This document shows positions 1 through 64,000 of a DNA stretch of 64,000 bases, piece after piece (position 1 is the first letter of the stretch; each line of letters begins with the position of its first letter). This DNA is from Raillietiella orientalis (Eukaryota), in NCBI GenBank assembly GCA_036172245.1, contig JAYWIR010000045.1, positions 1,364,001 to 1,428,000 of the forward strand. The letters run 5' to 3'. The notes beneath the pieces were generated by a model, which did not search any database, was not told the origin of the DNA, and was given only the letters and a program-made list of their open reading frames with translations. Made by a program: the position numbers and the translations under genes.

Positions 1-2191
1 AAAGCAAAAAAAAGCGTGTTTCTTTGAGCTGTGAGAAGCTTGAGGAGCGATGCCTAAGAAATTCTGAAAAAGGGTTCCGATCGGCAATTTTGATTGATCA
101 GGTGCCCCCTGATATGCTGCTTGCATCATCAAAGACTTGGCTATTTGCATTCAGCCCCTAAACGCCCTTCGGAAAAACTCCGCCCTCGCTCCGGACGGTT
201 TTTCTCAACCTGCCCAGCTCCGTTGTAGTGAGCGAAGGACCGGTCTGCAGTGGATGCTCAGGAGTTCCTTGGCGGGGAGAGGACTGCGTTGGGGGCTCAA
301 CAGCCTCCCTCTCGGCACCCGGAGTTTCCGCTGCTGCTCGCATGATTTCCGACGTTGCACGGGTCAAAGAGGCTGGTGGTCCTCTTCCGTGCGGTCGATC
401 CTCCCTACTCGATCGCATAGGTCCGTGGTCGGTAGTCCGCAGGGTGTCCTGGCCGGTAAGTCCCGTAGACGCGTATGCCGCCTTCAGTGTCGGACATCAT
501 AATCGACCTGCTGAGCTGGTTCGAGAACTTCCCTGGGGTTTTCCAGCTCTTGCAGGAACGACTCAATTTGGGGCATACCAAGGAAGTGGCAGCTGGAGAG
601 CCACGGACCGCCGTAATCGAAGACGCATTCGACGTACACCCATGAGGAAAAAGTCTGCATCAAGTGTTGGTAATCTTTAACGGAGACAGGCATGACATTC
701 CTTGACAGAAGATTGTAGGAATCAGAGAAAAGCCACGTTGTGAGTTGGATGGAACAGGAGATCAAGCCGCCTCCTCCCTTCAGGTCAATCCACAAAGCTT
801 TATGCATGCTGCCCGACTCAACGTCCTCTTGTTGAGCAGTGCTGTATATCCCGAACAAGATGGCAGATGCAGAAGGCTTGGGGATGAGACGTTGCCTCAT
901 GTGTCCAATCATCTGGTGGCGCTCTCTCCGGTACATGTAGAGAGACGACCCATTGCTTCACCAGATTCAAGACGGCAACCAGAGGGAGCTGGGAAGTGGT
1001 TTGCTTCCATAAAATCACCCTGTACCGTCGTCTCTATTCGGATGAGCAACGTGCAAAGGAAAAAGGATGGCTATCGCTGAGCTCCCTCGAACCATTCTCT
1101 CTCTTCTCCAAAGAAAATTTTCTTTCTTTTACCTTCACTCCTGATTATTTTTGTCCTCTCTCTACTCATCACATTCGTTACCATTTGGCTGCAACACTTC
1201 ATTCCCCTTTTGAACGCGGGATCGATCCCAATGCATGTTATCCATTTTCTCTATCCAAGTTTTCTTGACTACTTTCCTGATTTTTGATATTGAAATGAGT
1301 TCAGAATTGCTCCAGAAGGAAGGGAAACTGAATGAAGAGAACCCTCTCTCTTCCTGACGACAAGTGATCTCCCGATGACCGTCAGAGCCCTGATAGTTGG
1401 GTCCCAGAATCCCCGAATGAACAGACAATGCGAGGAGTGGATATTCCTCTGCTGAAACACGAGAAAATGATGTGCCTCTAGCGTTCAGTGAGACGACTAG
1501 GGGACATCTTTACGACGAAGAAAACACCCAGAACACTGCCATCCGAGAACCAGCACCAATAGAGGCAAGTGTGGATGGATGGAGGACTTTGGGAGACAAT
1601 TCCATAACCTCATACAAAACAACAAGATGAGTAGAGCATGAATATCAAGGCGATGAAGATTGCAAATGTCCCGGTCCCTTCATTCTCTCGGTTCACTCTG
1701 TAAACAGAGCTGGATCGCGTGCGCTCTTGGAATTTCCAGCTCTTGCAGAGAATCTCCGTTCTTGGGATGCCAGGACCCGAACTGACCGGCGAAAATCGCG
1801 CGAACTGATGGTCGGTTCCAGAGAGTGGAGGGGAAAGCACGTGGTTCCTCGATTCCGACGAACGCTGCCGTTAGAAAAATCTCTTATCTGAAGTCCCAAC
1901 GGGAAAGCGTCACGATGCAGCAATAGATGCAGTCGGACGAGCTACGCAGATGTACCGAGGTGAACTACGAGACAAACGGTGCCACGCGAGCTCTGGAAGC
2001 TGAAAGCTTCTCCTCGTTGCACTCAAAAAGTCCTCCCGAGACACCGCTTCTGTAGTATCGCGAAAGAAGAGGAGCAAGAGTGCTGCTCATCGCTATCTGG
2101 CCGAACAACCATCACTTTATGCAGAAGGTCACGCGCTTTGAGGAACAAAACAGGACAGAGGGCAAGCCCAAGATGTGACCACCATACTCAC

Positions 2192-2358
2192 ACCACAGAG
2201 ACATGAATATGCTGAAAAACAGGATGTACGAGTTGTCCAGAACCATCGTGAATCTGGAATAGGAGCAACTGTCTCCCAGTTTCCAGTAGTTGCACATGTA
2301 ATCGCAAAGAGGACACATGGTGAGATTCCCGGAAAGGTGAACATCGCATATTTCCTGG
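2192..2358 (-). CDS. Anoctamin/TMEM16 exon (extracellular loop 1 and TM2)
   Basis: Translates QEICDVHLSGNLTMCPLCDYMCNYWKLGDSCSYSRFTMVLDNSYILFFSIFMSLW, containing the anoctamin MCPxCD..C.yW.L...C and F..FM..W motifs. Acceptor ttcttcag and donor T|gtgagt; phase is compatible with the preceding exon. Confidence 0.92.
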
Positions 2359-2403
2359 CTGAAGAAATAAAGGAATGGGTTCGAGAGAAGAAGCTTCACC
2401 TAC

Positions 2404-2609
2404 CTCTGAGTGTTGGCCTTCGAGTAGGCGTGCACCAACCCGGCCAGGAAGCATAGCGTTCCCACCATCGCGGCAAAGGTAAGCATCTGCGTGTAGAAGC
2501 CGATCCACGCAAAGTAGAAGCCGATCTGTTCCCCGAAATACTTTTTCACCAGCTGGAGAGGCTGCTCCCTGTACCACTGAGAGGGTCTAGCCCACTCCAG
2601 ATACAACTT
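2404..2609 (-). CDS. Anoctamin/TMEM16 exon (pre-TM1 and TM1)
   Basis: KLYLEWARPSQWYREQPLQLVKKYFGEQIGFYFAWIGFYTQML matches the hallmark QPL..I..YFGEKIg.YFAWLGfYT motif. Acceptor atcgtag, donor AG|gtaggt; followed by a 45-bp intron (2359-2403). Confidence 0.95.
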
Positions 2610-3351
2610 CTACGATATGTCCATCGTCACCACGTGGACCGGATTTTGCTTTCAAAGGGCTGCAGTCAGCGCAAGAAACCGAAGGGCAACGAGCCAAAGC
2701 ATGGGCGCTCAGACAATACACGGAAACACGCCAAGCTCCATTTAACTCCTTTGAGATGGCGCCAGATGACTGTTGACTGGCATCCAAAAAGGAAAGCGAA
2801 ATTTTCCATCGAAAAGGAGCAACGCAAAAGGAATTCCTCTGAAGATATTCCGGTCAGGTTTGAGAACACGGGTGAGCTAAGCTGATCAGGGCATGGCGAA
2901 GACATGGAAATAGAAAGTGGCATCAGTTGAAGGAAAAGACCCTCAAAGAATGATCCGGCAACGTCGCTCAATCGGCTGACTGATCTCCGGACTCAAAAAT
3001 ACTTCAACATGATAGGAAAGAAAAGTATCGATCAAGGCTTTGCTTCGACGGCCCCCCAGCCTTACGAAGTGGCGCCTAACGCCACGAGAGACCAAGACAT
3101 CATAATCCCAGATCCCAGAGCGTTTTGAGCGCTCCCTGACTCGGCCTGGGGACTCCGGATAGGAGGAATGGGAACGTTGCGTAAGCCGGAAATCCTACAG
3201 GCACTCCGAACCATTAGTGTGCCGGACTTGTGGCGATGAGGAACAGCGAGGAAGGTATGCTTCGTAGGACATGAAGAAAGGCTTTTCTTCCTCCTCCCCT
3301 TCCCTTTCCTCCCTCCCTCATCGAGCGCCGAGCAGTAAAATTCCAACTTGC

Positions 3352-3565
3352 CCTTCGCTCGCTGTTCTCAGAGAACTCATCGTTCCTGTCGTAAGGTCCG
3401 TCGTGCAAAGGGAAGGCGGTGTCGTACACGTTTTTCATGAGGAGCCGGCCGATGCCGAAATTCGAGTTGGTGTAGTTGTCATACGAAGTTCGCTGGAGCA
3501 GTTCGTGAAGCAGGAAGCTTCTCTGACCGGAAGTGAAAAAAGTGTCTTTATCCTTAATGAGGAAT
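3352..3565 (-). CDS. Anoctamin/TMEM16 exon (N-terminal cytoplasmic domain)
   Basis: FLIKDKDTFFTSGQRSFLLHELLQRT...FGIGRLLMKNVYDTAFPLHDGPY...SERR contains the FF...QR and GI..Ll...vY..AfPLHDG motifs. Acceptor ctttccag; donor AGG|gcaagt (GC) joins in frame to KLYLEW. Confidence 0.9.
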
Positions 3566-5199
3566 CTGGAAAGATAAATGATCAGGGTGACCACTTTCGG
3601 GGTACACGCAAAAACACACACACACACATAAACACAAAAAGATGACCGATTCGTAGAGTGCTGTTGCCGATCAGCGGCAGTTCCTAGTGGAAACCACACC
3701 ACGGTGGAGTGGCCACATCGTGTGCAAAAAGTCTGAACACGGTCGCGGGAAACACAGACCAAGAATCTTCGGAAAAGACTTGGAGTGCACGAAGAGCGGA
3801 ACCCGCATGAGAGGAACGCCGAAAACAGCCTGCCTGAAATCTCAAGATCCAGAAAAGCTCTCAGCTAGGTGCAGTAACCAGGTCTTTCGATTGGATCATT
3901 AGACATGCTTTTCAGAAGCAGGCAAACGATTCCCAAGATTCAGTGCATCTTCAGGTTTCGACTAGTGAGAATTACGCCTCAGCTATAATGCTGCCCGTGC
4001 GCAAAGGTGCATCTCCAGGAAGAAATGCCTGTCCACTGGAGCTGCTGCTCGGTATTCCAGGAACGCATATGGTCCTGGAAAGAATTCAAATCCTCAAATG
4101 GGTGAAACGTCGAAACGGAATCGAGATGCTGCTCCCTTGCAATCTCTTACGCTCTTCACTTTCTGCGGAGGACCAATGTCAGCATCCCCCAAAGGCGTGT
4201 CCACACGTACCGTTACCACTGCCTGGAAGCCTCTACGGATCCGGACGAATCACTTGTCGGATCACCTCAAACTTCGCAAGAGCACCGCAGCGCGACCCTA
4301 CAACTACCCAGACTCGAATCCAATACCTTCCCAGGATTCTCCGCTCGTCCAGGACATCGAAATTCCCGAAAGTGGAAAACGTCCAGGAAGTTCGAGATTT
4401 TGAACAACCCCGTGAGCTACCGAGATTCTGATAGTATTATCGAAAAAGCCGCTTCGTGTCTGGCCAGGTCCGCCGAGTAAAAAACGAATTCCGCGCGAAA
4501 GTTTCGAAACTTGATGTCTACTGAAAGAGGTCAGTGAGACTTTCCTGAAACCTGGGAATAAAAAAGAAAAAAAAAAAAAGCGAGTTCACTGAAAATTGTA
4601 ACTCTAAGGAAAAACATCCGATGGAAGAAAGGCAGCTGGAGAGCTCTTTTGAGTTCGTTCCTGCCTCCCCTGGTACGCTTACATTTTCTCCCTAGCAGTG
4701 CGACGGGGTACAGCTGCTGCGAAGTGAGTAGCTATAACCCTCACGAGGATTGGTACAAGGCTGACTAAAAAATGATTCCATGAGATGGCACTATGATAAA
4801 AGAGTTTTTCTGCTGCCTCTCGTTTCCTCCGCTTCGCTGAAACAGCGAGTTCTCTTTGCACGGGAAGAAGAGCAACGAATTTTGCATGAGCAAGCAATTC
4901 ACAGGAGGAGGAACGCCATGGACCGCAACCATAGCCATGGGTCTAAGTCGAGAAAAACTTAGGAACACGATGAAGACGGCTCTTTCAATCTGGTAAGTCT
5001 GTTCGGAGACTGTCGTGAGGTACGCAACTGGACGAGAAAATGAAACCTTCTATTCCCACAGGAAGATCACGTGGCCTTCCCAAATCACTTGATAACAAAA
5101 CGAAAGAGTGTCCTTGAATTTCTCCCCATCTTCAAAAAACAGAAGAACCTGGTTGGTTGGTGTAAGGAGGCTTGCTTGAGGAACGAACCTCCCCCTTCT

Positions 5200-7250
5200 A
5201 TTGCAGGTTCCATCCTGTGACAGACTTGGCAAGCATGCTGAGAGCGAACATGCTGAAGACAAAAAAGGGTTGCTCATCTCGCAGTTCAACCTCATTTAGC
5301 CTCGGCTCTTTGTCCAGCTGGCAGGAGACTAGCAAAAAATCGTGAAGAGGGTTTCCAAGTTAGAAGCAGACCTGTTTTTTTCTTTCGTGTGGTCAAGGAG
5401 TCGCATCATCACTCATTCGATAAAACATTTAAGGATGCGAAACGTCCCCTGGCGCAGTCGCAACCTTTTTTTAGCGCTCCATTTCGCGCATCTGTGGCCA
5501 TGCCAACGCCCAACAACCTTCCTGTCTCATTCATCTGTTGATGATTTAGGCGTGCATCCATAAATTCTCCGTAGTCCTGGGATAGCCGGCGGCCTTGATT
5601 TGGGCCTCCTGCGCGCTCTGAAACATCTTCAAAGGTTTAGGCGTCACATGAGACTACGCACTATCAACCTCATCAGCGAGATCTACGGCGTCTGATTTGC
5701 TCCTGTTGTGTCATAGAAACGAGCTTTCAAGAGCTTCAGATAGCCACCATCTGTTGCATAGCATCCCTCCAGAGTGCGAGCCACCTTTTTACTCCCTCGA
5801 GAAGAGAATTCTGACGGAGGTCACTTCATCAATCATGAGCGTCACAACAGAATCGAAAAGCTGCCTTTCAGAACCAACAGAGCATGGTACGAGGGTCTCA
5901 TCTTTCGAGGGAGACCACATTCCGGATAAGGTGCCACCTGCACTGAGCTAATGAAGAAATATCTTCCGTCAAATCCCTCGAATTTCCTCAAATCAGATGA
6001 ACCGATCTCTTGATGCAGCGGGATGCTTTAGTGTTGGAGAGAGAGATGGCCACCTTACGCTTCCGTCTTAGCAGCTTCTTGTCTGATGTTTAGCAAGCAG
6101 TTTAACTGCACAAGTCAAAATGATGGCATCAAGGCAAAAGGCCGCGCCAAGCATGGTTTGCCCCTGAAGCAAAAGTTGAGAAAAAGGAAAACGGGAAGCA
6201 CAGAGGAAACTGATTCCAGGACTCCAGCTGTCTTCACTTGTTCTGCTATTTGAATACCTCCATCACGTGAGTTGTTCGGATCTTCCGTTTCCCAACACCG
6301 TGGCCAGCAACGGATGGCTTCGTGATAAACTTCCAGACTCCTCGAGTATTTTTATTTTCCTCAGACAAGTTATTTTCCTCCCAACGACGGCAGAGTTACG
6401 GTGCTCAAACTCAAAACGACTGCTCCGAAGCCACGAACACTCCTGTGACACCAGCCTGCGAGCATGCCCTTCTTGGAGAAACAGAGCATTTTGAAAACTC
6501 TAGCCGGTCGGAGAAAGAAACCACGCGAGTTTCTCCAGACCGGAAAGGTCCACGGGACGTGGCGACGGTGAAACAAGGATAATCTGCGAGAAGCAACCAG
6601 GAAAGGAAACCGTGCAGGAGGGGACACATACGATTCCTAACGTACGATTTCCACACGTGTGGCAGTCCCCCCACGAGCACGCCGTTACCCACTAGCGTTC
6701 TCAGCATCCGAAAAGTGTGTCCGAGACTCAAGCAGAGTTCTCTGACGGCGGTACAGCCGCATTGGTGTTTCAAAGTGGAAACAGCGGTAAAGTTTCGAAA
6801 TGGAAAACTGCGGATGAGAACGATTTCGCCAAAACCGACAAAAAAGAAAATACTGTTTGTAAATGAGATCATCTTTCTGCTCATCTGCAATCCATGGAGA
6901 ACAAGTTGTGCTATCGTTTGTTCTTGTCCTCAATGAATGGGCTACAACTGAGGATTGCTTATCAATAGCAGACATATGATGATGCTTGTGAAACCCAGAA
7001 GTACAATGAGGAGGACGCTGAGATGCACAAATCTTAGAGAAATCAAGCTCTGACAAAATAGACGGAGTTGAAATGGGTGCCGGGAAACCCTCATCCACTC
7101 GATGAAACCTTCCAAGTTTCTTTGAAAGAATGCGAATGAAAAAATTTGAGACTTTGGAGTGTCCAAGAAGATACACTCCAAGTGACCTAGAAAACGTATC
7201 ATTAAAGCTCCCGTTTCTGTGGTGCTCTTCGTCCCGAGCATACTCAAGGT
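5200..7250 (-). mobile_element. Degenerate CR1/L2-group LINE remnant inside the anoctamin intron
   Basis: SPWIADEQKDDLIYKQYFLFCRFWRNRSHPQFSISKLYR resembles the PWit.e.k..i..K linker between the APE and RT domains. A frameshifted LKAAFDSV-like segment (~5850-5875) and a LADEV (YADD-like) segment (~5670) follow in the expected order. Many stops; boundaries approximate. Confidence 0.5.
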
Positions 7251-10200
7251 GTCCACAATAAGAAGGAACTCAGGTCATGATGGTGCACGTGCTCTAGCTA
7301 GGATGAGTTCAGGCAACTGGTGAAAGACTGCAAAGACGCCGCACGACGAAGATCCCACAGTCGCGGGCAGCAGCAAACGAGCAGCGGGCTTGAATTTTTC
7401 CTGCTCTCTCTGGAGAACGCAGCAGCCCGATGTACTTTTCGAAGCTATAAGAAAGCTGCGAAGACCTCTTTCCGAGCGGAAGATGCTCGAACCACAAATC
7501 AGAGCCAACATTAACGTTGAGGGAACCCACGGTGAATCACGGAAGTCCCTCCCCCCTCCGCGACAGGCATCTCATTGACCTTTCACCGCTGGAACCACCT
7601 CGCGATACCTTGAGAAAGGGCGCACACGGAGTGATGCAACGTGGACTCACTGATTTTCCTGCTCTCTTCGGAAAGGAGCCGTCAGGTAGCCGACTCTGCG
7701 TTCCCCTTCGATCGGGAGAAAGTGCTTCAGAAAACGGTTGAGCGACGTCTGGATTCCTGGCACGATCAAATAGCTCCTGCTGGCGTAGTACATCGTTTCC
7801 TGGAACATTTCATCAAGAATCCACATCAAATATTCAAACAGCTGAATTTTGAAATATCACAAACTGTCACTCAGGGAGGGCATGCGATAAAACCAAAACG
7901 AAATCCGAGAAGAAAAGAAGAGGAATCGCCCCTATTTTTTTCTGGATGCAAACAGATGGTGTCCGCTGATGCGAAGGCTGGAATGGCATTCCCTACGGTC
8001 AAGAGAAAGCGAAACGTGAAGAAACTTCCTCTGCAAGTACGGAGAATTCTGCTCTCGAATTTCGTTTGGCCACTGTTTGAAGGACAAGGCTGTCCCACTA
8101 AAAGACTTGAAGAGTTCCCTGTAAGGCTTTCATGACGAAAGACGTCTTTCTTAATGAAAGCCTCCTCAAAGACATTCTTTAACGGAGCAGAGCTCAAAAT
8201 CAAGGCAACCATCGCGAAGAACTCACACAAGAGGGGGGTCGTCGATCTTGAAAGCAACGAAGCGGATCAACTTCGGGATCTGAGACAGGACTGGCAGGAG
8301 CTGATCGTTCGCGTTGCAAAGCCTTCTAGGCAGATTTTTTGAGCTGAAGAAATAGTCACCTCAGATGCCCATGCTGTGCGGCTGCCCAAGAAAGAATGTG
8401 AAAAGCAGCCAAGATAAATGAAGACCCAGAGGGTGATGACCACTAGGACAACTTCAAGAGTTTCGAAACAGACGAAGCTGCGACTCACTTCATGAGCGTT
8501 TTCAAAAACCGGAAAAATGGTGTTGGTGATGCCATCTACCCACTCCCGGATGACTCACTGAGCGATCAGGCAGCTGCATATTAGTTACTGTTCCAACGCA
8601 AAGATGCCGCGCGACGTCAGCAGTATTCTGAGATGCAGCGTGCAGGCTGTTCGTTGAACTGACAGTTGTCGCGGAGTACTCTATTTGCATACCTTGTTTG
8701 TGTAGATTAGATGTGCCAATGCCAACTGATTACCCATGCCGTGAATGTATGTCATACAAGCCAGTGAAAGAAAGACAAATGTTCTGTAAATCATTTATCA
8801 CTTTGCAGGAGGAGTTCCATATGTTGTCGTAATTACCTCCTTTTAATGAATTATATAATAGCGACTGTTTGGGACGAAAACGTGCAATTTTCCTAGCGCA
8901 CCAGCATGGAAATACATGCAATGGTCTGCAGCTCGAATCTCATTGCAAGTGTGTGGGCTCTTCCTAGACAACTGCTACTGATTCCTGTTCATACAATCTC
9001 AGAAGTATACAGGATACCCTACCCTTGCAGAGGACCACAGACTGCAGACGAGTTTTGTGCCTTTATTTACTTCGATGATGTCTCTCCCTCCCTCCCTCTC
9101 AAACTGTGTGACTCACCGACACCAGATTCGTGCAAGAGTTACCTGTAGAGGCATCTTCATATGCAATGCTTCAGCGTACGTCGTGAGCACTTCCCAGGGA
9201 GCATGCAATTTCAGGAAAACCACCTCCTTGCCGTCGAATATCTGCAAGAACAACTCACTGCATGCCGGTGTGCATTAAAAAAAAAAAAAATTCTTCTTGT
9301 GCAGATGGTTTTTGGGAACCCTTCCGTGAGAACGCGACTCGGCAGATCCAAGAGAAAACACAAAAAAGTAAGAAACCTCACTACGCCTTTCAAGAGAAGA
9401 GGATTCTAAAGAGGAATTCCCAAAACCTCCGAAGGATTACAGGTTTTGAGCTGATCCGAAGATCCGAAAAGGAGAACCAGAGGCGAGACGGAACAGTTCA
9501 ACTGAAAGGGAAATTTAGCGAAAGTGCTCCGTGTGAACCGCAAGAGGGAGACTCCACCGAAGGCATCCACAATGCAGAGCTGCCACAGACACAAAAGATA
9601 CGAAGAAATAGAGATGACCCGGTGTAAGCCCGGAATCCCGGTGTTGGGCGGGAACGCACATGTGGCGTGAAAGAACGGTTCTGAAAGCGTCGGAACTGCT
9701 CCGACTCGAAAGTCATGTGTGCGCTTCACGCGCCGCACGATGCTCTCTCCCGACTGGGTCAAAAGATCCCTTAGGTGGAGCGGGACATCCTGCCAAAATA
9801 AATGGAACATTCCATTCACATCCCGACGGGAAACACGCTTTCAAGCACAAACCCCGCTTTTTCCAGGAACCAGAAACAGTCGAGATGAGAAACCTAAAAT
9901 CCGGGAACAGGAGAATGGCGGGGCGCATTCCATTCTCGGCGACAGGCTGCTGATGACTGGAACCCGAACGATGCTCCTGCCGGGAGGAGCGACTCTCCCT
10001 CGAAGAAACATCAGGGAGAATTCCGCCAGTATTCAAAGGCGCTCAAAGAGCGCAAAGGTCACACCGCATGACGAGTCTACTTTAGAAGCACCCGAAGCAA
10101 CGAAGACCGGCAGCGCCTTCCTCAAGAACTCCCCGAGTCTGTAATCCGTTTTCGTATCCGAGCCGAAGCACAGACTCCCGGCGATCTCCGCGTTGTGGGC

Positions 10201-12062
10201 AAAGCCGAGAACCAGCGCTCTTCTTGCAAAACGGACCGATGCATTCGCCCGTACGAGCAGACGATTTGTCGAGAGAGAGCCGAACACGGTGCCGCCTGCA
10301 GGATGCAATCGGGAAGAACAGACGCAGCCACTGCAAGAATTGCGGCGCCACCTTCTTACCCGCATGCGTCTCCGAGTTCATGTGCAGTCGCTTTTCGGGT
10401 GCACAAATGCATTGAACTCTATACTGCACTTACGAAGCTTTGCACAAGACACACATGCGAAAACACTGCGATCTGCGTTTCATAATGTACATGAGCAATA
10501 CGCGTTGTATTTGCCATGCGGAAGCGGCGTGGTACCAAAGTACATTCCAAAGGGATCGTCGGAATCACCGGGGGATTGCAACAACACGTGTCTTCGTCCG
10601 CCTTAAGCGTTCTGCCACCGTGCGCGGAATCCAGAGAGACTTCGAAGGATCTCTGATAACCTGCCACTGATGCTGTGCAAATGCACCGAAGACCCAGACC
10701 CTAAGCAAAGCAAGGGCCCCCCAACGAGGCTGCTCCTGTATTTATCTCTTCCGTGCATCCGTAATACGAACCGAGTCCGGCATGTGGCCATCCTTGACAG
10801 CAGGCGCCTGGCTGCTGCCATGCAACTCCCGCGGATCGTGTTACGCCTCCCTTTCCCGTATTTTCGCGAAAGGGTAGGAGGTTCCAGGAGTTGCTGTTGT
10901 CTCCAGGCCAGACGTGTGCCGCCGTGGAGCGGCCGACTTATCGGTCGTCGATTCCGTCACACGTCGTGGGAACGCGTCTCCGTAATCGCAAGGCGCGGAG
11001 ATGCGCAAGCGCGCGTGCGCACCGCTCAGCACGAAGCAGACGGGGGACGAAATTTGAAAGTTGGGGAAAGATGCAGCTCCTCGCATCGAAGCTCAACAGG
11101 TAGAACATGAGATGAAGTGTTGCGGGGAAGGAGGAGGGGGAAACGGCAGAAGAAATGCACGCTCAGAGTTCTTGTTTGTTTTTCGTGATTTGGCTGCCAT
11201 CGTGGCGGAGGAGGAGGCTGGCGCGCAAAAAAGGCTCAAAAAGGCATTTCGAGAAGAGCGAAGGGCTCTCTTCGAGACGCGAAAAACGATGCCGCCGCAT
11301 CGCGAAACTGGGAGGAGGAAGACGAGCACCGAAAGCAGCATCGGTTGCCAGGTCGACGGAAAACACCTTTACGCGGGCGCGCATTCTGTGATTCCACACT
11401 TGGCGGCAGAAGAAACTTCTCATCCTGACGATGTGAGAGAAGGCTTTGTGCTCATCAGCGCGTGTGCGTGTGCGTGTTTGCGTGGAGCTAATGAGCACGT
11501 CTCCGAGACGGAGCGGAGCAGCTGCGCCGAGATGAACGAGGGATTTCAACCCAAGAGAATAGGAACGTCGTGGCAAGCGTGCGGACGTGGAGGGTGTGGA
11601 AAGCACATCTGAAAGATCCCATGCTGCTTGCTTGCCGCGCGGCGGCTGCCGGGAAGCGTTCGAAAGGAAACGCGCAAGAGGAGGAGGAAGGAACAGAAGA
11701 CTGCGAGAGCTAAGATCTGCCGGCTGAAGAGATTCCGCAGCGGAGGCCATTTCGAAAAAAGGGCGGTGCGCCGTTGGTCATTGGACTTTGGGAAGTCCAG
11801 ACGGAAAAAGGAGGAATCAAAGACATTTGCGCGGCACAGGAAGCGCTTGGCTCCCTCCTACTTGCTCATCACACCACGCCCTCCTAGGAAAAGTAGGACG
11901 GACCTATTCTGCTCTGCCATTCCCTTAAGCCTCCGGTCCGCCTCTTCGTCCCAGAGGGCGTGGAATTTTTCTTCACCCTCACGATCCCCTCAACCGCCCT
12001 GCGCCAGACCTTCCCCCCTACCGTGGTTCCCGCCGGACGTTGCTGCTGCACCCGCTGCGGAA

Positions 12063-12233
12063 CGCGAGACCGAGTCTCCCTGCGCGAGGAGGCGCGCAGC
12101 ACTCCGACAAAGCGTCGCTGGTCGGTCGATAAGCAGCCAGACGCGACTCTACCCCCATGGCCGTAGGTTGCCCAACGGTCCCGCGCGCTGGCGCACGCAC
12201 CCTTAGCCGGGCGCGCCAACCGTCCTCAGCCAC
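12063..12233. repeat. 171-bp direct repeat, copy 1 (copy 2 at 15254-15425)
   Basis: Aligned by eye from cgcgaga to cagccac: 4 substitutions and 1 single-base indel versus copy 2. Confidence 0.95.
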
Positions 12234-14020
12234 CTTCCCTGCAGCTCCCGGCAGCAGCGCCCCCTCTACCGCGCGTTTCTGCGCATCCCGAGCTGCGGAC
12301 CGCGAGATTCAAAAAAAAAACAAGCAAGGGAACAGGGGTCACTCTGAAGCGAACCCACGTAAACCACGTGCATGCGAGTTTCCTCCACGGCGTGCGCACC
12401 TACGTGACGTCACCTTCGGCGAGAACAGCATCTGTCCCACCGTAGTCGCCGCGTCCGGCAACTCCATCCCCTTTCCGTCCCATCACTACATCCTTCCTCT
12501 TTCATGTGTCAAGAATTGCCTTATCGATAACGGCATCCCCTGTATAAAAAAAAAAAAGTCTCCCCTATTAATTCCAATTTCCTATTAAAGCAGAGGCTGT
12601 CTTCCGTGATCCCCCACCATCCCCCTGTCGTGGGCTTCAGCTAACGCACCAGCGCGGGAGCTCGGTTGCGACGTCCTGGGGCGTCTCACTCGGGTTCCGG
12701 GTTTCTTCAGCAATGCCTGTTCCCCATGCCTTCCCTGCTTCTTCATCCCAGGTCCCGCGACCCCGATTCGGTCTCCCCGAAAGGCAAGCAAGGAACGAGG
12801 GCGATTGGCACGTTACTTCCGCCCGCACGCCTTCCTTCGACACGCCAACGGCGCGCTCCTTTGTGGTCGGTGTGGTCGGCGGAGGCAGATTTTCCTTCCT
12901 CCTTCCTTTCGCCAAGGCGCCTTCCGTTCCTGCAGGGCTTTCCTCGCGCGGCGAGCACCCTCCCTCCCACCCGCGGAAGGAGAGCGAACCGAACCTCCTC
13001 CCTTCAGGTCTCACCCCGTACCGCATTCCCGACGGCACATCGCGTTTGCCGTGCGGTGACGCACCTTCCCCCCGACGCCTTCGACCGGCGCCGACGGAGC
13101 CTTGCCGCCACGCTTGTGACCGCCGCATCGTGCCGCCGATGGACATGCCCGTGGCGCGCCTCGAACCCGCTTCCTCGTGACGCGCGCGCGGCGTTCTTTT
13201 ACTCGCCACGCCACGGATGTCGCCCCACACATGCCGTGCGCCTCTCGTGCCGCGCCCTCTTCTGGAAGGGCCGCCGGCTAGTGCGGGCGATCGGCAATCA
13301 GATCGAAACACGCAATCAGGGAATCGTAAGGAATCCTCCTGTACAAGAAAGTGCACCCAAGGGATACTTGAAACATGACCTTCCCCTTGACCTCGCCGAT
13401 TTTCAGTGAGGGAATGCCATGCATCACTGCGTTGCATCCTTATTGCTCAGCTTACACGACCCGCGAACTCGACAACCCTGAGCTGGTTGCAACGAAGCGC
13501 TTGAGCACTGGGAAAGCAAAGACATCACCGGCCCTGGATGCTGCAGACCCACAGCATCCAGACTATGGCTGCATCTGAATGTTCGGCCGGTACGCTCTCA
13601 AGAAACTCAGTTTCTCTATGCTTGTTCGAAACGAGGGTTCGGTGGACCCACCGATGCGCTCTCGTCTCTCCTACCAAAGACAGCAGCAGCAAGGGAGGCA
13701 GACGGCAGACGTGCGAAAGACACGCAAACCTCTGCGGACCACACGCTGGCTGTTCCGGGCTGACGAGGTAATCGGTTGGACGCCATTCACTAGGGGACGT
13801 CCGCGATGGCGAGGACGGTTACTCCGCGCATGGAGTGCGCCTTCGAGGAAGGGAGACAGCAGCGCGACGGGATTTTCCCGCGCTCTCGCGGACGTGACGT
13901 TTCCGGGCGCTGCGGAACGGACGAGACTTTTCCTTGCCGCGAACGTTTCGGCGCGTGGCTCGCAAGAAAGGCGCCCTTCCGTAGCAAGAGTTTCGCCAGA
14001 GTGCGAGGAAAGTCTCCTAC

Positions 14021-14191
14021 CACCGTCTCGGAAAATTCCAGCTCGACGCCTTGCCTGCAAAGATTGGATTCGAACACTCTCCTCTGCTCGGCCACTTCCG
14101 GATCGTCGCTCTTGCACACTACCAAAATGTAATCGATTCGTCTGCGACCATCCTTGAAGTACAAGGCCGTGTTGAGAGACTTCTTGCGGCC
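14021..14191 (-). CDS. Anoctamin/TMEM16 exon (start of the N-terminal dimerisation domain)
   Basis: GRKKSLNTALYFKDGRRRIDYILVVCKSDDPEVAEQRRVFESNLCRQGVELEFSETV matches the yF.DG.RrIDyvLv...R..FE.nL...GleLE motif. Acceptor gttcttcag, donor GTG|gtagga, 171 bp, phase 0/0. Confidence 0.85.
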
Positions 14192-14251
14192 CTGAAGAAC
14201 AACAAAGACACACCTCGGTGAGTCGAAACAACGGCACTTGTGTGGACTTGC

Positions 14252-14350
14252 TTTTAGCTCCGAGGATCCCTTGCGGCTGTCTTCCTGCCTCCCATTGGTA
14301 AAATTACCAGGTATCGGTTGCTGGGTTTCTCCGGGAAGGTTATTCATCAA
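14252..14350 (-). CDS. Probable upstream anoctamin exon (non-conserved N-terminus)
   Basis: In frame with the next exon; acceptor atcgtag and donor AAA|gcaagt define a 60-bp GC-AG intron (14192-14251). No conserved motif, so support is splice signals only. Confidence 0.45.
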
Positions 14351-15253
14351 CTACGATTGCTCGGTGTGTCCAGAATTCAAATCCAAACAGACCGCAACTC
14401 TTTTAATCGAAAGCTACCACAGTCGAAACTGATGGGGTAACAAAGAAAACAGGTAATCTGTTGATCTAGAAAGTGTGCAGCTGGGCAAAAACGAGAGGTC
14501 AAGAAGACCTGCATGAAAATCTGCTCAGGCCCGCATTGCTGTCAGCAAACTTCCCCTTTCCCCAAGCGCGTCACGCGAGTGGTCAGGTGCAGTTGGCGCG
14601 CACAACTGGACCGTTGCGTCACCTAGAAGGACGAGCCATCATCCTGCGGAACCCCCACTGCTATCCAAACAAGAAACCTCGTTCCGCATGAGACAAGAGG
14701 TCGACAGCAACCCATCCCGAATGGGAAGTTTCCAACTTCTTGAGCGACAAGTTGATCGTGATGGCTCATCGATTGTTAATGATGCTTTCATAAGGAGCAC
14801 CAGCAACGCATCCCTCAGAGTTCCAGTGATTCTTCCCCTTTGATCTTGGCCATCAGAGCCTTTGATCTTCCACAAGGGGCGCCGCCAGTGATGCATTCAT
14901 CGGATTCTGTGCCTTTCGAACAAGGCGAAGTGGTGAACCCGCCTTATGAAAAAAGCAGTGCTGCCAGACACTGACGTGGAGCAACAGGTATTGAGAGATG
15001 CGCGGAAATACAGCAGCATACAGCAGAGCTCTGTGCGCAGCGAATACGCAGCCCAGCGCTGGCAAACAGGGATTTGCGAATTCCATAAAGGAACGGGGGG
15101 AAGACGGCCGAATCGATAACCCTTCTTGCACGATGACTGTTCGAAAGGTCGACATCCGGTCTGGGCGCTCGGGCTGGTGGACGGATGGAGCAACAGTAGA
15201 AGAATGCGGGGGGGGGGGAGTTCTAGGCCAGCATCCGGTCCCGGTTTGAGGAG

Positions 15254-15425
15254 CGCGAGATTGAGTCTCCCTGCGCGAGGAGGCGCGCAGCACTCCGACA
15301 AAGCGTCGCTGGTCGGTCGACAAGCAGCCAGACGCGACTCTACCCCCCATGGCCGTAGGTTGCCCAACGGTCCCGCGCGCTGACGCACGCACCCTTAGCC
15401 GGGCGCGCCAACCGTCCTCAGCCAC
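15254..15425. repeat. 172-bp direct repeat, copy 2 (copy 1 at 12063-12233)
   Basis: Same alignment as copy 1. Confidence 0.95.
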
Positions 15426-16229
15426 GGGGACGAGGAAGAGGAGCAGGGGATTTCCTCTCTAGTGTGTGAATGTCTGACCTAAAAAGGGAGACCCAGGAGC
15501 ACCGGACGAAGCGTTCGGCAATTTTCGTGCGGTGCTGCAAACGCAGGCTAACGCGTCGCATCTACGAAGAGTATGTGCACGCTCCTGCTAGTGTTGTTCC
15601 TTACGGTTCGTGGATACGTACACACGTCCGCGATCGTGTATGGGGAAGTGTGCACGGGGATGTACTCATCTTTCTCGGTCTTCCCATTTTCTCGACGACG
15701 CAAAGCCGCCCCCTCCCAGAGAGGTCAGCTCTCCTCCAGCCACCCGCGACCATCGGGTCATGCCTGTCGCTTTTCTGGACTCTGCTCGTTCTTCCACAGC
15801 GAGGATGGGGTTTCGCTACCGGCTGGACCGTAGCTCCTCCTCGCCAACCGGGAAACGCGAAGGGCTCCTTGGGGAGGGGGGGAGGCGAGCCACGGAGGCG
15901 TGCCTCTCTCCAGAAACGACCCGCCTCGCTTTCTCGGGAAAGGTTGCATCCGCCATTGCCCAGAGGCCAGAAGGCTCGCACCTCTAAGGTTCAGAGAGGA
16001 CGAACCAGCATCCCTTCCGCAAAAGATGCGTCCTCTTGCCCTTCCGGAGACAAAGCGATTCGCAGCGAGAGTCTCCTTTTCCCGTAGACACACTCCCCAA
16101 GGAGGGATCCCTCTCCGGAGGCTCACGAGGCATCACCAGGCTCGAGGAGGGAAACCCTTTCGCGGTCCTCCGCAGGACTCCCGGATCGGCCGTGCGCGCT
16201 TTGCCGTGCTCTTCGAGAAGGGAAGGGGG

Positions 16230-16400
16230 GGAAGAGGAAGAAGTAAGGCTGGAGGGAGGGAAGTCTTCCACTTGGACATCCTTCCACGGTTCCCGGATGC
16301 CGCGATACGATCTTCGGGTTCCGCACCTGCCGGCAGACGCTTCCTCCGTCGCCTGCGGCGAAGTCCCTCGAAGGGAACAGGGAAGTGGCCCACGCCCCGT
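16230..16400 (+). repeat. Diverged repeat homologous to ~19160-19340; possible LINE ORF1 zinc-knuckle remnant
   Basis: Both share cgatcttcgggttcc..cacc.gcc.gca...tcctccgt.gcctgcggcgaagtccc; translations YDLRVPHLPADASSVACGEVP and CDLRVPHPPARTFSVACGEVP. Confidence 0.6.
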
Positions 16401-19400
16401 TCCTCCTCCTCAAAGATCGTTCTTGAAAGCCGGGCTCTGCGCCAGGCTGAATCCTTGGGAGGGCAGCTACGGGACTCCCGATCAGCCCCTACGGAGCACC
16501 CCGCGCAGAAGACTCCCAGCGGTTCTCTTTCCCGGCGGTCCGGAAGATCAGTTCCTCTAGTGGGAGCGGGAACGAGCCTCAGGAGAGCGCCCTCCCTTCT
16601 CCCTGGATCGGAAGGCCCCATGGAAGCAGGAGCCTCCGTCGGGAATGCTCCCCTCACGTGCCTTTTCCCGCCTGCGACTTCCCTGGCCCCCCTCCTCGCC
16701 GGAGCTGGACGCGGGATCACCGCTTGCTCCGACGGGGCTTTCAATAGCAGTGTCAGCGGCAGAGGGGGGAGGAGGGAAAAGAAATTGCAAAGCAGGAGGG
16801 GTGCCCCAGAATGCCGATCCTCCCCGGGGAACCCGGGAAGGGTGAGCGCTCCGAAATGATGCTGCAAGAGGGACCGACCTCACCCTCAGATCAGGTTCCT
16901 CCTGGCGGGTTTTGGGATGCTCTCGCGGCTCTCCCTACGACCTCTCCTCTTGGACGAGGAGCAGCTAATCAGCTTCCGTGAGTACTTCCCGGGCACTGAG
17001 GACTGACGGGATTAGCGTGGGGAGTCCCGATGGGATTATCCGACGCAAGAGGCGTCATCCCGAGACGGAGGGAGGGGACGATCCCAGGAGCAGGAGAGAG
17101 GATCGATGCGTGCGCCCGCTCCTGCAGAAAGGGGAACGGAGGGACCTGGGGAAGTTCGAAGAGGTGGGAGGTGAAACCGGAAACATTCTGGGAAGCGTCC
17201 GCCTCCTTCCCCTTCCGTCGTCCCAGGTTCGGGGAGCTGCAGTCCCTGGGGACGAGTGGGACTCTTCCTTCCCCGGACGGAAGCGGCGGCGCAGCGCCTC
17301 CCGTGGGCGCCGCGCCTGCCCCTTTCCGGAGCCACACCAACTCCGCCCCCCTCCGGCCTTCGCCGCTTCCCTCTCCCCCGGGATCGGGTGCGCTGCCATC
17401 CCTCACCCAGGGCGCCACACACCCCTCCGGCCTCCCCAAAGCAGCGATAGGGACAGGGAGCCGCACCCCATCCTTCCCGCCCTCCTCCCCTTGGCTACTC
17501 ACGCGTGAGATGCTTTCCCCTCCGCCGCGCGTCGGGCGCGCGGCGGAGGGGGACAGAGGAAGAAGGAAGGACGCCGTCTGCCACCCCCTTCCCGTCCGGC
17601 CGCGCCCGCGCTTCCTCCTCCTCCTCCGCCTTCGCCGCTCCCTGGGGGAAGGAACTGGCCGGGACACCTCCTCCTCCTCCTCCCTCACGCTGCGTTGTGC
17701 CGAGGGCGCTCCCGCCCGCCTGGGAGGAGCCCGAGGGATGCGCGCACGCATGCCCGTTCTCCCCTTTTTCCCGTCCCTCTTCCCCCCTTCCTTGGGAGGG
17801 ACGTCGCGTGTCCGGCGCGCCGGCGGCCCCCGCAAAGCACCCGCCTGCATAATTTAGCAGGCGGGGGGGGAGGTCGCGTGGCAACCGTCCAGGACGACGG
17901 TAGGGCGGGGAGACGGGCAGGAGTGGGGAGAGGAAGGGGGAAGCGCAAAAAAGGGAGGAGAGGAGGACCCAGCGGGTCCCTTTCCGTTTCCTCCCCGCGT
18001 AGTAGTCCTAGAGCATCCCTTGCGCGCGTACCCCTCCCCTTCCCCTCGTGTTCTCCCGTGGAAGAGGAAGCTCCCTGGAGCGGTACGCCTGCCCGTTCCG
18101 AGTTGACCCCGGACTCTTCGTGTGCTTTCCTTCCAGGGTACGGTCGTGGGAAAGGGGACGCGACTGTGGCGACCCCATGGGGCCCAGGAAATTCTCGCAG
18201 CGCGTACTTCCCTCCCAAGACGACCTGCCCCCAACCTGGCGGACAGAATGGGAGGAGAGGGGGGGCATCCACTCGCCTACTTTAGCACGGGCGGCAAGTG
18301 GGTGTTCCCCCCCTATCCGTCCGCGCTCCGGGGGCTCTCCCGACCTCTTCATCGCGTCCTCTTTGGAATCGGCGCCCTCGCGACTAGATCCCGCGCCCCC
18401 TCAGGGAGCGAGGAGACCCCCTTCCGGGGCGCTTCCGATGCGCCCTTCGTCGAACCGGAGCCATCCCCCTCACCATATCCCGCATAACTAGTGAGGGCCG
18501 GGACCTTCCTTCCCCTCCCCCCTCTTCCTATCCTGGGACCCATCTACGCCTGACTGTGAGGACGGCCGACTCCCCGACCCCCCCTTCGCGGAAAGAATAG
18601 GCGGCTCTTCCCTACGGGCTCCCGAGTGCGGCTTTCCTTCGGGGAGTGGGCGCAAGGAACGCGAAAGGGGGAGGCTCTTCCCACCCATTTCCTACCCTCT
18701 CTCTCCATTATCCCCTCGGGATTCGCGCTTGCGGGAGGACTCTGCGCGGATGGCCCTGTGAGTGGCAAAGCGGAGAGGATTCTCATATGCCCTGCCCCTC
18801 GACTGCTCCCGAAGGGAGGTGGGAAGGGCTCGGTCGTCCGCCATCACAGAGATGGGAGCCCTCGCTCTCGCCCTACTCCCCGCAGGGGAGCTCCTCTTTG
18901 GAGAGGAGGCGTCTACGGAAGCGAGTCCTCGGTGGGAGAGGGCGAGGGCCGTCGGCTCCGATTCCCCCGCCCTCAGCACCAAATCTGAGAGCGCATCGGG
19001 ACCAGAGGGGATCCCCTCTCTCCCTGGAGGGAGGGGCATTCGCGAAGCCGGCGGCTTAGGAGCCCCTCCTTGACCCCGGGGAAGTCCCAGTCGCCTGCAA
19101 CGGCCACGGCAAACGACGACCTGGACCCGGGGTGAAGGAGGATTTCGTGCTCGTCGACCCGGCGAGCCGACGATTCCGGAAGCAAGGGCGGAGGTGGCTG
19201 CAGGCACGTTCTCCGCTTTCCCATCCTTCCGCGGGTCCCGAATACTGCGATCTTCGGGTTCCACACCCGCCAGCAAGGACTTTCTCCGTTGCCTGCGGCG
19301 AAGTCCCCCAGTGGAAAGAGAGAGGCGGCCCACACCTCCCCTAGAGGGTAGACGGGACTGGGGTGCCGCCACCTGCAAGTAGAAGGGGGCGGCAGCGGCG

Positions 19401-21076
19401 CCATATTCTCCCGACCCGCCGACTTCCTACCCGCCGGAGAGGCGCTCTGCTCGGTTCGCGACACGGCTTGCCCTGGGCAGGGCTCCGAAGGCGCCTTGAC
19501 GACCCCTCGACAGCCCGCGCCCTGGAGGGTGCTCCTCCACGAAGGGGCTGGCAGCTGGTAGGCTGCGAGCACGGCGGGCTCCGCTTACCAGGAGATCTCG
19601 CCCTTCCCTGGGCTCGGGAGCAGCCCCCTAGCCAGACTTGGAACGGTGAGGGATGAGAGTCTCCACGCCGCTCTCCGCCGATGTGTCCGCCAGAAAAGGA
19701 CAAGGGCTGCCAGCAGGCTGCCCGGTCCCGCGAAGGGACAGCTGCTGCCACAAAGGAAAATGCTGGAAGGACAGCTGCTCCAGGCGAAGACACCGGGAAG
19801 TTCCGGGACTCGCTGCGGCAGCGTCCGGAGTACACGGCACGCCCACGCGCAGCCACTCGACGCCGCGGGACGAGCGTCCCGAAGGGACGGGGAGCGGTCA
19901 CGGAAACCGCCATCGAACGGGCCGTGGGACATGCGGTGGCAGCGAGCCAAAAGCGGCTGAGGTGCCACCCGGAAGCCTCGATCCGTTGCGTCGAGGTCGC
20001 GGCCCGTGCCAGGCAATGGAACGGAAGCCGCGGATCCCGAAGGTTCTCCGGAGCGCGCGAAGAGGCGAAAGCAGAGGAAGCCGGGAAAGGAGCAGCCTCC
20101 AGACGCTGCGTTGCACAGGACCGGGCAGGACCGAAAGAACCCAGACTGGGTGTTGGGGCCGCAGCGACATTCCTTCTCCGTGAGAGCTCGGAAAGGCCGT
20201 CCGCTTGAGAGGAGCGCAGACCCTGACGAGCAACCTGCTGTTCCGCGATCCCAGCCCGATCGGAAGGTCTTCTACAGAGGCCCTTCTTGAAGGAGGGCAT
20301 CCCAGAGATGCCTCGGATGCTGCACCTGGAGGCGTTCCCCTTTCGGCGCCTTTTCTGCAACTGGCTCCCGGTGCAGCATAGTGCTCCCGGCGGTGTTCCC
20401 CGGACAGGGCTTGCGCGGAGATGAGCCACGCGCACAGGAGCGATCGCTCACTTCCTCCACCAGAGGAAACCTTTCGCTTCCTGTTGTGTCACTCGGAAGG
20501 GTGTTCCCCGCAGAACAATGTTCGACGTGTCCGAGTGCGCGCTCACGGACGCGTCGCAGACAAGGAGTCTTCCGTCGCTCACGGCCAAGAAGCCACGATC
20601 CCCGGCCCTCAAGAGCGCAAGTGGACCGACGAAGGGGATGGCTGCACTCGGTGACGTTCCACCCCCTTCGAGCGGCGTGCAAACCGCGTAGGAACCACAT
20701 TAAAGGCGAGGAAGGAGAGCAGGCGGGCAGCCCGCAGCCAACGGCAAGAGTTGTCCGTCGCCGGGTCCGAGGGAGGTCCACCCTCACGCAGGATGGAGCC
20801 GTTTCGTCATGGAGGCGAGGCTGCACGAAACGAGTGGCGAGCACAAACGAAGGACGGGAGGTGGAATCGCCCTCTGGACCAACGACCCTCTTCCCATCCC
20901 TATGTACTCTAAGGTGAACTGAGTTTTCAGTGTTACGTTGCACGTTCGCGATCGTACTATTTTTATTTTTATTATTATTGTTAACAGTGCAGACGGCAAT
21001 ATCTCTTTATCGGAAACGGCCCAAGATAATTCCAGTCAATCAAAGAAATGAGCAAGCGAATGTGAACGCATGCATG

Positions 21077-21083
<7 letters not shown>

Positions 21084-21139
<56 letters not shown>

Positions 21140-21140
21140 T
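21084..21140. repeat. (TA)n microsatellite
   Basis: Directly visible, about 57 bp with one interruption. Confidence 0.99.
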
Positions 21141-21313
21141 GCAGCTCACTCCGTAATGTATATAAGCCTGGACAAATGGGACTCGAAGGTGGAGCATTGG
21201 CTGCAAATGTGGCGTGTGCTTCCGAGATTCGAGAATTTTCGAGAGGAGGAAAGGAGGAAGGCATTCGAGAAGGGAAACCGTTTGCAGCCACCGTGGAGAG
21301 CCTGCTAAAAGTG

Positions 21314-22205
21314 CAGTGGACTCCCCCATAACGCGAATTCGTACAACGCGACGCAAAAAGCGCCACCCATACTCACGCAGCGCGAGTCCCGTATAACGCG
21401 GAAGATGAATGGAGCACTTTCAAGTGCTTTTCGACTTTTTGTTCAGAAACGCAACATGTATACACTTGCCTGTTGTTTATATATACACCGGGAAGCTAGT
21501 GGTTATAAAAGACGCAAAAGTTCATCAAAAAATAAAAAATGCACATTTGAAGATATAAGGGGAAAATACTTTTATTTAGTTTTCAATTAAAACAAAATAA
21601 AAACACTTCGCTGTTTGACGTTTACCCACTATCATAGTTATCCGCAAAAAAGTTCCAACGACATCGTCTTTTTCATGTCCTCTGTACAGATTCATCTCTT
21701 GAAGATACCTTCGTAGTTTCGTCTTCATGATGATGGTTAGTGAAATTCTTCTTCCAGATCATTTTTCGCTTGCAAATATGGGGATAGACGATCATTCAGT
21801 CTCCTTTTAGATTCGATAGAGCGCTCTGTTGACGGAACCATTTTCATAGAATATGTTTCTAGCGTTTTGGCTTCCGTTATTTAGATTCCAAACTCAAATG
21901 TTGCTCCGGTTCGTCGAATGATCTCTCCTCATCTTCACTGGAACCGGAACAACGTGCTAATTCTGCTGATTCGGTTTCATCAATATCTTGGTTGTGATTG
22001 GGTCTCATTCTTTATCTGATTTAAAACAAGTTAATTGACAGTCTGTACACAGTGCAGCCATATTTGAAACCGACCCACATCTCATTAGCAATATGCGATC
22101 GGTACTGAAACTCAGAGGCATGCTTCAACTTACAGAAATTCATCTGACAATGCGTGTCTCGTATAACGCGGTTTCTTATAACCCGCGTTATACGGGAGTG
22201 CTTCA
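21314..22205 (-). mobile_element. Internally deleted Tigger/pogo-like DNA transposon remnant
   Basis: Left end CAGTGGACTCCCCCATAACGCG (21314-21335) is inverted relative to CGCGTTATACGGGAGT (22184-22199), with sub-terminal ATAACGCG copies. The minus strand reads PSTERSIESKRRLNDRLSPY, resembling the DP..ERS..f.r.l...l.pY C-terminus of Tigger transposases. Confidence 0.7.
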
Positions 22206-25103
22206 AAGATTAGGATGGCGTGAACTCGAAAGGTCGCCACTATTGGATACTGGGAACGACGCGAGCGTCCCCAGTCACTCACTCACTTCTGCAAGCGTCA
22301 ATGCTTGTCGTTGGTACCTGCAGTGTCCCCCGGCAGCCAGTCGCGACAAAAAGCTTGTCCGCTCCCGGTGTGCACACTCCCGTTCCCCCTCGGGACAGGC
22401 AGGCCGCACCCCCGCGACAGCGAGCAACGCGGCCGGCGCCCACGAGAAATCGCATCCTCGTCCGCGGAAGGAAGGAAGAAATGCTCTGGGCGACCCGAGC
22501 TGCGCGGTGACGCGGCGGTGGTAGGCCGTACTGAAAGGCTGCGGCGTTCTCCTTGTCGCCAAGTGCTTCCCTTCTGCCGCGAGCCGGGAGACATCCCGTC
22601 TCTTGTCCCTCACTGTCCTCACGGAGCAGGGCAGGTTGTTGCTTCGCTCCGTCTCGGGACGGCGAGGGACCCTGGCGTCGGAAAGAGTAACAAAAAATTC
22701 ATTAAAACTGCATCAGCACGCTGCATCCTGCGTGACGGAATGCCTTCCTGTTCGCGTGCTCGGCTTCTTCGGACGTCCGCCCCAACGGGGAGATGACGTC
22801 TCTGCTCTCTTCTCGAGGTGGTCACGATCGTCTTGGGACGAAATCTCCGTCCACCTGGAGACTCGAACCCGCGCCAGTCTGAAGGGGCAGGAGGACGGTT
22901 TCCCCGCGCTGCCCTTCGAACGACGGGGCTCGAAAGAGCGACGGCGGGCGAGTTCTTTTTATTTGTCTTCCCTCCCGCCGCCTGCCCCCCAAACTTTCCC
23001 GGCACTCGCGTGCGGACCGCACCCGAAAAAAGTCGGCGGTCAACAGCACTGTTTACTTTGCGCGACAACGCAGGTATCCGGTTTCCTGGAGGACTCCTTT
23101 GCCCGCAACGGCGTCCCTTGCGCTTCTCCGTCTTGCGCCCTCCTCCCGGGGCGGCGCAGCTGGTTCCGGCAGGCTCCGCTTGACCAGGAAACGCGATCGC
23201 AGACGATTGGTCGGTTCGAATTTCGCTGCAGGCGGGAAACAGGCAGCTCCCCTGCCGACCTCGTTGCGAGCTGGGAAGCGGCGGCCGGCGTTCGCGGTGG
23301 CGCCGACCGCTCGAAAGGGTTGTTCCCTTTCTTCGAGGAACGGGAGTACTCTTCCTGCCAACGCGAGGCGCAGCTGTGGCCACCTGAGCGGGCCCGGACC
23401 GGAAAGCCTCGATGCTTGCGCAAGGAGGCGAACGAAAGGGATGAAAAATCAAAGCCCGAAGAAAATGGAGTGGGTCGATCGCCGCACCTGGACCACCGGT
23501 TGCGGCTTTCCGCGGAGAGCGGTGAATTCTGCAGCCGAAGGATCCCCATGGGAGCAGGGTAGCCAAAGAACCGCTCTCCCAGTGGCCGTCCTTTCTAAGG
23601 CTGCAGCCCTGAGATTCGGCGGTGGGTGCCCCAGACATCTCTTCCCTCTTTTTTCTAGAGGACGCAAGAATGAGCCTTCCAGGTCGATGGTGCGTGTTAG
23701 CTCGGATGGGGTGGTCTCGCGCAGGTCGAGGGAAAATGGCGCGCGCGCATAGAAAGGATCGGGGAACACAGCAGTCGCTCCCGTGGTAGGTGCCAAGATG
23801 GTAGATTTAGTGCACAGAGAGCCCCCGGGCGGCATCGTCATAGGTAGGCGTTGTTGAATCCCGCCCGCGGTCCGGGCTGGGGAGGCAGTGCAGCTGACCA
23901 CAGCAAACATTGGCGGCCCGTGCTCGGGCGCACTATCTCCAGATGCCGCAAGGCCTTGCTTTCCCGCCTTCTGCCGAGCGGTCGTCCTGTCAACTTCCAG
24001 AGGGAGGCGGACGACTGCTGTTGAACCCACCGCTCTGCCTTAAGACTTGAACGATCGTGCGTCGCGAGCCCGAGGACACGAAGATGGAGGGAAACGGAGC
24101 GGGGATGGCCCAACTAACGGAGACTGCGTTTTCGGCAGTCTGCCGAAGACCGGGGGTGGAGCTTTGGATGCGCCGAACTGAAAGGAGGAACCAAGAGAGA
24201 GGAAGCGAAGAGCGAGGCGTCCTAAGCAAAAGACATTCAAAGAGAGGGACACGTGTACGCAACTAGCTTCCCATCCTGGTACGCCCGTCCTTTTTCTTTC
24301 AAAGTAAGTAAACCACGAATTTTGTGAAACTTCGGCAAGACATACGAAGGGACGATGCAAGGGAAGGGAGCTCCATTATGACCTCGGGCTTTGACCCATC
24401 GACCATGGGCCAGTGCTTGCACTCTGTGACTTCATCAGCCGGATGATCCGCTCGCTCGGGATGTGGTCCTCCAGCAGAGCTCGACCCGCTTCTTCTGCGC
24501 CCATTGGGCCCAGATCCCGCGCGGCAGGATAGAAAGGAGCACAAAGTACGGGAAGAGGATTCCACCGGGGATCGAACCCGGTTCCTCGAGTTCCATGCCG
24601 GATCTTCGGGACGCTCTGTTTCAAGAGTCCCCTTCGAGCTCCAAAGCCGCATCTCCCGAATTGTTCCACTGCCCGGAATCACGCGTTGCCAGGCTCGCCG
24701 TCAGGTGGGAGCCCCTGCGTCTGCCGAGTTTCCTCCCCCTTCCCAAAATAAATAAATAAGAAATGCAGCAAGAAAGAAAAGCTCAGGCAGGCACTATGCT
24801 ACCCCGGGCCCAAAGACAACCCGGTAGGGGGAAGGCCAACAAATAAAAGAGGGATGAAATCGATGGGGACCGCAGCGATGACCGCCGTTCTCGAGGGCTT
24901 GCGCCGGGAGGGAAGGCACCGACCGAGAAACCACCACTGGTTAACTCCCCAAGTCTGCCCGCAACGATCCCGATGAGCCCCTTTTATTCCTCCTGCCGAC
25001 TTGCGCACATGGCGTGCGGATGCATTGCGCGGCAGCTCTCTTCTTTTGCCTTGGATGACCGCAGTTGCCCGCAAATGACGCGAATGCCCGGTCAGAGAGG
25101 AGG

Positions 25104-26500
25104 CACCTGGTTGACACCCGCTCACGCCGGGGAGTTTATTTATAAAATAAACAAGCGTCTGTGGCAGGACGTTCGATCCGGTCACGTTGCTTATAACTAC
25201 GAGAAGGAAGCTGCCGGGAACTGGCACGCAGGCCAGTGGAGTTCGCCTCGTCAGCACAGAAGGGGAGACAAACAAAAAGAAAAAAACAAAACAAAAAACA
25301 TACGGTCAAAAAAATGGGGGAGGTTTGGGAAGGGATCGCTGTGTACTGGAGGGTGTCCTCTGCATCCTTGCCGGGATACCGGTAAGTTGCTGTTCTAGAA
25401 TTCCCAGATGGGGGGATATTGACGCTGTCCTCATGAAGAGGATAGCAAAATAGATGGCGTCCCTGACGTTCTGACCTCCTCTGGAGTTGCTCCATGCAGC
25501 CATGGTTCCGCTGCATGGGCAGCAAAGTGCTGCTAGGGATGCAACCGTTGTGAGGGCGTCTCGCAGGAAGAGGCTCTTTAAAACTCTCTGACGTTGCTGC
25601 CGGGGATTCCAAGGATCTCGACAAAGAGTCGCCAAAGGGGCCGGAGGGCAACACACGCCAATAGGAAGTGCGGGAGGGACTCCCGCTCCCCACACCTTGC
25701 ACAGTTTGGATCCACACACCCCGGTGTCCAATGATGCTGGCGGGCATGGCACTGCATTGCATTGATGCGACAGTGCAGCAGAATCAATGCTGACTCCTGC
25801 ACTTTAAGAGGAGAGTGCGGGTGTTCATGAGCACCGGGGGCCACTGCAGGTCTTCCTCCAGGATACCCAGTAGCACGCCCCAGCACAAGAGTCCATGAGG
25901 TTGAGCACTCGGGGTCGCAGCGTCGGTGGGCTGGCCCTTCGTCCACTCTCCCGGTCCTTCGATCCTTCCGGAGATTTCCACAGGAACCTCCCATCTAGCC
26001 GTAAGGCTTCTGCTGCCCACGTGTTCCCTAAGGGAGGGCAGTGCGACGGCGAGGGAAGTTCTGCTTGCCTACGCACTCTTCGCGGGATCTTCCAGCATCT
26101 CGCGGACCGTGCAGAGGAGGCACCTGGTAAATCCGGAGAGGCGAACCTGCTCCTCGATGGATCCCGGGAGAATACCGCCGGGCAGTCGGAGCGCCTCCGC
26201 CTTGAGCCTTCAGCAATTCCGTAGTTTGGAGCGTCGCGGACGCCACAAGGACGTACGGAAGAGTTTCCATGACTCCGAACTGCACGCATTCGCTGAAGGT
26301 ACTCCCAGCGAGTGCATGGTTGCGTTCCGGGGGAGTCCCCAGTGCACCACCGAAATGGCGATGTGCTCCCAACTCAGAAGGAGGGCATCGATCAGAGAGC
26401 ACGAGATCTCCAAACTTTCGTGGATGATCCCAAGGGAACCCTCCTCTCACTTTTGCGGACGCTGAGCAGAGTCCGTAGGCATGCTTTGGAGTGAGACCCC
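25104..26500 (-). mobile_element. 3' part of an L1/Tx1-like LINE (zf-RVT region and 3' UTR)
   Basis: CARCGERESLPHFLLACVALRPLW is a CCHC zf-RVT motif. Clear homology to 32421-33050 (LFLRDAL..ALCC..RDAIYF), then a U-rich 3' UTR and AATAAA. Confidence 0.8.
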
Positions 26501-29500
26501 CTGCCTGGGTGGGTTTGGTTCGTCCTGTGACCCCAGACGGCACACAGACGGCCTACTCTGCTCTCATTTTTTCTTATTCTCGCCGGGGCGCACCCATCGC
26601 GGGGGAACGAAGTGACGAAGGCGCCTCCGCTCGCTCGCCTGGGAGCAGCCACTGCATCAGACTGCAAGGCGTCCAGAGTGACCATGTGATGTGCTGCATT
26701 CCCTCCTCCTGTTCTCGGAGGTGTCGAAAACCTCCTCGCCGAGGCACCTTCGATCGGCACTGCCGCCGCGGGGCTGACCGAAGGAAAAGCACGAGGTGGC
26801 ACCACGCTCGCGCTTGGAGACTCACCGTCCCCGAAAGGCCGGAAACTTCCCGAGCTTTTCCCGGAAACTTCTTCAGCGGCGGCACCGGAACGTTGTCAGT
26901 GTTGTGCGACCTACTGTAATCCCCGTGCCAAACCCGACGCGAGCCCTCTGGCGTTCTCTCCTCCTGAGAGGAGATCCGATTTGGACCCACAGGGTTTCCG
27001 GTGCCCGTCTCTGCCTCTCACCCTTCGATTCTGGACAAAAACATCTTCCCGGCGTGTGAAGCAGAAGGGTTATCGCTTCCGAGAGCGACGGCTTCGTCCA
27101 TCTCTGTTTCTTTCTCTTTTGGGGAACCAAAGCGTAGGAAGCGGAATGCTTTGGAATGCTCTTCCCACGGGTCTCTACACGGGCTGTGCTGACACTCAAA
27201 GACATCCTTCCTCCTTCGACCTCCTCCTCCCCCGATGACCTCTGCCTGCTTTCTAGACCTTTGAGGCTCGGTTTTTCTGCCTCTCTTGCAGGGAAACAAA
27301 GCGGATGAAGCACTATCTCGTTCTCTGCATCCTCCACTTCGGGTGGCTCGTTCGGGAAGGTCCGTGGGACGGCTTTTCTGCATCTTCGGCTGCTCTTGGG
27401 GACTCAGGGATCGCATTCGACTGAGGATGGGGCTCTTCTGCTCCCCGCTGGTTCAGTGTCTCTCGCCAAGTTACTCTTTTCGTGATATGTAAAAGGACGG
27501 TTTTCGTGCTAGAAGGGGGCGGCCCACCGTTGAGGTGACGACTGTAGACACCCATCTTTTGGAGTCGACCAACCACGGTAGCACCTCCGTCCCTCTCCCT
27601 CTGGGAGCTTTTCTTCTGCACGCAGAGCTTCAAACAGAACAATCCGGAGGGCAAATAAGGAAGGCAGGATTCAGATCAAAGTCCAGGTTGAGGATTCCGG
27701 GAGAAGAACTGGACGGACTCCAGGATCCGTGCTGCGGCAACCCCGGAAAGATGGAGACCTGCAAGTCTGCAGACTCCTTCCGTTTTGATTCACAACTTTG
27801 TCAAAAAAAAAAAAAGGCGGACGCTGGCGAGAATCTTTGACTCCTGGTTCCCACTACACGGTTTTCCGATCAAGGGAGAGATGCCGAACTCCTGGTCTTC
27901 TCCGGCGCTGTCGTTCTGGCCGGTGGTCCTGTGCGTTGGTGCACGCACCGTCCTCTGCTTCGGAGACCTCTGTCTGTGAATGCAAGGGAACCGAGAGTTC
28001 CCTGAGCACCTCGTTGTGCTTCGGATTTCGGGAACCCCGGACAGCCGACCACCAACGCCCTCTTTCTGACGCTGGCGCTCCTCCGGCAGCAGAAGGGAGC
28101 TCCGGCTCCCAGCTGTTTCGCCTTTGATCGTTGCGCTTCCTCCAGAGCCGCCGCCGAGCTCTCGCAGGGTCGCGAGAGAACGTCCATCCGGATGACTCGA
28201 CCCTCCTAGTGGGGAAAAAGACCCTGGCCCAACCCTGCGCCGGCCCGTTCTGGAGACGAAACTTGCTGCTTGCGGTTCTTCCAGCAGACCTTGCGCAGGA
28301 TCCTGCGACCAGCTCAGCGCCAAGAGATAACAGGAGAACCCTCCTCCAAGGTAAGTTCCCTCAGCTGATGAGGGTCGATCGAGCTTTCCGAACGGAGGAC
28401 ACGGACACTCGCGTCTCGCAAGTGTTGCTCCTACTTACTCGTCCGTCCCTTTCAGCGCCTCCTCCACCTCACGGTGGACCACGAAGACTCGGTGTCCGCA
28501 GATCCCGGCGATTGCACTTCTTGCGGCGAAGATGCAAGAGTTTCGGTTTCAGCCGCTGCACGAGTCATCGTCTGCGCACGTACTTGGGCCTTCGCTCCCC
28601 AGTCCACCGAGCATGGGGACTCGGCCGCCTTTCTGGAGCGCCAGGTGAGCGGTCCCTCGAATCTGCGGAGCCAAGGGGGGTCACCTGTAGCTTTCCTTTT
28701 CCCTGCGTCGCTTCTTCGCTTTGGTTGCCAGGTAGCCGTGTCTCTTGGACACGACGGCGATCGAGAACGTGCGTTCATGACTCCTGCCAAGCGGAGCACG
28801 AACACAAGTGCGCACATGAGATCCTATCCTCTCTTCTTCTTGTAGGTGGCACTCGTACATGCATGGAGCGGCGACCGGAGACCCCTGAGCGACCTTGGGT
28901 TTCTAGGAAGCGATTCGACACACGATGCTGACCAGAAAGCGGGAGGAGGGCGGAGGAATCCCCCGCGTGCAGGCTTTGCTTCCTGAGTAGGACGAACTTG
29001 GAGAGAGGAGGGGGAGGAGTAGACCTCACCAGAAACGGAAAGAGGAAGGGGAAGATAGTCCGAACGGTAGTCGTCTGGGAGATGCACCAGGGACATATGG
29101 AATTTCCGGGGTTGTCATAGTATCGCGTGATCCCGGGATGATCGTGGGATTGCAGGTTCCGAACTCCTTGATGGTGTCTCCCGCAGGTTCCCCAGAGTAC
29201 TCTCCTTTTGACTCTCGACGTCAGAGCGGAACAGCATAGGAGAGAACAGGCGAGCTCGACATAGATGCACATCTGCGCTCTCTTCTTCCACCTTCGCTGC
29301 CTAACCTACAAGTCGACCATCCTACTGGCCGTGCCGCACTCGCGACAAATCCCTCCCACAAAGAGAACCGCTAAGGAACACGGGAACCGCCAGTCCCGGG
29401 GAATATGGATGGATGCGAATGCAGCCTCGGATCTCGTTGAGTTAGCGGCCGCTGTAGCCTTGAGGACAGATCGCTGGGAGCTCCGAGGAGTCATCGGGTG

Positions 29501-30290
29501 CCACATCCTAGGGCATTGAGATGCCCTCAGCAATGCGTAACAGTCCGAGACGATGAAGGGGTGATGCTCACCCCCTGAGGACCAGGAAAGAAATCTTGGA
29601 CGGCTTTCGTGATGGAGATCACCGCAGATAAGGGATGACCCTGCGACTGGGGAGTGCTCGGGCGTCCGTGGTGAGAACAGCGACAGGTGCAACAATCAAT
29701 AGGTATGCTAAGAACATGAGAGCCACGAGTGGGAATTCTCCAAGGAGATTCCCAGAGAGTGATTGTGTTCGCCGAAGGAGGACGAAGCAGAGAGTACACG
29801 AGTTTCCTGGAGAGGGAGGAGTCGCTAGCGGGAGTTCAGGGAACGGGACCCCCACCGCTCCCCCTCTCCTTTCCGGACAAATCCGAAAAGCATGCGCGCC
29901 CGCCCTCCGCCGCAGACGCGCGGTTCTTCCGGTTACCCTTGGAACCGGGGAGGGCTCCAAGAGGGAGGAAGGGAGGAAGAAGTCCCTCTCCCCAGTGAAA
30001 CCAAAAGCCGCACCTCGTCCGGGTTCCACCTGGACTGGCTAGAGCTGTCGCACGTGCTCCCACCTCCATCATGGGAGCCGTGAGGAGGTCGACAGTGGCT
30101 CTGGACACGCTGAGCGAGATGCTCCGCCGCCCAGCGGCGCTTTGTCTTGGGCAGCAGCCGCGACTTGCCTTGACGCGCGCGCGACGTGGGTGAGCCAGCG
30201 ACGATCTCGCTCAGAGAGTGGTAGGTCGGAATATTCGATAGGGCCTTAGCACTGATCCACTAACCCTAAGCAACGAGCCTAAGAGCTTAA
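26500..30290 (-). mobile_element. Degenerate LINE 5'/ORF1-like region
   Basis: Zinc-knuckle-like fragments LICGDLHHESR (~29600) and ICRECG (~29340); the RECG segment resembles ~63880. GC-rich with no intact ORF; boundaries uncertain. Confidence 0.35.
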
Positions 30291-30299
30291 GAAGGGGGA

Positions 30300-30640
30300 G
30301 GATTTGGCAAATCAAAAGCTAGACTCATGACTAGTGGGAAAAAAGTGACGTTTGATGATGTTGCTGGAATTGATGAAGCAAAGGAAGAGTTGGTAGAAAT
30401 TGTTGATTTTAAATTGTTGTTTCTTAAACAAAGGCAAAAATTTCAAGTGTTAGATGGAAAAATACTAAAAGGGTGTCTTTTAATTGGCTCCCCTGGAACT
30501 GGTAACACCCTACTCGCTCGTGCAATTGCAGATGAAGCTAATGTGCCGTTCTTTAGCATCTCTGGATCTGACTTTGTCGAAATGTTTGTTGGTGTTGGTG
30601 CAAGCCGTGTGCATGATATGTTTGATCAAAGCAAGAACTC
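30300..30640 (+). pseudogene. ftsH: Bacterial FtsH AAA-protease fragment, Wolbachia-like (candidate nuclear endosymbiont transfer)
   Basis: [106 protein letters not shown] covers the FtsH AAA N-part with Walker A. It is intronless, truncated at both ends, and an AT-rich island within GC-rich flanks. The FtsH identity is firm; the Wolbachia assignment rests on recalled sequence. Confidence 0.93.
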
Positions 30641-31639
30641 GTAAGGACACTGCAGCTCATCCGCGGAGAAGGAAAGTTGGTGGCCCTCCCTACGCTTGCG
30701 TGCTTCTTCCTTGCGCCGCCTTCTGCGCCGTTCCACCTCTCTCTACATCTTCTACACCTCGGGTGGAACATTTCGGACCTCATCCGTTCCGAAAGCACGA
30801 GTCCGCTGCTTCCAGAGTTCGTCATCACGCCATCGGCGGCTTTCTTCTCCCCACCACCGTCTTCCCACTGAAGTCCGACTGCTCTTCCCGCTGGAGAGTC
30901 CTATCCCTGTTTTTCCTCTATCTCTCTTCTGAATCCAGGATTTACTGGCGATTTTTTTCCTCCTCCGCTTCTTTCTCTCTTCTCTCCTTTATTCCTTCTC
31001 CTCTTACATCCCTCCTCCTCCTCCTCCTCCTCTTCTTCCTTGCATGGTACTCGGAAGGAACGCGTCCCTCCAGGACTCTCCGGAGATTTTTCCCTCTTCG
31101 TCGGCGGATCGCGAGGAAGATGCGCCTTCCGTTCTTCAAGTCCCCTCGGCGGACCCGGCAAAAAGTGAGAGCGGCTACGATACATGGAGGCTGGAGGCTT
31201 GGACCTCGATCTCCCAAGAATCTGCTGAAGATCCTGCGGATCGAGGCTCGTTCTTTCGAGCGGGATGGCGGGAGTGGCATTTCTGCAGACTCCTTGCGGT
31301 CTTTCCTCTCCGTTCCTCTCCTGCTCCCGTTTCATTCGGCTCTTCCGGAGGTGCGAGAATCTGCAAAGGACAAGGATCCTATATTACATCTCTTCCTGTC
31401 GGCATTGCATGGGACCCACACGCCGTCTCCTGCACTTTTCGGACTTCTAGCTCTCTCTCTAAGAGGTCAAGTCAAAGAGGTCCTCCCCCAATAGTATCTC
31501 CTCGGCGCCTCAGGTAGGCTGGAAGTGATCTCGATAGGTGCCCATGCTTCCCCTCTTCCCGTTTCCCCTCCCCCCTACTGACAACGTCAATCTCCGTAGC
31601 GATGCCCGCCTCACTCCCTCAGCAGCATGGGCACTCTGT

Positions 31640-33055
31640 GTCCTCTGGATTCAGAACCAGACCATTCGGAACCTCAGGCTTCTTCCTAGCCATCGTCACA
31701 TCACTTATGGAAACGCCCTCTGGGGCACAGGGAGGCCCCGTGTCTGCCTGAAGGACTTGTGCGCTCCGCATCGCGACGGAGGCCTTGGCCTCCTGATGCT
31801 GGAACGCCTGGAGAGGTAGCTCCGGTGGAGGACGCATGCCCTAGTGACGAAGCTTTGCGGCAAGAACTGGGGCGAGTCTGCAAGATACCTGGTCAAGCCA
31901 GCCGCCGGCCACGCGGCACTGTCTTCGTTCCTGGCGCGGCGGCGCAGACGCAACGTGTCCCGCTGCGGACTGAAGCTCCGGCGAGTGGCCATGCTGACCA
32001 GGACCGACAACTGGATCTTCTGCCGACCCGTCAACGGTAGTGCCTACTTGGAGGAAACCGTTCGCACATGGGCCAAGAACAACGGAGCGAGCCTGGAGAT
32101 GCAGCAGCGACTGCTGCACTCCTTTTACAGCAACCGCTCGCTACAGGACGTCATCGTGCAGCTCACCAGTGCGCGTGGGCACAAAGAAACTCCCTAGCCG
32201 CGGCACTGTCCTCACTCAGGGAGCACCGGGGCAGTAAACAGCTGGCCAAACGGTAGGTCAGTTGCGAAATTATTCAGAAGACGAGGGAACTAGGTTGGAC
32301 CACGGTCCAGATCACGGACGCTGCGACTCCAAGTGTATCACCGAAAGGGCCATTGCGCTGGGATGAGCTGCTGGGAATCCCAGAGGAAGCGCTGAAGAAC
32401 AACCGGGCCCTCTCCCTGAAGTGGCAGGAGTCGACGCTTTTGCTGTTGCACTGGGGCCTCCCGTGCAACTCCCGCTAGTCTCATCTGATCCGGGGGGCTG
32501 TAGACCGCAACTGTTGCAGGTGCGGGGAACGGGATCCCAGCTACCGCACCTGCTTGTAGACTGTGTTGCCCTCCGGCCCCTGTGGTTGCACTACGCAACG
32601 ACCCTTGGCTCATCGACGGACAATCCCAGGAACGTGATGAAGCGCCTTTTCGTGCGCGATGCTCTTCCGCCTGCTGCATCCCCAGCAGCTCTTTGCTGCC
32701 AAAGTGGGACTGTGGAGGCCTGGAGCTACGCCAGAGGAGGACGGCGCGACAGGGACGCCATCTGCTTCTCCCTGCGCTTCCTGTGGGCGGCAGCTGGGAC
32801 CCATACTCGGATGGAACTTGCCGACAGCCTGGAAAGGGTGCAGAGGACGCCCTTCAGCACTCGGTGATCCCTTCCTGTGCCCCCCAGAGTTTTTTTTATT
32901 ATTGATTTTTCTTTTTGTTTGCCCCTCCCCCTCTGCTGCCGAGGCGAACCTCGCTGGCCTGCGTGCCGGTTACTCGGCAGGTTACGAGCATTATCGGACA
33001 ATGTAGGGCCGATGGCCCTACACATATATGTTTAGTTTTTATAATGAACGCCCTG
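31640..33055 (+). mobile_element. 5'-truncated degenerate L1/Tx1-like LINE (RT C-terminus, zf-RVT, 3' UTR)
   Basis: LWG..PRVCLKDLCAPHRDGGLGL is the L1-clade lc.pk..GGLGl motif. A frameshifted NCCRCGE..PHLLVDCVALRPLW zinc finger follows; the ORF ends at 32867, then a U-rich tract and a hairpin. Confidence 0.85.
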
Positions 33056-33146
33056 CTGTGATGAACCTTTTCTTCTCTCCCTCTTTGCTCTCTGGAGGTT
33101 TTGGAGGCACACGCACCGAGGAACGCTTCAGCTGCCTTCAGCATTT

Positions 33147-33545
33147 TCACCCGGATATGCCGGGGCATTTATTTAATAATAAAAATACAAGAATTTTCTC
33201 GTGGCGAGCCCATTGGCTCACCACACCAAGACAGCTTGCTTCGTGCCGGTGCGGAACCGGCGAGGTCCATCCTATGCGCGGGGGTGGGAATAAAAAAAAA
33301 CAAAACAAACAAAAAGTTCAGAGAGGGGAGAGGACAAATGTTTTAGGGGTGGGAGGGCGGGGAAGGGATCACTGTGAGCGCGGAACGGTCCTCTAGATCC
33401 TGTTTAGGATCCTCACAAGCTGCGTCCTGTCTGCACCCAAATGGCGCCACTTGCAAATGTTCCTTACAAAAAGGCGTGTCCAATGCAAGGCGTTGCTGCT
33501 GACCTGACGCCTTCTTCTTGTCGCGTTCCAAGCCGCTACGATCCC
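33147..33545 (-). mobile_element. Short 3' end fragment of the same LINE family, convergent with the 31640-33055 copy
   Basis: Same 3' UTR layout as the 25.1-kb and 59.7-kb copies (ccggcgaggtcca motif, A-rich tract on the + strand, ggaagggatc at the ORF end). Confidence 0.65.
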
Positions 33546-36500
33546 TCGAATGCAACAGAGAACTGCCTTCAGCACCGTCAGGGAGCGTCCTGCCCGGCTG
33601 GATGACCGCGCGCGGAGGAGGCGTGGGGGAAGAGGAGACTGCATTGCGCAAGAGTGAAGGAGGATCGTCGCTGCTGGTGTGCGGAACTCCTGCTCGACTT
33701 CCGAGGGGTCTTCCAGACCACGAAAGGGCGCGTGTTTGCGCTGCTACGGAAACAGATCCCGGTCGAGAAGCCAGCTGGAGAGGGAATCCGCCTATGTCTT
33801 TAGGAGCAGCCGCCGGCCTGATCGAGGGGGAGGCGTTGTCTGGAAAAGCGTTCCCTTCTGAAGAGACTGGATTGGGAGCCATCCCTAGGAGAGCACCACT
33901 GAGGAAGCTCGAACTTATTGGCGCCGGGCACGCAGTGAGAATCATTCTGGCAGCAGCAACGACTAAATGTAGAGTACGTGCGAGGGTCCCGGACAGGTGG
34001 TGGATCCCGGAGGGACATGTGTCCTGGATCGCAGCTTCAGTTCGGCGGGGGGGCGAGGGGAGGAAGTGAAGCGTGTCGATGCCTCCGTGGCTGCTGCACT
34101 TGACGTCGGACGCGGATGAGTCCTGAGCTCGTGCCCCTGTGGAGCTCCGGTCGAAGCCGGAGAGGGAGATCGCAGCAGCCTGCAGCGCGCGCGGACCCCA
34201 CGAAAGAGGAGGCTCGGAACCACGGGAAGCGAGGGAGCTTGGAGTCGGGTTGTCGGCCTAGGAAGAGGCGATACAGCTTTGTCCCCCGAACGGAGTTCCC
34301 GCTTGAACGAGGCTGCCCCTTGGGGACGCTTGCTGCCCGAGGCCATGCGCGACCTGTGGAGAGATCGAGTCTCTCCACCAAGTACAATACACGCTTCCTC
34401 TGGGAATGCAGCGCTTCCGAGAGACGGAAAATGGAAATGTGCGCTCGCGGGGATCCGAGGGAACGTTTGTAGTCCACTAGCGGAGGGGGAAGGAAAACGG
34501 GAGCCTCTTCCGGAAAGCGAGGTGTGTGCTGGAGACCTACAGGGTGTGAGACAGGGGCAGAGGTGGAACTCCATCGAGGGAGGGATAAGGACATCTCCCC
34601 GGATCAGATAAGAATCCCTGAGATGGCACGAAGACAGGTCATCAGATCATTCGGCTTTGTTCCCTCCGGTCAAGAAGCCGCCACTCCCTGGAACGCCACC
34701 ATACTCACCGTGGAGTCCACCGCACCGCCTCCTCTGATTCCAGGTCCCGAGTCTCCTCGAGGGCATCTCGGATCCGTGGGTCTGAGTGACCCCGGCGCCT
34801 CGCTCCTACGATGCTTCGCCGCTCCTATGCACAGCGGAGTGGGGTGGGGGTTGTGCGTGCGCGATCAAATCACTTTGTGGGGTTTTTTCTTTTGCTTCTG
34901 GGCGGCAAGAGATCGGCTAGAATGGGACGGCAGGGGTGCTCCTTAGCGTACTGGACGTCCTTGGTCCCCACTCCTGATGCCCGCCTTCACCCTGATGCAA
35001 GAACGAAGGCCGTCTTGTCATCGAAACAGCTTCCCCGTTCCCTTCGGACGCCTGGCTCTTCTTTCCTGTAGATGGCCGACCGGAACAAACCATTTTATAT
35101 GGACGAGGAACCGGTGCTCAACGGGATGAAAGGGAGCGGACCGTGAACTGTTGAGTAGGTGGGGCTGAACGGCGCTAAAAGAGCTGCTCGCTTCACTTCC
35201 CCATAGAGGTCAAAGCATCCCGGTCAGCAGCACTCGTAGTGGGAGAGCGGAGGACCTACCGAGTGGACATGAGTGTTGCCCCAAAGGCGTGGCCGGGAGG
35301 CTCTGCTACGGCACGTCGGCGAGCTGGGAAGCACGAGCACGGGAGTGGTGGTCTCTCGGCTACGCGTCCCCGCGCGCGCGCGTTTTCGTGCTTGCAGCCC
35401 CCAGCCTGCTTCCCACCACTCCCTGGGCGACAGTCGGTCCCAACGGGGAACAACACGCGCTCCCTCCTCCGACGCGGAGAAAGAGGCGTTGTGCTTTGGC
35501 CGTCCCTCAAAGACGCTACTCGGCTCCGTAACCTCTGACATCCGGCATACTTTCCACGATTCCGTTCTATGTGCGTGGGTGCAACGCGTGTGGCTGGTGT
35601 TTCCTCGCGTGGAACGCGCCACCAGCAGTCAGCTGTTCGCGACCTGGGGGAGGGGGGGAGCAGTAACAAACGCGTTCGGGTTGCGAAAATCCCGGACGCG
35701 TCGCTCCTCCCTCCTCCCCCGAGCTTTCAACGACGTCCGCAAACCCGTTGGAGCTCCGCAAGCCCTGGCGCTGTCGTTCCCGCCCGTTCGCCCTCAGTCC
35801 CTCTCTGCAAACTTCCGCGCACTTTGTGTGCGACCTTGATTTCACGTCACTATGGAGCGCAGTTCCGCGTGACTGCTGCGCGGAACGCCCCGAGCGAGGG
35901 CACTTCTGGAGGGCTAGCCACAGCTGCAGTTTTGCGCCCGTTTCCCACGTTTACGGTTATTTCGGTAATGCAGGACCGCGATCTTCAAATCCGTTCCCTG
36001 TTCTCTCCTTTTGTGATTCCAGGTAAAAAGTCTCGTTCCTCCTTAAAAGTAAATGCGTAGTGCGTGCGTCGTCGCCGTTTGTGCGCGCTTCCCCCTTTTT
36101 TTTTTTTTTTTTTTTGTTTTTTGGTTTCCAGCAGCGCCAGGAAGCGCAACGGATTTGTGGAACTCCTTTGCTGGCTTCGGATGCTCTTGCAGCGACGACG
36201 ACCATCTAAGAGCAAGCGAAACACGAGCTTTTGGATGTTGGATACGAATCCGAGCAGGTGAAGAGAAGTCACTCCTGAAAAACGGAAAATGTCGACGCAA
36301 ATGCGGGTGAAGCGCATGAGCGAAGCCTACGCGGAGTTCATGTCTGGCGGCAGAAACCACCCGGGTTGTCGCTTGAACTGATGCTGTAGAATGGTCCACC
36401 CCGCCCCAATCGGGAAAAACGTCCTCACCTCTCCGCGCAGTGCTCCCACCTATGGAAAGCACTGATTGCATCCCAGGCATTGTACCGGGAAAACATAGAA

Positions 36501-39500
36501 ATCGCAGCTGCGGCCAGACCAACCCCATTTCCGCCACCTACAGCTGCTGGTGTGCCGAAGGACACCACAGCACTTCGGATGCCAATAAGTGCTAATGGGA
36601 GAAGTCCTATGGAAAAAGCTGCAGGCATACAACCAACAACTCCGACATGGTGTTCTGGAAGCCCAGGCGTGCTCTGCATTTTTGCCCGCTCCCTTTGCAC
36701 TCTCTCGCACAATGGCAACTCTTCCGTGAAATGTGCTCTTCGCGCTTCATTTTAGCCGCTGAGCAGCCCTACGCATAGCTCAGCAACCCATCCCTGTGTT
36801 GTTGTTGTTTTTTTTTGTTTTTTTGCGGGTGTTTGCAAGATTCCGGGAGTGCGACACCATGGGATGTTTTTTTTTTTTTGAAATTTGCACAAAGGAATTT
36901 GGGGTACTCGTCCATCTAGACTTGGAAGGAGCAGACGGGCATTTTTTTTTTTTGGCCTGCAGAGGCCGAGTGCAAGGCGAACTCATTAAGAGGCTCTGCT
37001 ATTTTCAATCCTCTGAGTGATCGTTCAGATGATGTATGGAACTCGATTGGATACGCATCTCGTTTACTAGCTCGGTGTGTTTCCCTGTGCTAAAGGGAAT
37101 GCGAGGAATTTTTCCCTCCACGTTTCTTTCTTTAGAGATGATCCCTCCAGGAAAAAAAGAAAAAAAAAAAGTTGTATCTACTCATCAACGAATCAGCACG
37201 TTCCTCCTGCCTCCTCTAATTCTGACATGTTTCTTGCATCTCTAGAATAGCTCGAAACTACCCTTCGAGACGATGAACGTCGTTCTCCGTGCTGGAGCGC
37301 GAGACGAAACGCGCTACTAGGTAACCGGATCGATCACGGTACGAAAGCCTACATTCCAGTGTTGTGTATCTCTGATCTCGAACTCTTACCCTCATTACGC
37401 ACTTGGTGCAATAAGACCTTGTAGTTCGCTGTGGGGTCTCACTTCATTAACACAGTCGATGCAGGCCGTGTTTCCAGCAAGCAGCGTTTCTGCCGGTGTG
37501 TTTTTGTAAACCGCGAAGCGTGGATACACCAGAAACACATCGGCAGATGCCCACTTCTTCTATGCTGGAACCATTGACAAAAGTTCACGAACATAACTGT
37601 GCACGCTTTTGCATACCAAAGAAAGGACAGGTCCTAGACATACGACTTCCGTGTGCGTGACCATCACCGATAGGTCTGTAATTCGAAGCAGCTCAAACAG
37701 ACTGTACTTTTAGATGAGTCGGTGAATCTGAGATGAGTAGAGTCGTTTAGAAGGGCAGCTGATTTATTCTTGCAAAGTGCATTTTGTGTGTGTGTCTCCC
37801 CTTCACGAAAAACGAGATCCCTGAAACTAATGCTTTCCCCTAGACTCTGGAGTAATCGATATACTTTGTGTCAGGGTATTTCACTGCCCGTCTTCAACAG
37901 TTACATTTTACTTGGAACCACTGAAACTTTTTTTTTTTCTCTCCCTCCTTTTCTTCTCGAAATCCCGTTCTTGGTGATACGAAGTGTTGTTCTTGCTGAA
38001 AACCCGAGGACGTCCTGCAACTTGCACTTCGTTAGTGGTTCAGTGTAGCACGAAGCTTATAACATTCAGCTGGAAGCCACGTCCAACAGCATTTTTTTTT
38101 TTTCTTTTTCTTTACACGAACGTGCTCAGAAGCAGTTGGAGAAAAGTGATCCTTCCGTTCTTCATGCCGGACGCAGAATCGTCTACCCAGGCTGCAACCA
38201 TGATTTCTTTGCGTCTGTGCCAACAAACTAGCAAGCCAGAAGTACCGATTCACCTTACCACGAATCGGGTCCAGCCGAAACCATCTAGAGAAGAAGTGCG
38301 AGTCGAAACGAAGCATTTGAAACAGCCAAACGAAGATATTTCTCGTAATTTTCATTTAAAAACGTTAAAAAATGGAAAAAAGAAGTGCCAAAGTACCGAC
38401 GTCAAACAGAAAAAAAATAATTGCTGTTAGTTGCTCAAGAATAAATTTAAGCAATTCAGATTCGCTTTACGTCTTTTCGTTTCAAAGAAAAGACGGCTGT
38501 ATTTCTGAGTGTAGAAAAATTCAATATGAAACACTGTAATGCAAACATTTTTCTATCCATGAACTTCGTATGGACAACAAACTTCGAAAACTCTTAGTTC
38601 TCTCAGTTGAGAGAATGCTAATGTTTCCACCATCACTTGCATCAGTTGAAGCATTTCTCTAGTTGAGCCTACTGTGCTCTGTCTACAGTCTGAAACATGG
38701 AGAATTCTTGAGATTTCTGGTATGAAAATCAGACGTCCAGCCAGACGTTTCCATAGCCACAACTTCACGTAATTGCAGTTGCAGTTACCTGAGCATTCGA
38801 TTCAATGTCAAACACAGACAGAAGAAAAAACGGTCAACGAAGAATGGTAAGTCTTTAGCATACGCGGACAGATTTAGTCAAAGAGTCTCTCTACAAACAG
38901 AGGAACCGATACTAAAAAAAAAAAAATGACAAAGTAGAAGATTGTAGCGGCTCGTTTCCTATGCAAAAAGGTCGTAATTGACGTTGAAAATGGAACTGAT
39001 GCTGATTTTCTTGCTTGTTCAAATGTGAAGATCTCAGCCCTGGAGGATTTCGAATTTGTTGTAAAGACAGTGGAAACAAACGGGCTAACTGTTCCAGCAA
39101 AGCAACACAGCACTTGAAAATGCCTTAGAAAACGCACACAGCAACACACAGATTTCTACAAAACTTAAAAGGGTCACAAATGATCAGAAGACCATTAACA
39201 AGAACACAGTTTTTGTCTAACGCTTCTCGATAGGCGAAACACAAAAATTGGACAGAACTCCCCTGCAAGTGGCCTTTGAATTCAAAGAGTTCACCTCCAA
39301 ACGCCTTGACTTACAGCGAGAAAAAAACGCCCATTTCAGGATATTTGATTAAAGACCTATTTCTTCCACAGCTGTCGTTCCAAAGCTTTCGTTCGTCCTC
39401 CCATGTCGCTTTTGGACTTCCACCAGGCAGATCGCCACTTTTCGTTTCTCAAGCCGTGTCGGTCAAAGTTTTTGCCTTCGAATACCGATGCGTGGCTCCT

Positions 39501-39599
39501 CCGTTTTTTGGACTTGTGGCGATAGCATTCTTCCTGTTTTGCGAGTGCGCTCCATCTCTTCATTTTTACTGTAAAAACAGAGAGAAATTGTATGTGAGC

Positions 39600-41300
39600 T
39601 GCCTGGAGATCCTTCCCTAAATATTCAAGAAGACATGGAAGAGTCTTAAGAAACACAGCGATAATGGATTCTGTGATACCAGCTCATCCCAGTCGAAATC
39701 AGAGAGTCCCCTGGAAGCTCTCTCCAAAACTGTCTTGCAAACTGACTCGAATCAGATCGCCAGTTCTGTCGATCACTGATAACTCACGAACTGTCTTAGA
39801 TGACCAGAAGAAACAACTTCTGAATAATCTGTTCCAAGATGTCTTCAATGTGTTGTCGATCTTTTCTAAAATCGTGCTACCAGGGCAGCAGCATGGCGCC
39901 ACGGAAAATTTTGGCAGAAGATGTATCCGACACAGCGTTCCTCTTCCTGAACCACGAACAGCCTCGACTCGTTTAAGAGTGATGATCATCGCGACAGATG
40001 AAGGGAACAAATCAAAAGCACGGATAAATGTTTTTTTTAAAAAAAAAACACGGAACACTAAATTGTACCTTTGATTAATTCTTCCATCCTTATCCAACTG
40101 GGAAAAAAGTTCAAGAACCTTCTGGAACCTGCTAGGAGCCGAGAAACAAGAGGGTTATGTTATTTCAGTGATGATCAGATACGACATAAACACAAATACC
40201 AGTAAACGTCATATTTCTGGATCCCCAATTCTTCTGTAATTCGTCCAGACTCCAGAAATAATGAGCAGGTACTTTCTTCCCTCTACACATTTTGTTCTAT
40301 ATATCGAGATTCGTTTGCGCAGATCTTTAGCTTGAGCAGTAGTCACAGAGTGTCACCCATAAATTGTAGAAATGGTGCAGTCAGACTACGGGTCGCATGT
40401 TTTCATAAAAGGATATCAAGTGTGGAATACACTTAAATGCATTTATACCGTACAATGCATCCTTATCAGAAGCTGAATTGAAAGCAGAGGTTCGATTTAT
40501 GTAGAAATTGAATACTTTAAAAATTCCTCTGCATCTTTAAGGATGGCGACTTCACGAAAGTCACTTATCCGCAAATCAAGCCATCTTTGACGATTTCTTT
40601 GATGTGCTTCGTTTCATTTTAACTTGCTGATGGGTTCGTTCCTTCGCTACAAGATCTATATCTGTAGTCATCTTTCCAGTGTCCCCAGAAAAATGAAGAC
40701 GAAAATAATTTCCATTTCATTTCTTTCAGAAAAACACTCGAAAACTAGACGTCTCTCCATTATGGAGTATTAACAAGATTATACATGAATGGGTTATAAG
40801 TTCTCTTGCGTATCTTCACAGTGACCCGGCCAGAGTGTCCTGATTCAAAGATAACTTGAAAAATATGATCCTCTGCTTTATATCTTCCTTTTTCGTTGAG
40901 GTCACATTATATGATCTGTGCTTAAGCAAGGCTGCTTCGAAGAAAGTATTTCGCCTCAAGAATCTTGCGTAGATGAATTCTTATTGGAGTCTGTGGCTGT
41001 CGAAATAATAATAATAATAATCATAATCATAACACGTGTCTACAAGTAATTGGAGGGATGTGAATAGAAACGATGCTCAAGCATCACAGGAAAGTGCCAT
41101 CGGCACTCCAACTATGGGTACTCCACCACTGTGCAGGATACTATCACCTTTTTCTCAGAGGATTGAAGCTCTTTGGAGAAGCTTCCAAACTTTTTGACTT
41201 TGGAGATGGCCTTTGTGACTATGGTCCTATCTTTGAGAGTACCGGACGGGAAGTGTAAGCCTCTGTAAGCCTGTGTTTATCGCAGCTGGTTGCCACTATT
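39600..41300 (+). mobile_element. Degenerate CR1-like LINE remnant
   Basis: ITDNSRTVLDDQKKQLLNNLFQDVF resembles the CR1 linker dd.eKA..LN.fF.svF. Weak RHIS (RPIS-like, ~40210) and GPIFE (RPILE-like, ~41225) segments lie downstream. Confidence 0.45.
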
Positions 41301-44061
41301 TAAAGAACGAAAGAATTTGGGGTGGGGGGAGATGGCAGACACATTTATACTATCGGTTCTGATGCTGGATGAAAAGAAGAAAATCGAATCAACCAAAGTC
41401 GAAAATGTGACTTCAGTGTCTTAGAAGCTGAGACTTCCAGCAAACTTTTTGTTCAGAAAACGCTGTGTGTAGAGATCGTATGAAGTTCGATCAGAATTGG
41501 AATTCCAGTGGCAGTGTTTGCATTCGCCCATTTATGAAACCTCACGTTGGTTGTGGAAAGGGATAAATTCACTGCACTTTCAGGAACTTTCTAGGTCAGT
41601 CCATGAAGCACGTTTTCAAAAAATGATCGACTAGGATAAGCAGAACGTTCGAATGGATGAGAAGAGGCAGCTAGAGGCAGTACCAAATGGCCATGAGGAA
41701 TAGTTGGCATGTAAAGGAAACGAAGACGCCTACGTATTTTCGCAAACAACTTACATGGAAGTTGTGCAGATGCAACGAAATCCAAGAGAAAGAGACAAAC
41801 CACTGGAAACTCCTCCGCCGTTCCGTCGCTTCACTACGCAGGCGCCTCAGCCGAAGCGTCACGGTTGTTCCCTTCGCAGCAGTTTTCCATGAAGTTCGTT
41901 CCGAAATTCCTTGGTTCCCTTATTTCTGTTCAAATCCGACCCCACTTGGTTCTTCGAAAACTTGTGGTTGGACGAACTTTTGGATATCACACTTGGAAGC
42001 GAGCGTGTGCAGGCCAAAAGACTGATGTTAAGATACCAGTCATCAGCTTAAGCAAATAGTCCTTGAATGCTTTTGGAAAAACGATTCGGGATAATTTGTT
42101 AGCAAAGATGTTCAAATCTGGAATAATGCAGACGAAAAGGATCCAAATTACAAAAAACTCTTAATAGAATGTGAGAATCGTAAAAAAGGGATACTGATGT
42201 CAAAGAAAATAATCTCTCGACTGCGAAAATCACCTGTTCCATGAATTTTAAAAGCACGTATCGACAAAAAAAAAAAAAAAAGGAAAAATGCAACTTGCTA
42301 AACAGATTTGCTGAAGAAATGCCTGTAATGTGCCGTACTAAACACCAGTCAAGCAGATAGGGGATTTGACGTGAGACAAGCACATGCATGTTAGATCACA
42401 CCTTTAATTCGGGTCATATGCTAGGATCACTCAGTCATATGTTGTGTGTGTATGCTCAAGTTTAGGTCATTAAACATTTTTTTCCCCACTTAGACAGCCG
42501 AGTTAAAGGGTTCCTCCTTCGCACATGGACTTGTGCCCACTTCTCGTATTTATCGTATTTACACAATTGTAAAATTACCTAAGGAAGAATATCGCTTAAT
42601 GGTAAAACAAACTGAGGGATCTGGGTCAGACATTAGACAAATCAGCAATGTATTTAGTGAAATCATTACACATAATCAGTTAATTAAAATGACATAATCG
42701 TGTCTACTAAGTTGTGGGAAACACTTTAGCATAGCTGGTGATAGAGATAGTCCCACAATAGGCATCCTACTGTTTGCAGATTACTCAACTCATACATTCA
42801 CAATCCATCAAAACGTCAAGTTCCAAGGAGAGTCAAGAGTTGATGTGCATTTATTTCCAAGTTATGCAAATTGCTCATCATTCCATATTTGTGATGATTT
42901 ATCAGAAGAAAACGCTTGCGCGTGTGATTATGGATCTTCGTATTTCACCTGTGGTACGGAAGAATCGTAGCACGAATTCCATTTATCAAAAAAGTCAGTG
43001 CCTTTTTGTGGGACCCATCAGGTAGCACTGGATGAAGGGTTCCCTAGATGTTATTAGTTTCAGCTTTTTTTCCAAAATACCCCGGAAATGAAACGGGAAA
43101 GTTCGTTCTTTATTGATTCAATCTTTTCTGCCCGTATCACCGAACTGAGACTTGGTCCTATCCTCAAGCACTCACATCCAGGTGACTTCGAAAACAAACA
43201 TCCAGTTGGACGGAGTAAGATTCTTCTTGGAAAACCACCGCAGGCCGATGAAGCTGATGTTTCCCTGAAAACGCAGGCCCCTTCCGTTATGTTCCCTGTA
43301 CCAAAAATGTTTCCTTTGAAATCCAAAGCACAGGAAAAAAATCGCCACAAATAAGTGTCTTTATTATACGTCACACGTTCTTTGAATCCCCCATGTTTTT
43401 GTGATGGATATTCCATTGAGGAATAAGCACGATAGACCACAGCGCAGCGTTTAGCATGAGATGTCACTCCGAGAGACGAATCAAAGCACAAGACATTGAT
43501 GCTCATTCAACTCATGGAATCAAGAAAGCATACTTTCAATTTCCATTTTGAAAAGGACAACTCATTTATTATTTCGTCAAAATCATTCTTTTTAGCCACA
43601 CGAAGAATTAAACGTCCCTACTGTTTTCATAAAGACACTTCTACTGGCATTTCTTAAAGTAAATCATGATTTCAGATGAATTTATTCCCGACTGCATCTC
43701 GCAAACCTCAATTTTTCATGCATTTTTTAGAAACGGTAGAAATTTTTCAGGATACTTTTGCATGTGCCCAAAGTCGCCTCCTCTGAGGTTTGCACTTGTG
43801 ACAATTGTTTGTCTGATCACGTCCTCCATCTGACTTTGATGGTAAATTTTAACCGAGAAAACAGAAAGCTCTTTTTATTCAAAGTTCATATGCAAATAAA
43901 AATGGAAAATTCCATTTTCGCAATTTTCTAATCTAATGGGAGAAGATAATCCTGCAATTACAGTACAAGGCAATAGAACTATCTAAGCTGCTGAAAACGA
44001 TCAAAAAAAAAAAAAAAACATGAAATTTCTTTACACTTTCTTGACCTGATAACTTCCGTAT

Positions 44062-44111
44062 AAATTACTTCTACAGTTGACTTCTATTAGAAACAACTGT
44101 AGAAGTAATTT
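44062..44111. repeat. Perfect 18-bp inverted repeat (hairpin)
   Basis: aaattacttctacagttg (44062-44079) pairs with caactgtagaagtaattt (44094-44111) across a 14-nt spacer. Confidence 0.95.
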
Positions 44112-44544
44112 GTAGAGGTAAAGATCATTTTTTTTATATTATATATTTCCGACTTCTATTAGAAATAGAAATATATATTATAATTCGTGATATTTCTACT
44201 AATGTATGACTCTATCAATGCTAAATTTGTCTCGGTAGAATACACAGGCAGTGTTAACATGCTATGAGTAGTTTAAAAAACTAAAGTATTCAATTTTTTC
44301 CTTTGTATCGGTTTTAAATATCGAGTTTCCCATGCATATTTTTTATTCGTATACATACATGTGTTGCATTTTTTATACATTACTAATGTAATGGCTCCAT
44401 TCACGTTGCGTACACATCTGGATAATAATTGAACTAAATAATTTATTCAAGTTTGAAAACAGTTTCGTATTTTGTTTATTCTTTAGCTTCATTACTCTTA
44501 TGTTTGTTCTGTGAGTGTGTGTGTGCTCCCGGCGTATCTGCCAT

Positions 44545-44590
44545 TCATTTTCAGTTTTCGCACCAGCATTGCTCTTGAGATAAGCAAGTG
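44545..44590 (+). promoter_or_regulatory. Candidate initiator and non-coding first exon of the zinc-finger gene
   Basis: TCAGTT (arthropod Inr consensus) at 44551, near the start of the AT-rich block. A possible donor gcaagt lies at 44584, and the CDS has an acceptor 8 nt before its ATG, which requires an upstream exon. Confidence 0.25.
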
Positions 44591-47500
44591 GATGAAGAAA
44601 ATAGAAGTGGAGGATTAATGAACATTCATTATATTCGCTTTATAGAATGACAACAAGAGTAGCTTCATACGAGTTTGGAAGACTTCGGAGCTTCGTCTGT
44701 AGCAGGAAATTTATTTCAGAAGAATATAAAACAATATTCTTATTTATTCTAAACACAACTTCATCACTTGAAAAGATTCGATTCTATAGATATTCTTCTA
44801 AAATCACAAAATTTTTAAGAGGAGTTGTATTTCAAAGCGGACACAAATCTAAGAGAGAGAGTGGACAGACCACAACATTGCCTTTTTGCTTGCTAAAAGG
44901 ATGCAGATGCTATGATGTAGAGAAAATGGTTCACAGATGATCTCCCTCTTCTCAAAACATCGAGAACTATACTTGACGTTTCCTGAGTAGCTTACACTTT
45001 TCGTTTGATATGTAATGGAACGAAAATTAAAGGAAAATTTAAATCAGAACAGATAATGAAGTACTTTTAAAAAAGCCTTCAGTAGAAATTTAATTTTAAT
45101 GGGAACAATTTATTGGAGGAATTCTTGTTAATAGAATTTTTAAAAATTGAAACTGTGTAATCAGTCTAGTAATGAAAAGAATTCATAAGGAAGTGTTTTC
45201 GTAAGCGTTTTTTTTTTATTTCATAAATATCAGATGTATTGTATGTTTTCACATTAATAGGACTGCTTTCAAGAGAACTTGACAAACTTTCAAAATGGCA
45301 TACATCATTAAGGGTTTAGTGTCATGAAACCTCATTTTGAGAAATCTGAACATTTAGTGAACGATGTATACCATCGGATTGCTTATGCGATTACTTATGC
45401 GTCATAAAATTCGAAACCTATATAAAGAAAACTGAGAGATATTGGAAAAAAACTGGAAAAGCATTGAAAAAAAATATCATAAAGTATATTTATGATAACA
45501 AAAATTGCACAAATATAAAGAGAGAAGAATTTTATAAATATGAAGAAAAATAATTAATGTTCTCTGCATCAGTCTTTATTCAGATACACAAACTATAAAA
45601 TTAAAATCAAAAAAGGGAAAATGGGACAAAATTTAGTAAGTATTCAATTAATGCGATTATTTAATTATATTATCTGAAGATGTTTTTTATGATTGCAAAT
45701 AAAATTCAAGTTTAATAGAAAAATACAATTTCTGATCTGGAACTTTCAAATTATGATTATAAATTTATGAGTAGAATCAATGAACTTGAATGTAAGTAGG
45801 GATGGTATACTTTTCTCATCAATATTTTCTAGTCAAATTAATTTGAGAAATCGACAAGATTTTGACAGAATGCTTTTGGTACTCCGTACGCTTCTTGGTG
45901 ATGGAAATGACAGTATATCATAATAAGTGTTAACAAAGAGTGTTTATGATCTCAATGTGATAATTTGCAAAACAAAGTGTGAACACGAATTTTGATAGAC
46001 AAATTATTGAATTACTTCAGTATATGATTGTAACAACATCTAACTTCCATTGGCAGCTGTGTTATGTGTAGAAGAAATTGCGTTGTACTTGTATTCATTA
46101 TTTTGCACTTTGCATACCTAAGGAAAGCATTTATAGTTTGTTGAGCATAAATGTTTCCTGTTTCTGACCCAGAACAGTAATTTTTTGTATGGATACATCT
46201 AGAAAAACTTGGATTATCATAAACCAGAGGAATATCAGAGTTCAAGAACTTGATGTTAGCATGTTGCAGGGAATTTCAATTTCTTCAGTTATGTAAGACT
46301 TTCTTATTGTATGAACTGCTTTCATTTATGAATGGAGGAGTGTAAACAGTCATAAAGTAATTAATATTCATGGTTTTTAAGTTCTGCTAGATATTATTGG
46401 ATATTTCATATCATGCGATTAACCAAGCATTGCATATTCACCAAAGTGGATTTACAACTTTCAGGAGTGCATCTTCTATGATTATGATTACTACTGCTGA
46501 AGATGCATTTTTAGTTTTCCTGATGTCACGCATCTTATCATGACTTTGGAAGATGTGTGTGTGTGTGTTTTTTTTGTTTTTTTTTGTTTTTTTAAAAAAT
46601 GGATTTCAGCTTGCATACTTTATAGTATAGCCTTATCTAGACATGTACTATACAATGAAAGACTAGCACATTAAGCATATCATTATTGGTTGCATACTTA
46701 AACGAGAATTGTTTCCCAGCAAGATTCACTTGCAAATTTACATTTAGGTCAAAAAGTTACCCGGTAATAATGAAAATTAAGAATTGATTTTCATGAATAA
46801 ATATTTTAAACCTGTTTTGATTATTCGTTTTGTAATTGCGAACTTTTGAATTTTGATTGGCTTTAATGTATTGAATAACAAGAGATATTCTGTTGAAATT
46901 TTGTAACTGTTGCTACCTTCCCTGTTGCCGATGATTGGCCATGTTGGGTGCTTGTTTAGTTTTGAACCGTTAATGATGTTTTTTAGAGAAAATGTTTCTG
47001 TTTATTTTCTTTCGCAGTTTATTTCCATAGTTCTTTCACCAAAACCTTATTTTTCTTTTCAAAGTGAATTAATGAAAGTTCATGTTTGCCACACTGTTTG
47101 AATATGTTTTGATGATGATGTGTTGTGATCTTTGTCAGTTGTACAGTTATTTTGAAGTATTGTATGCTGTGTGATTTGAAAACACTCATGGCAGTTTCAC
47201 ATGAATCCCATTATCATGATGATCTGTTGCTTGTGATTATTAATTATGTAGTTATGGTTATTTTGTTATGCCTGTAGGTAAAGTGACTGCTTGTCATTTA
47301 TTTCGAATTAGAATTTCACACCTATATTAGTAACTTGAAGTATTCAAAGTACATTACTGTGTTTCACCCTTGTAATAGCGTTTTTCACTAACCAATACTC
47401 TGCAAGCAGGCCTCTCTAATTGGATGTCCTTGTTACATTAGTTATCCTGTTTCTTCCAAGAATTCTTTTTTGTTCTGTTAACATTATGTGAAATGCATCC

Positions 47501-48083
47501 AGTTTTGCCGAGAACATTGTGCAGTGATTAGTCAGTAAATATATGTTTTGGCTTTTTTGTTATGTTGTTTTTACACAAAGTGAATATTGTTTATCGTTTG
47601 CAGCGCGGAAGTTTTTCTTTTGTTGTTGTTTTTACTTCCATTTCGACTAAGTAAATTAGTTTGAGATGAGATAGTTTACAATACTTTAACATTGGTGCAT
47701 CTGACAAATACATTAGTAAATAGTGTTCCCAGAAATGTTCAGTGAATAATTCTTTTAAGTGATGATTTTTGAAGTAATGTTAGTGTTACTTGAAACCGTA
47801 AATAAGTTTGACTCCTAGATTAATGGCTTATTCATTTTTTATGTGCTAATAGGAAATTTCTTATGTCCTAATGACTACTTGTTTATTTGGTTCAACTATA
47901 CTGCATCTTAATTTTCCATTAGGAGTAGAAAACTTGCTCAGTCTTCAAAGAGGATGTAAATTTAGCGTAATGTTTCAATTAAGTGATTTAATTTTCTTGA
48001 TAATTGTGTTAAGATGTCCATGCATTAGTCAATTATGTTTTGTGATTTCAGAGTGAATTTATCATTCTGTTGCAGCGCCACAA

Positions 48084-50678
48084 ATGGCTGCTGAAACTCC
48101 TGGACATTTGAGTGCGACAACAGATAGTTTTTCAGCGACAGATATAATTGAAAAAACTACACCAAGTGATGTTCTTTGCTTGCAGAGTAATGTTCCGTTT
48201 CTTGATCAAGAAGAGTGTCCTCAGTTGAGACTGCATGCCCCTTTGATTTCCACACCAAAATCTTTGGAATGTCACAAATATAATAATCTGATTTCCAATT
48301 TTACTAATTTGACAGACGTTTCAAAGATTGATGACCTTCGACTAGATAAAAAGAAATTAAAGTTACAGCTTGTAAAATTAGAAATAGGACAAACAGCCCC
48401 TGTATTGTTGAGTGTGAACAATAACAAATACCATATTAATCAGAAAACGTCCTTAGACAAATGTGAAACCAATGGAAGTACCCCAGAAATGAGGCTAAGC
48501 TTAAGTACTCATCTTTTATCATCCGATGAGAAAGTTGTTCCTCATAAAAGAAGACCTGGAAGACCAAGGAAAAGAGTTCTCACTGAAGAAGAGAATCAGC
48601 GTCTTCTAGAGGATGCAAATGAACGCTCCTTGTCTGAACATGATGATGATACCCTAGTAAGCAAACGCTCTAGCAGGCGGATTCGAAAACCCCAAAAATT
48701 TGCTGACTATGAACTCAACTTGTCTAAATTAAGTGGTAAGCTTCGAACTGAACCCAGCCGTAAGTCAGCTGAAACTCCATACCTGGATAATATTGTAATA
48801 CCTGAGTGCTCTTTGCCTGAAATAGAAGTCTCAACACACAATGTGCAGAATATTAAATACTCGTTAAATGCGTTAAATGATGATAGTTCTGGTTCAAAAA
48901 CCGGAAATTCTGTTCCCAAAGTGGAAGATTCTTTGGTTTTGTGTAAGTCTCAGGATGAGAATCCGGCAGTTGATGATATTGATGCCTCATTATCTGCTTG
49001 TCTTTTTGGAGATAGACCTATCATCAAAGTGGTAGAATCTGAAATCTCTAAATCTGAGTCGGCTCCTCAGACCAAAACAAATACCCATATGAATCCATTA
49101 GCTTCTCTTACTGATGAAGGCCTGATTGTCATAGAGCCAGAAGAAGCAGAGATGCAGTTTGTTTTGCAATCATCCCCACCAAATAAAGAGGAACCTTGTA
49201 AAATACGTAGACGTAAGAAAAATATAGAAATCCTGGAATCTGGTCAAGATGTTAGTCGATACATAATCTCTCGTACTGAGAGATTAACTGAAGAAGATAG
49301 CATAGAAGGACAGATTAGGTCAAAGAACAAAACAAAGTGCTTGGCCACATATGTACAAGAGCAAGGCATTGTGCGTGATGGCTTAGTAGAATGTCGCATT
49401 TGTGGAAAGTCTCTCAAGTTATGTTCCTTCAAACAACATTTGCGTACACATGAAGGAGTAAAGCCCTTTGAATGTGGGATCTGTGGTTCATGTTTCACTC
49501 GTAAAGGTGATGCTGAACGCCATATTCGTGTTGTCCATAAACAAGAGAATTTGTATACATGCTGTAAGTGTGGTCGAAATTTTCAAGATAAGAAAAACCT
49601 GCGATGGCACTTACTGAATCATGACAAGAAAATGGTGTATCAGTGTGAATATTGCGGTTTTAAATTTGGAAAGAAGGAATATTATGATAACCATGTAAAG
49701 TATATTCATGAATTGGGAATTTTGGAGGCTGGTGTTAATTCTCCGAGTTCAAAACTAAATCAGCAGTGTTCTCCAGAAAGTATCGATAGTGGAACTGTTA
49801 ATAATGATGTGGTCAAGATTCAGCCTCCTGATGCTTTGGTACCTTTTTCTGTGACTAATCAGACAGACAGGAAATCAGATGTTGAATTGACAATTACTAC
49901 ACAGCAAGCTGATACTGTATTGCCTGGACGAATGTTTCAAATGGGCACAGATGAATTGGATGCTGCTGCATTGGTTCGTGAGCTAGAGTCTGTTATTGGT
50001 CAAGACCAGAATTCTGTCATTGTTATGAATGAGGCTGATCTGTCAAAAGTGCTAATATTAAATTCCAATCAGGTAAATACCACAAAAGAGGAATCAATCT
50101 TGCCATGTACTGTTATTGCAAAAGATGCATCTAATGGTAATAGACCTATTACAGTGAGTGAATCGAAGCAAAATGTGTTAGATATAGTTGGATGGTCAGA
50201 CAGGCAGAGAACTGATTCAGACTTGTGTCTGCATCTAACAAGTGATGAAAACAAAAACAATGATAAAGGAAATTCTGTAGTTACTGATCAAGCTAAGCAG
50301 AGTCAGATAGTTCATTTCCTTAGTGATCCTGTGGATCCAGTCAAAAATCTGTTCAATACATCACAAAGTAATGAACTGATAGTGTCAGATAATACTGCTT
50401 GTACAGAAGAGAATTCACATGCAATTCTTTTGCAAGCAGGTGATGAAGATTTTGAGCAACTTTTAATGTCAAAAGATGGAGCTACTATGCTCCTTATAGC
50501 TGATGGGAAAGCAGTACCTGTGCAGAATCTGGTATCTGATGATGGCCAAACAATGCGTGTGGTGATGGAAACATCAGATGGACATGCACAGTTGTATGAA
50601 GTGGAGGAAATAAGTGCTGAGGAAGCAAGATCAGCAATCTTATCTCTGGATGATTCAGTTGCACTCAATAGGCAGTGA
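48084..50678 (+). CDS. AT-hook plus 4x C2H2 zinc-finger protein, 864 aa, single coding exon
   Basis: Long ORF in AT-rich DNA. AT-hook KRRPGRPRK; fingers CRIC..HLRTH, CGIC..HIRVVH, CCKC..HLLNH, CEYC..HVKYIH, with an EGVKPF linker. Acceptor tgttgcag ends at 48075; several AATAAA downstream (for example ~51236 and 52201). Confidence 0.95.
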   Translation: MAAETPGHLSATTDSFSATDIIEKTTPSDVLCLQSNVPFLDQEECPQLRLHAPLISTPKSLECHKYNNLISNFTNLTDVSKIDDLRLDKKKLKLQLVKLEIGQTAPVLLSVNNNKYHINQKTSLDKCETNGSTPEMRLSLSTHLLSSDEKVVPHKRRPGRPRKRVLTEEENQRLLEDANERSLSEHDDDTLVSKRSSRRIRKPQKFADYELNLSKLSGKLRTEPSRKSAETPYLDNIVIPECSLPEIEVSTHNVQNIKYSLNALNDDSSGSKTGNSVPKVEDSLVLCKSQDENPAVDDIDASLSACLFGDRPIIKVVESEISKSESAPQTKTNTHMNPLASLTDEGLIVIEPEEAEMQFVLQSSPPNKEEPCKIRRRKKNIEILESGQDVSRYIISRTERLTEEDSIEGQIRSKNKTKCLATYVQEQGIVRDGLVECRICGKSLKLCSFKQHLRTHEGVKPFECGICGSCFTRKGDAERHIRVVHKQENLYTCCKCGRNFQDKKNLRWHLLNHDKKMVYQCEYCGFKFGKKEYYDNHVKYIHELGILEAGVNSPSSKLNQQCSPESIDSGTVNNDVVKIQPPDALVPFSVTNQTDRKSDVELTITTQQADTVLPGRMFQMGTDELDAAALVRELESVIGQDQNSVIVMNEADLSKVLILNSNQVNTTKEESILPCTVIAKDASNGNRPITVSESKQNVLDIVGWSDRQRTDSDLCLHLTSDENKNNDKGNSVVTDQAKQSQIVHFLSDPVDPVKNLFNTSQSNELIVSDNTACTEENSHAILLQAGDEDFEQLLMSKDGATMLLIADGKAVPVQNLVSDDGQTMRVVMETSDGHAQLYEVEEISAEEARSAILSLDDSVALNRQ

Positions 50679-53600
50679 AGTGTTTCTAATGGAATGGTTA
50701 ACAATGTATTCAATATTTTTCTATTATGAATTGTCTCTTTGTTTGCTATGTTAATATACCCTTATTTCAAGGCTGTAAGCATAAATTGATAATACCAACA
50801 TAGCAAACATTTTTGAAAACATGCTAAAAATCTCTATTTTCGATTAGCTTCAGCCAATTTGTATGGTTTTGCCCGTCCTTATCATAAATAAATTAGTACC
50901 AATTATTTTTTGATTGCATTTTATTTTATTTTTTTACTAACAGTCAGATTTTTTTTTAATTTGCTTTAGTTACATAAGCTGACATAGTTTTTTTTCATAT
51001 AAATTTTCATTTCAAGTTTATGTACTCATTTCAGTTGTGTATTTATGAATGGCAGTAAAAGTTTCTTGCTAAAGTACGTTAAGAAAAGCAAGCAAAGAAA
51101 AAATTTGTGAATCTGTGAGTACCACAAGTTTTTGACCTAGTTGTACCAAACTTCCAGATCTTGCAAACTTTGCAAATACATAGCTCAGTTCAGGGTATTT
51201 TTTAAAATTTAGGGGAAATCACGTTTCCGTTTGTTAATAAAAAATTGAATGGAACTTGCTTTTGAGGTTTTCCATTGAAACAAGTGCACAAGAAAAAAAC
51301 AATGCAAATCTTATGATGAGGATACAGTTTTGCAGCAGACTGGGGTGTAATAAATTGCGTATTCTGTGATAAATATGCTGTCCTAGTGATGCTGAAAATG
51401 AATGAGAACTCTTCTTATTTTTTTGTTTTTTGTAACATCGCTGATAGTTTGATAGTTAATAATTGCTACTGAAATATCACATAATTTTCATTAAAACAAA
51501 CTGCTTAAGCAAGGAAATTAAATGTAGGGTTACTGGACCGTAACAGTGGGCATCTAATTTTCCAAATAGTGGTTTTGGCTAATATACCATGCAAGATGAA
51601 TTATTTTTTGATTGGTTTATGAGCTTGATTGTAATACAACACTCACTCATTGTTTTGTTTATACATTTGGGCAGAACTGAATATAATTGCGCACATAAAA
51701 TAACTGAAAATAAAATATTGATTTATGAAATTATTCTTTCTGAAATTTCACCCTGAAAATTTATTGTGTTGGTATTTGTGTGGGGTACCAATAATTGATG
51801 ATCATTATCATGTTTCTTAACTTTAGGGCTTTGGTTAAGCAACAAGCCTTTGAATTATGCACTATTTGAGGATGAGTCTTTTCAATGCGTTGATTGTACC
51901 CACATAGATTGTGCATTTTAGCATGATGATATTGCATCCAGTCCAGTTGAATTTGGACATGTTCCTGGAAAGTTAAACATATTGTTCTATAGATTGTTAG
52001 AAACAATTATCTAATCATCAATACATTAGTAGTAAGACAAATCATAATGTAATTGTTTTGTATGAGGTGCACCAACAAGAGGTGATGTTGGATAAAGAAA
52101 TAGCCCCAGTGTTACATTTATTTTGAATCACCCACAGTGAAAATCAGTAAGCTCACAGGAAAATCCAAGTGAAGCTGTTTTATTTTTAATACTACTAAGA
52201 AATAAATGCTCTTTTTCTATTTCTTCAATATAAAATTCTAGCTCAATCAGAAACTTGCAGATTTTTAGGAGTTGTGGAGTGGATGTAATGATTTCCAAGT
52301 TTATGAGTTCTGATTATAAAAGTGTTTGTATGTAGTTGTGGGGAAATCCCAAAAGTTCCCGTTTCCAATCCCATGTAAAGGCTGAGAACTAATGCATTTA
52401 GATGGAATATTGCTTTAACTGATTTTTGTTACACCAGTCAATCCATGTTTAGCTTACGTATTTCAGGTTCCTTACTGGTGTCATTGGCATTAAAGCCATG
52501 ATTGTTTAGCTTGAATTTGCTATTTTCGAGAATGCTTCCCTGTTTAACATGCTTACATTCTCTAGTATGATGGCATGGTTGAAACACCCTGCAGTTTTCT
52601 CATGTTTTTTTTTTGTATTCTGACTTGAAAGCAGCTCAATAGTAGTGGGAGTTGGCTCTACGGATGGGTTATTTGCCATCTTTGCAGTTCATTCAAAGAA
52701 CGTTAATGTTAAATGTGTTTGACTATTTATCATTTGGTAAGATTTAGAGTAATAGTGTGTGGAGTCATTTCAGAGATCTCTTGAATTCCCGTAAATAGGT
52801 TTAAGCAATTTACTAAGAATGTTTTTCATAAATTTTATTTTTCGAAGGTTATGCAAAACCTATCCAAGTTAAATGCTCACAGCTGTTTCAGTTATGACCC
52901 GTCAAGCCAAGCCTGTGTGGAGCAACGCGCGCGCGTTCTATTCAAAGGCCAACATGCATTTCTTGATGTTAAGCATCATGTTTTTTATTCTTCGTTAAGA
53001 TCGAGGCCGAGAAAATTCACCCCATGTCTCACATTGGATAGACAGCGCTATCTGTGCCCACCCAGTTTCAAGGACGTTTCCTTTCGTTTTTTGCTGAAAG
53101 GAAGCGTGTCGGCCACGTACGAACAATTCGAAATTTTTGTGGCATCCCCCGGTCCTGTGGTGGCAAAAATATGAGGATCCTGTGGTTTTGAATCCCCATG
53201 GGAGAGAGGAGTTCTCCAAGTATTTGCGGCGCAGCTTGGAGCCGCCCGGGTCTCGTCCGTTTGTGCCATTCTTTCCAGCTTGAACCGGACACGTTGCGAC
53301 GAAACCGGCTGCATCTCCATTGGAACACTTGGAAATGTTTTTTTTTTTTTTTTGCTCTTCAAGTAATGAAACCCCACCAAATAGTAGCAAGCAGGGGGAC
53401 TGTGGGCTCTGCAGGAGAGTGGTGGCGGCTGTGTACACAAGGAAGCAACGTGTACGTTACGAAAGCGAAAAGGAGAAATTCGATCGGACCACCTCGGTAG
53501 TTCCGTGTTGCGTGAAAACACGGAGTCCGCTAAACAAATTCGCGTGTTTCGATCCCCATTCCTTTTTATTACTGGTTGAAAACATGATTCAGTATGGGTC

Positions 53601-56600
53601 GTTCCATCTGGATGAGAAGAGGGACGAATGGGTCAGCAGAGGTGTAGGGAAGCAGTGGGTCGAGCAGCATGTTAGGGTGAGGATGAAACGAAGGAACCCC
53701 AAGTGCTCGACAGGAGAGGAAGACACAGCTTATAGGTTTAGCATATTCCGTATTTCTTGTCGATTTGTCCCATCAGATTTAATGCTTTCAAGGTGACCCA
53801 ACTCACTCGGGAATGAAATTGCATTTGGTTTTGAAACTTCCGTGCGATTTTCGTTACCAAGTGCGCAGCGATAAAGATGAGTAACGATTAATAAAACGCT
53901 CTTAATGTTAGCCATTGCTGGCACTGTAGCTACGAGCTGAGGTTTCCATGGAAAAAATTGATCTGTCGAATTATTGTCTGCATCTTTCAGCTTTCACCTC
54001 TTGAAAGTCTTTTCACAGTTTCATTTTCTAGTTTTAGGAGCTTCTTTTTTTGAGCTTTATTATCATCCCTGGAATTGGCAAGCTAAGCACTTTTCTCTTC
54101 TCGATAGTCAGCTATTTTTTTTTTTTTTTTAAGGAGATTACAGGCATGCTTCATATCTGTCATTATCTTTTAGGGATTCAGACGAAATTTCAGAAGGGAC
54201 GGATTTAGAAGAAATTAGGTAGTCCTCCGTGAAGGTCGGAATCCTTTCGGGCATTTCAGGTTAGCTTGGAGTGTATCTCCTTCTCATTTGACTGAACCTC
54301 TCGAGTCGTCGGAATAACAGCGTGGTTGAGACTTTTCAATAGCGTCACTCTCCGAAGATTTCGGAAAGGCATGTTTCCCTTATCAGTCCTTGGTTTGTAC
54401 CCTCGAGGTCCTCCGCAGAAGTTTTCTCGTAGTCAGGACCACAGTTGGAGAGTCCCAGTTTTGCCATCGGATCTATTAGTGTCTTTTGCCTTTCATCTCT
54501 TCCCTGCGACTGAATTTCAGAATCAGTCGTCGGAGTGGAGTTGTATAGGTTTCGGGAGAGCAGATATGGAAAGGTATACGTATTTTGCATATCCGTACGG
54601 AAAAATGATTCTACATAGCTACGATGTAGGAGAATGATGTTTTAGAAACGAATTGTTTATTACTTTATTGTTATTCTGGGGAGCACAAGGGATAAGTTCA
54701 TTTTCAAACAGATAACCTTTGAAAATGAAGGAAGCATTCTCGAAGGCAGAAGTGGTGCAATTAGTAGGCAGTGCAAAAGAAGATGGAATTAACTTTGCGT
54801 CAGTAATAAACAAGTCTGATGGCTCACGGAATAGTTAGCATTTACAGCTGCTTTGTTTGTTTGTTTGTTTTTTTAGAGAGAATAACGATCAGAGTGCCCG
54901 GGAATGGCGATTTTTATCGGTGTGTCCGTTTTGTTTTCAACACAAAGTTTGCACTTCCTTTTCGTGGCGATCCGTGTATGATCCTTCCGATCATCGGGTG
55001 CCGCCCTTGAAATTTGTGTGGTGCTGCACACATATGTTTTGGTCGTATTGCTCCGTACGTGGTTTCTCAGATCGGAAACTCTTGGAACGATTGCAGAAGC
55101 ACGCGAAAGTGTGAAACAACAACAACAAACATCGGTTGCTCCTTTACTGTTCCAAGCGCATTGCTTTTCGAAGCAGTTGCAGGAAGATGGGAACGGACCG
55201 AGGAGCAGATCAGAAGGAAGGTGGTACCTAAATCGGAAAGTCTCGGAGAAAAATCGAACTGCCTTGTGTGGGGATATCTCTAAGTAAACCGTGTTCGCAT
55301 GCAAGTATCACGGCACCGCCCAAAAGGAGAAGACGGACCAGTTCGAGAATGAATCCAGAGTAGCGTTCTGTAGACGAAAATGCATAAGAGAAACTTCTTC
55401 CAGATGAAACTTTGGACCAATTGACCTCGAATAAAGATGTATGGGAGGATTCCACCTGCTATCGCTATGTCCATAGTTATGAGGAAATTGAAACATCCGA
55501 TTTCTTTAGTCCTCCCGATCGCATTTCGTCTTCCCTTCCAATGTCATTCCGTCCTGTTTTCGTGTTTCCGGTCTCTTAAATTCCAGCGGATTAATCTAAA
55601 ATCTAAATCTGCTAGCGTTCAGCGTTACCAGTGGCATGTTTCGACCACAAGAGGTCATTTCCAGATGCTTTGGAAGTAACAGACGATTCTATATTCAGAA
55701 AGTCTATTTCCCTGTTGGACTACTTGAAACTTCTCGGATTTTGCAAGGGAAATCTCGTCGGTTATCAGATGCAAACCCTTGAAGAAACGTTCACTTCGTT
55801 AAGTAGGAAGAATACGAGGAATTTTTCCGGTTTTCTTTGCGCGATGGCGTCCGATTCCACAGGACGGAATCGTTGCTCGAGTTTCACGGTTCGTGGCTGT
55901 GGGCATTCCGATCACGCTCTGTGCTTGCAGGAACAAAATGAATCGGACTTCAGGAGGCACAGCAGCAAGAGAAGGGGGGGGGGGGTCCTGCGACCCTCCT
56001 CATTATTCTGGAAGGTTAGAGCCTTCATCCGAACCTTCCTCGGCTCCATGATGACTTGGTAATTTCTCCACTCCCTTTGGTGTTATAGAAATCGGACTTT
56101 GGACAATGAAAATCAGCACTGCAGTCTGTTTTTTTTTTTTTTTTTCAATGTATATGCTGAGGGCATTAATAAATTGCGAATGTTGCAGCGTAGGTTTCGT
56201 AAAGCACCAATAAGTCAAACGTGTCCGGTGCTCTCTTGCGTATTTTTTTCTCTTCCTTATTACCGAGGATGGATCCGGTTTTCCTTCTGCTCATTATATT
56301 CCATAAATGCCTACGTTTTATAATTATTTGTATAACGATTCTGTCGCTAGCGCCTGGACGATAAAGGGAGACTCTGATTACGTCCTGAAGACACAAACAT
56401 CGAAAAAATGCGAGCCGATATCCTCATATTTTTTTTCCCCTTTTTCTTCCTGCCGTTCACCTTGGCAACCACGTGTTACTTTGCGGGAAAGTCGTGGTTA
56501 TTTTTCATGTGTGATTTTATGTTTTAAAAACACGCGGAGCATGCTGTCTTATCGTGACATTATCGTTCCTTGTTCCGGTACCCCGTGGCACACTTGTCCG

Positions 56601-57639
56601 GCTAGAATCAGGGGAAGATCCAGGAATCCCGTGAGACCTCTGAGAGTGGAAAACTTCGAGTCCTCCTCAGCATGGGATCGCAAGTCCTTAGTCTTAGGAT
56701 GTGTTCCGTACGATGGTGGCCAGCTCTGCGGTTTCCTTGGGGGCGGAACGATTTCATTTCTACATTAGGAGGCGACCTTGGCAGGCTGATTCCACAGCAG
56801 ACTTGTGCTTGGGAATCCGGGATGTGGCTTCCCTGGTAATTAAAGAATAAACGCCGGGTGAGCACGCTGAGTGGCACATGGGTTCACGAGAAGTCTTGCG
56901 TCGAGCTATGGGCTCAATGAAAACGAGCTGTAAATTGGCGGTTTGATCTGTGAAGGTACTTTTTTTTTTTTTTGTTGCTGTTCGTGCGAGCAGGGCGAAC
57001 GGTGGTCCACATTAGAGGTTTCATGAGAGCTGCAAAAAAAAAAGAAAAAAAGTGCTTGTCTTTCTTTGCCGTGTGTGATCACGTGGAACCCGGTGCGCAC
57101 CTTAGAACTCTGAGTTTTCGTATCAGTAAACAGAAAATGCGTGCTCGTTTTTGGCGCCCTGCTTCACTCTTGGACGATGTTCCAAGTGCGGTGCTGGCTC
57201 AGCATCTACTGATTCGCTGATCGACGTGCGCGTCTTTCCATCATGTGCTTTTCCTAAGCACTTTGTTTACTCCAGTTGCAGTTTCTCGATACTCGTCGCT
57301 TGATTTTGCCCCCCCCCCCTTCTGTTTTGTTTATCTTAGCCAGCCTTGCATCTTAGACAGTGGATTCTTCGTATCTTAGTCCGTCATGGCGATTCCTTTA
57401 CGATGCGCATGCCGTCCGCCCATATGCATTCCGGTCCTTTGCTGACCTGGGCAAAGAGTTTGTGTGATCGGTTTACCATTATTTGATCGCGATGAAGTGT
57501 CGCAAAGTCGAGCAAAGATCGGCCGCAGCAATTTCTCATCTGTTTTTATTCTCAAGGTTGAGATTTACTGCTCTCTCCTGCGAGGAATTCAAACGGAAGT
57601 GGACTTCCCGCAGGAACGCGCCATCAAGATAATGTGCGT

Positions 57640-57855
57640 CTTACTTTCCCACTGTACGCATGCGCATCTCGTATACGTGAGATTGGACGTATCTCATGCG
57701 TATCTACGTATCGGTGGATGGTGTATATACGTGCAGATGCACATAATCCATAGATACGTGCATATAGAATACATATATAGCCATGCATGTGTATGTATAT
57801 ACTACGTATGTCCACACGTGCATACACACAACCTGTACACCTGTGCGAGTACATG
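57640..57855. repeat. Degenerate alternating purine-pyrimidine (TA/CA/CG) low-complexity tract
   Basis: Visible mosaic of tatacgtg, catata and tgtatgta units. Confidence 0.7.
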
Positions 57856-59700
57856 AGAGCTTCCTGATTGGATTCCGCCAAGGAGGTCGCTTACCGCGGA
57901 GGGTGAGGAAGCAACATCGGCTGAGGGCGGACGGTTGCTGCTCCTTGGCAACGAAATCCCCGAGTCCCGAGGAGGGAAGGTCGAGTGATATTTTTTGTAT
58001 CTCTCGTTCTTCATCGATCGGCTGCTCTTTGCTCGTGGGGTCGTTGCAGGAGAAGCAAAAGGCTGTGAGGGGGGTGCCACCATCGAAAGTGCCTGCACCG
58101 ACCGTCCCCCATCAGAGTGCGTTTTTCCTCTGCAGAGGCTTCCTCCAGCCAGGAGCGTGCTCACAGCCGCTGGCTGCTGCTTCCCCGCACCCGCAGCCGG
58201 AGGACGCGGAGAGGAAGGGCGCATCCGTCGTCGCCGCCGACCCTCCCCTCCCCCTCCGGTAGGTCTCCTGAAACTCTCCTGACTGTCCGAGTTCCGGCGA
58301 GCCATTTTTCATGCTGAGTGTCCGCCGGGAGCTGAGAACCTCAGACGCGGAGCCCGCGGGCGGGCGTGACCTCTTGGGAGGGGAGACGTCGCTCTTCGGT
58401 TGCGTCCCCGTTCCACTTCCTCTGTTTGCCTGTTTGTTTTCTTGTCCTTTTTCTCGGGGTCTTCCTGTCACGCGGGTCGGTGCGCGGTCGGGCGGTTCCC
58501 GACGACAACTCGCGCGCGCGCTGCCCCCTCGCTCCCGCTGCTCCAGAAGAAGGAAGAAAGGCGTTCAGCATGCGGGTGTATCCCGCGGACCGGATGGGAA
58601 AAGGCAGGCGACGAAAGGAAGGAGGAGGAGGAGGGGAGGAGAAACTCTAGGATGGAGCTTGCTGTCCCTTGCGAGCTCGAAAGAGGGCGGCGCTTTTCCC
58701 CGGCGACGCGCGACGGTGCGAAACCTCAGGCGCCGACGCGTCGTCCAAACGTGGAGGGAAGGGGCTCTCCCTGGGACCTCGAGCGAAGGCATCGAGGAGG
58801 AGCTCGAAGTGGGAGGCGGGAAGCAAGCGCACCGCTCGAGGGTGAAGGTGGAAACGGCATGCGGACTGCTCTCCTTTCTTCTCCCGCCGAGGGGACGCCC
58901 CTCTGCGGGTCCGAGAGTCCTCCGGCCCGAGAGAGCGCTCGTGAAGAGGAGGAGGCCGAGGAACCCGGTCTCGCAAGCGCGCTCCTCGCGGCCGCCTCGT
59001 GTCGGCCGAGGACTCCTGATCGCCTGAGGCGCTTTCTCGGGGGAAGGCGGAGAAAGGGCACATGGGAGAGGGGGAAGGCCCACGTCTCGCGAGCGCTCCC
59101 TGCCTCTCCCTTCGACCGTGTGTGCGAGAGGCGTCCTCCTCGAGGGTGCTGCGCGGAGTTTCCGCCATCCGCACACCAGAAGAAGGAGTGGGGAAGCTGC
59201 TCTGGGATGACCATCGAAGCAGAACGACGTTCGGAAGGAGGAGGACGGGGCACCGTCGGCAGCGTGGACGCCACTCTGCAGCCTCCGCTGCCACGCGCAG
59301 AGCGTCAGCTGGCGGAGCGGAGGGGGAGGAGGAAAAGTTCCCTTTCCATCGTCCCGCGCGCGTCCTTCTTGCTTGAGGACGTCGTCGGACCTTCCTTCCC
59401 TTCCGCTAGAGAACACGCGGTAACCACGGCAATCCGGGAAGCTTCAGCCGCTCTCGCTTTTCGATGCCCGCTCATTCCTGAACGGGTTCCTCCTTACCGA
59501 TCCTGGTCAGGTGTATCGATTCTTGCGGCGGCGCCGTGTTGATATTCTTGGCGTTCGTAGCCATTTTCTCTCCCCACCCCACTCCCCACCCCCTTCCTGG
59601 GTTTCCTTGAACACGGCAGGCATCCCCCGACGCCTTCGGGGACTCTCTCGTGTGCTTCCTGAGAACCGCTGCCGCGCGGTTCTCTCCTCCTCTCCTCTTC

Positions 59701-60260
59701 TCACCTGGGTACGCCGGAGCGTTTGTTTAAACAAAAATAAACGTTTACAGGAAACTGTGGTTGGACCAGCGGTCCAACCACGTGCGTTTTGTCGAGGGCT
59801 TTCCAGGTTGCCGGCTCGCAGACCGGCGAGGTCCACTACCACGGCAGCGAGGGGAGGGCACAAATAGAAAGAGAAAAAAAGAAACAAAAATAGAGATGAA
59901 TAAACTTTGGGGGTGGGGTGGGGTGGGGTGCGGGAAGGGATCACGTCCTGCTGGGGACGGTCCTCAGTATCCTTTGTAGGATGCCGGCAAGCTCTTGCTG
60001 TATGGGGATGTTCAGGTAGGGCCATCTCGTTGCCATCCTCATGAATCGGACCGCAAAGTGGCTGTGGCACCCTTGCCGCTGCTCCCTTTCCCTTGCATCG
60101 GCCTAGGCCGCGACGGTTCCGAGAAGGCCGTGGAGGGCTGCTAGCGAGGCTGCTGGCCGGAGGGCGTCGCAAACGGAGAGGGGTTTCAGAGCGTCCTTGG
60201 AATTGCCGCCGGGGTTCCAAGGGTCGCTGCGAAGCGTCCCTAAAGGTGCCGGAGGGAAAC
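59701..60260 (-). mobile_element. 3' end fragment of the same L1/Tx1-like family
   Basis: ORF tail similar to the 25.3-25.7 kb and 32.5-32.9 kb copies, with the same 3' UTR layout, hairpin and terminal motif. Confidence 0.7.
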
Positions 60261-63200
60261 AATCCATCAGCATATGGGGGAGTGATTCACTCTCCTCGCA
60301 CCTGACCCAGCTGGAACCCCCTCGCACCTTCGCCTTTCCCCGCGAAGACGGCGACGTCCGGTTTCTGCTTTCCGCTGTCTCTCGCGGACCGCCGCTCCAA
60401 TACACTTCCAGCGCGCCCTTCCTTCCCCGCTCCCGGACTGCCGCATCGGAAGGGACGCGCCACCACCCAAGTGAAGTCTGTGGAACCGCTCTTGAGCTCC
60501 GCAGCTCGTTCGCTTTTCCCTTCTCCTGGGCTCGAGAGCAGCTCTTCACTCGCGGGATCCCGACCGGGACTTTCGAAGGCACCAGCTCCCACCCGCGTTC
60601 CATGCCTCCGGGAACCTCTCCTCCGGCGGGAGACCACCCCTCCCCATTTTGGAGGCAGCCACGACACTCGCTCGGGTGCTCCCCCATAACTCCCCCGCAG
60701 CTTCCCCCTTGAAGCGCAGACTCTCCTTCGGATACATCGATCCCCGAGCCCATCCCTCGCGGAGCGGGGGAAGGGGGAGACTCAGGGAAGGACGCCCCTT
60801 TTTCTGGGATGGACATCCGGGAGTAGAAGGGCGAAGTCTGGAGGGGGGGGGGGCTCACGTGCTCTTTCCGAGGTCCTCGTTGGTCTCAGCGCCGAGCGGA
60901 GTCAGGATGTTTTTTTTCGGGGGCGGGTTTCAAGCACTGAAGGTGGCGAACCTTCGGTTTAGGGCAGGGACCCTCCGGGTGAAAAACGTCCCTCCCCCTG
61001 CTCCTCCTTCCAGAGAGGTGACCCAGGGGCAAGGGAAGCAGTGGGATCGAGAAGGAGCTTCGGAACGAACCGCGGCAGTGAAGGCGCAGGGTGCCAGGGG
61101 CTTCGAGGGACCAAGCGCTCGGCTGCCAAAAGTCAAATTATGCATGGGCGTTGCGTCCTTTGGATGCAGGCAGACAGGACCGTTCCGTCCGGCACCCGTT
61201 CTGCTGACCGGCAACTCTTTCAAGCGCAGGTCTTTTCTCCTCTGGCAGGCAAAACGAAGACAAAAAAAAAAAACATTCCTGGTGTTCCGGACTACCTCGC
61301 CGCGTCCCGCAGTTTCCCCTTCGCATGCCGGTCCATGCATTTCGGGGAGGAAGCGCCAAGCAACACGGAAAGGCGAGTCGTTTCCGGTTCCTCAACAGTG
61401 AGGACGTGGCCAGCTGCGAACACCAGACCGCATTCGACCCTTATCCTCGCCTCCGCCGTCTCTATCTCGCTTCGGCTGTTGCCCATGGGAACCGCGGAGG
61501 CCTTCGATCCCGCTCTCCTCCCGTTCCGGAGTGCTGCTGCCGGGAGCGCGCTGCGGACGTCTTGTCTCGTGAGCGGAGGAGAGGCAGCCGTTCTCGCGGA
61601 GCGTCCCTTGATGGGATCGTCCAGCATCCGTTTGGGGAGGACTCGTGCAGCTCGCCGAAGGGGAACTCGGCTGGTAGGCACAGTCCCGCTTCCCACCAGT
61701 ATCCGCGGGGACTCCTCCATCTTGAGGAGGTTGCTCCACTCGACTGCCTCCAGCCGTTCTGGGTTTCGGTAGCCCCCGTCGCCAGCTGACCGTGGCTGGT
61801 GAACGCCGTCGTTCGATCAGCACAGAGCGTGGAGTAGTTCACCGCAGGACGGAGCGAATGTCCTCGCTATGACCTTTCCTTGATCAGCATGTCCTTCCCT
61901 CCCTTTCAACCTGCTATCAGCATCCCTCACCGTTCGTGGAGAGGACTCTTTTGCGGTCCGGTCTGTCTGCTGCGTTCGTGGCACGATTGCAGCATGGTCC
62001 ACGCTGCAGGACTCTTTCTCGAGAATCTCTCGATTTTTCGATTTTCTTTTTTCCTTTTCTTTTTTTTTGCCTATGTTTCTAAAGATGGGGACAATAACCT
62101 ACTCACTGGAAAATTCTCAAACGGCATCAGAGCTCATGTTCCGATCCGAGGGAATCCCGGAAGACCCGCTTTTTCAGAAGGGGAAAGTCGTTTCCTCGTG
62201 CTACGCTCCCATTTTTTCCCCGGTCGCGTGCTTTCCGTAATCTCTGGTCTCTTCCCGATGCTGCACTAAAGCTTCGTGCACTTTCTCGATTGATGCAGGT
62301 CGTCATCTGGAGCTTACGGCAATGCTTGAGAGTCTTTCGGTTCTTAGAAGTCGCCTTTCAGGAAGGCTTGCTCTGGCCAACTCTGGGCATCGGACATTCT
62401 CCGATCTCGAATTGGACTCGCGGCGCAATCCCTGCTTTAACCCAGGAAAAGATTCCTGCTTCGTCTCTACGTGTAGCCCCTCCACGACGCGCAGTTCCTT
62501 TTCCGTGGTGTCCTAAAGAACCACTCGCCCATCAACCGTCGCTGCTCTGACCGAGCTTCGACGCCCGCGAGCATCCTAGCAACCACGTTTTCGTCAAAGT
62601 ATTCCTCAGGCGATTTAGGGTCAGAAGTTTTGTGGCCGTCTGACTCGGAGGCATCGCCCAACTCGGTGGACCTGACAACGGACGGCTTTTTATTCCGACG
62701 GCGCCCGAAAAGGAGGCATGGATTTCACGTGGAGACCTGAAGATTTCCTATCGGTCGTCGGAACGAGTTCAACCCGACCTTCTGTATTTTTTGGCTTTCC
62801 CTTTGTTTTTCCTGTTTTCCTTTCTCCGCACGAACCCATTGCATCCTGATTTATTTGGCCACGTCGAGCCTTCCCCAGGTCCGGCAAGCACAAGGGGGAT
62901 GGATTCACTGTACGCAACTCATACACGAACACACCGAAACAGCATCCTTCACGTCACCATGTAACATTTTTCCGGATTTTCGTCAGTTGAAGTTATCGAA
63001 CATTCCGCTCACTCGGGTTGTATCCATAGTCCTTCTCAAGATGTAGCGATGCACCCAGGCTGGGATTCCGCCGCTGGTCCAGGTTCCGACCTCCCTCTCA
63101 GGATGTTCACTGCAGGCATTGTTTCCCTTGCATTCCTCATTTTTGTCCTTATCACGATGCTCGTGATGAAAAGAGTGGTGGTCGTTCTCATCGTGGGATG

Positions 63201-64000
63201 TACTGGGAGAGCATTGCAGTTCCCTTCAAGCAGTCCCTCCAGGATTTCCATCCTCGCTCTCGGAGGCCATGTGCCTTCTGAGGTCTCAGCGCGTGGCACC
63301 AGTCGCTGCGGGTTCGAATACTCCGAAAGAAATCGACGCAGAGCGTCATGGGTTCCGAGTTCCTCCCGCAAGATGGCGCTGGTTGGCCTGCATTCACTCG
63401 GGTGCGGCATTGGTAGCGGTTCAAACCGGATGCCCCCGGTTAGGGCCGGGACAACGGGAGTCGACCTTCAGGTACTTCCAGGAATCAAGGAGTGAGGAGT
63501 TCTTCCCCTCCGGTTGTGCAAAGGAGAGCGGACCCCCCAGTGTGGGGGACCCCTCCTGTCCGTTCAGATGGAGTAGGTGTGTAGCCTCCTCTCCAGAGAG
63601 TGCAGAGAAGCGGGCCGATCCCTTCGGATAAGCAGCGCCCTTCTGAATTTCGGAAGTGTCCCTTCAGGATTCCCTTCAGAGTAACAAACAGGAGCGGGAT
63701 CCCTTGCGGAGGGTCCCTCCGGAGAGAATAAGGAAGGAGATTCCCTTCGCGGTTCCTCTTCGGAGACAAGCAGGATGGAGGTGATCTCCATTCCGGGGAT
63801 CCCTCCCCAAGAGTGAAAGGAATGGACTCCGAGCCCTTCCTGGATTCATAGTGCGGACCCCCTATCTTGAAGAATTACCACACTCTCGGGTGGCGTGGAA
63901 CAGCGTTCAAGAGCTGAGTGAGTCGCGAGGCGCGCGACGGCTCCTGAGGTGCTCAGCGAACCAAAAAAAACAAAACCCGAAAAAAAAAAAAAAATGCCGA
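60260..64000. mobile_element. Mixed degenerate LINE fragments
   Basis: 61630-61760 (+) resembles 31750-31840, and ~63200-63900 (-) resembles the ORF1-like region near 29300. No intact ORF. Confidence 0.35.

Follow-up and report, generated by a model that had tools for sequence, protein, structure and literature searches.

The window, the whole 64,000-nucleotide stretch of DNA that was analysed, was animal DNA with anoctamin exons and a C2H2 zinc-finger gene, and three short Wolbachia pieces were located in it. The features of the window are given below.

3217..3864, minus strand: host anoctamin exon frame, later part of the dimerisation domain (Pfam PF16178)
13793-14350, minus strand: anoctamin frame, start of the same dimerisation domain (Pfam PF16178)
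30303..30637, plus strand: Wolbachia ftsH fragment, codons about 143-252 of about 610, a pseudogene piece
36447..36583, minus strand: second Wolbachia-like piece, 137 bp, part of the gene for a hypothetical glycine/alanine-rich membrane protein
48057..50678, plus strand: host C2H2 zinc-finger gene, 873-codon open frame (Pfam zf-C2H2), between the second and third Wolbachia pieces
52152..52247, minus strand: third Wolbachia-like piece, 96 bp, 5' end of a glutamine-synthetase-like gene

The host genes were investigated using Pfam and protein searches. In the assembly, they flanked the ftsH piece at distances of 16 kb (left) and 17 kb (right), and the DNA on both sides of the piece was non-Wolbachia. 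The PF16178 matches of the two anoctamin frames had E values of 2.4e-19 and 2.2e-9. Since successive parts of the dimerisation domain were found in two minus-strand frames, the anoctamin was read as a split gene. A search with the anoctamin exon gave no match at E <= 1e-10. In the case of the zinc-finger protein, the best relatives showed 59-64% identity over about 110-120 amino acids and came from termites, cockroaches, odonates, a mayfly, grasshoppers and stick insects. Proteins of beetles, bivalves and birds came next, with 25-40%. The BLASTP homology was confined to this block of about 110-120 amino acids, and all of the hemimetabolous orders listed matched it alike at about 60%. In the protein atlas, the matches of this protein were limited to generic clusters of vertebrate zinc fingers. 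On these grounds the host was placed among the arthropods, probably as a hemimetabolous insect or close to such insects. The observed/expected CpG ratio was 0.23-0.51 over 46-52 kb, which holds the zinc-finger gene, and 0.8-1.1 over most of the window. The depletion over the gene would correspond to the pattern of gene-body methylation.

The preliminary description had placed the ftsH island between GC-rich retroelement debris. The flanks were indeed GC-rich, with GC contents of 0.628 and 0.552 over 500 bp on the left and right, respectively. However, the retroelement part of this description was not supported. A Pfam scan was performed on 239 reading frames, which were all frames of at least 110 amino acids in the window together with those of 60-109 amino acids in 28.5-32.5 kb; strongly decayed or non-coding elements may escape such a scan. 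No retroelement domain was detected in the 239 frames, where anoctamin and C2H2 zinc fingers were the only domains matched. In addition, the flanks of the ftsH piece were not repeated within the window, and no Rfam family was matched anywhere in the window.

DNA alignment with three bacterial ftsH genes was performed to define the extent of the ftsH piece. Wolbachia ftsH homology spanned exactly 30303-30637 on the plus strand, which was 335 bp, and it was abrupt at both ends. Beyond 30303 and 30637, the window and the bacterial genes were unrelated. The stop-to-stop frame at 30291-30644 on the plus strand gave 117 amino acids. It matched positions 143-252 of the 598 in the profile of the FtsH equivalog TIGR01241 with an E value of 5e-54, and Pfam AAA with an E value of 5.6e-15. 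The TIGR01241 score was 184 bits against a cut-off of 600, a shortfall that is expected of a fragment. The piece corresponded to the N-terminal part of the AAA+ module with Walker A included. Compared with a functional FtsH, the piece had no transmembrane N-terminus and nothing of the M41 peptidase domain, and most of the AAA+ module was also missing. The piece carried no introns, and its GC content of 0.385 was Wolbachia-like. When it was compared with one 1.45-Mb Wolbachia genome by blastn, the E value was 2e-126, which was far beyond chance. The frame was closed by one stop 12 bases upstream of the insert and by another 7 bases downstream of it, and was thus not fused to host coding sequence. 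These results confirmed the AT-rich FtsH island cut mid-gene at both ends that had been proposed at 30300-30640, and both peptides quoted for it earlier were present in the 117-residue translation.

The source of the piece was investigated at the DNA and protein levels. DNA matches were found in 93 of the 98 Anaplasmataceae genomes. In the nearest Wolbachia genomes (L081 and L083), 300 of the 323 aligned bases were identical, which was 92.9% with the 12-bp gap not counted. With this gap counted, 57 genomes of the family matched the whole piece at 79-90%, and the remaining family genomes gave 77% or less. Ehrlichia, Anaplasma and similar genera were at 77% or below. The trend at the protein level was similar. 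In a search restricted to longer proteins, for which 120 matches were listed, the named proteins at 83-90% identity were all Wolbachia FtsH. Among these matches, proteins of the other Anaplasmataceae (Anaplasma, Ehrlichia, Neoehrlichia and Mesenet) showed 77-81%, and those of other alphaproteobacteria showed 73-78%. Wolbachia led this search by identity and not by HMMER score, where the top two were partial proteins from a Caulobacteraceae MAG (74% identity) and a Chloroflexota MAG (65%). Among species-representative genomes, the best protein match was L001, a MAG labelled Rickettsiales bacterium, with 91%. It was followed by the Wolbachia of Psylliodes chrysocephala with 88% and by Ehrlichia canis with 77%. 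L001, which is the same as L081, fell within the Wolbachia clade of the ftsH tree described below. In addition, 101 of the 107 alignable codons of the fragment were identical to the Wolbachia FtsH consensus. The identities therefore bore out the earlier assignment to Wolbachia FtsH, and best identities to eukaryotic or non-Rickettsiales proteins, the outcome that would have spoken against it, were not observed.

The 120 listed proteins included one row with a eukaryote name; the other named rows were bacterial and many rows carried no name. This protein (P0007), recorded for the beetle Callosobruchus chinensis as a 756-residue 'unnamed protein product', was of the Wolbachia FtsH type and 88% identical to the fragment, and OmpA-like and PP-loop families were among its precomputed domains. 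Its gene model was probably drawn over DNA derived from Wolbachia. In the case of L114 (G085:C1:1378585-1381907), the ftsH frame was open over only 485 codons with its start inside the gene, compared with 609-617 codons elsewhere. This gene may be disrupted, or there may be an assembly error.

A maximum-likelihood tree was constructed to place the fragment within the family. It was built from 66 full-length ftsH genes (56 that grouped with the named Wolbachia sequences, and 10 of Mesenet, Ehrlichia and others) and the fragment over 1911 columns, using the GTR+F+G4 model and 1000 ultrafast bootstraps. Family genomes with a match at a contig end or a weak match, such as G084, G071 and G067, and most non-Wolbachia members were omitted. 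The fragment was nested within Wolbachia, and the deeper splits from Ehrlichia, Mesenet and the other outgroups were supported at 96-100. It attached at the base of a clade of 12 tips. The split of the fragment plus the clade had an ultrafast bootstrap value of 87, and the clade without the fragment had 74. The branch of the fragment itself was 0.071 long. L087, the best genome outside the clade, matched the fragment at 298/323 compared with 300/323 for the best clade genomes, only two mismatches worse.

The FtsH proteins of two clade tips, L121 and L129, were identical letter for letter to the NCBI proteins of Wolbachia from the chewing lice Meromenopon meropis and Menacanthus eurysternus, strains that are assigned to supergroup F in the account of PMC9903615. 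The supergroup F label of the clade comes from these two named proteins and this one paper. Strains of a bed bug, termites and filarial worms are also named under supergroup F in a passage of PMC12693587. As the preliminary description had called for placement among the Wolbachia supergroups, the outcome was that the fragment joined the clade holding the louse strains with moderate support. It is moderately well indicated, by 323 + 96 bp of the ftsH piece and the third piece, that the donor belonged to or adjoined this clade. However, the fragment differed from known supergroup F members in that it was located at the clade base, 7% from the nearest member, with 17 synonymous differences. This basal position and distance meant that the donor strain was absent from the 98 family genomes searched.

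We compared the fragment with the consensus of the ten nearest genomes and found 23 substitutions. Seventeen of them were synonymous third-position states, each shared with 2 to 45 of the 56 Wolbachia. This sharing is the signature of divergence in the donor strain while ftsH was under bacterial purifying selection. The other six were amino acid replacements (G183D, P187L, K200N, G209D, R236H and G242S), none of which occurred in any of the 56 Wolbachia. The private replacements and an insertion of the fragment are given below.

30408..30419, plus strand: 12-bp in-frame insertion, an imperfect tandem duplication that adds KLLF within the conserved VDFLKQ motif; its placement is ambiguous by a few bases
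30506, plus strand: Walker A lysine to asparagine (K200N; AAG to AAC; GTGKT to GTGNT); base in 0/56 Wolbachia ftsH
30454, 30466, 30532, 30613 and 30630, plus strand: the five other private replacements; base in 0/56 Wolbachia ftsH

Five of the six replacements were G>A or C>T changes, and five of the six fell on invariant columns, where 87 of the 107 residues of the stretch were invariant over the 56 Wolbachia. The fragment had six private residues; among the 56 Wolbachia the median was 0 and the highest count 4, the latter in very divergent lineages. The 12-bp insertion corresponded to a gap in all three aligned bacterial ftsH sequences. Tandem Repeats Finder gave a 14-bp unit repeated 2.2 times at 30397-30428, which covered the insertion. 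Because the piece is truncated at both ends and carries six private replacements, including that of the Walker A lysine, and a 12-bp duplication, it is dead DNA, with no sign of function. About 6-8 changes since the transfer were estimated in 323 bp, or about 2-2.5%, as the six replacements plus about two expected silent changes. This would suggest an insertion age on the order of millions of years, depending on the host mutation rate.

The whole window was compared in four parts with five Wolbachia genomes, and also with the complete 1,451,416-bp genome G069 of the nearest clade using sensitive blastn and tblastx. The comparison with G069 gave exactly three Wolbachia pieces, located within 22 kb, two of which had gone unnoticed in the preliminary description. 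No Wolbachia piece was found in 1-20 kb or 59-64 kb of the window. In the case of the second piece, identity was 80% to G069:557528-557663, 82% to G040 and 81% to G079, and it was matched in 6 of the 98 family genomes; the corresponding frame of G069 was L145 1355-1867 on the minus strand. The window copy was G+C-shifted relative to the Wolbachia copies. With 80% identity and few Wolbachia genomes carrying the gene, the donor of this piece is less certain.

The third piece showed 96% identity to G069:1450965-1451060 and to G075, and the corresponding frame of G069 was L146 910-1638 on the minus strand. Its best genomes, at 93-96%, were G075, G069, G077, G079, G082, G001, G080, G065, G049 and G081. 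These best genomes of the glnA-like piece were exactly the ten non-louse (non-reduced) members of the ftsH clade. The next genome was at 91%, and G062, the genome of L087, was at 85%. Since the best matches were the ten genomes of the ftsH clade, the third piece gave independent support for the same donor lineage. It sat 1.5 kb downstream of the host zinc-finger gene. A fourth candidate at 50879-50962, with 74% identity to G001 and an E value of 2e-5, was rejected. It was low-complexity sequence of 14% GC aligned with gaps and was absent from G069.

The three pieces corresponded to positions of about 967 kb (ftsH), 558 kb (second) and 1451 kb (third) in G069. Their source loci in Wolbachia are unlinked, and in the window the pieces alternate with host sequence. 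It is possible, though doubtful, that they are the remains of one larger Wolbachia insertion that was broken by deletion, rearrangement and host sequence turnover, and not three small captures. Such an origin would be consistent with the location of all three within 22 kb of the 64-kb window and with the same donor clade being indicated by the ftsH and third pieces. However, the source loci are 410-480 kb apart in G069, a distance to be read with the poor synteny of Wolbachia that is described in part of PMC9903615. In addition, an apparently intact host zinc-finger gene lies between the second and third pieces, and the identities were unequal (93%, 80% and 96%). We lean towards separate events or heavy rearrangement, which are favoured by the intact host gene and the unequal identities.

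The three pieces probably record, as a fossil, a Wolbachia infection that is either past or still present. The ftsH piece is very probably an ordinary nuclear Wolbachia transfer (NUWT) from a supergroup-F-like donor, with junctions known from the assembly alone. This reading follows from the Wolbachia ancestry, the truncation at both ends, the private inactivating changes, the non-Wolbachia flanks and the host genes on the same contig. The horizontal transfer into animal nuclear DNA that had been proposed for this fragment was thus supported. In the proposed mechanism, DNA would have been released from Wolbachia in the arthropod germ line, where residence of the donor is presumed. A host chromosome would then have taken up the released DNA where it was broken, most likely through end-joining repair, and the captured piece would since have decayed as non-functional DNA. 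Neither junction of the ftsH piece showed microhomology, and the mechanism of insertion is entirely our inference. In metagenome contigs, no exact match was found for a 31-base word spanning the left junction.

Other explanations of the ftsH piece were weighed against this reading. It could be argued that the donor was another symbiont of the Anaplasmataceae or Rickettsiales, or that the piece is a diverged host gene for a mitochondrial AAA protease of the AFG3L2, YME1L or paraplegin type. FtsH is highly conserved, many alphaproteobacteria showed 70-77% protein identity, and the nearest named genome record was labelled just 'Rickettsiales bacterium'. However, this genome was nested in the Wolbachia clade of the ftsH tree, and DNA identity dropped from 93% in Wolbachia to 77% or less in the rest of the family. 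The glnA-like piece matched Wolbachia-clade genomes alone, save for one weak match with an E value of 8e-4. In the case of a host protease, the piece would be expected neither to lack introns nor to differ so strongly in GC from its flanks of 0.55-0.63, and the sole eukaryote-named entry among the 120 listed proteins was itself of the Wolbachia type. Either origin is hardly credible against these data, and a Wolbachia donor is supported over both the host mitochondrial protease and another Rickettsiales genus. The GC-rich flanks had also suggested a plastid-derived ftsH (NUPT) in an alga; this was set aside in view of the 93% DNA match to Wolbachia and the animal neighbour genes.

An assembly artefact or contamination, where Wolbachia reads of a living symbiont were wrongly joined to host DNA, was also considered, as the junctions are read from the assembly. 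Mixed assemblies are frequent from Wolbachia-bearing hosts, and one Wolbachia-type FtsH was annotated as a beetle protein. However, a chimeric join would not yield a piece of just 335 bp with host-like DNA on both sides. The six private replacements at otherwise conserved residues and the 12-bp duplication also argue against it, and the loss of the Walker A lysine would be expected to disable an essential gene. Given these private inactivating changes, the fragment is not a read from a living symbiont. Moreover, three pieces from unlinked Wolbachia loci would require six false joins within 22 kb. We consider an artefact very unlikely. Domestication, in which the host would transcribe the fragment and employ it as a regulatory RNA, as an exon or for a small peptide, would be compatible with the 117-codon frame that is still open. 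However, only about 8 changes have accumulated since the transfer, and an open frame is expected by chance. The stops close to both ends of the insert exclude a fusion to host coding sequence, about one sixth of the protein is covered, and the Walker A lysine is gone. The replacements fall on invariant residues, as expected of a sequence free from constraint. A role in the host is therefore extremely improbable, and the ftsH piece is best regarded as a decaying NUWT.

NUWT cases are found in a beetle, a fly and a grasshopper. This kind of event is well known, with many documented examples from arthropods and nematodes, and the ftsH fragment is one further instance. Like other NUWTs of these hosts, the pieces are short, intronless mid-gene fragments that lie scattered in host DNA of the assembly under neutral decay. 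The donor supergroup of such fragments can be assigned by phylogeny, here with moderate support, and they can serve as a fossil record of infection. Old NUWTs usually measure a few hundred bases and are scattered, with a mean of 434 bp in Onchocerca, according to the survey of filarial nematodes in PMC12693587; the sizes here, 96-335 bp, are in the range reported there. The present case differs in that the non-coding DNA of the host is unusually GC-rich, which makes AT-rich inserts conspicuous, and one 64-kb window was examined. The nuclear copies of mitochondrial and plastid DNA (NUMTs and NUPTs) would be similar in the capture of stray DNA at chromosome breaks and its subsequent neutral decay. 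However, their source is an organelle, whereas the source here is a facultative or obligate bacterial symbiont.

NUWTs record past symbioses. When fragments are dated and assigned to a supergroup, they reveal former carriage of Wolbachia and its supergroup even if the infection has been lost. Sets of NUWTs help to reconstruct host switching by supergroup F, the sole supergroup common to insects and nematodes. Such fragments also lead to false positives in PCR- and read-based Wolbachia screens and to false "bacterial contamination" flags in genome curation. More speculatively, the host might come from an arthropod lineage with no recorded Wolbachia infection, and the pieces might then be the first (fossil) evidence of a supergroup-F-like Wolbachia in its germ line. 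In that case, a much larger ancient insertion, since shattered, could be marked by the grouping of the pieces around a host gene within 22 kb. We regard this combination as unlikely on present evidence.

The composition and repeats of the window gave further observations. Low GC (0.29-0.38) and CpG depletion were confined to 46000-52000, and GC reached 0.67 elsewhere; for a locus of an arthropod, this contrast in composition is unusually sharp. The tracts at 10000-36000 and 58000-62000 were GC-rich (0.55-0.67) and carried many long open frames on both strands, in which neither a Pfam domain nor CpG depletion was seen. At 25208-26074 and 32173-32983, an inverted pair of about 870 bp with 65% identity bracketed the ftsH piece. 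The two members may be old copies of a repeat that is unclassified. In addition, a direct repeat of 179 bp with 96% identity, at 12056-12233 and 15247-15425, flanked the anoctamin exon at about 14 kb.
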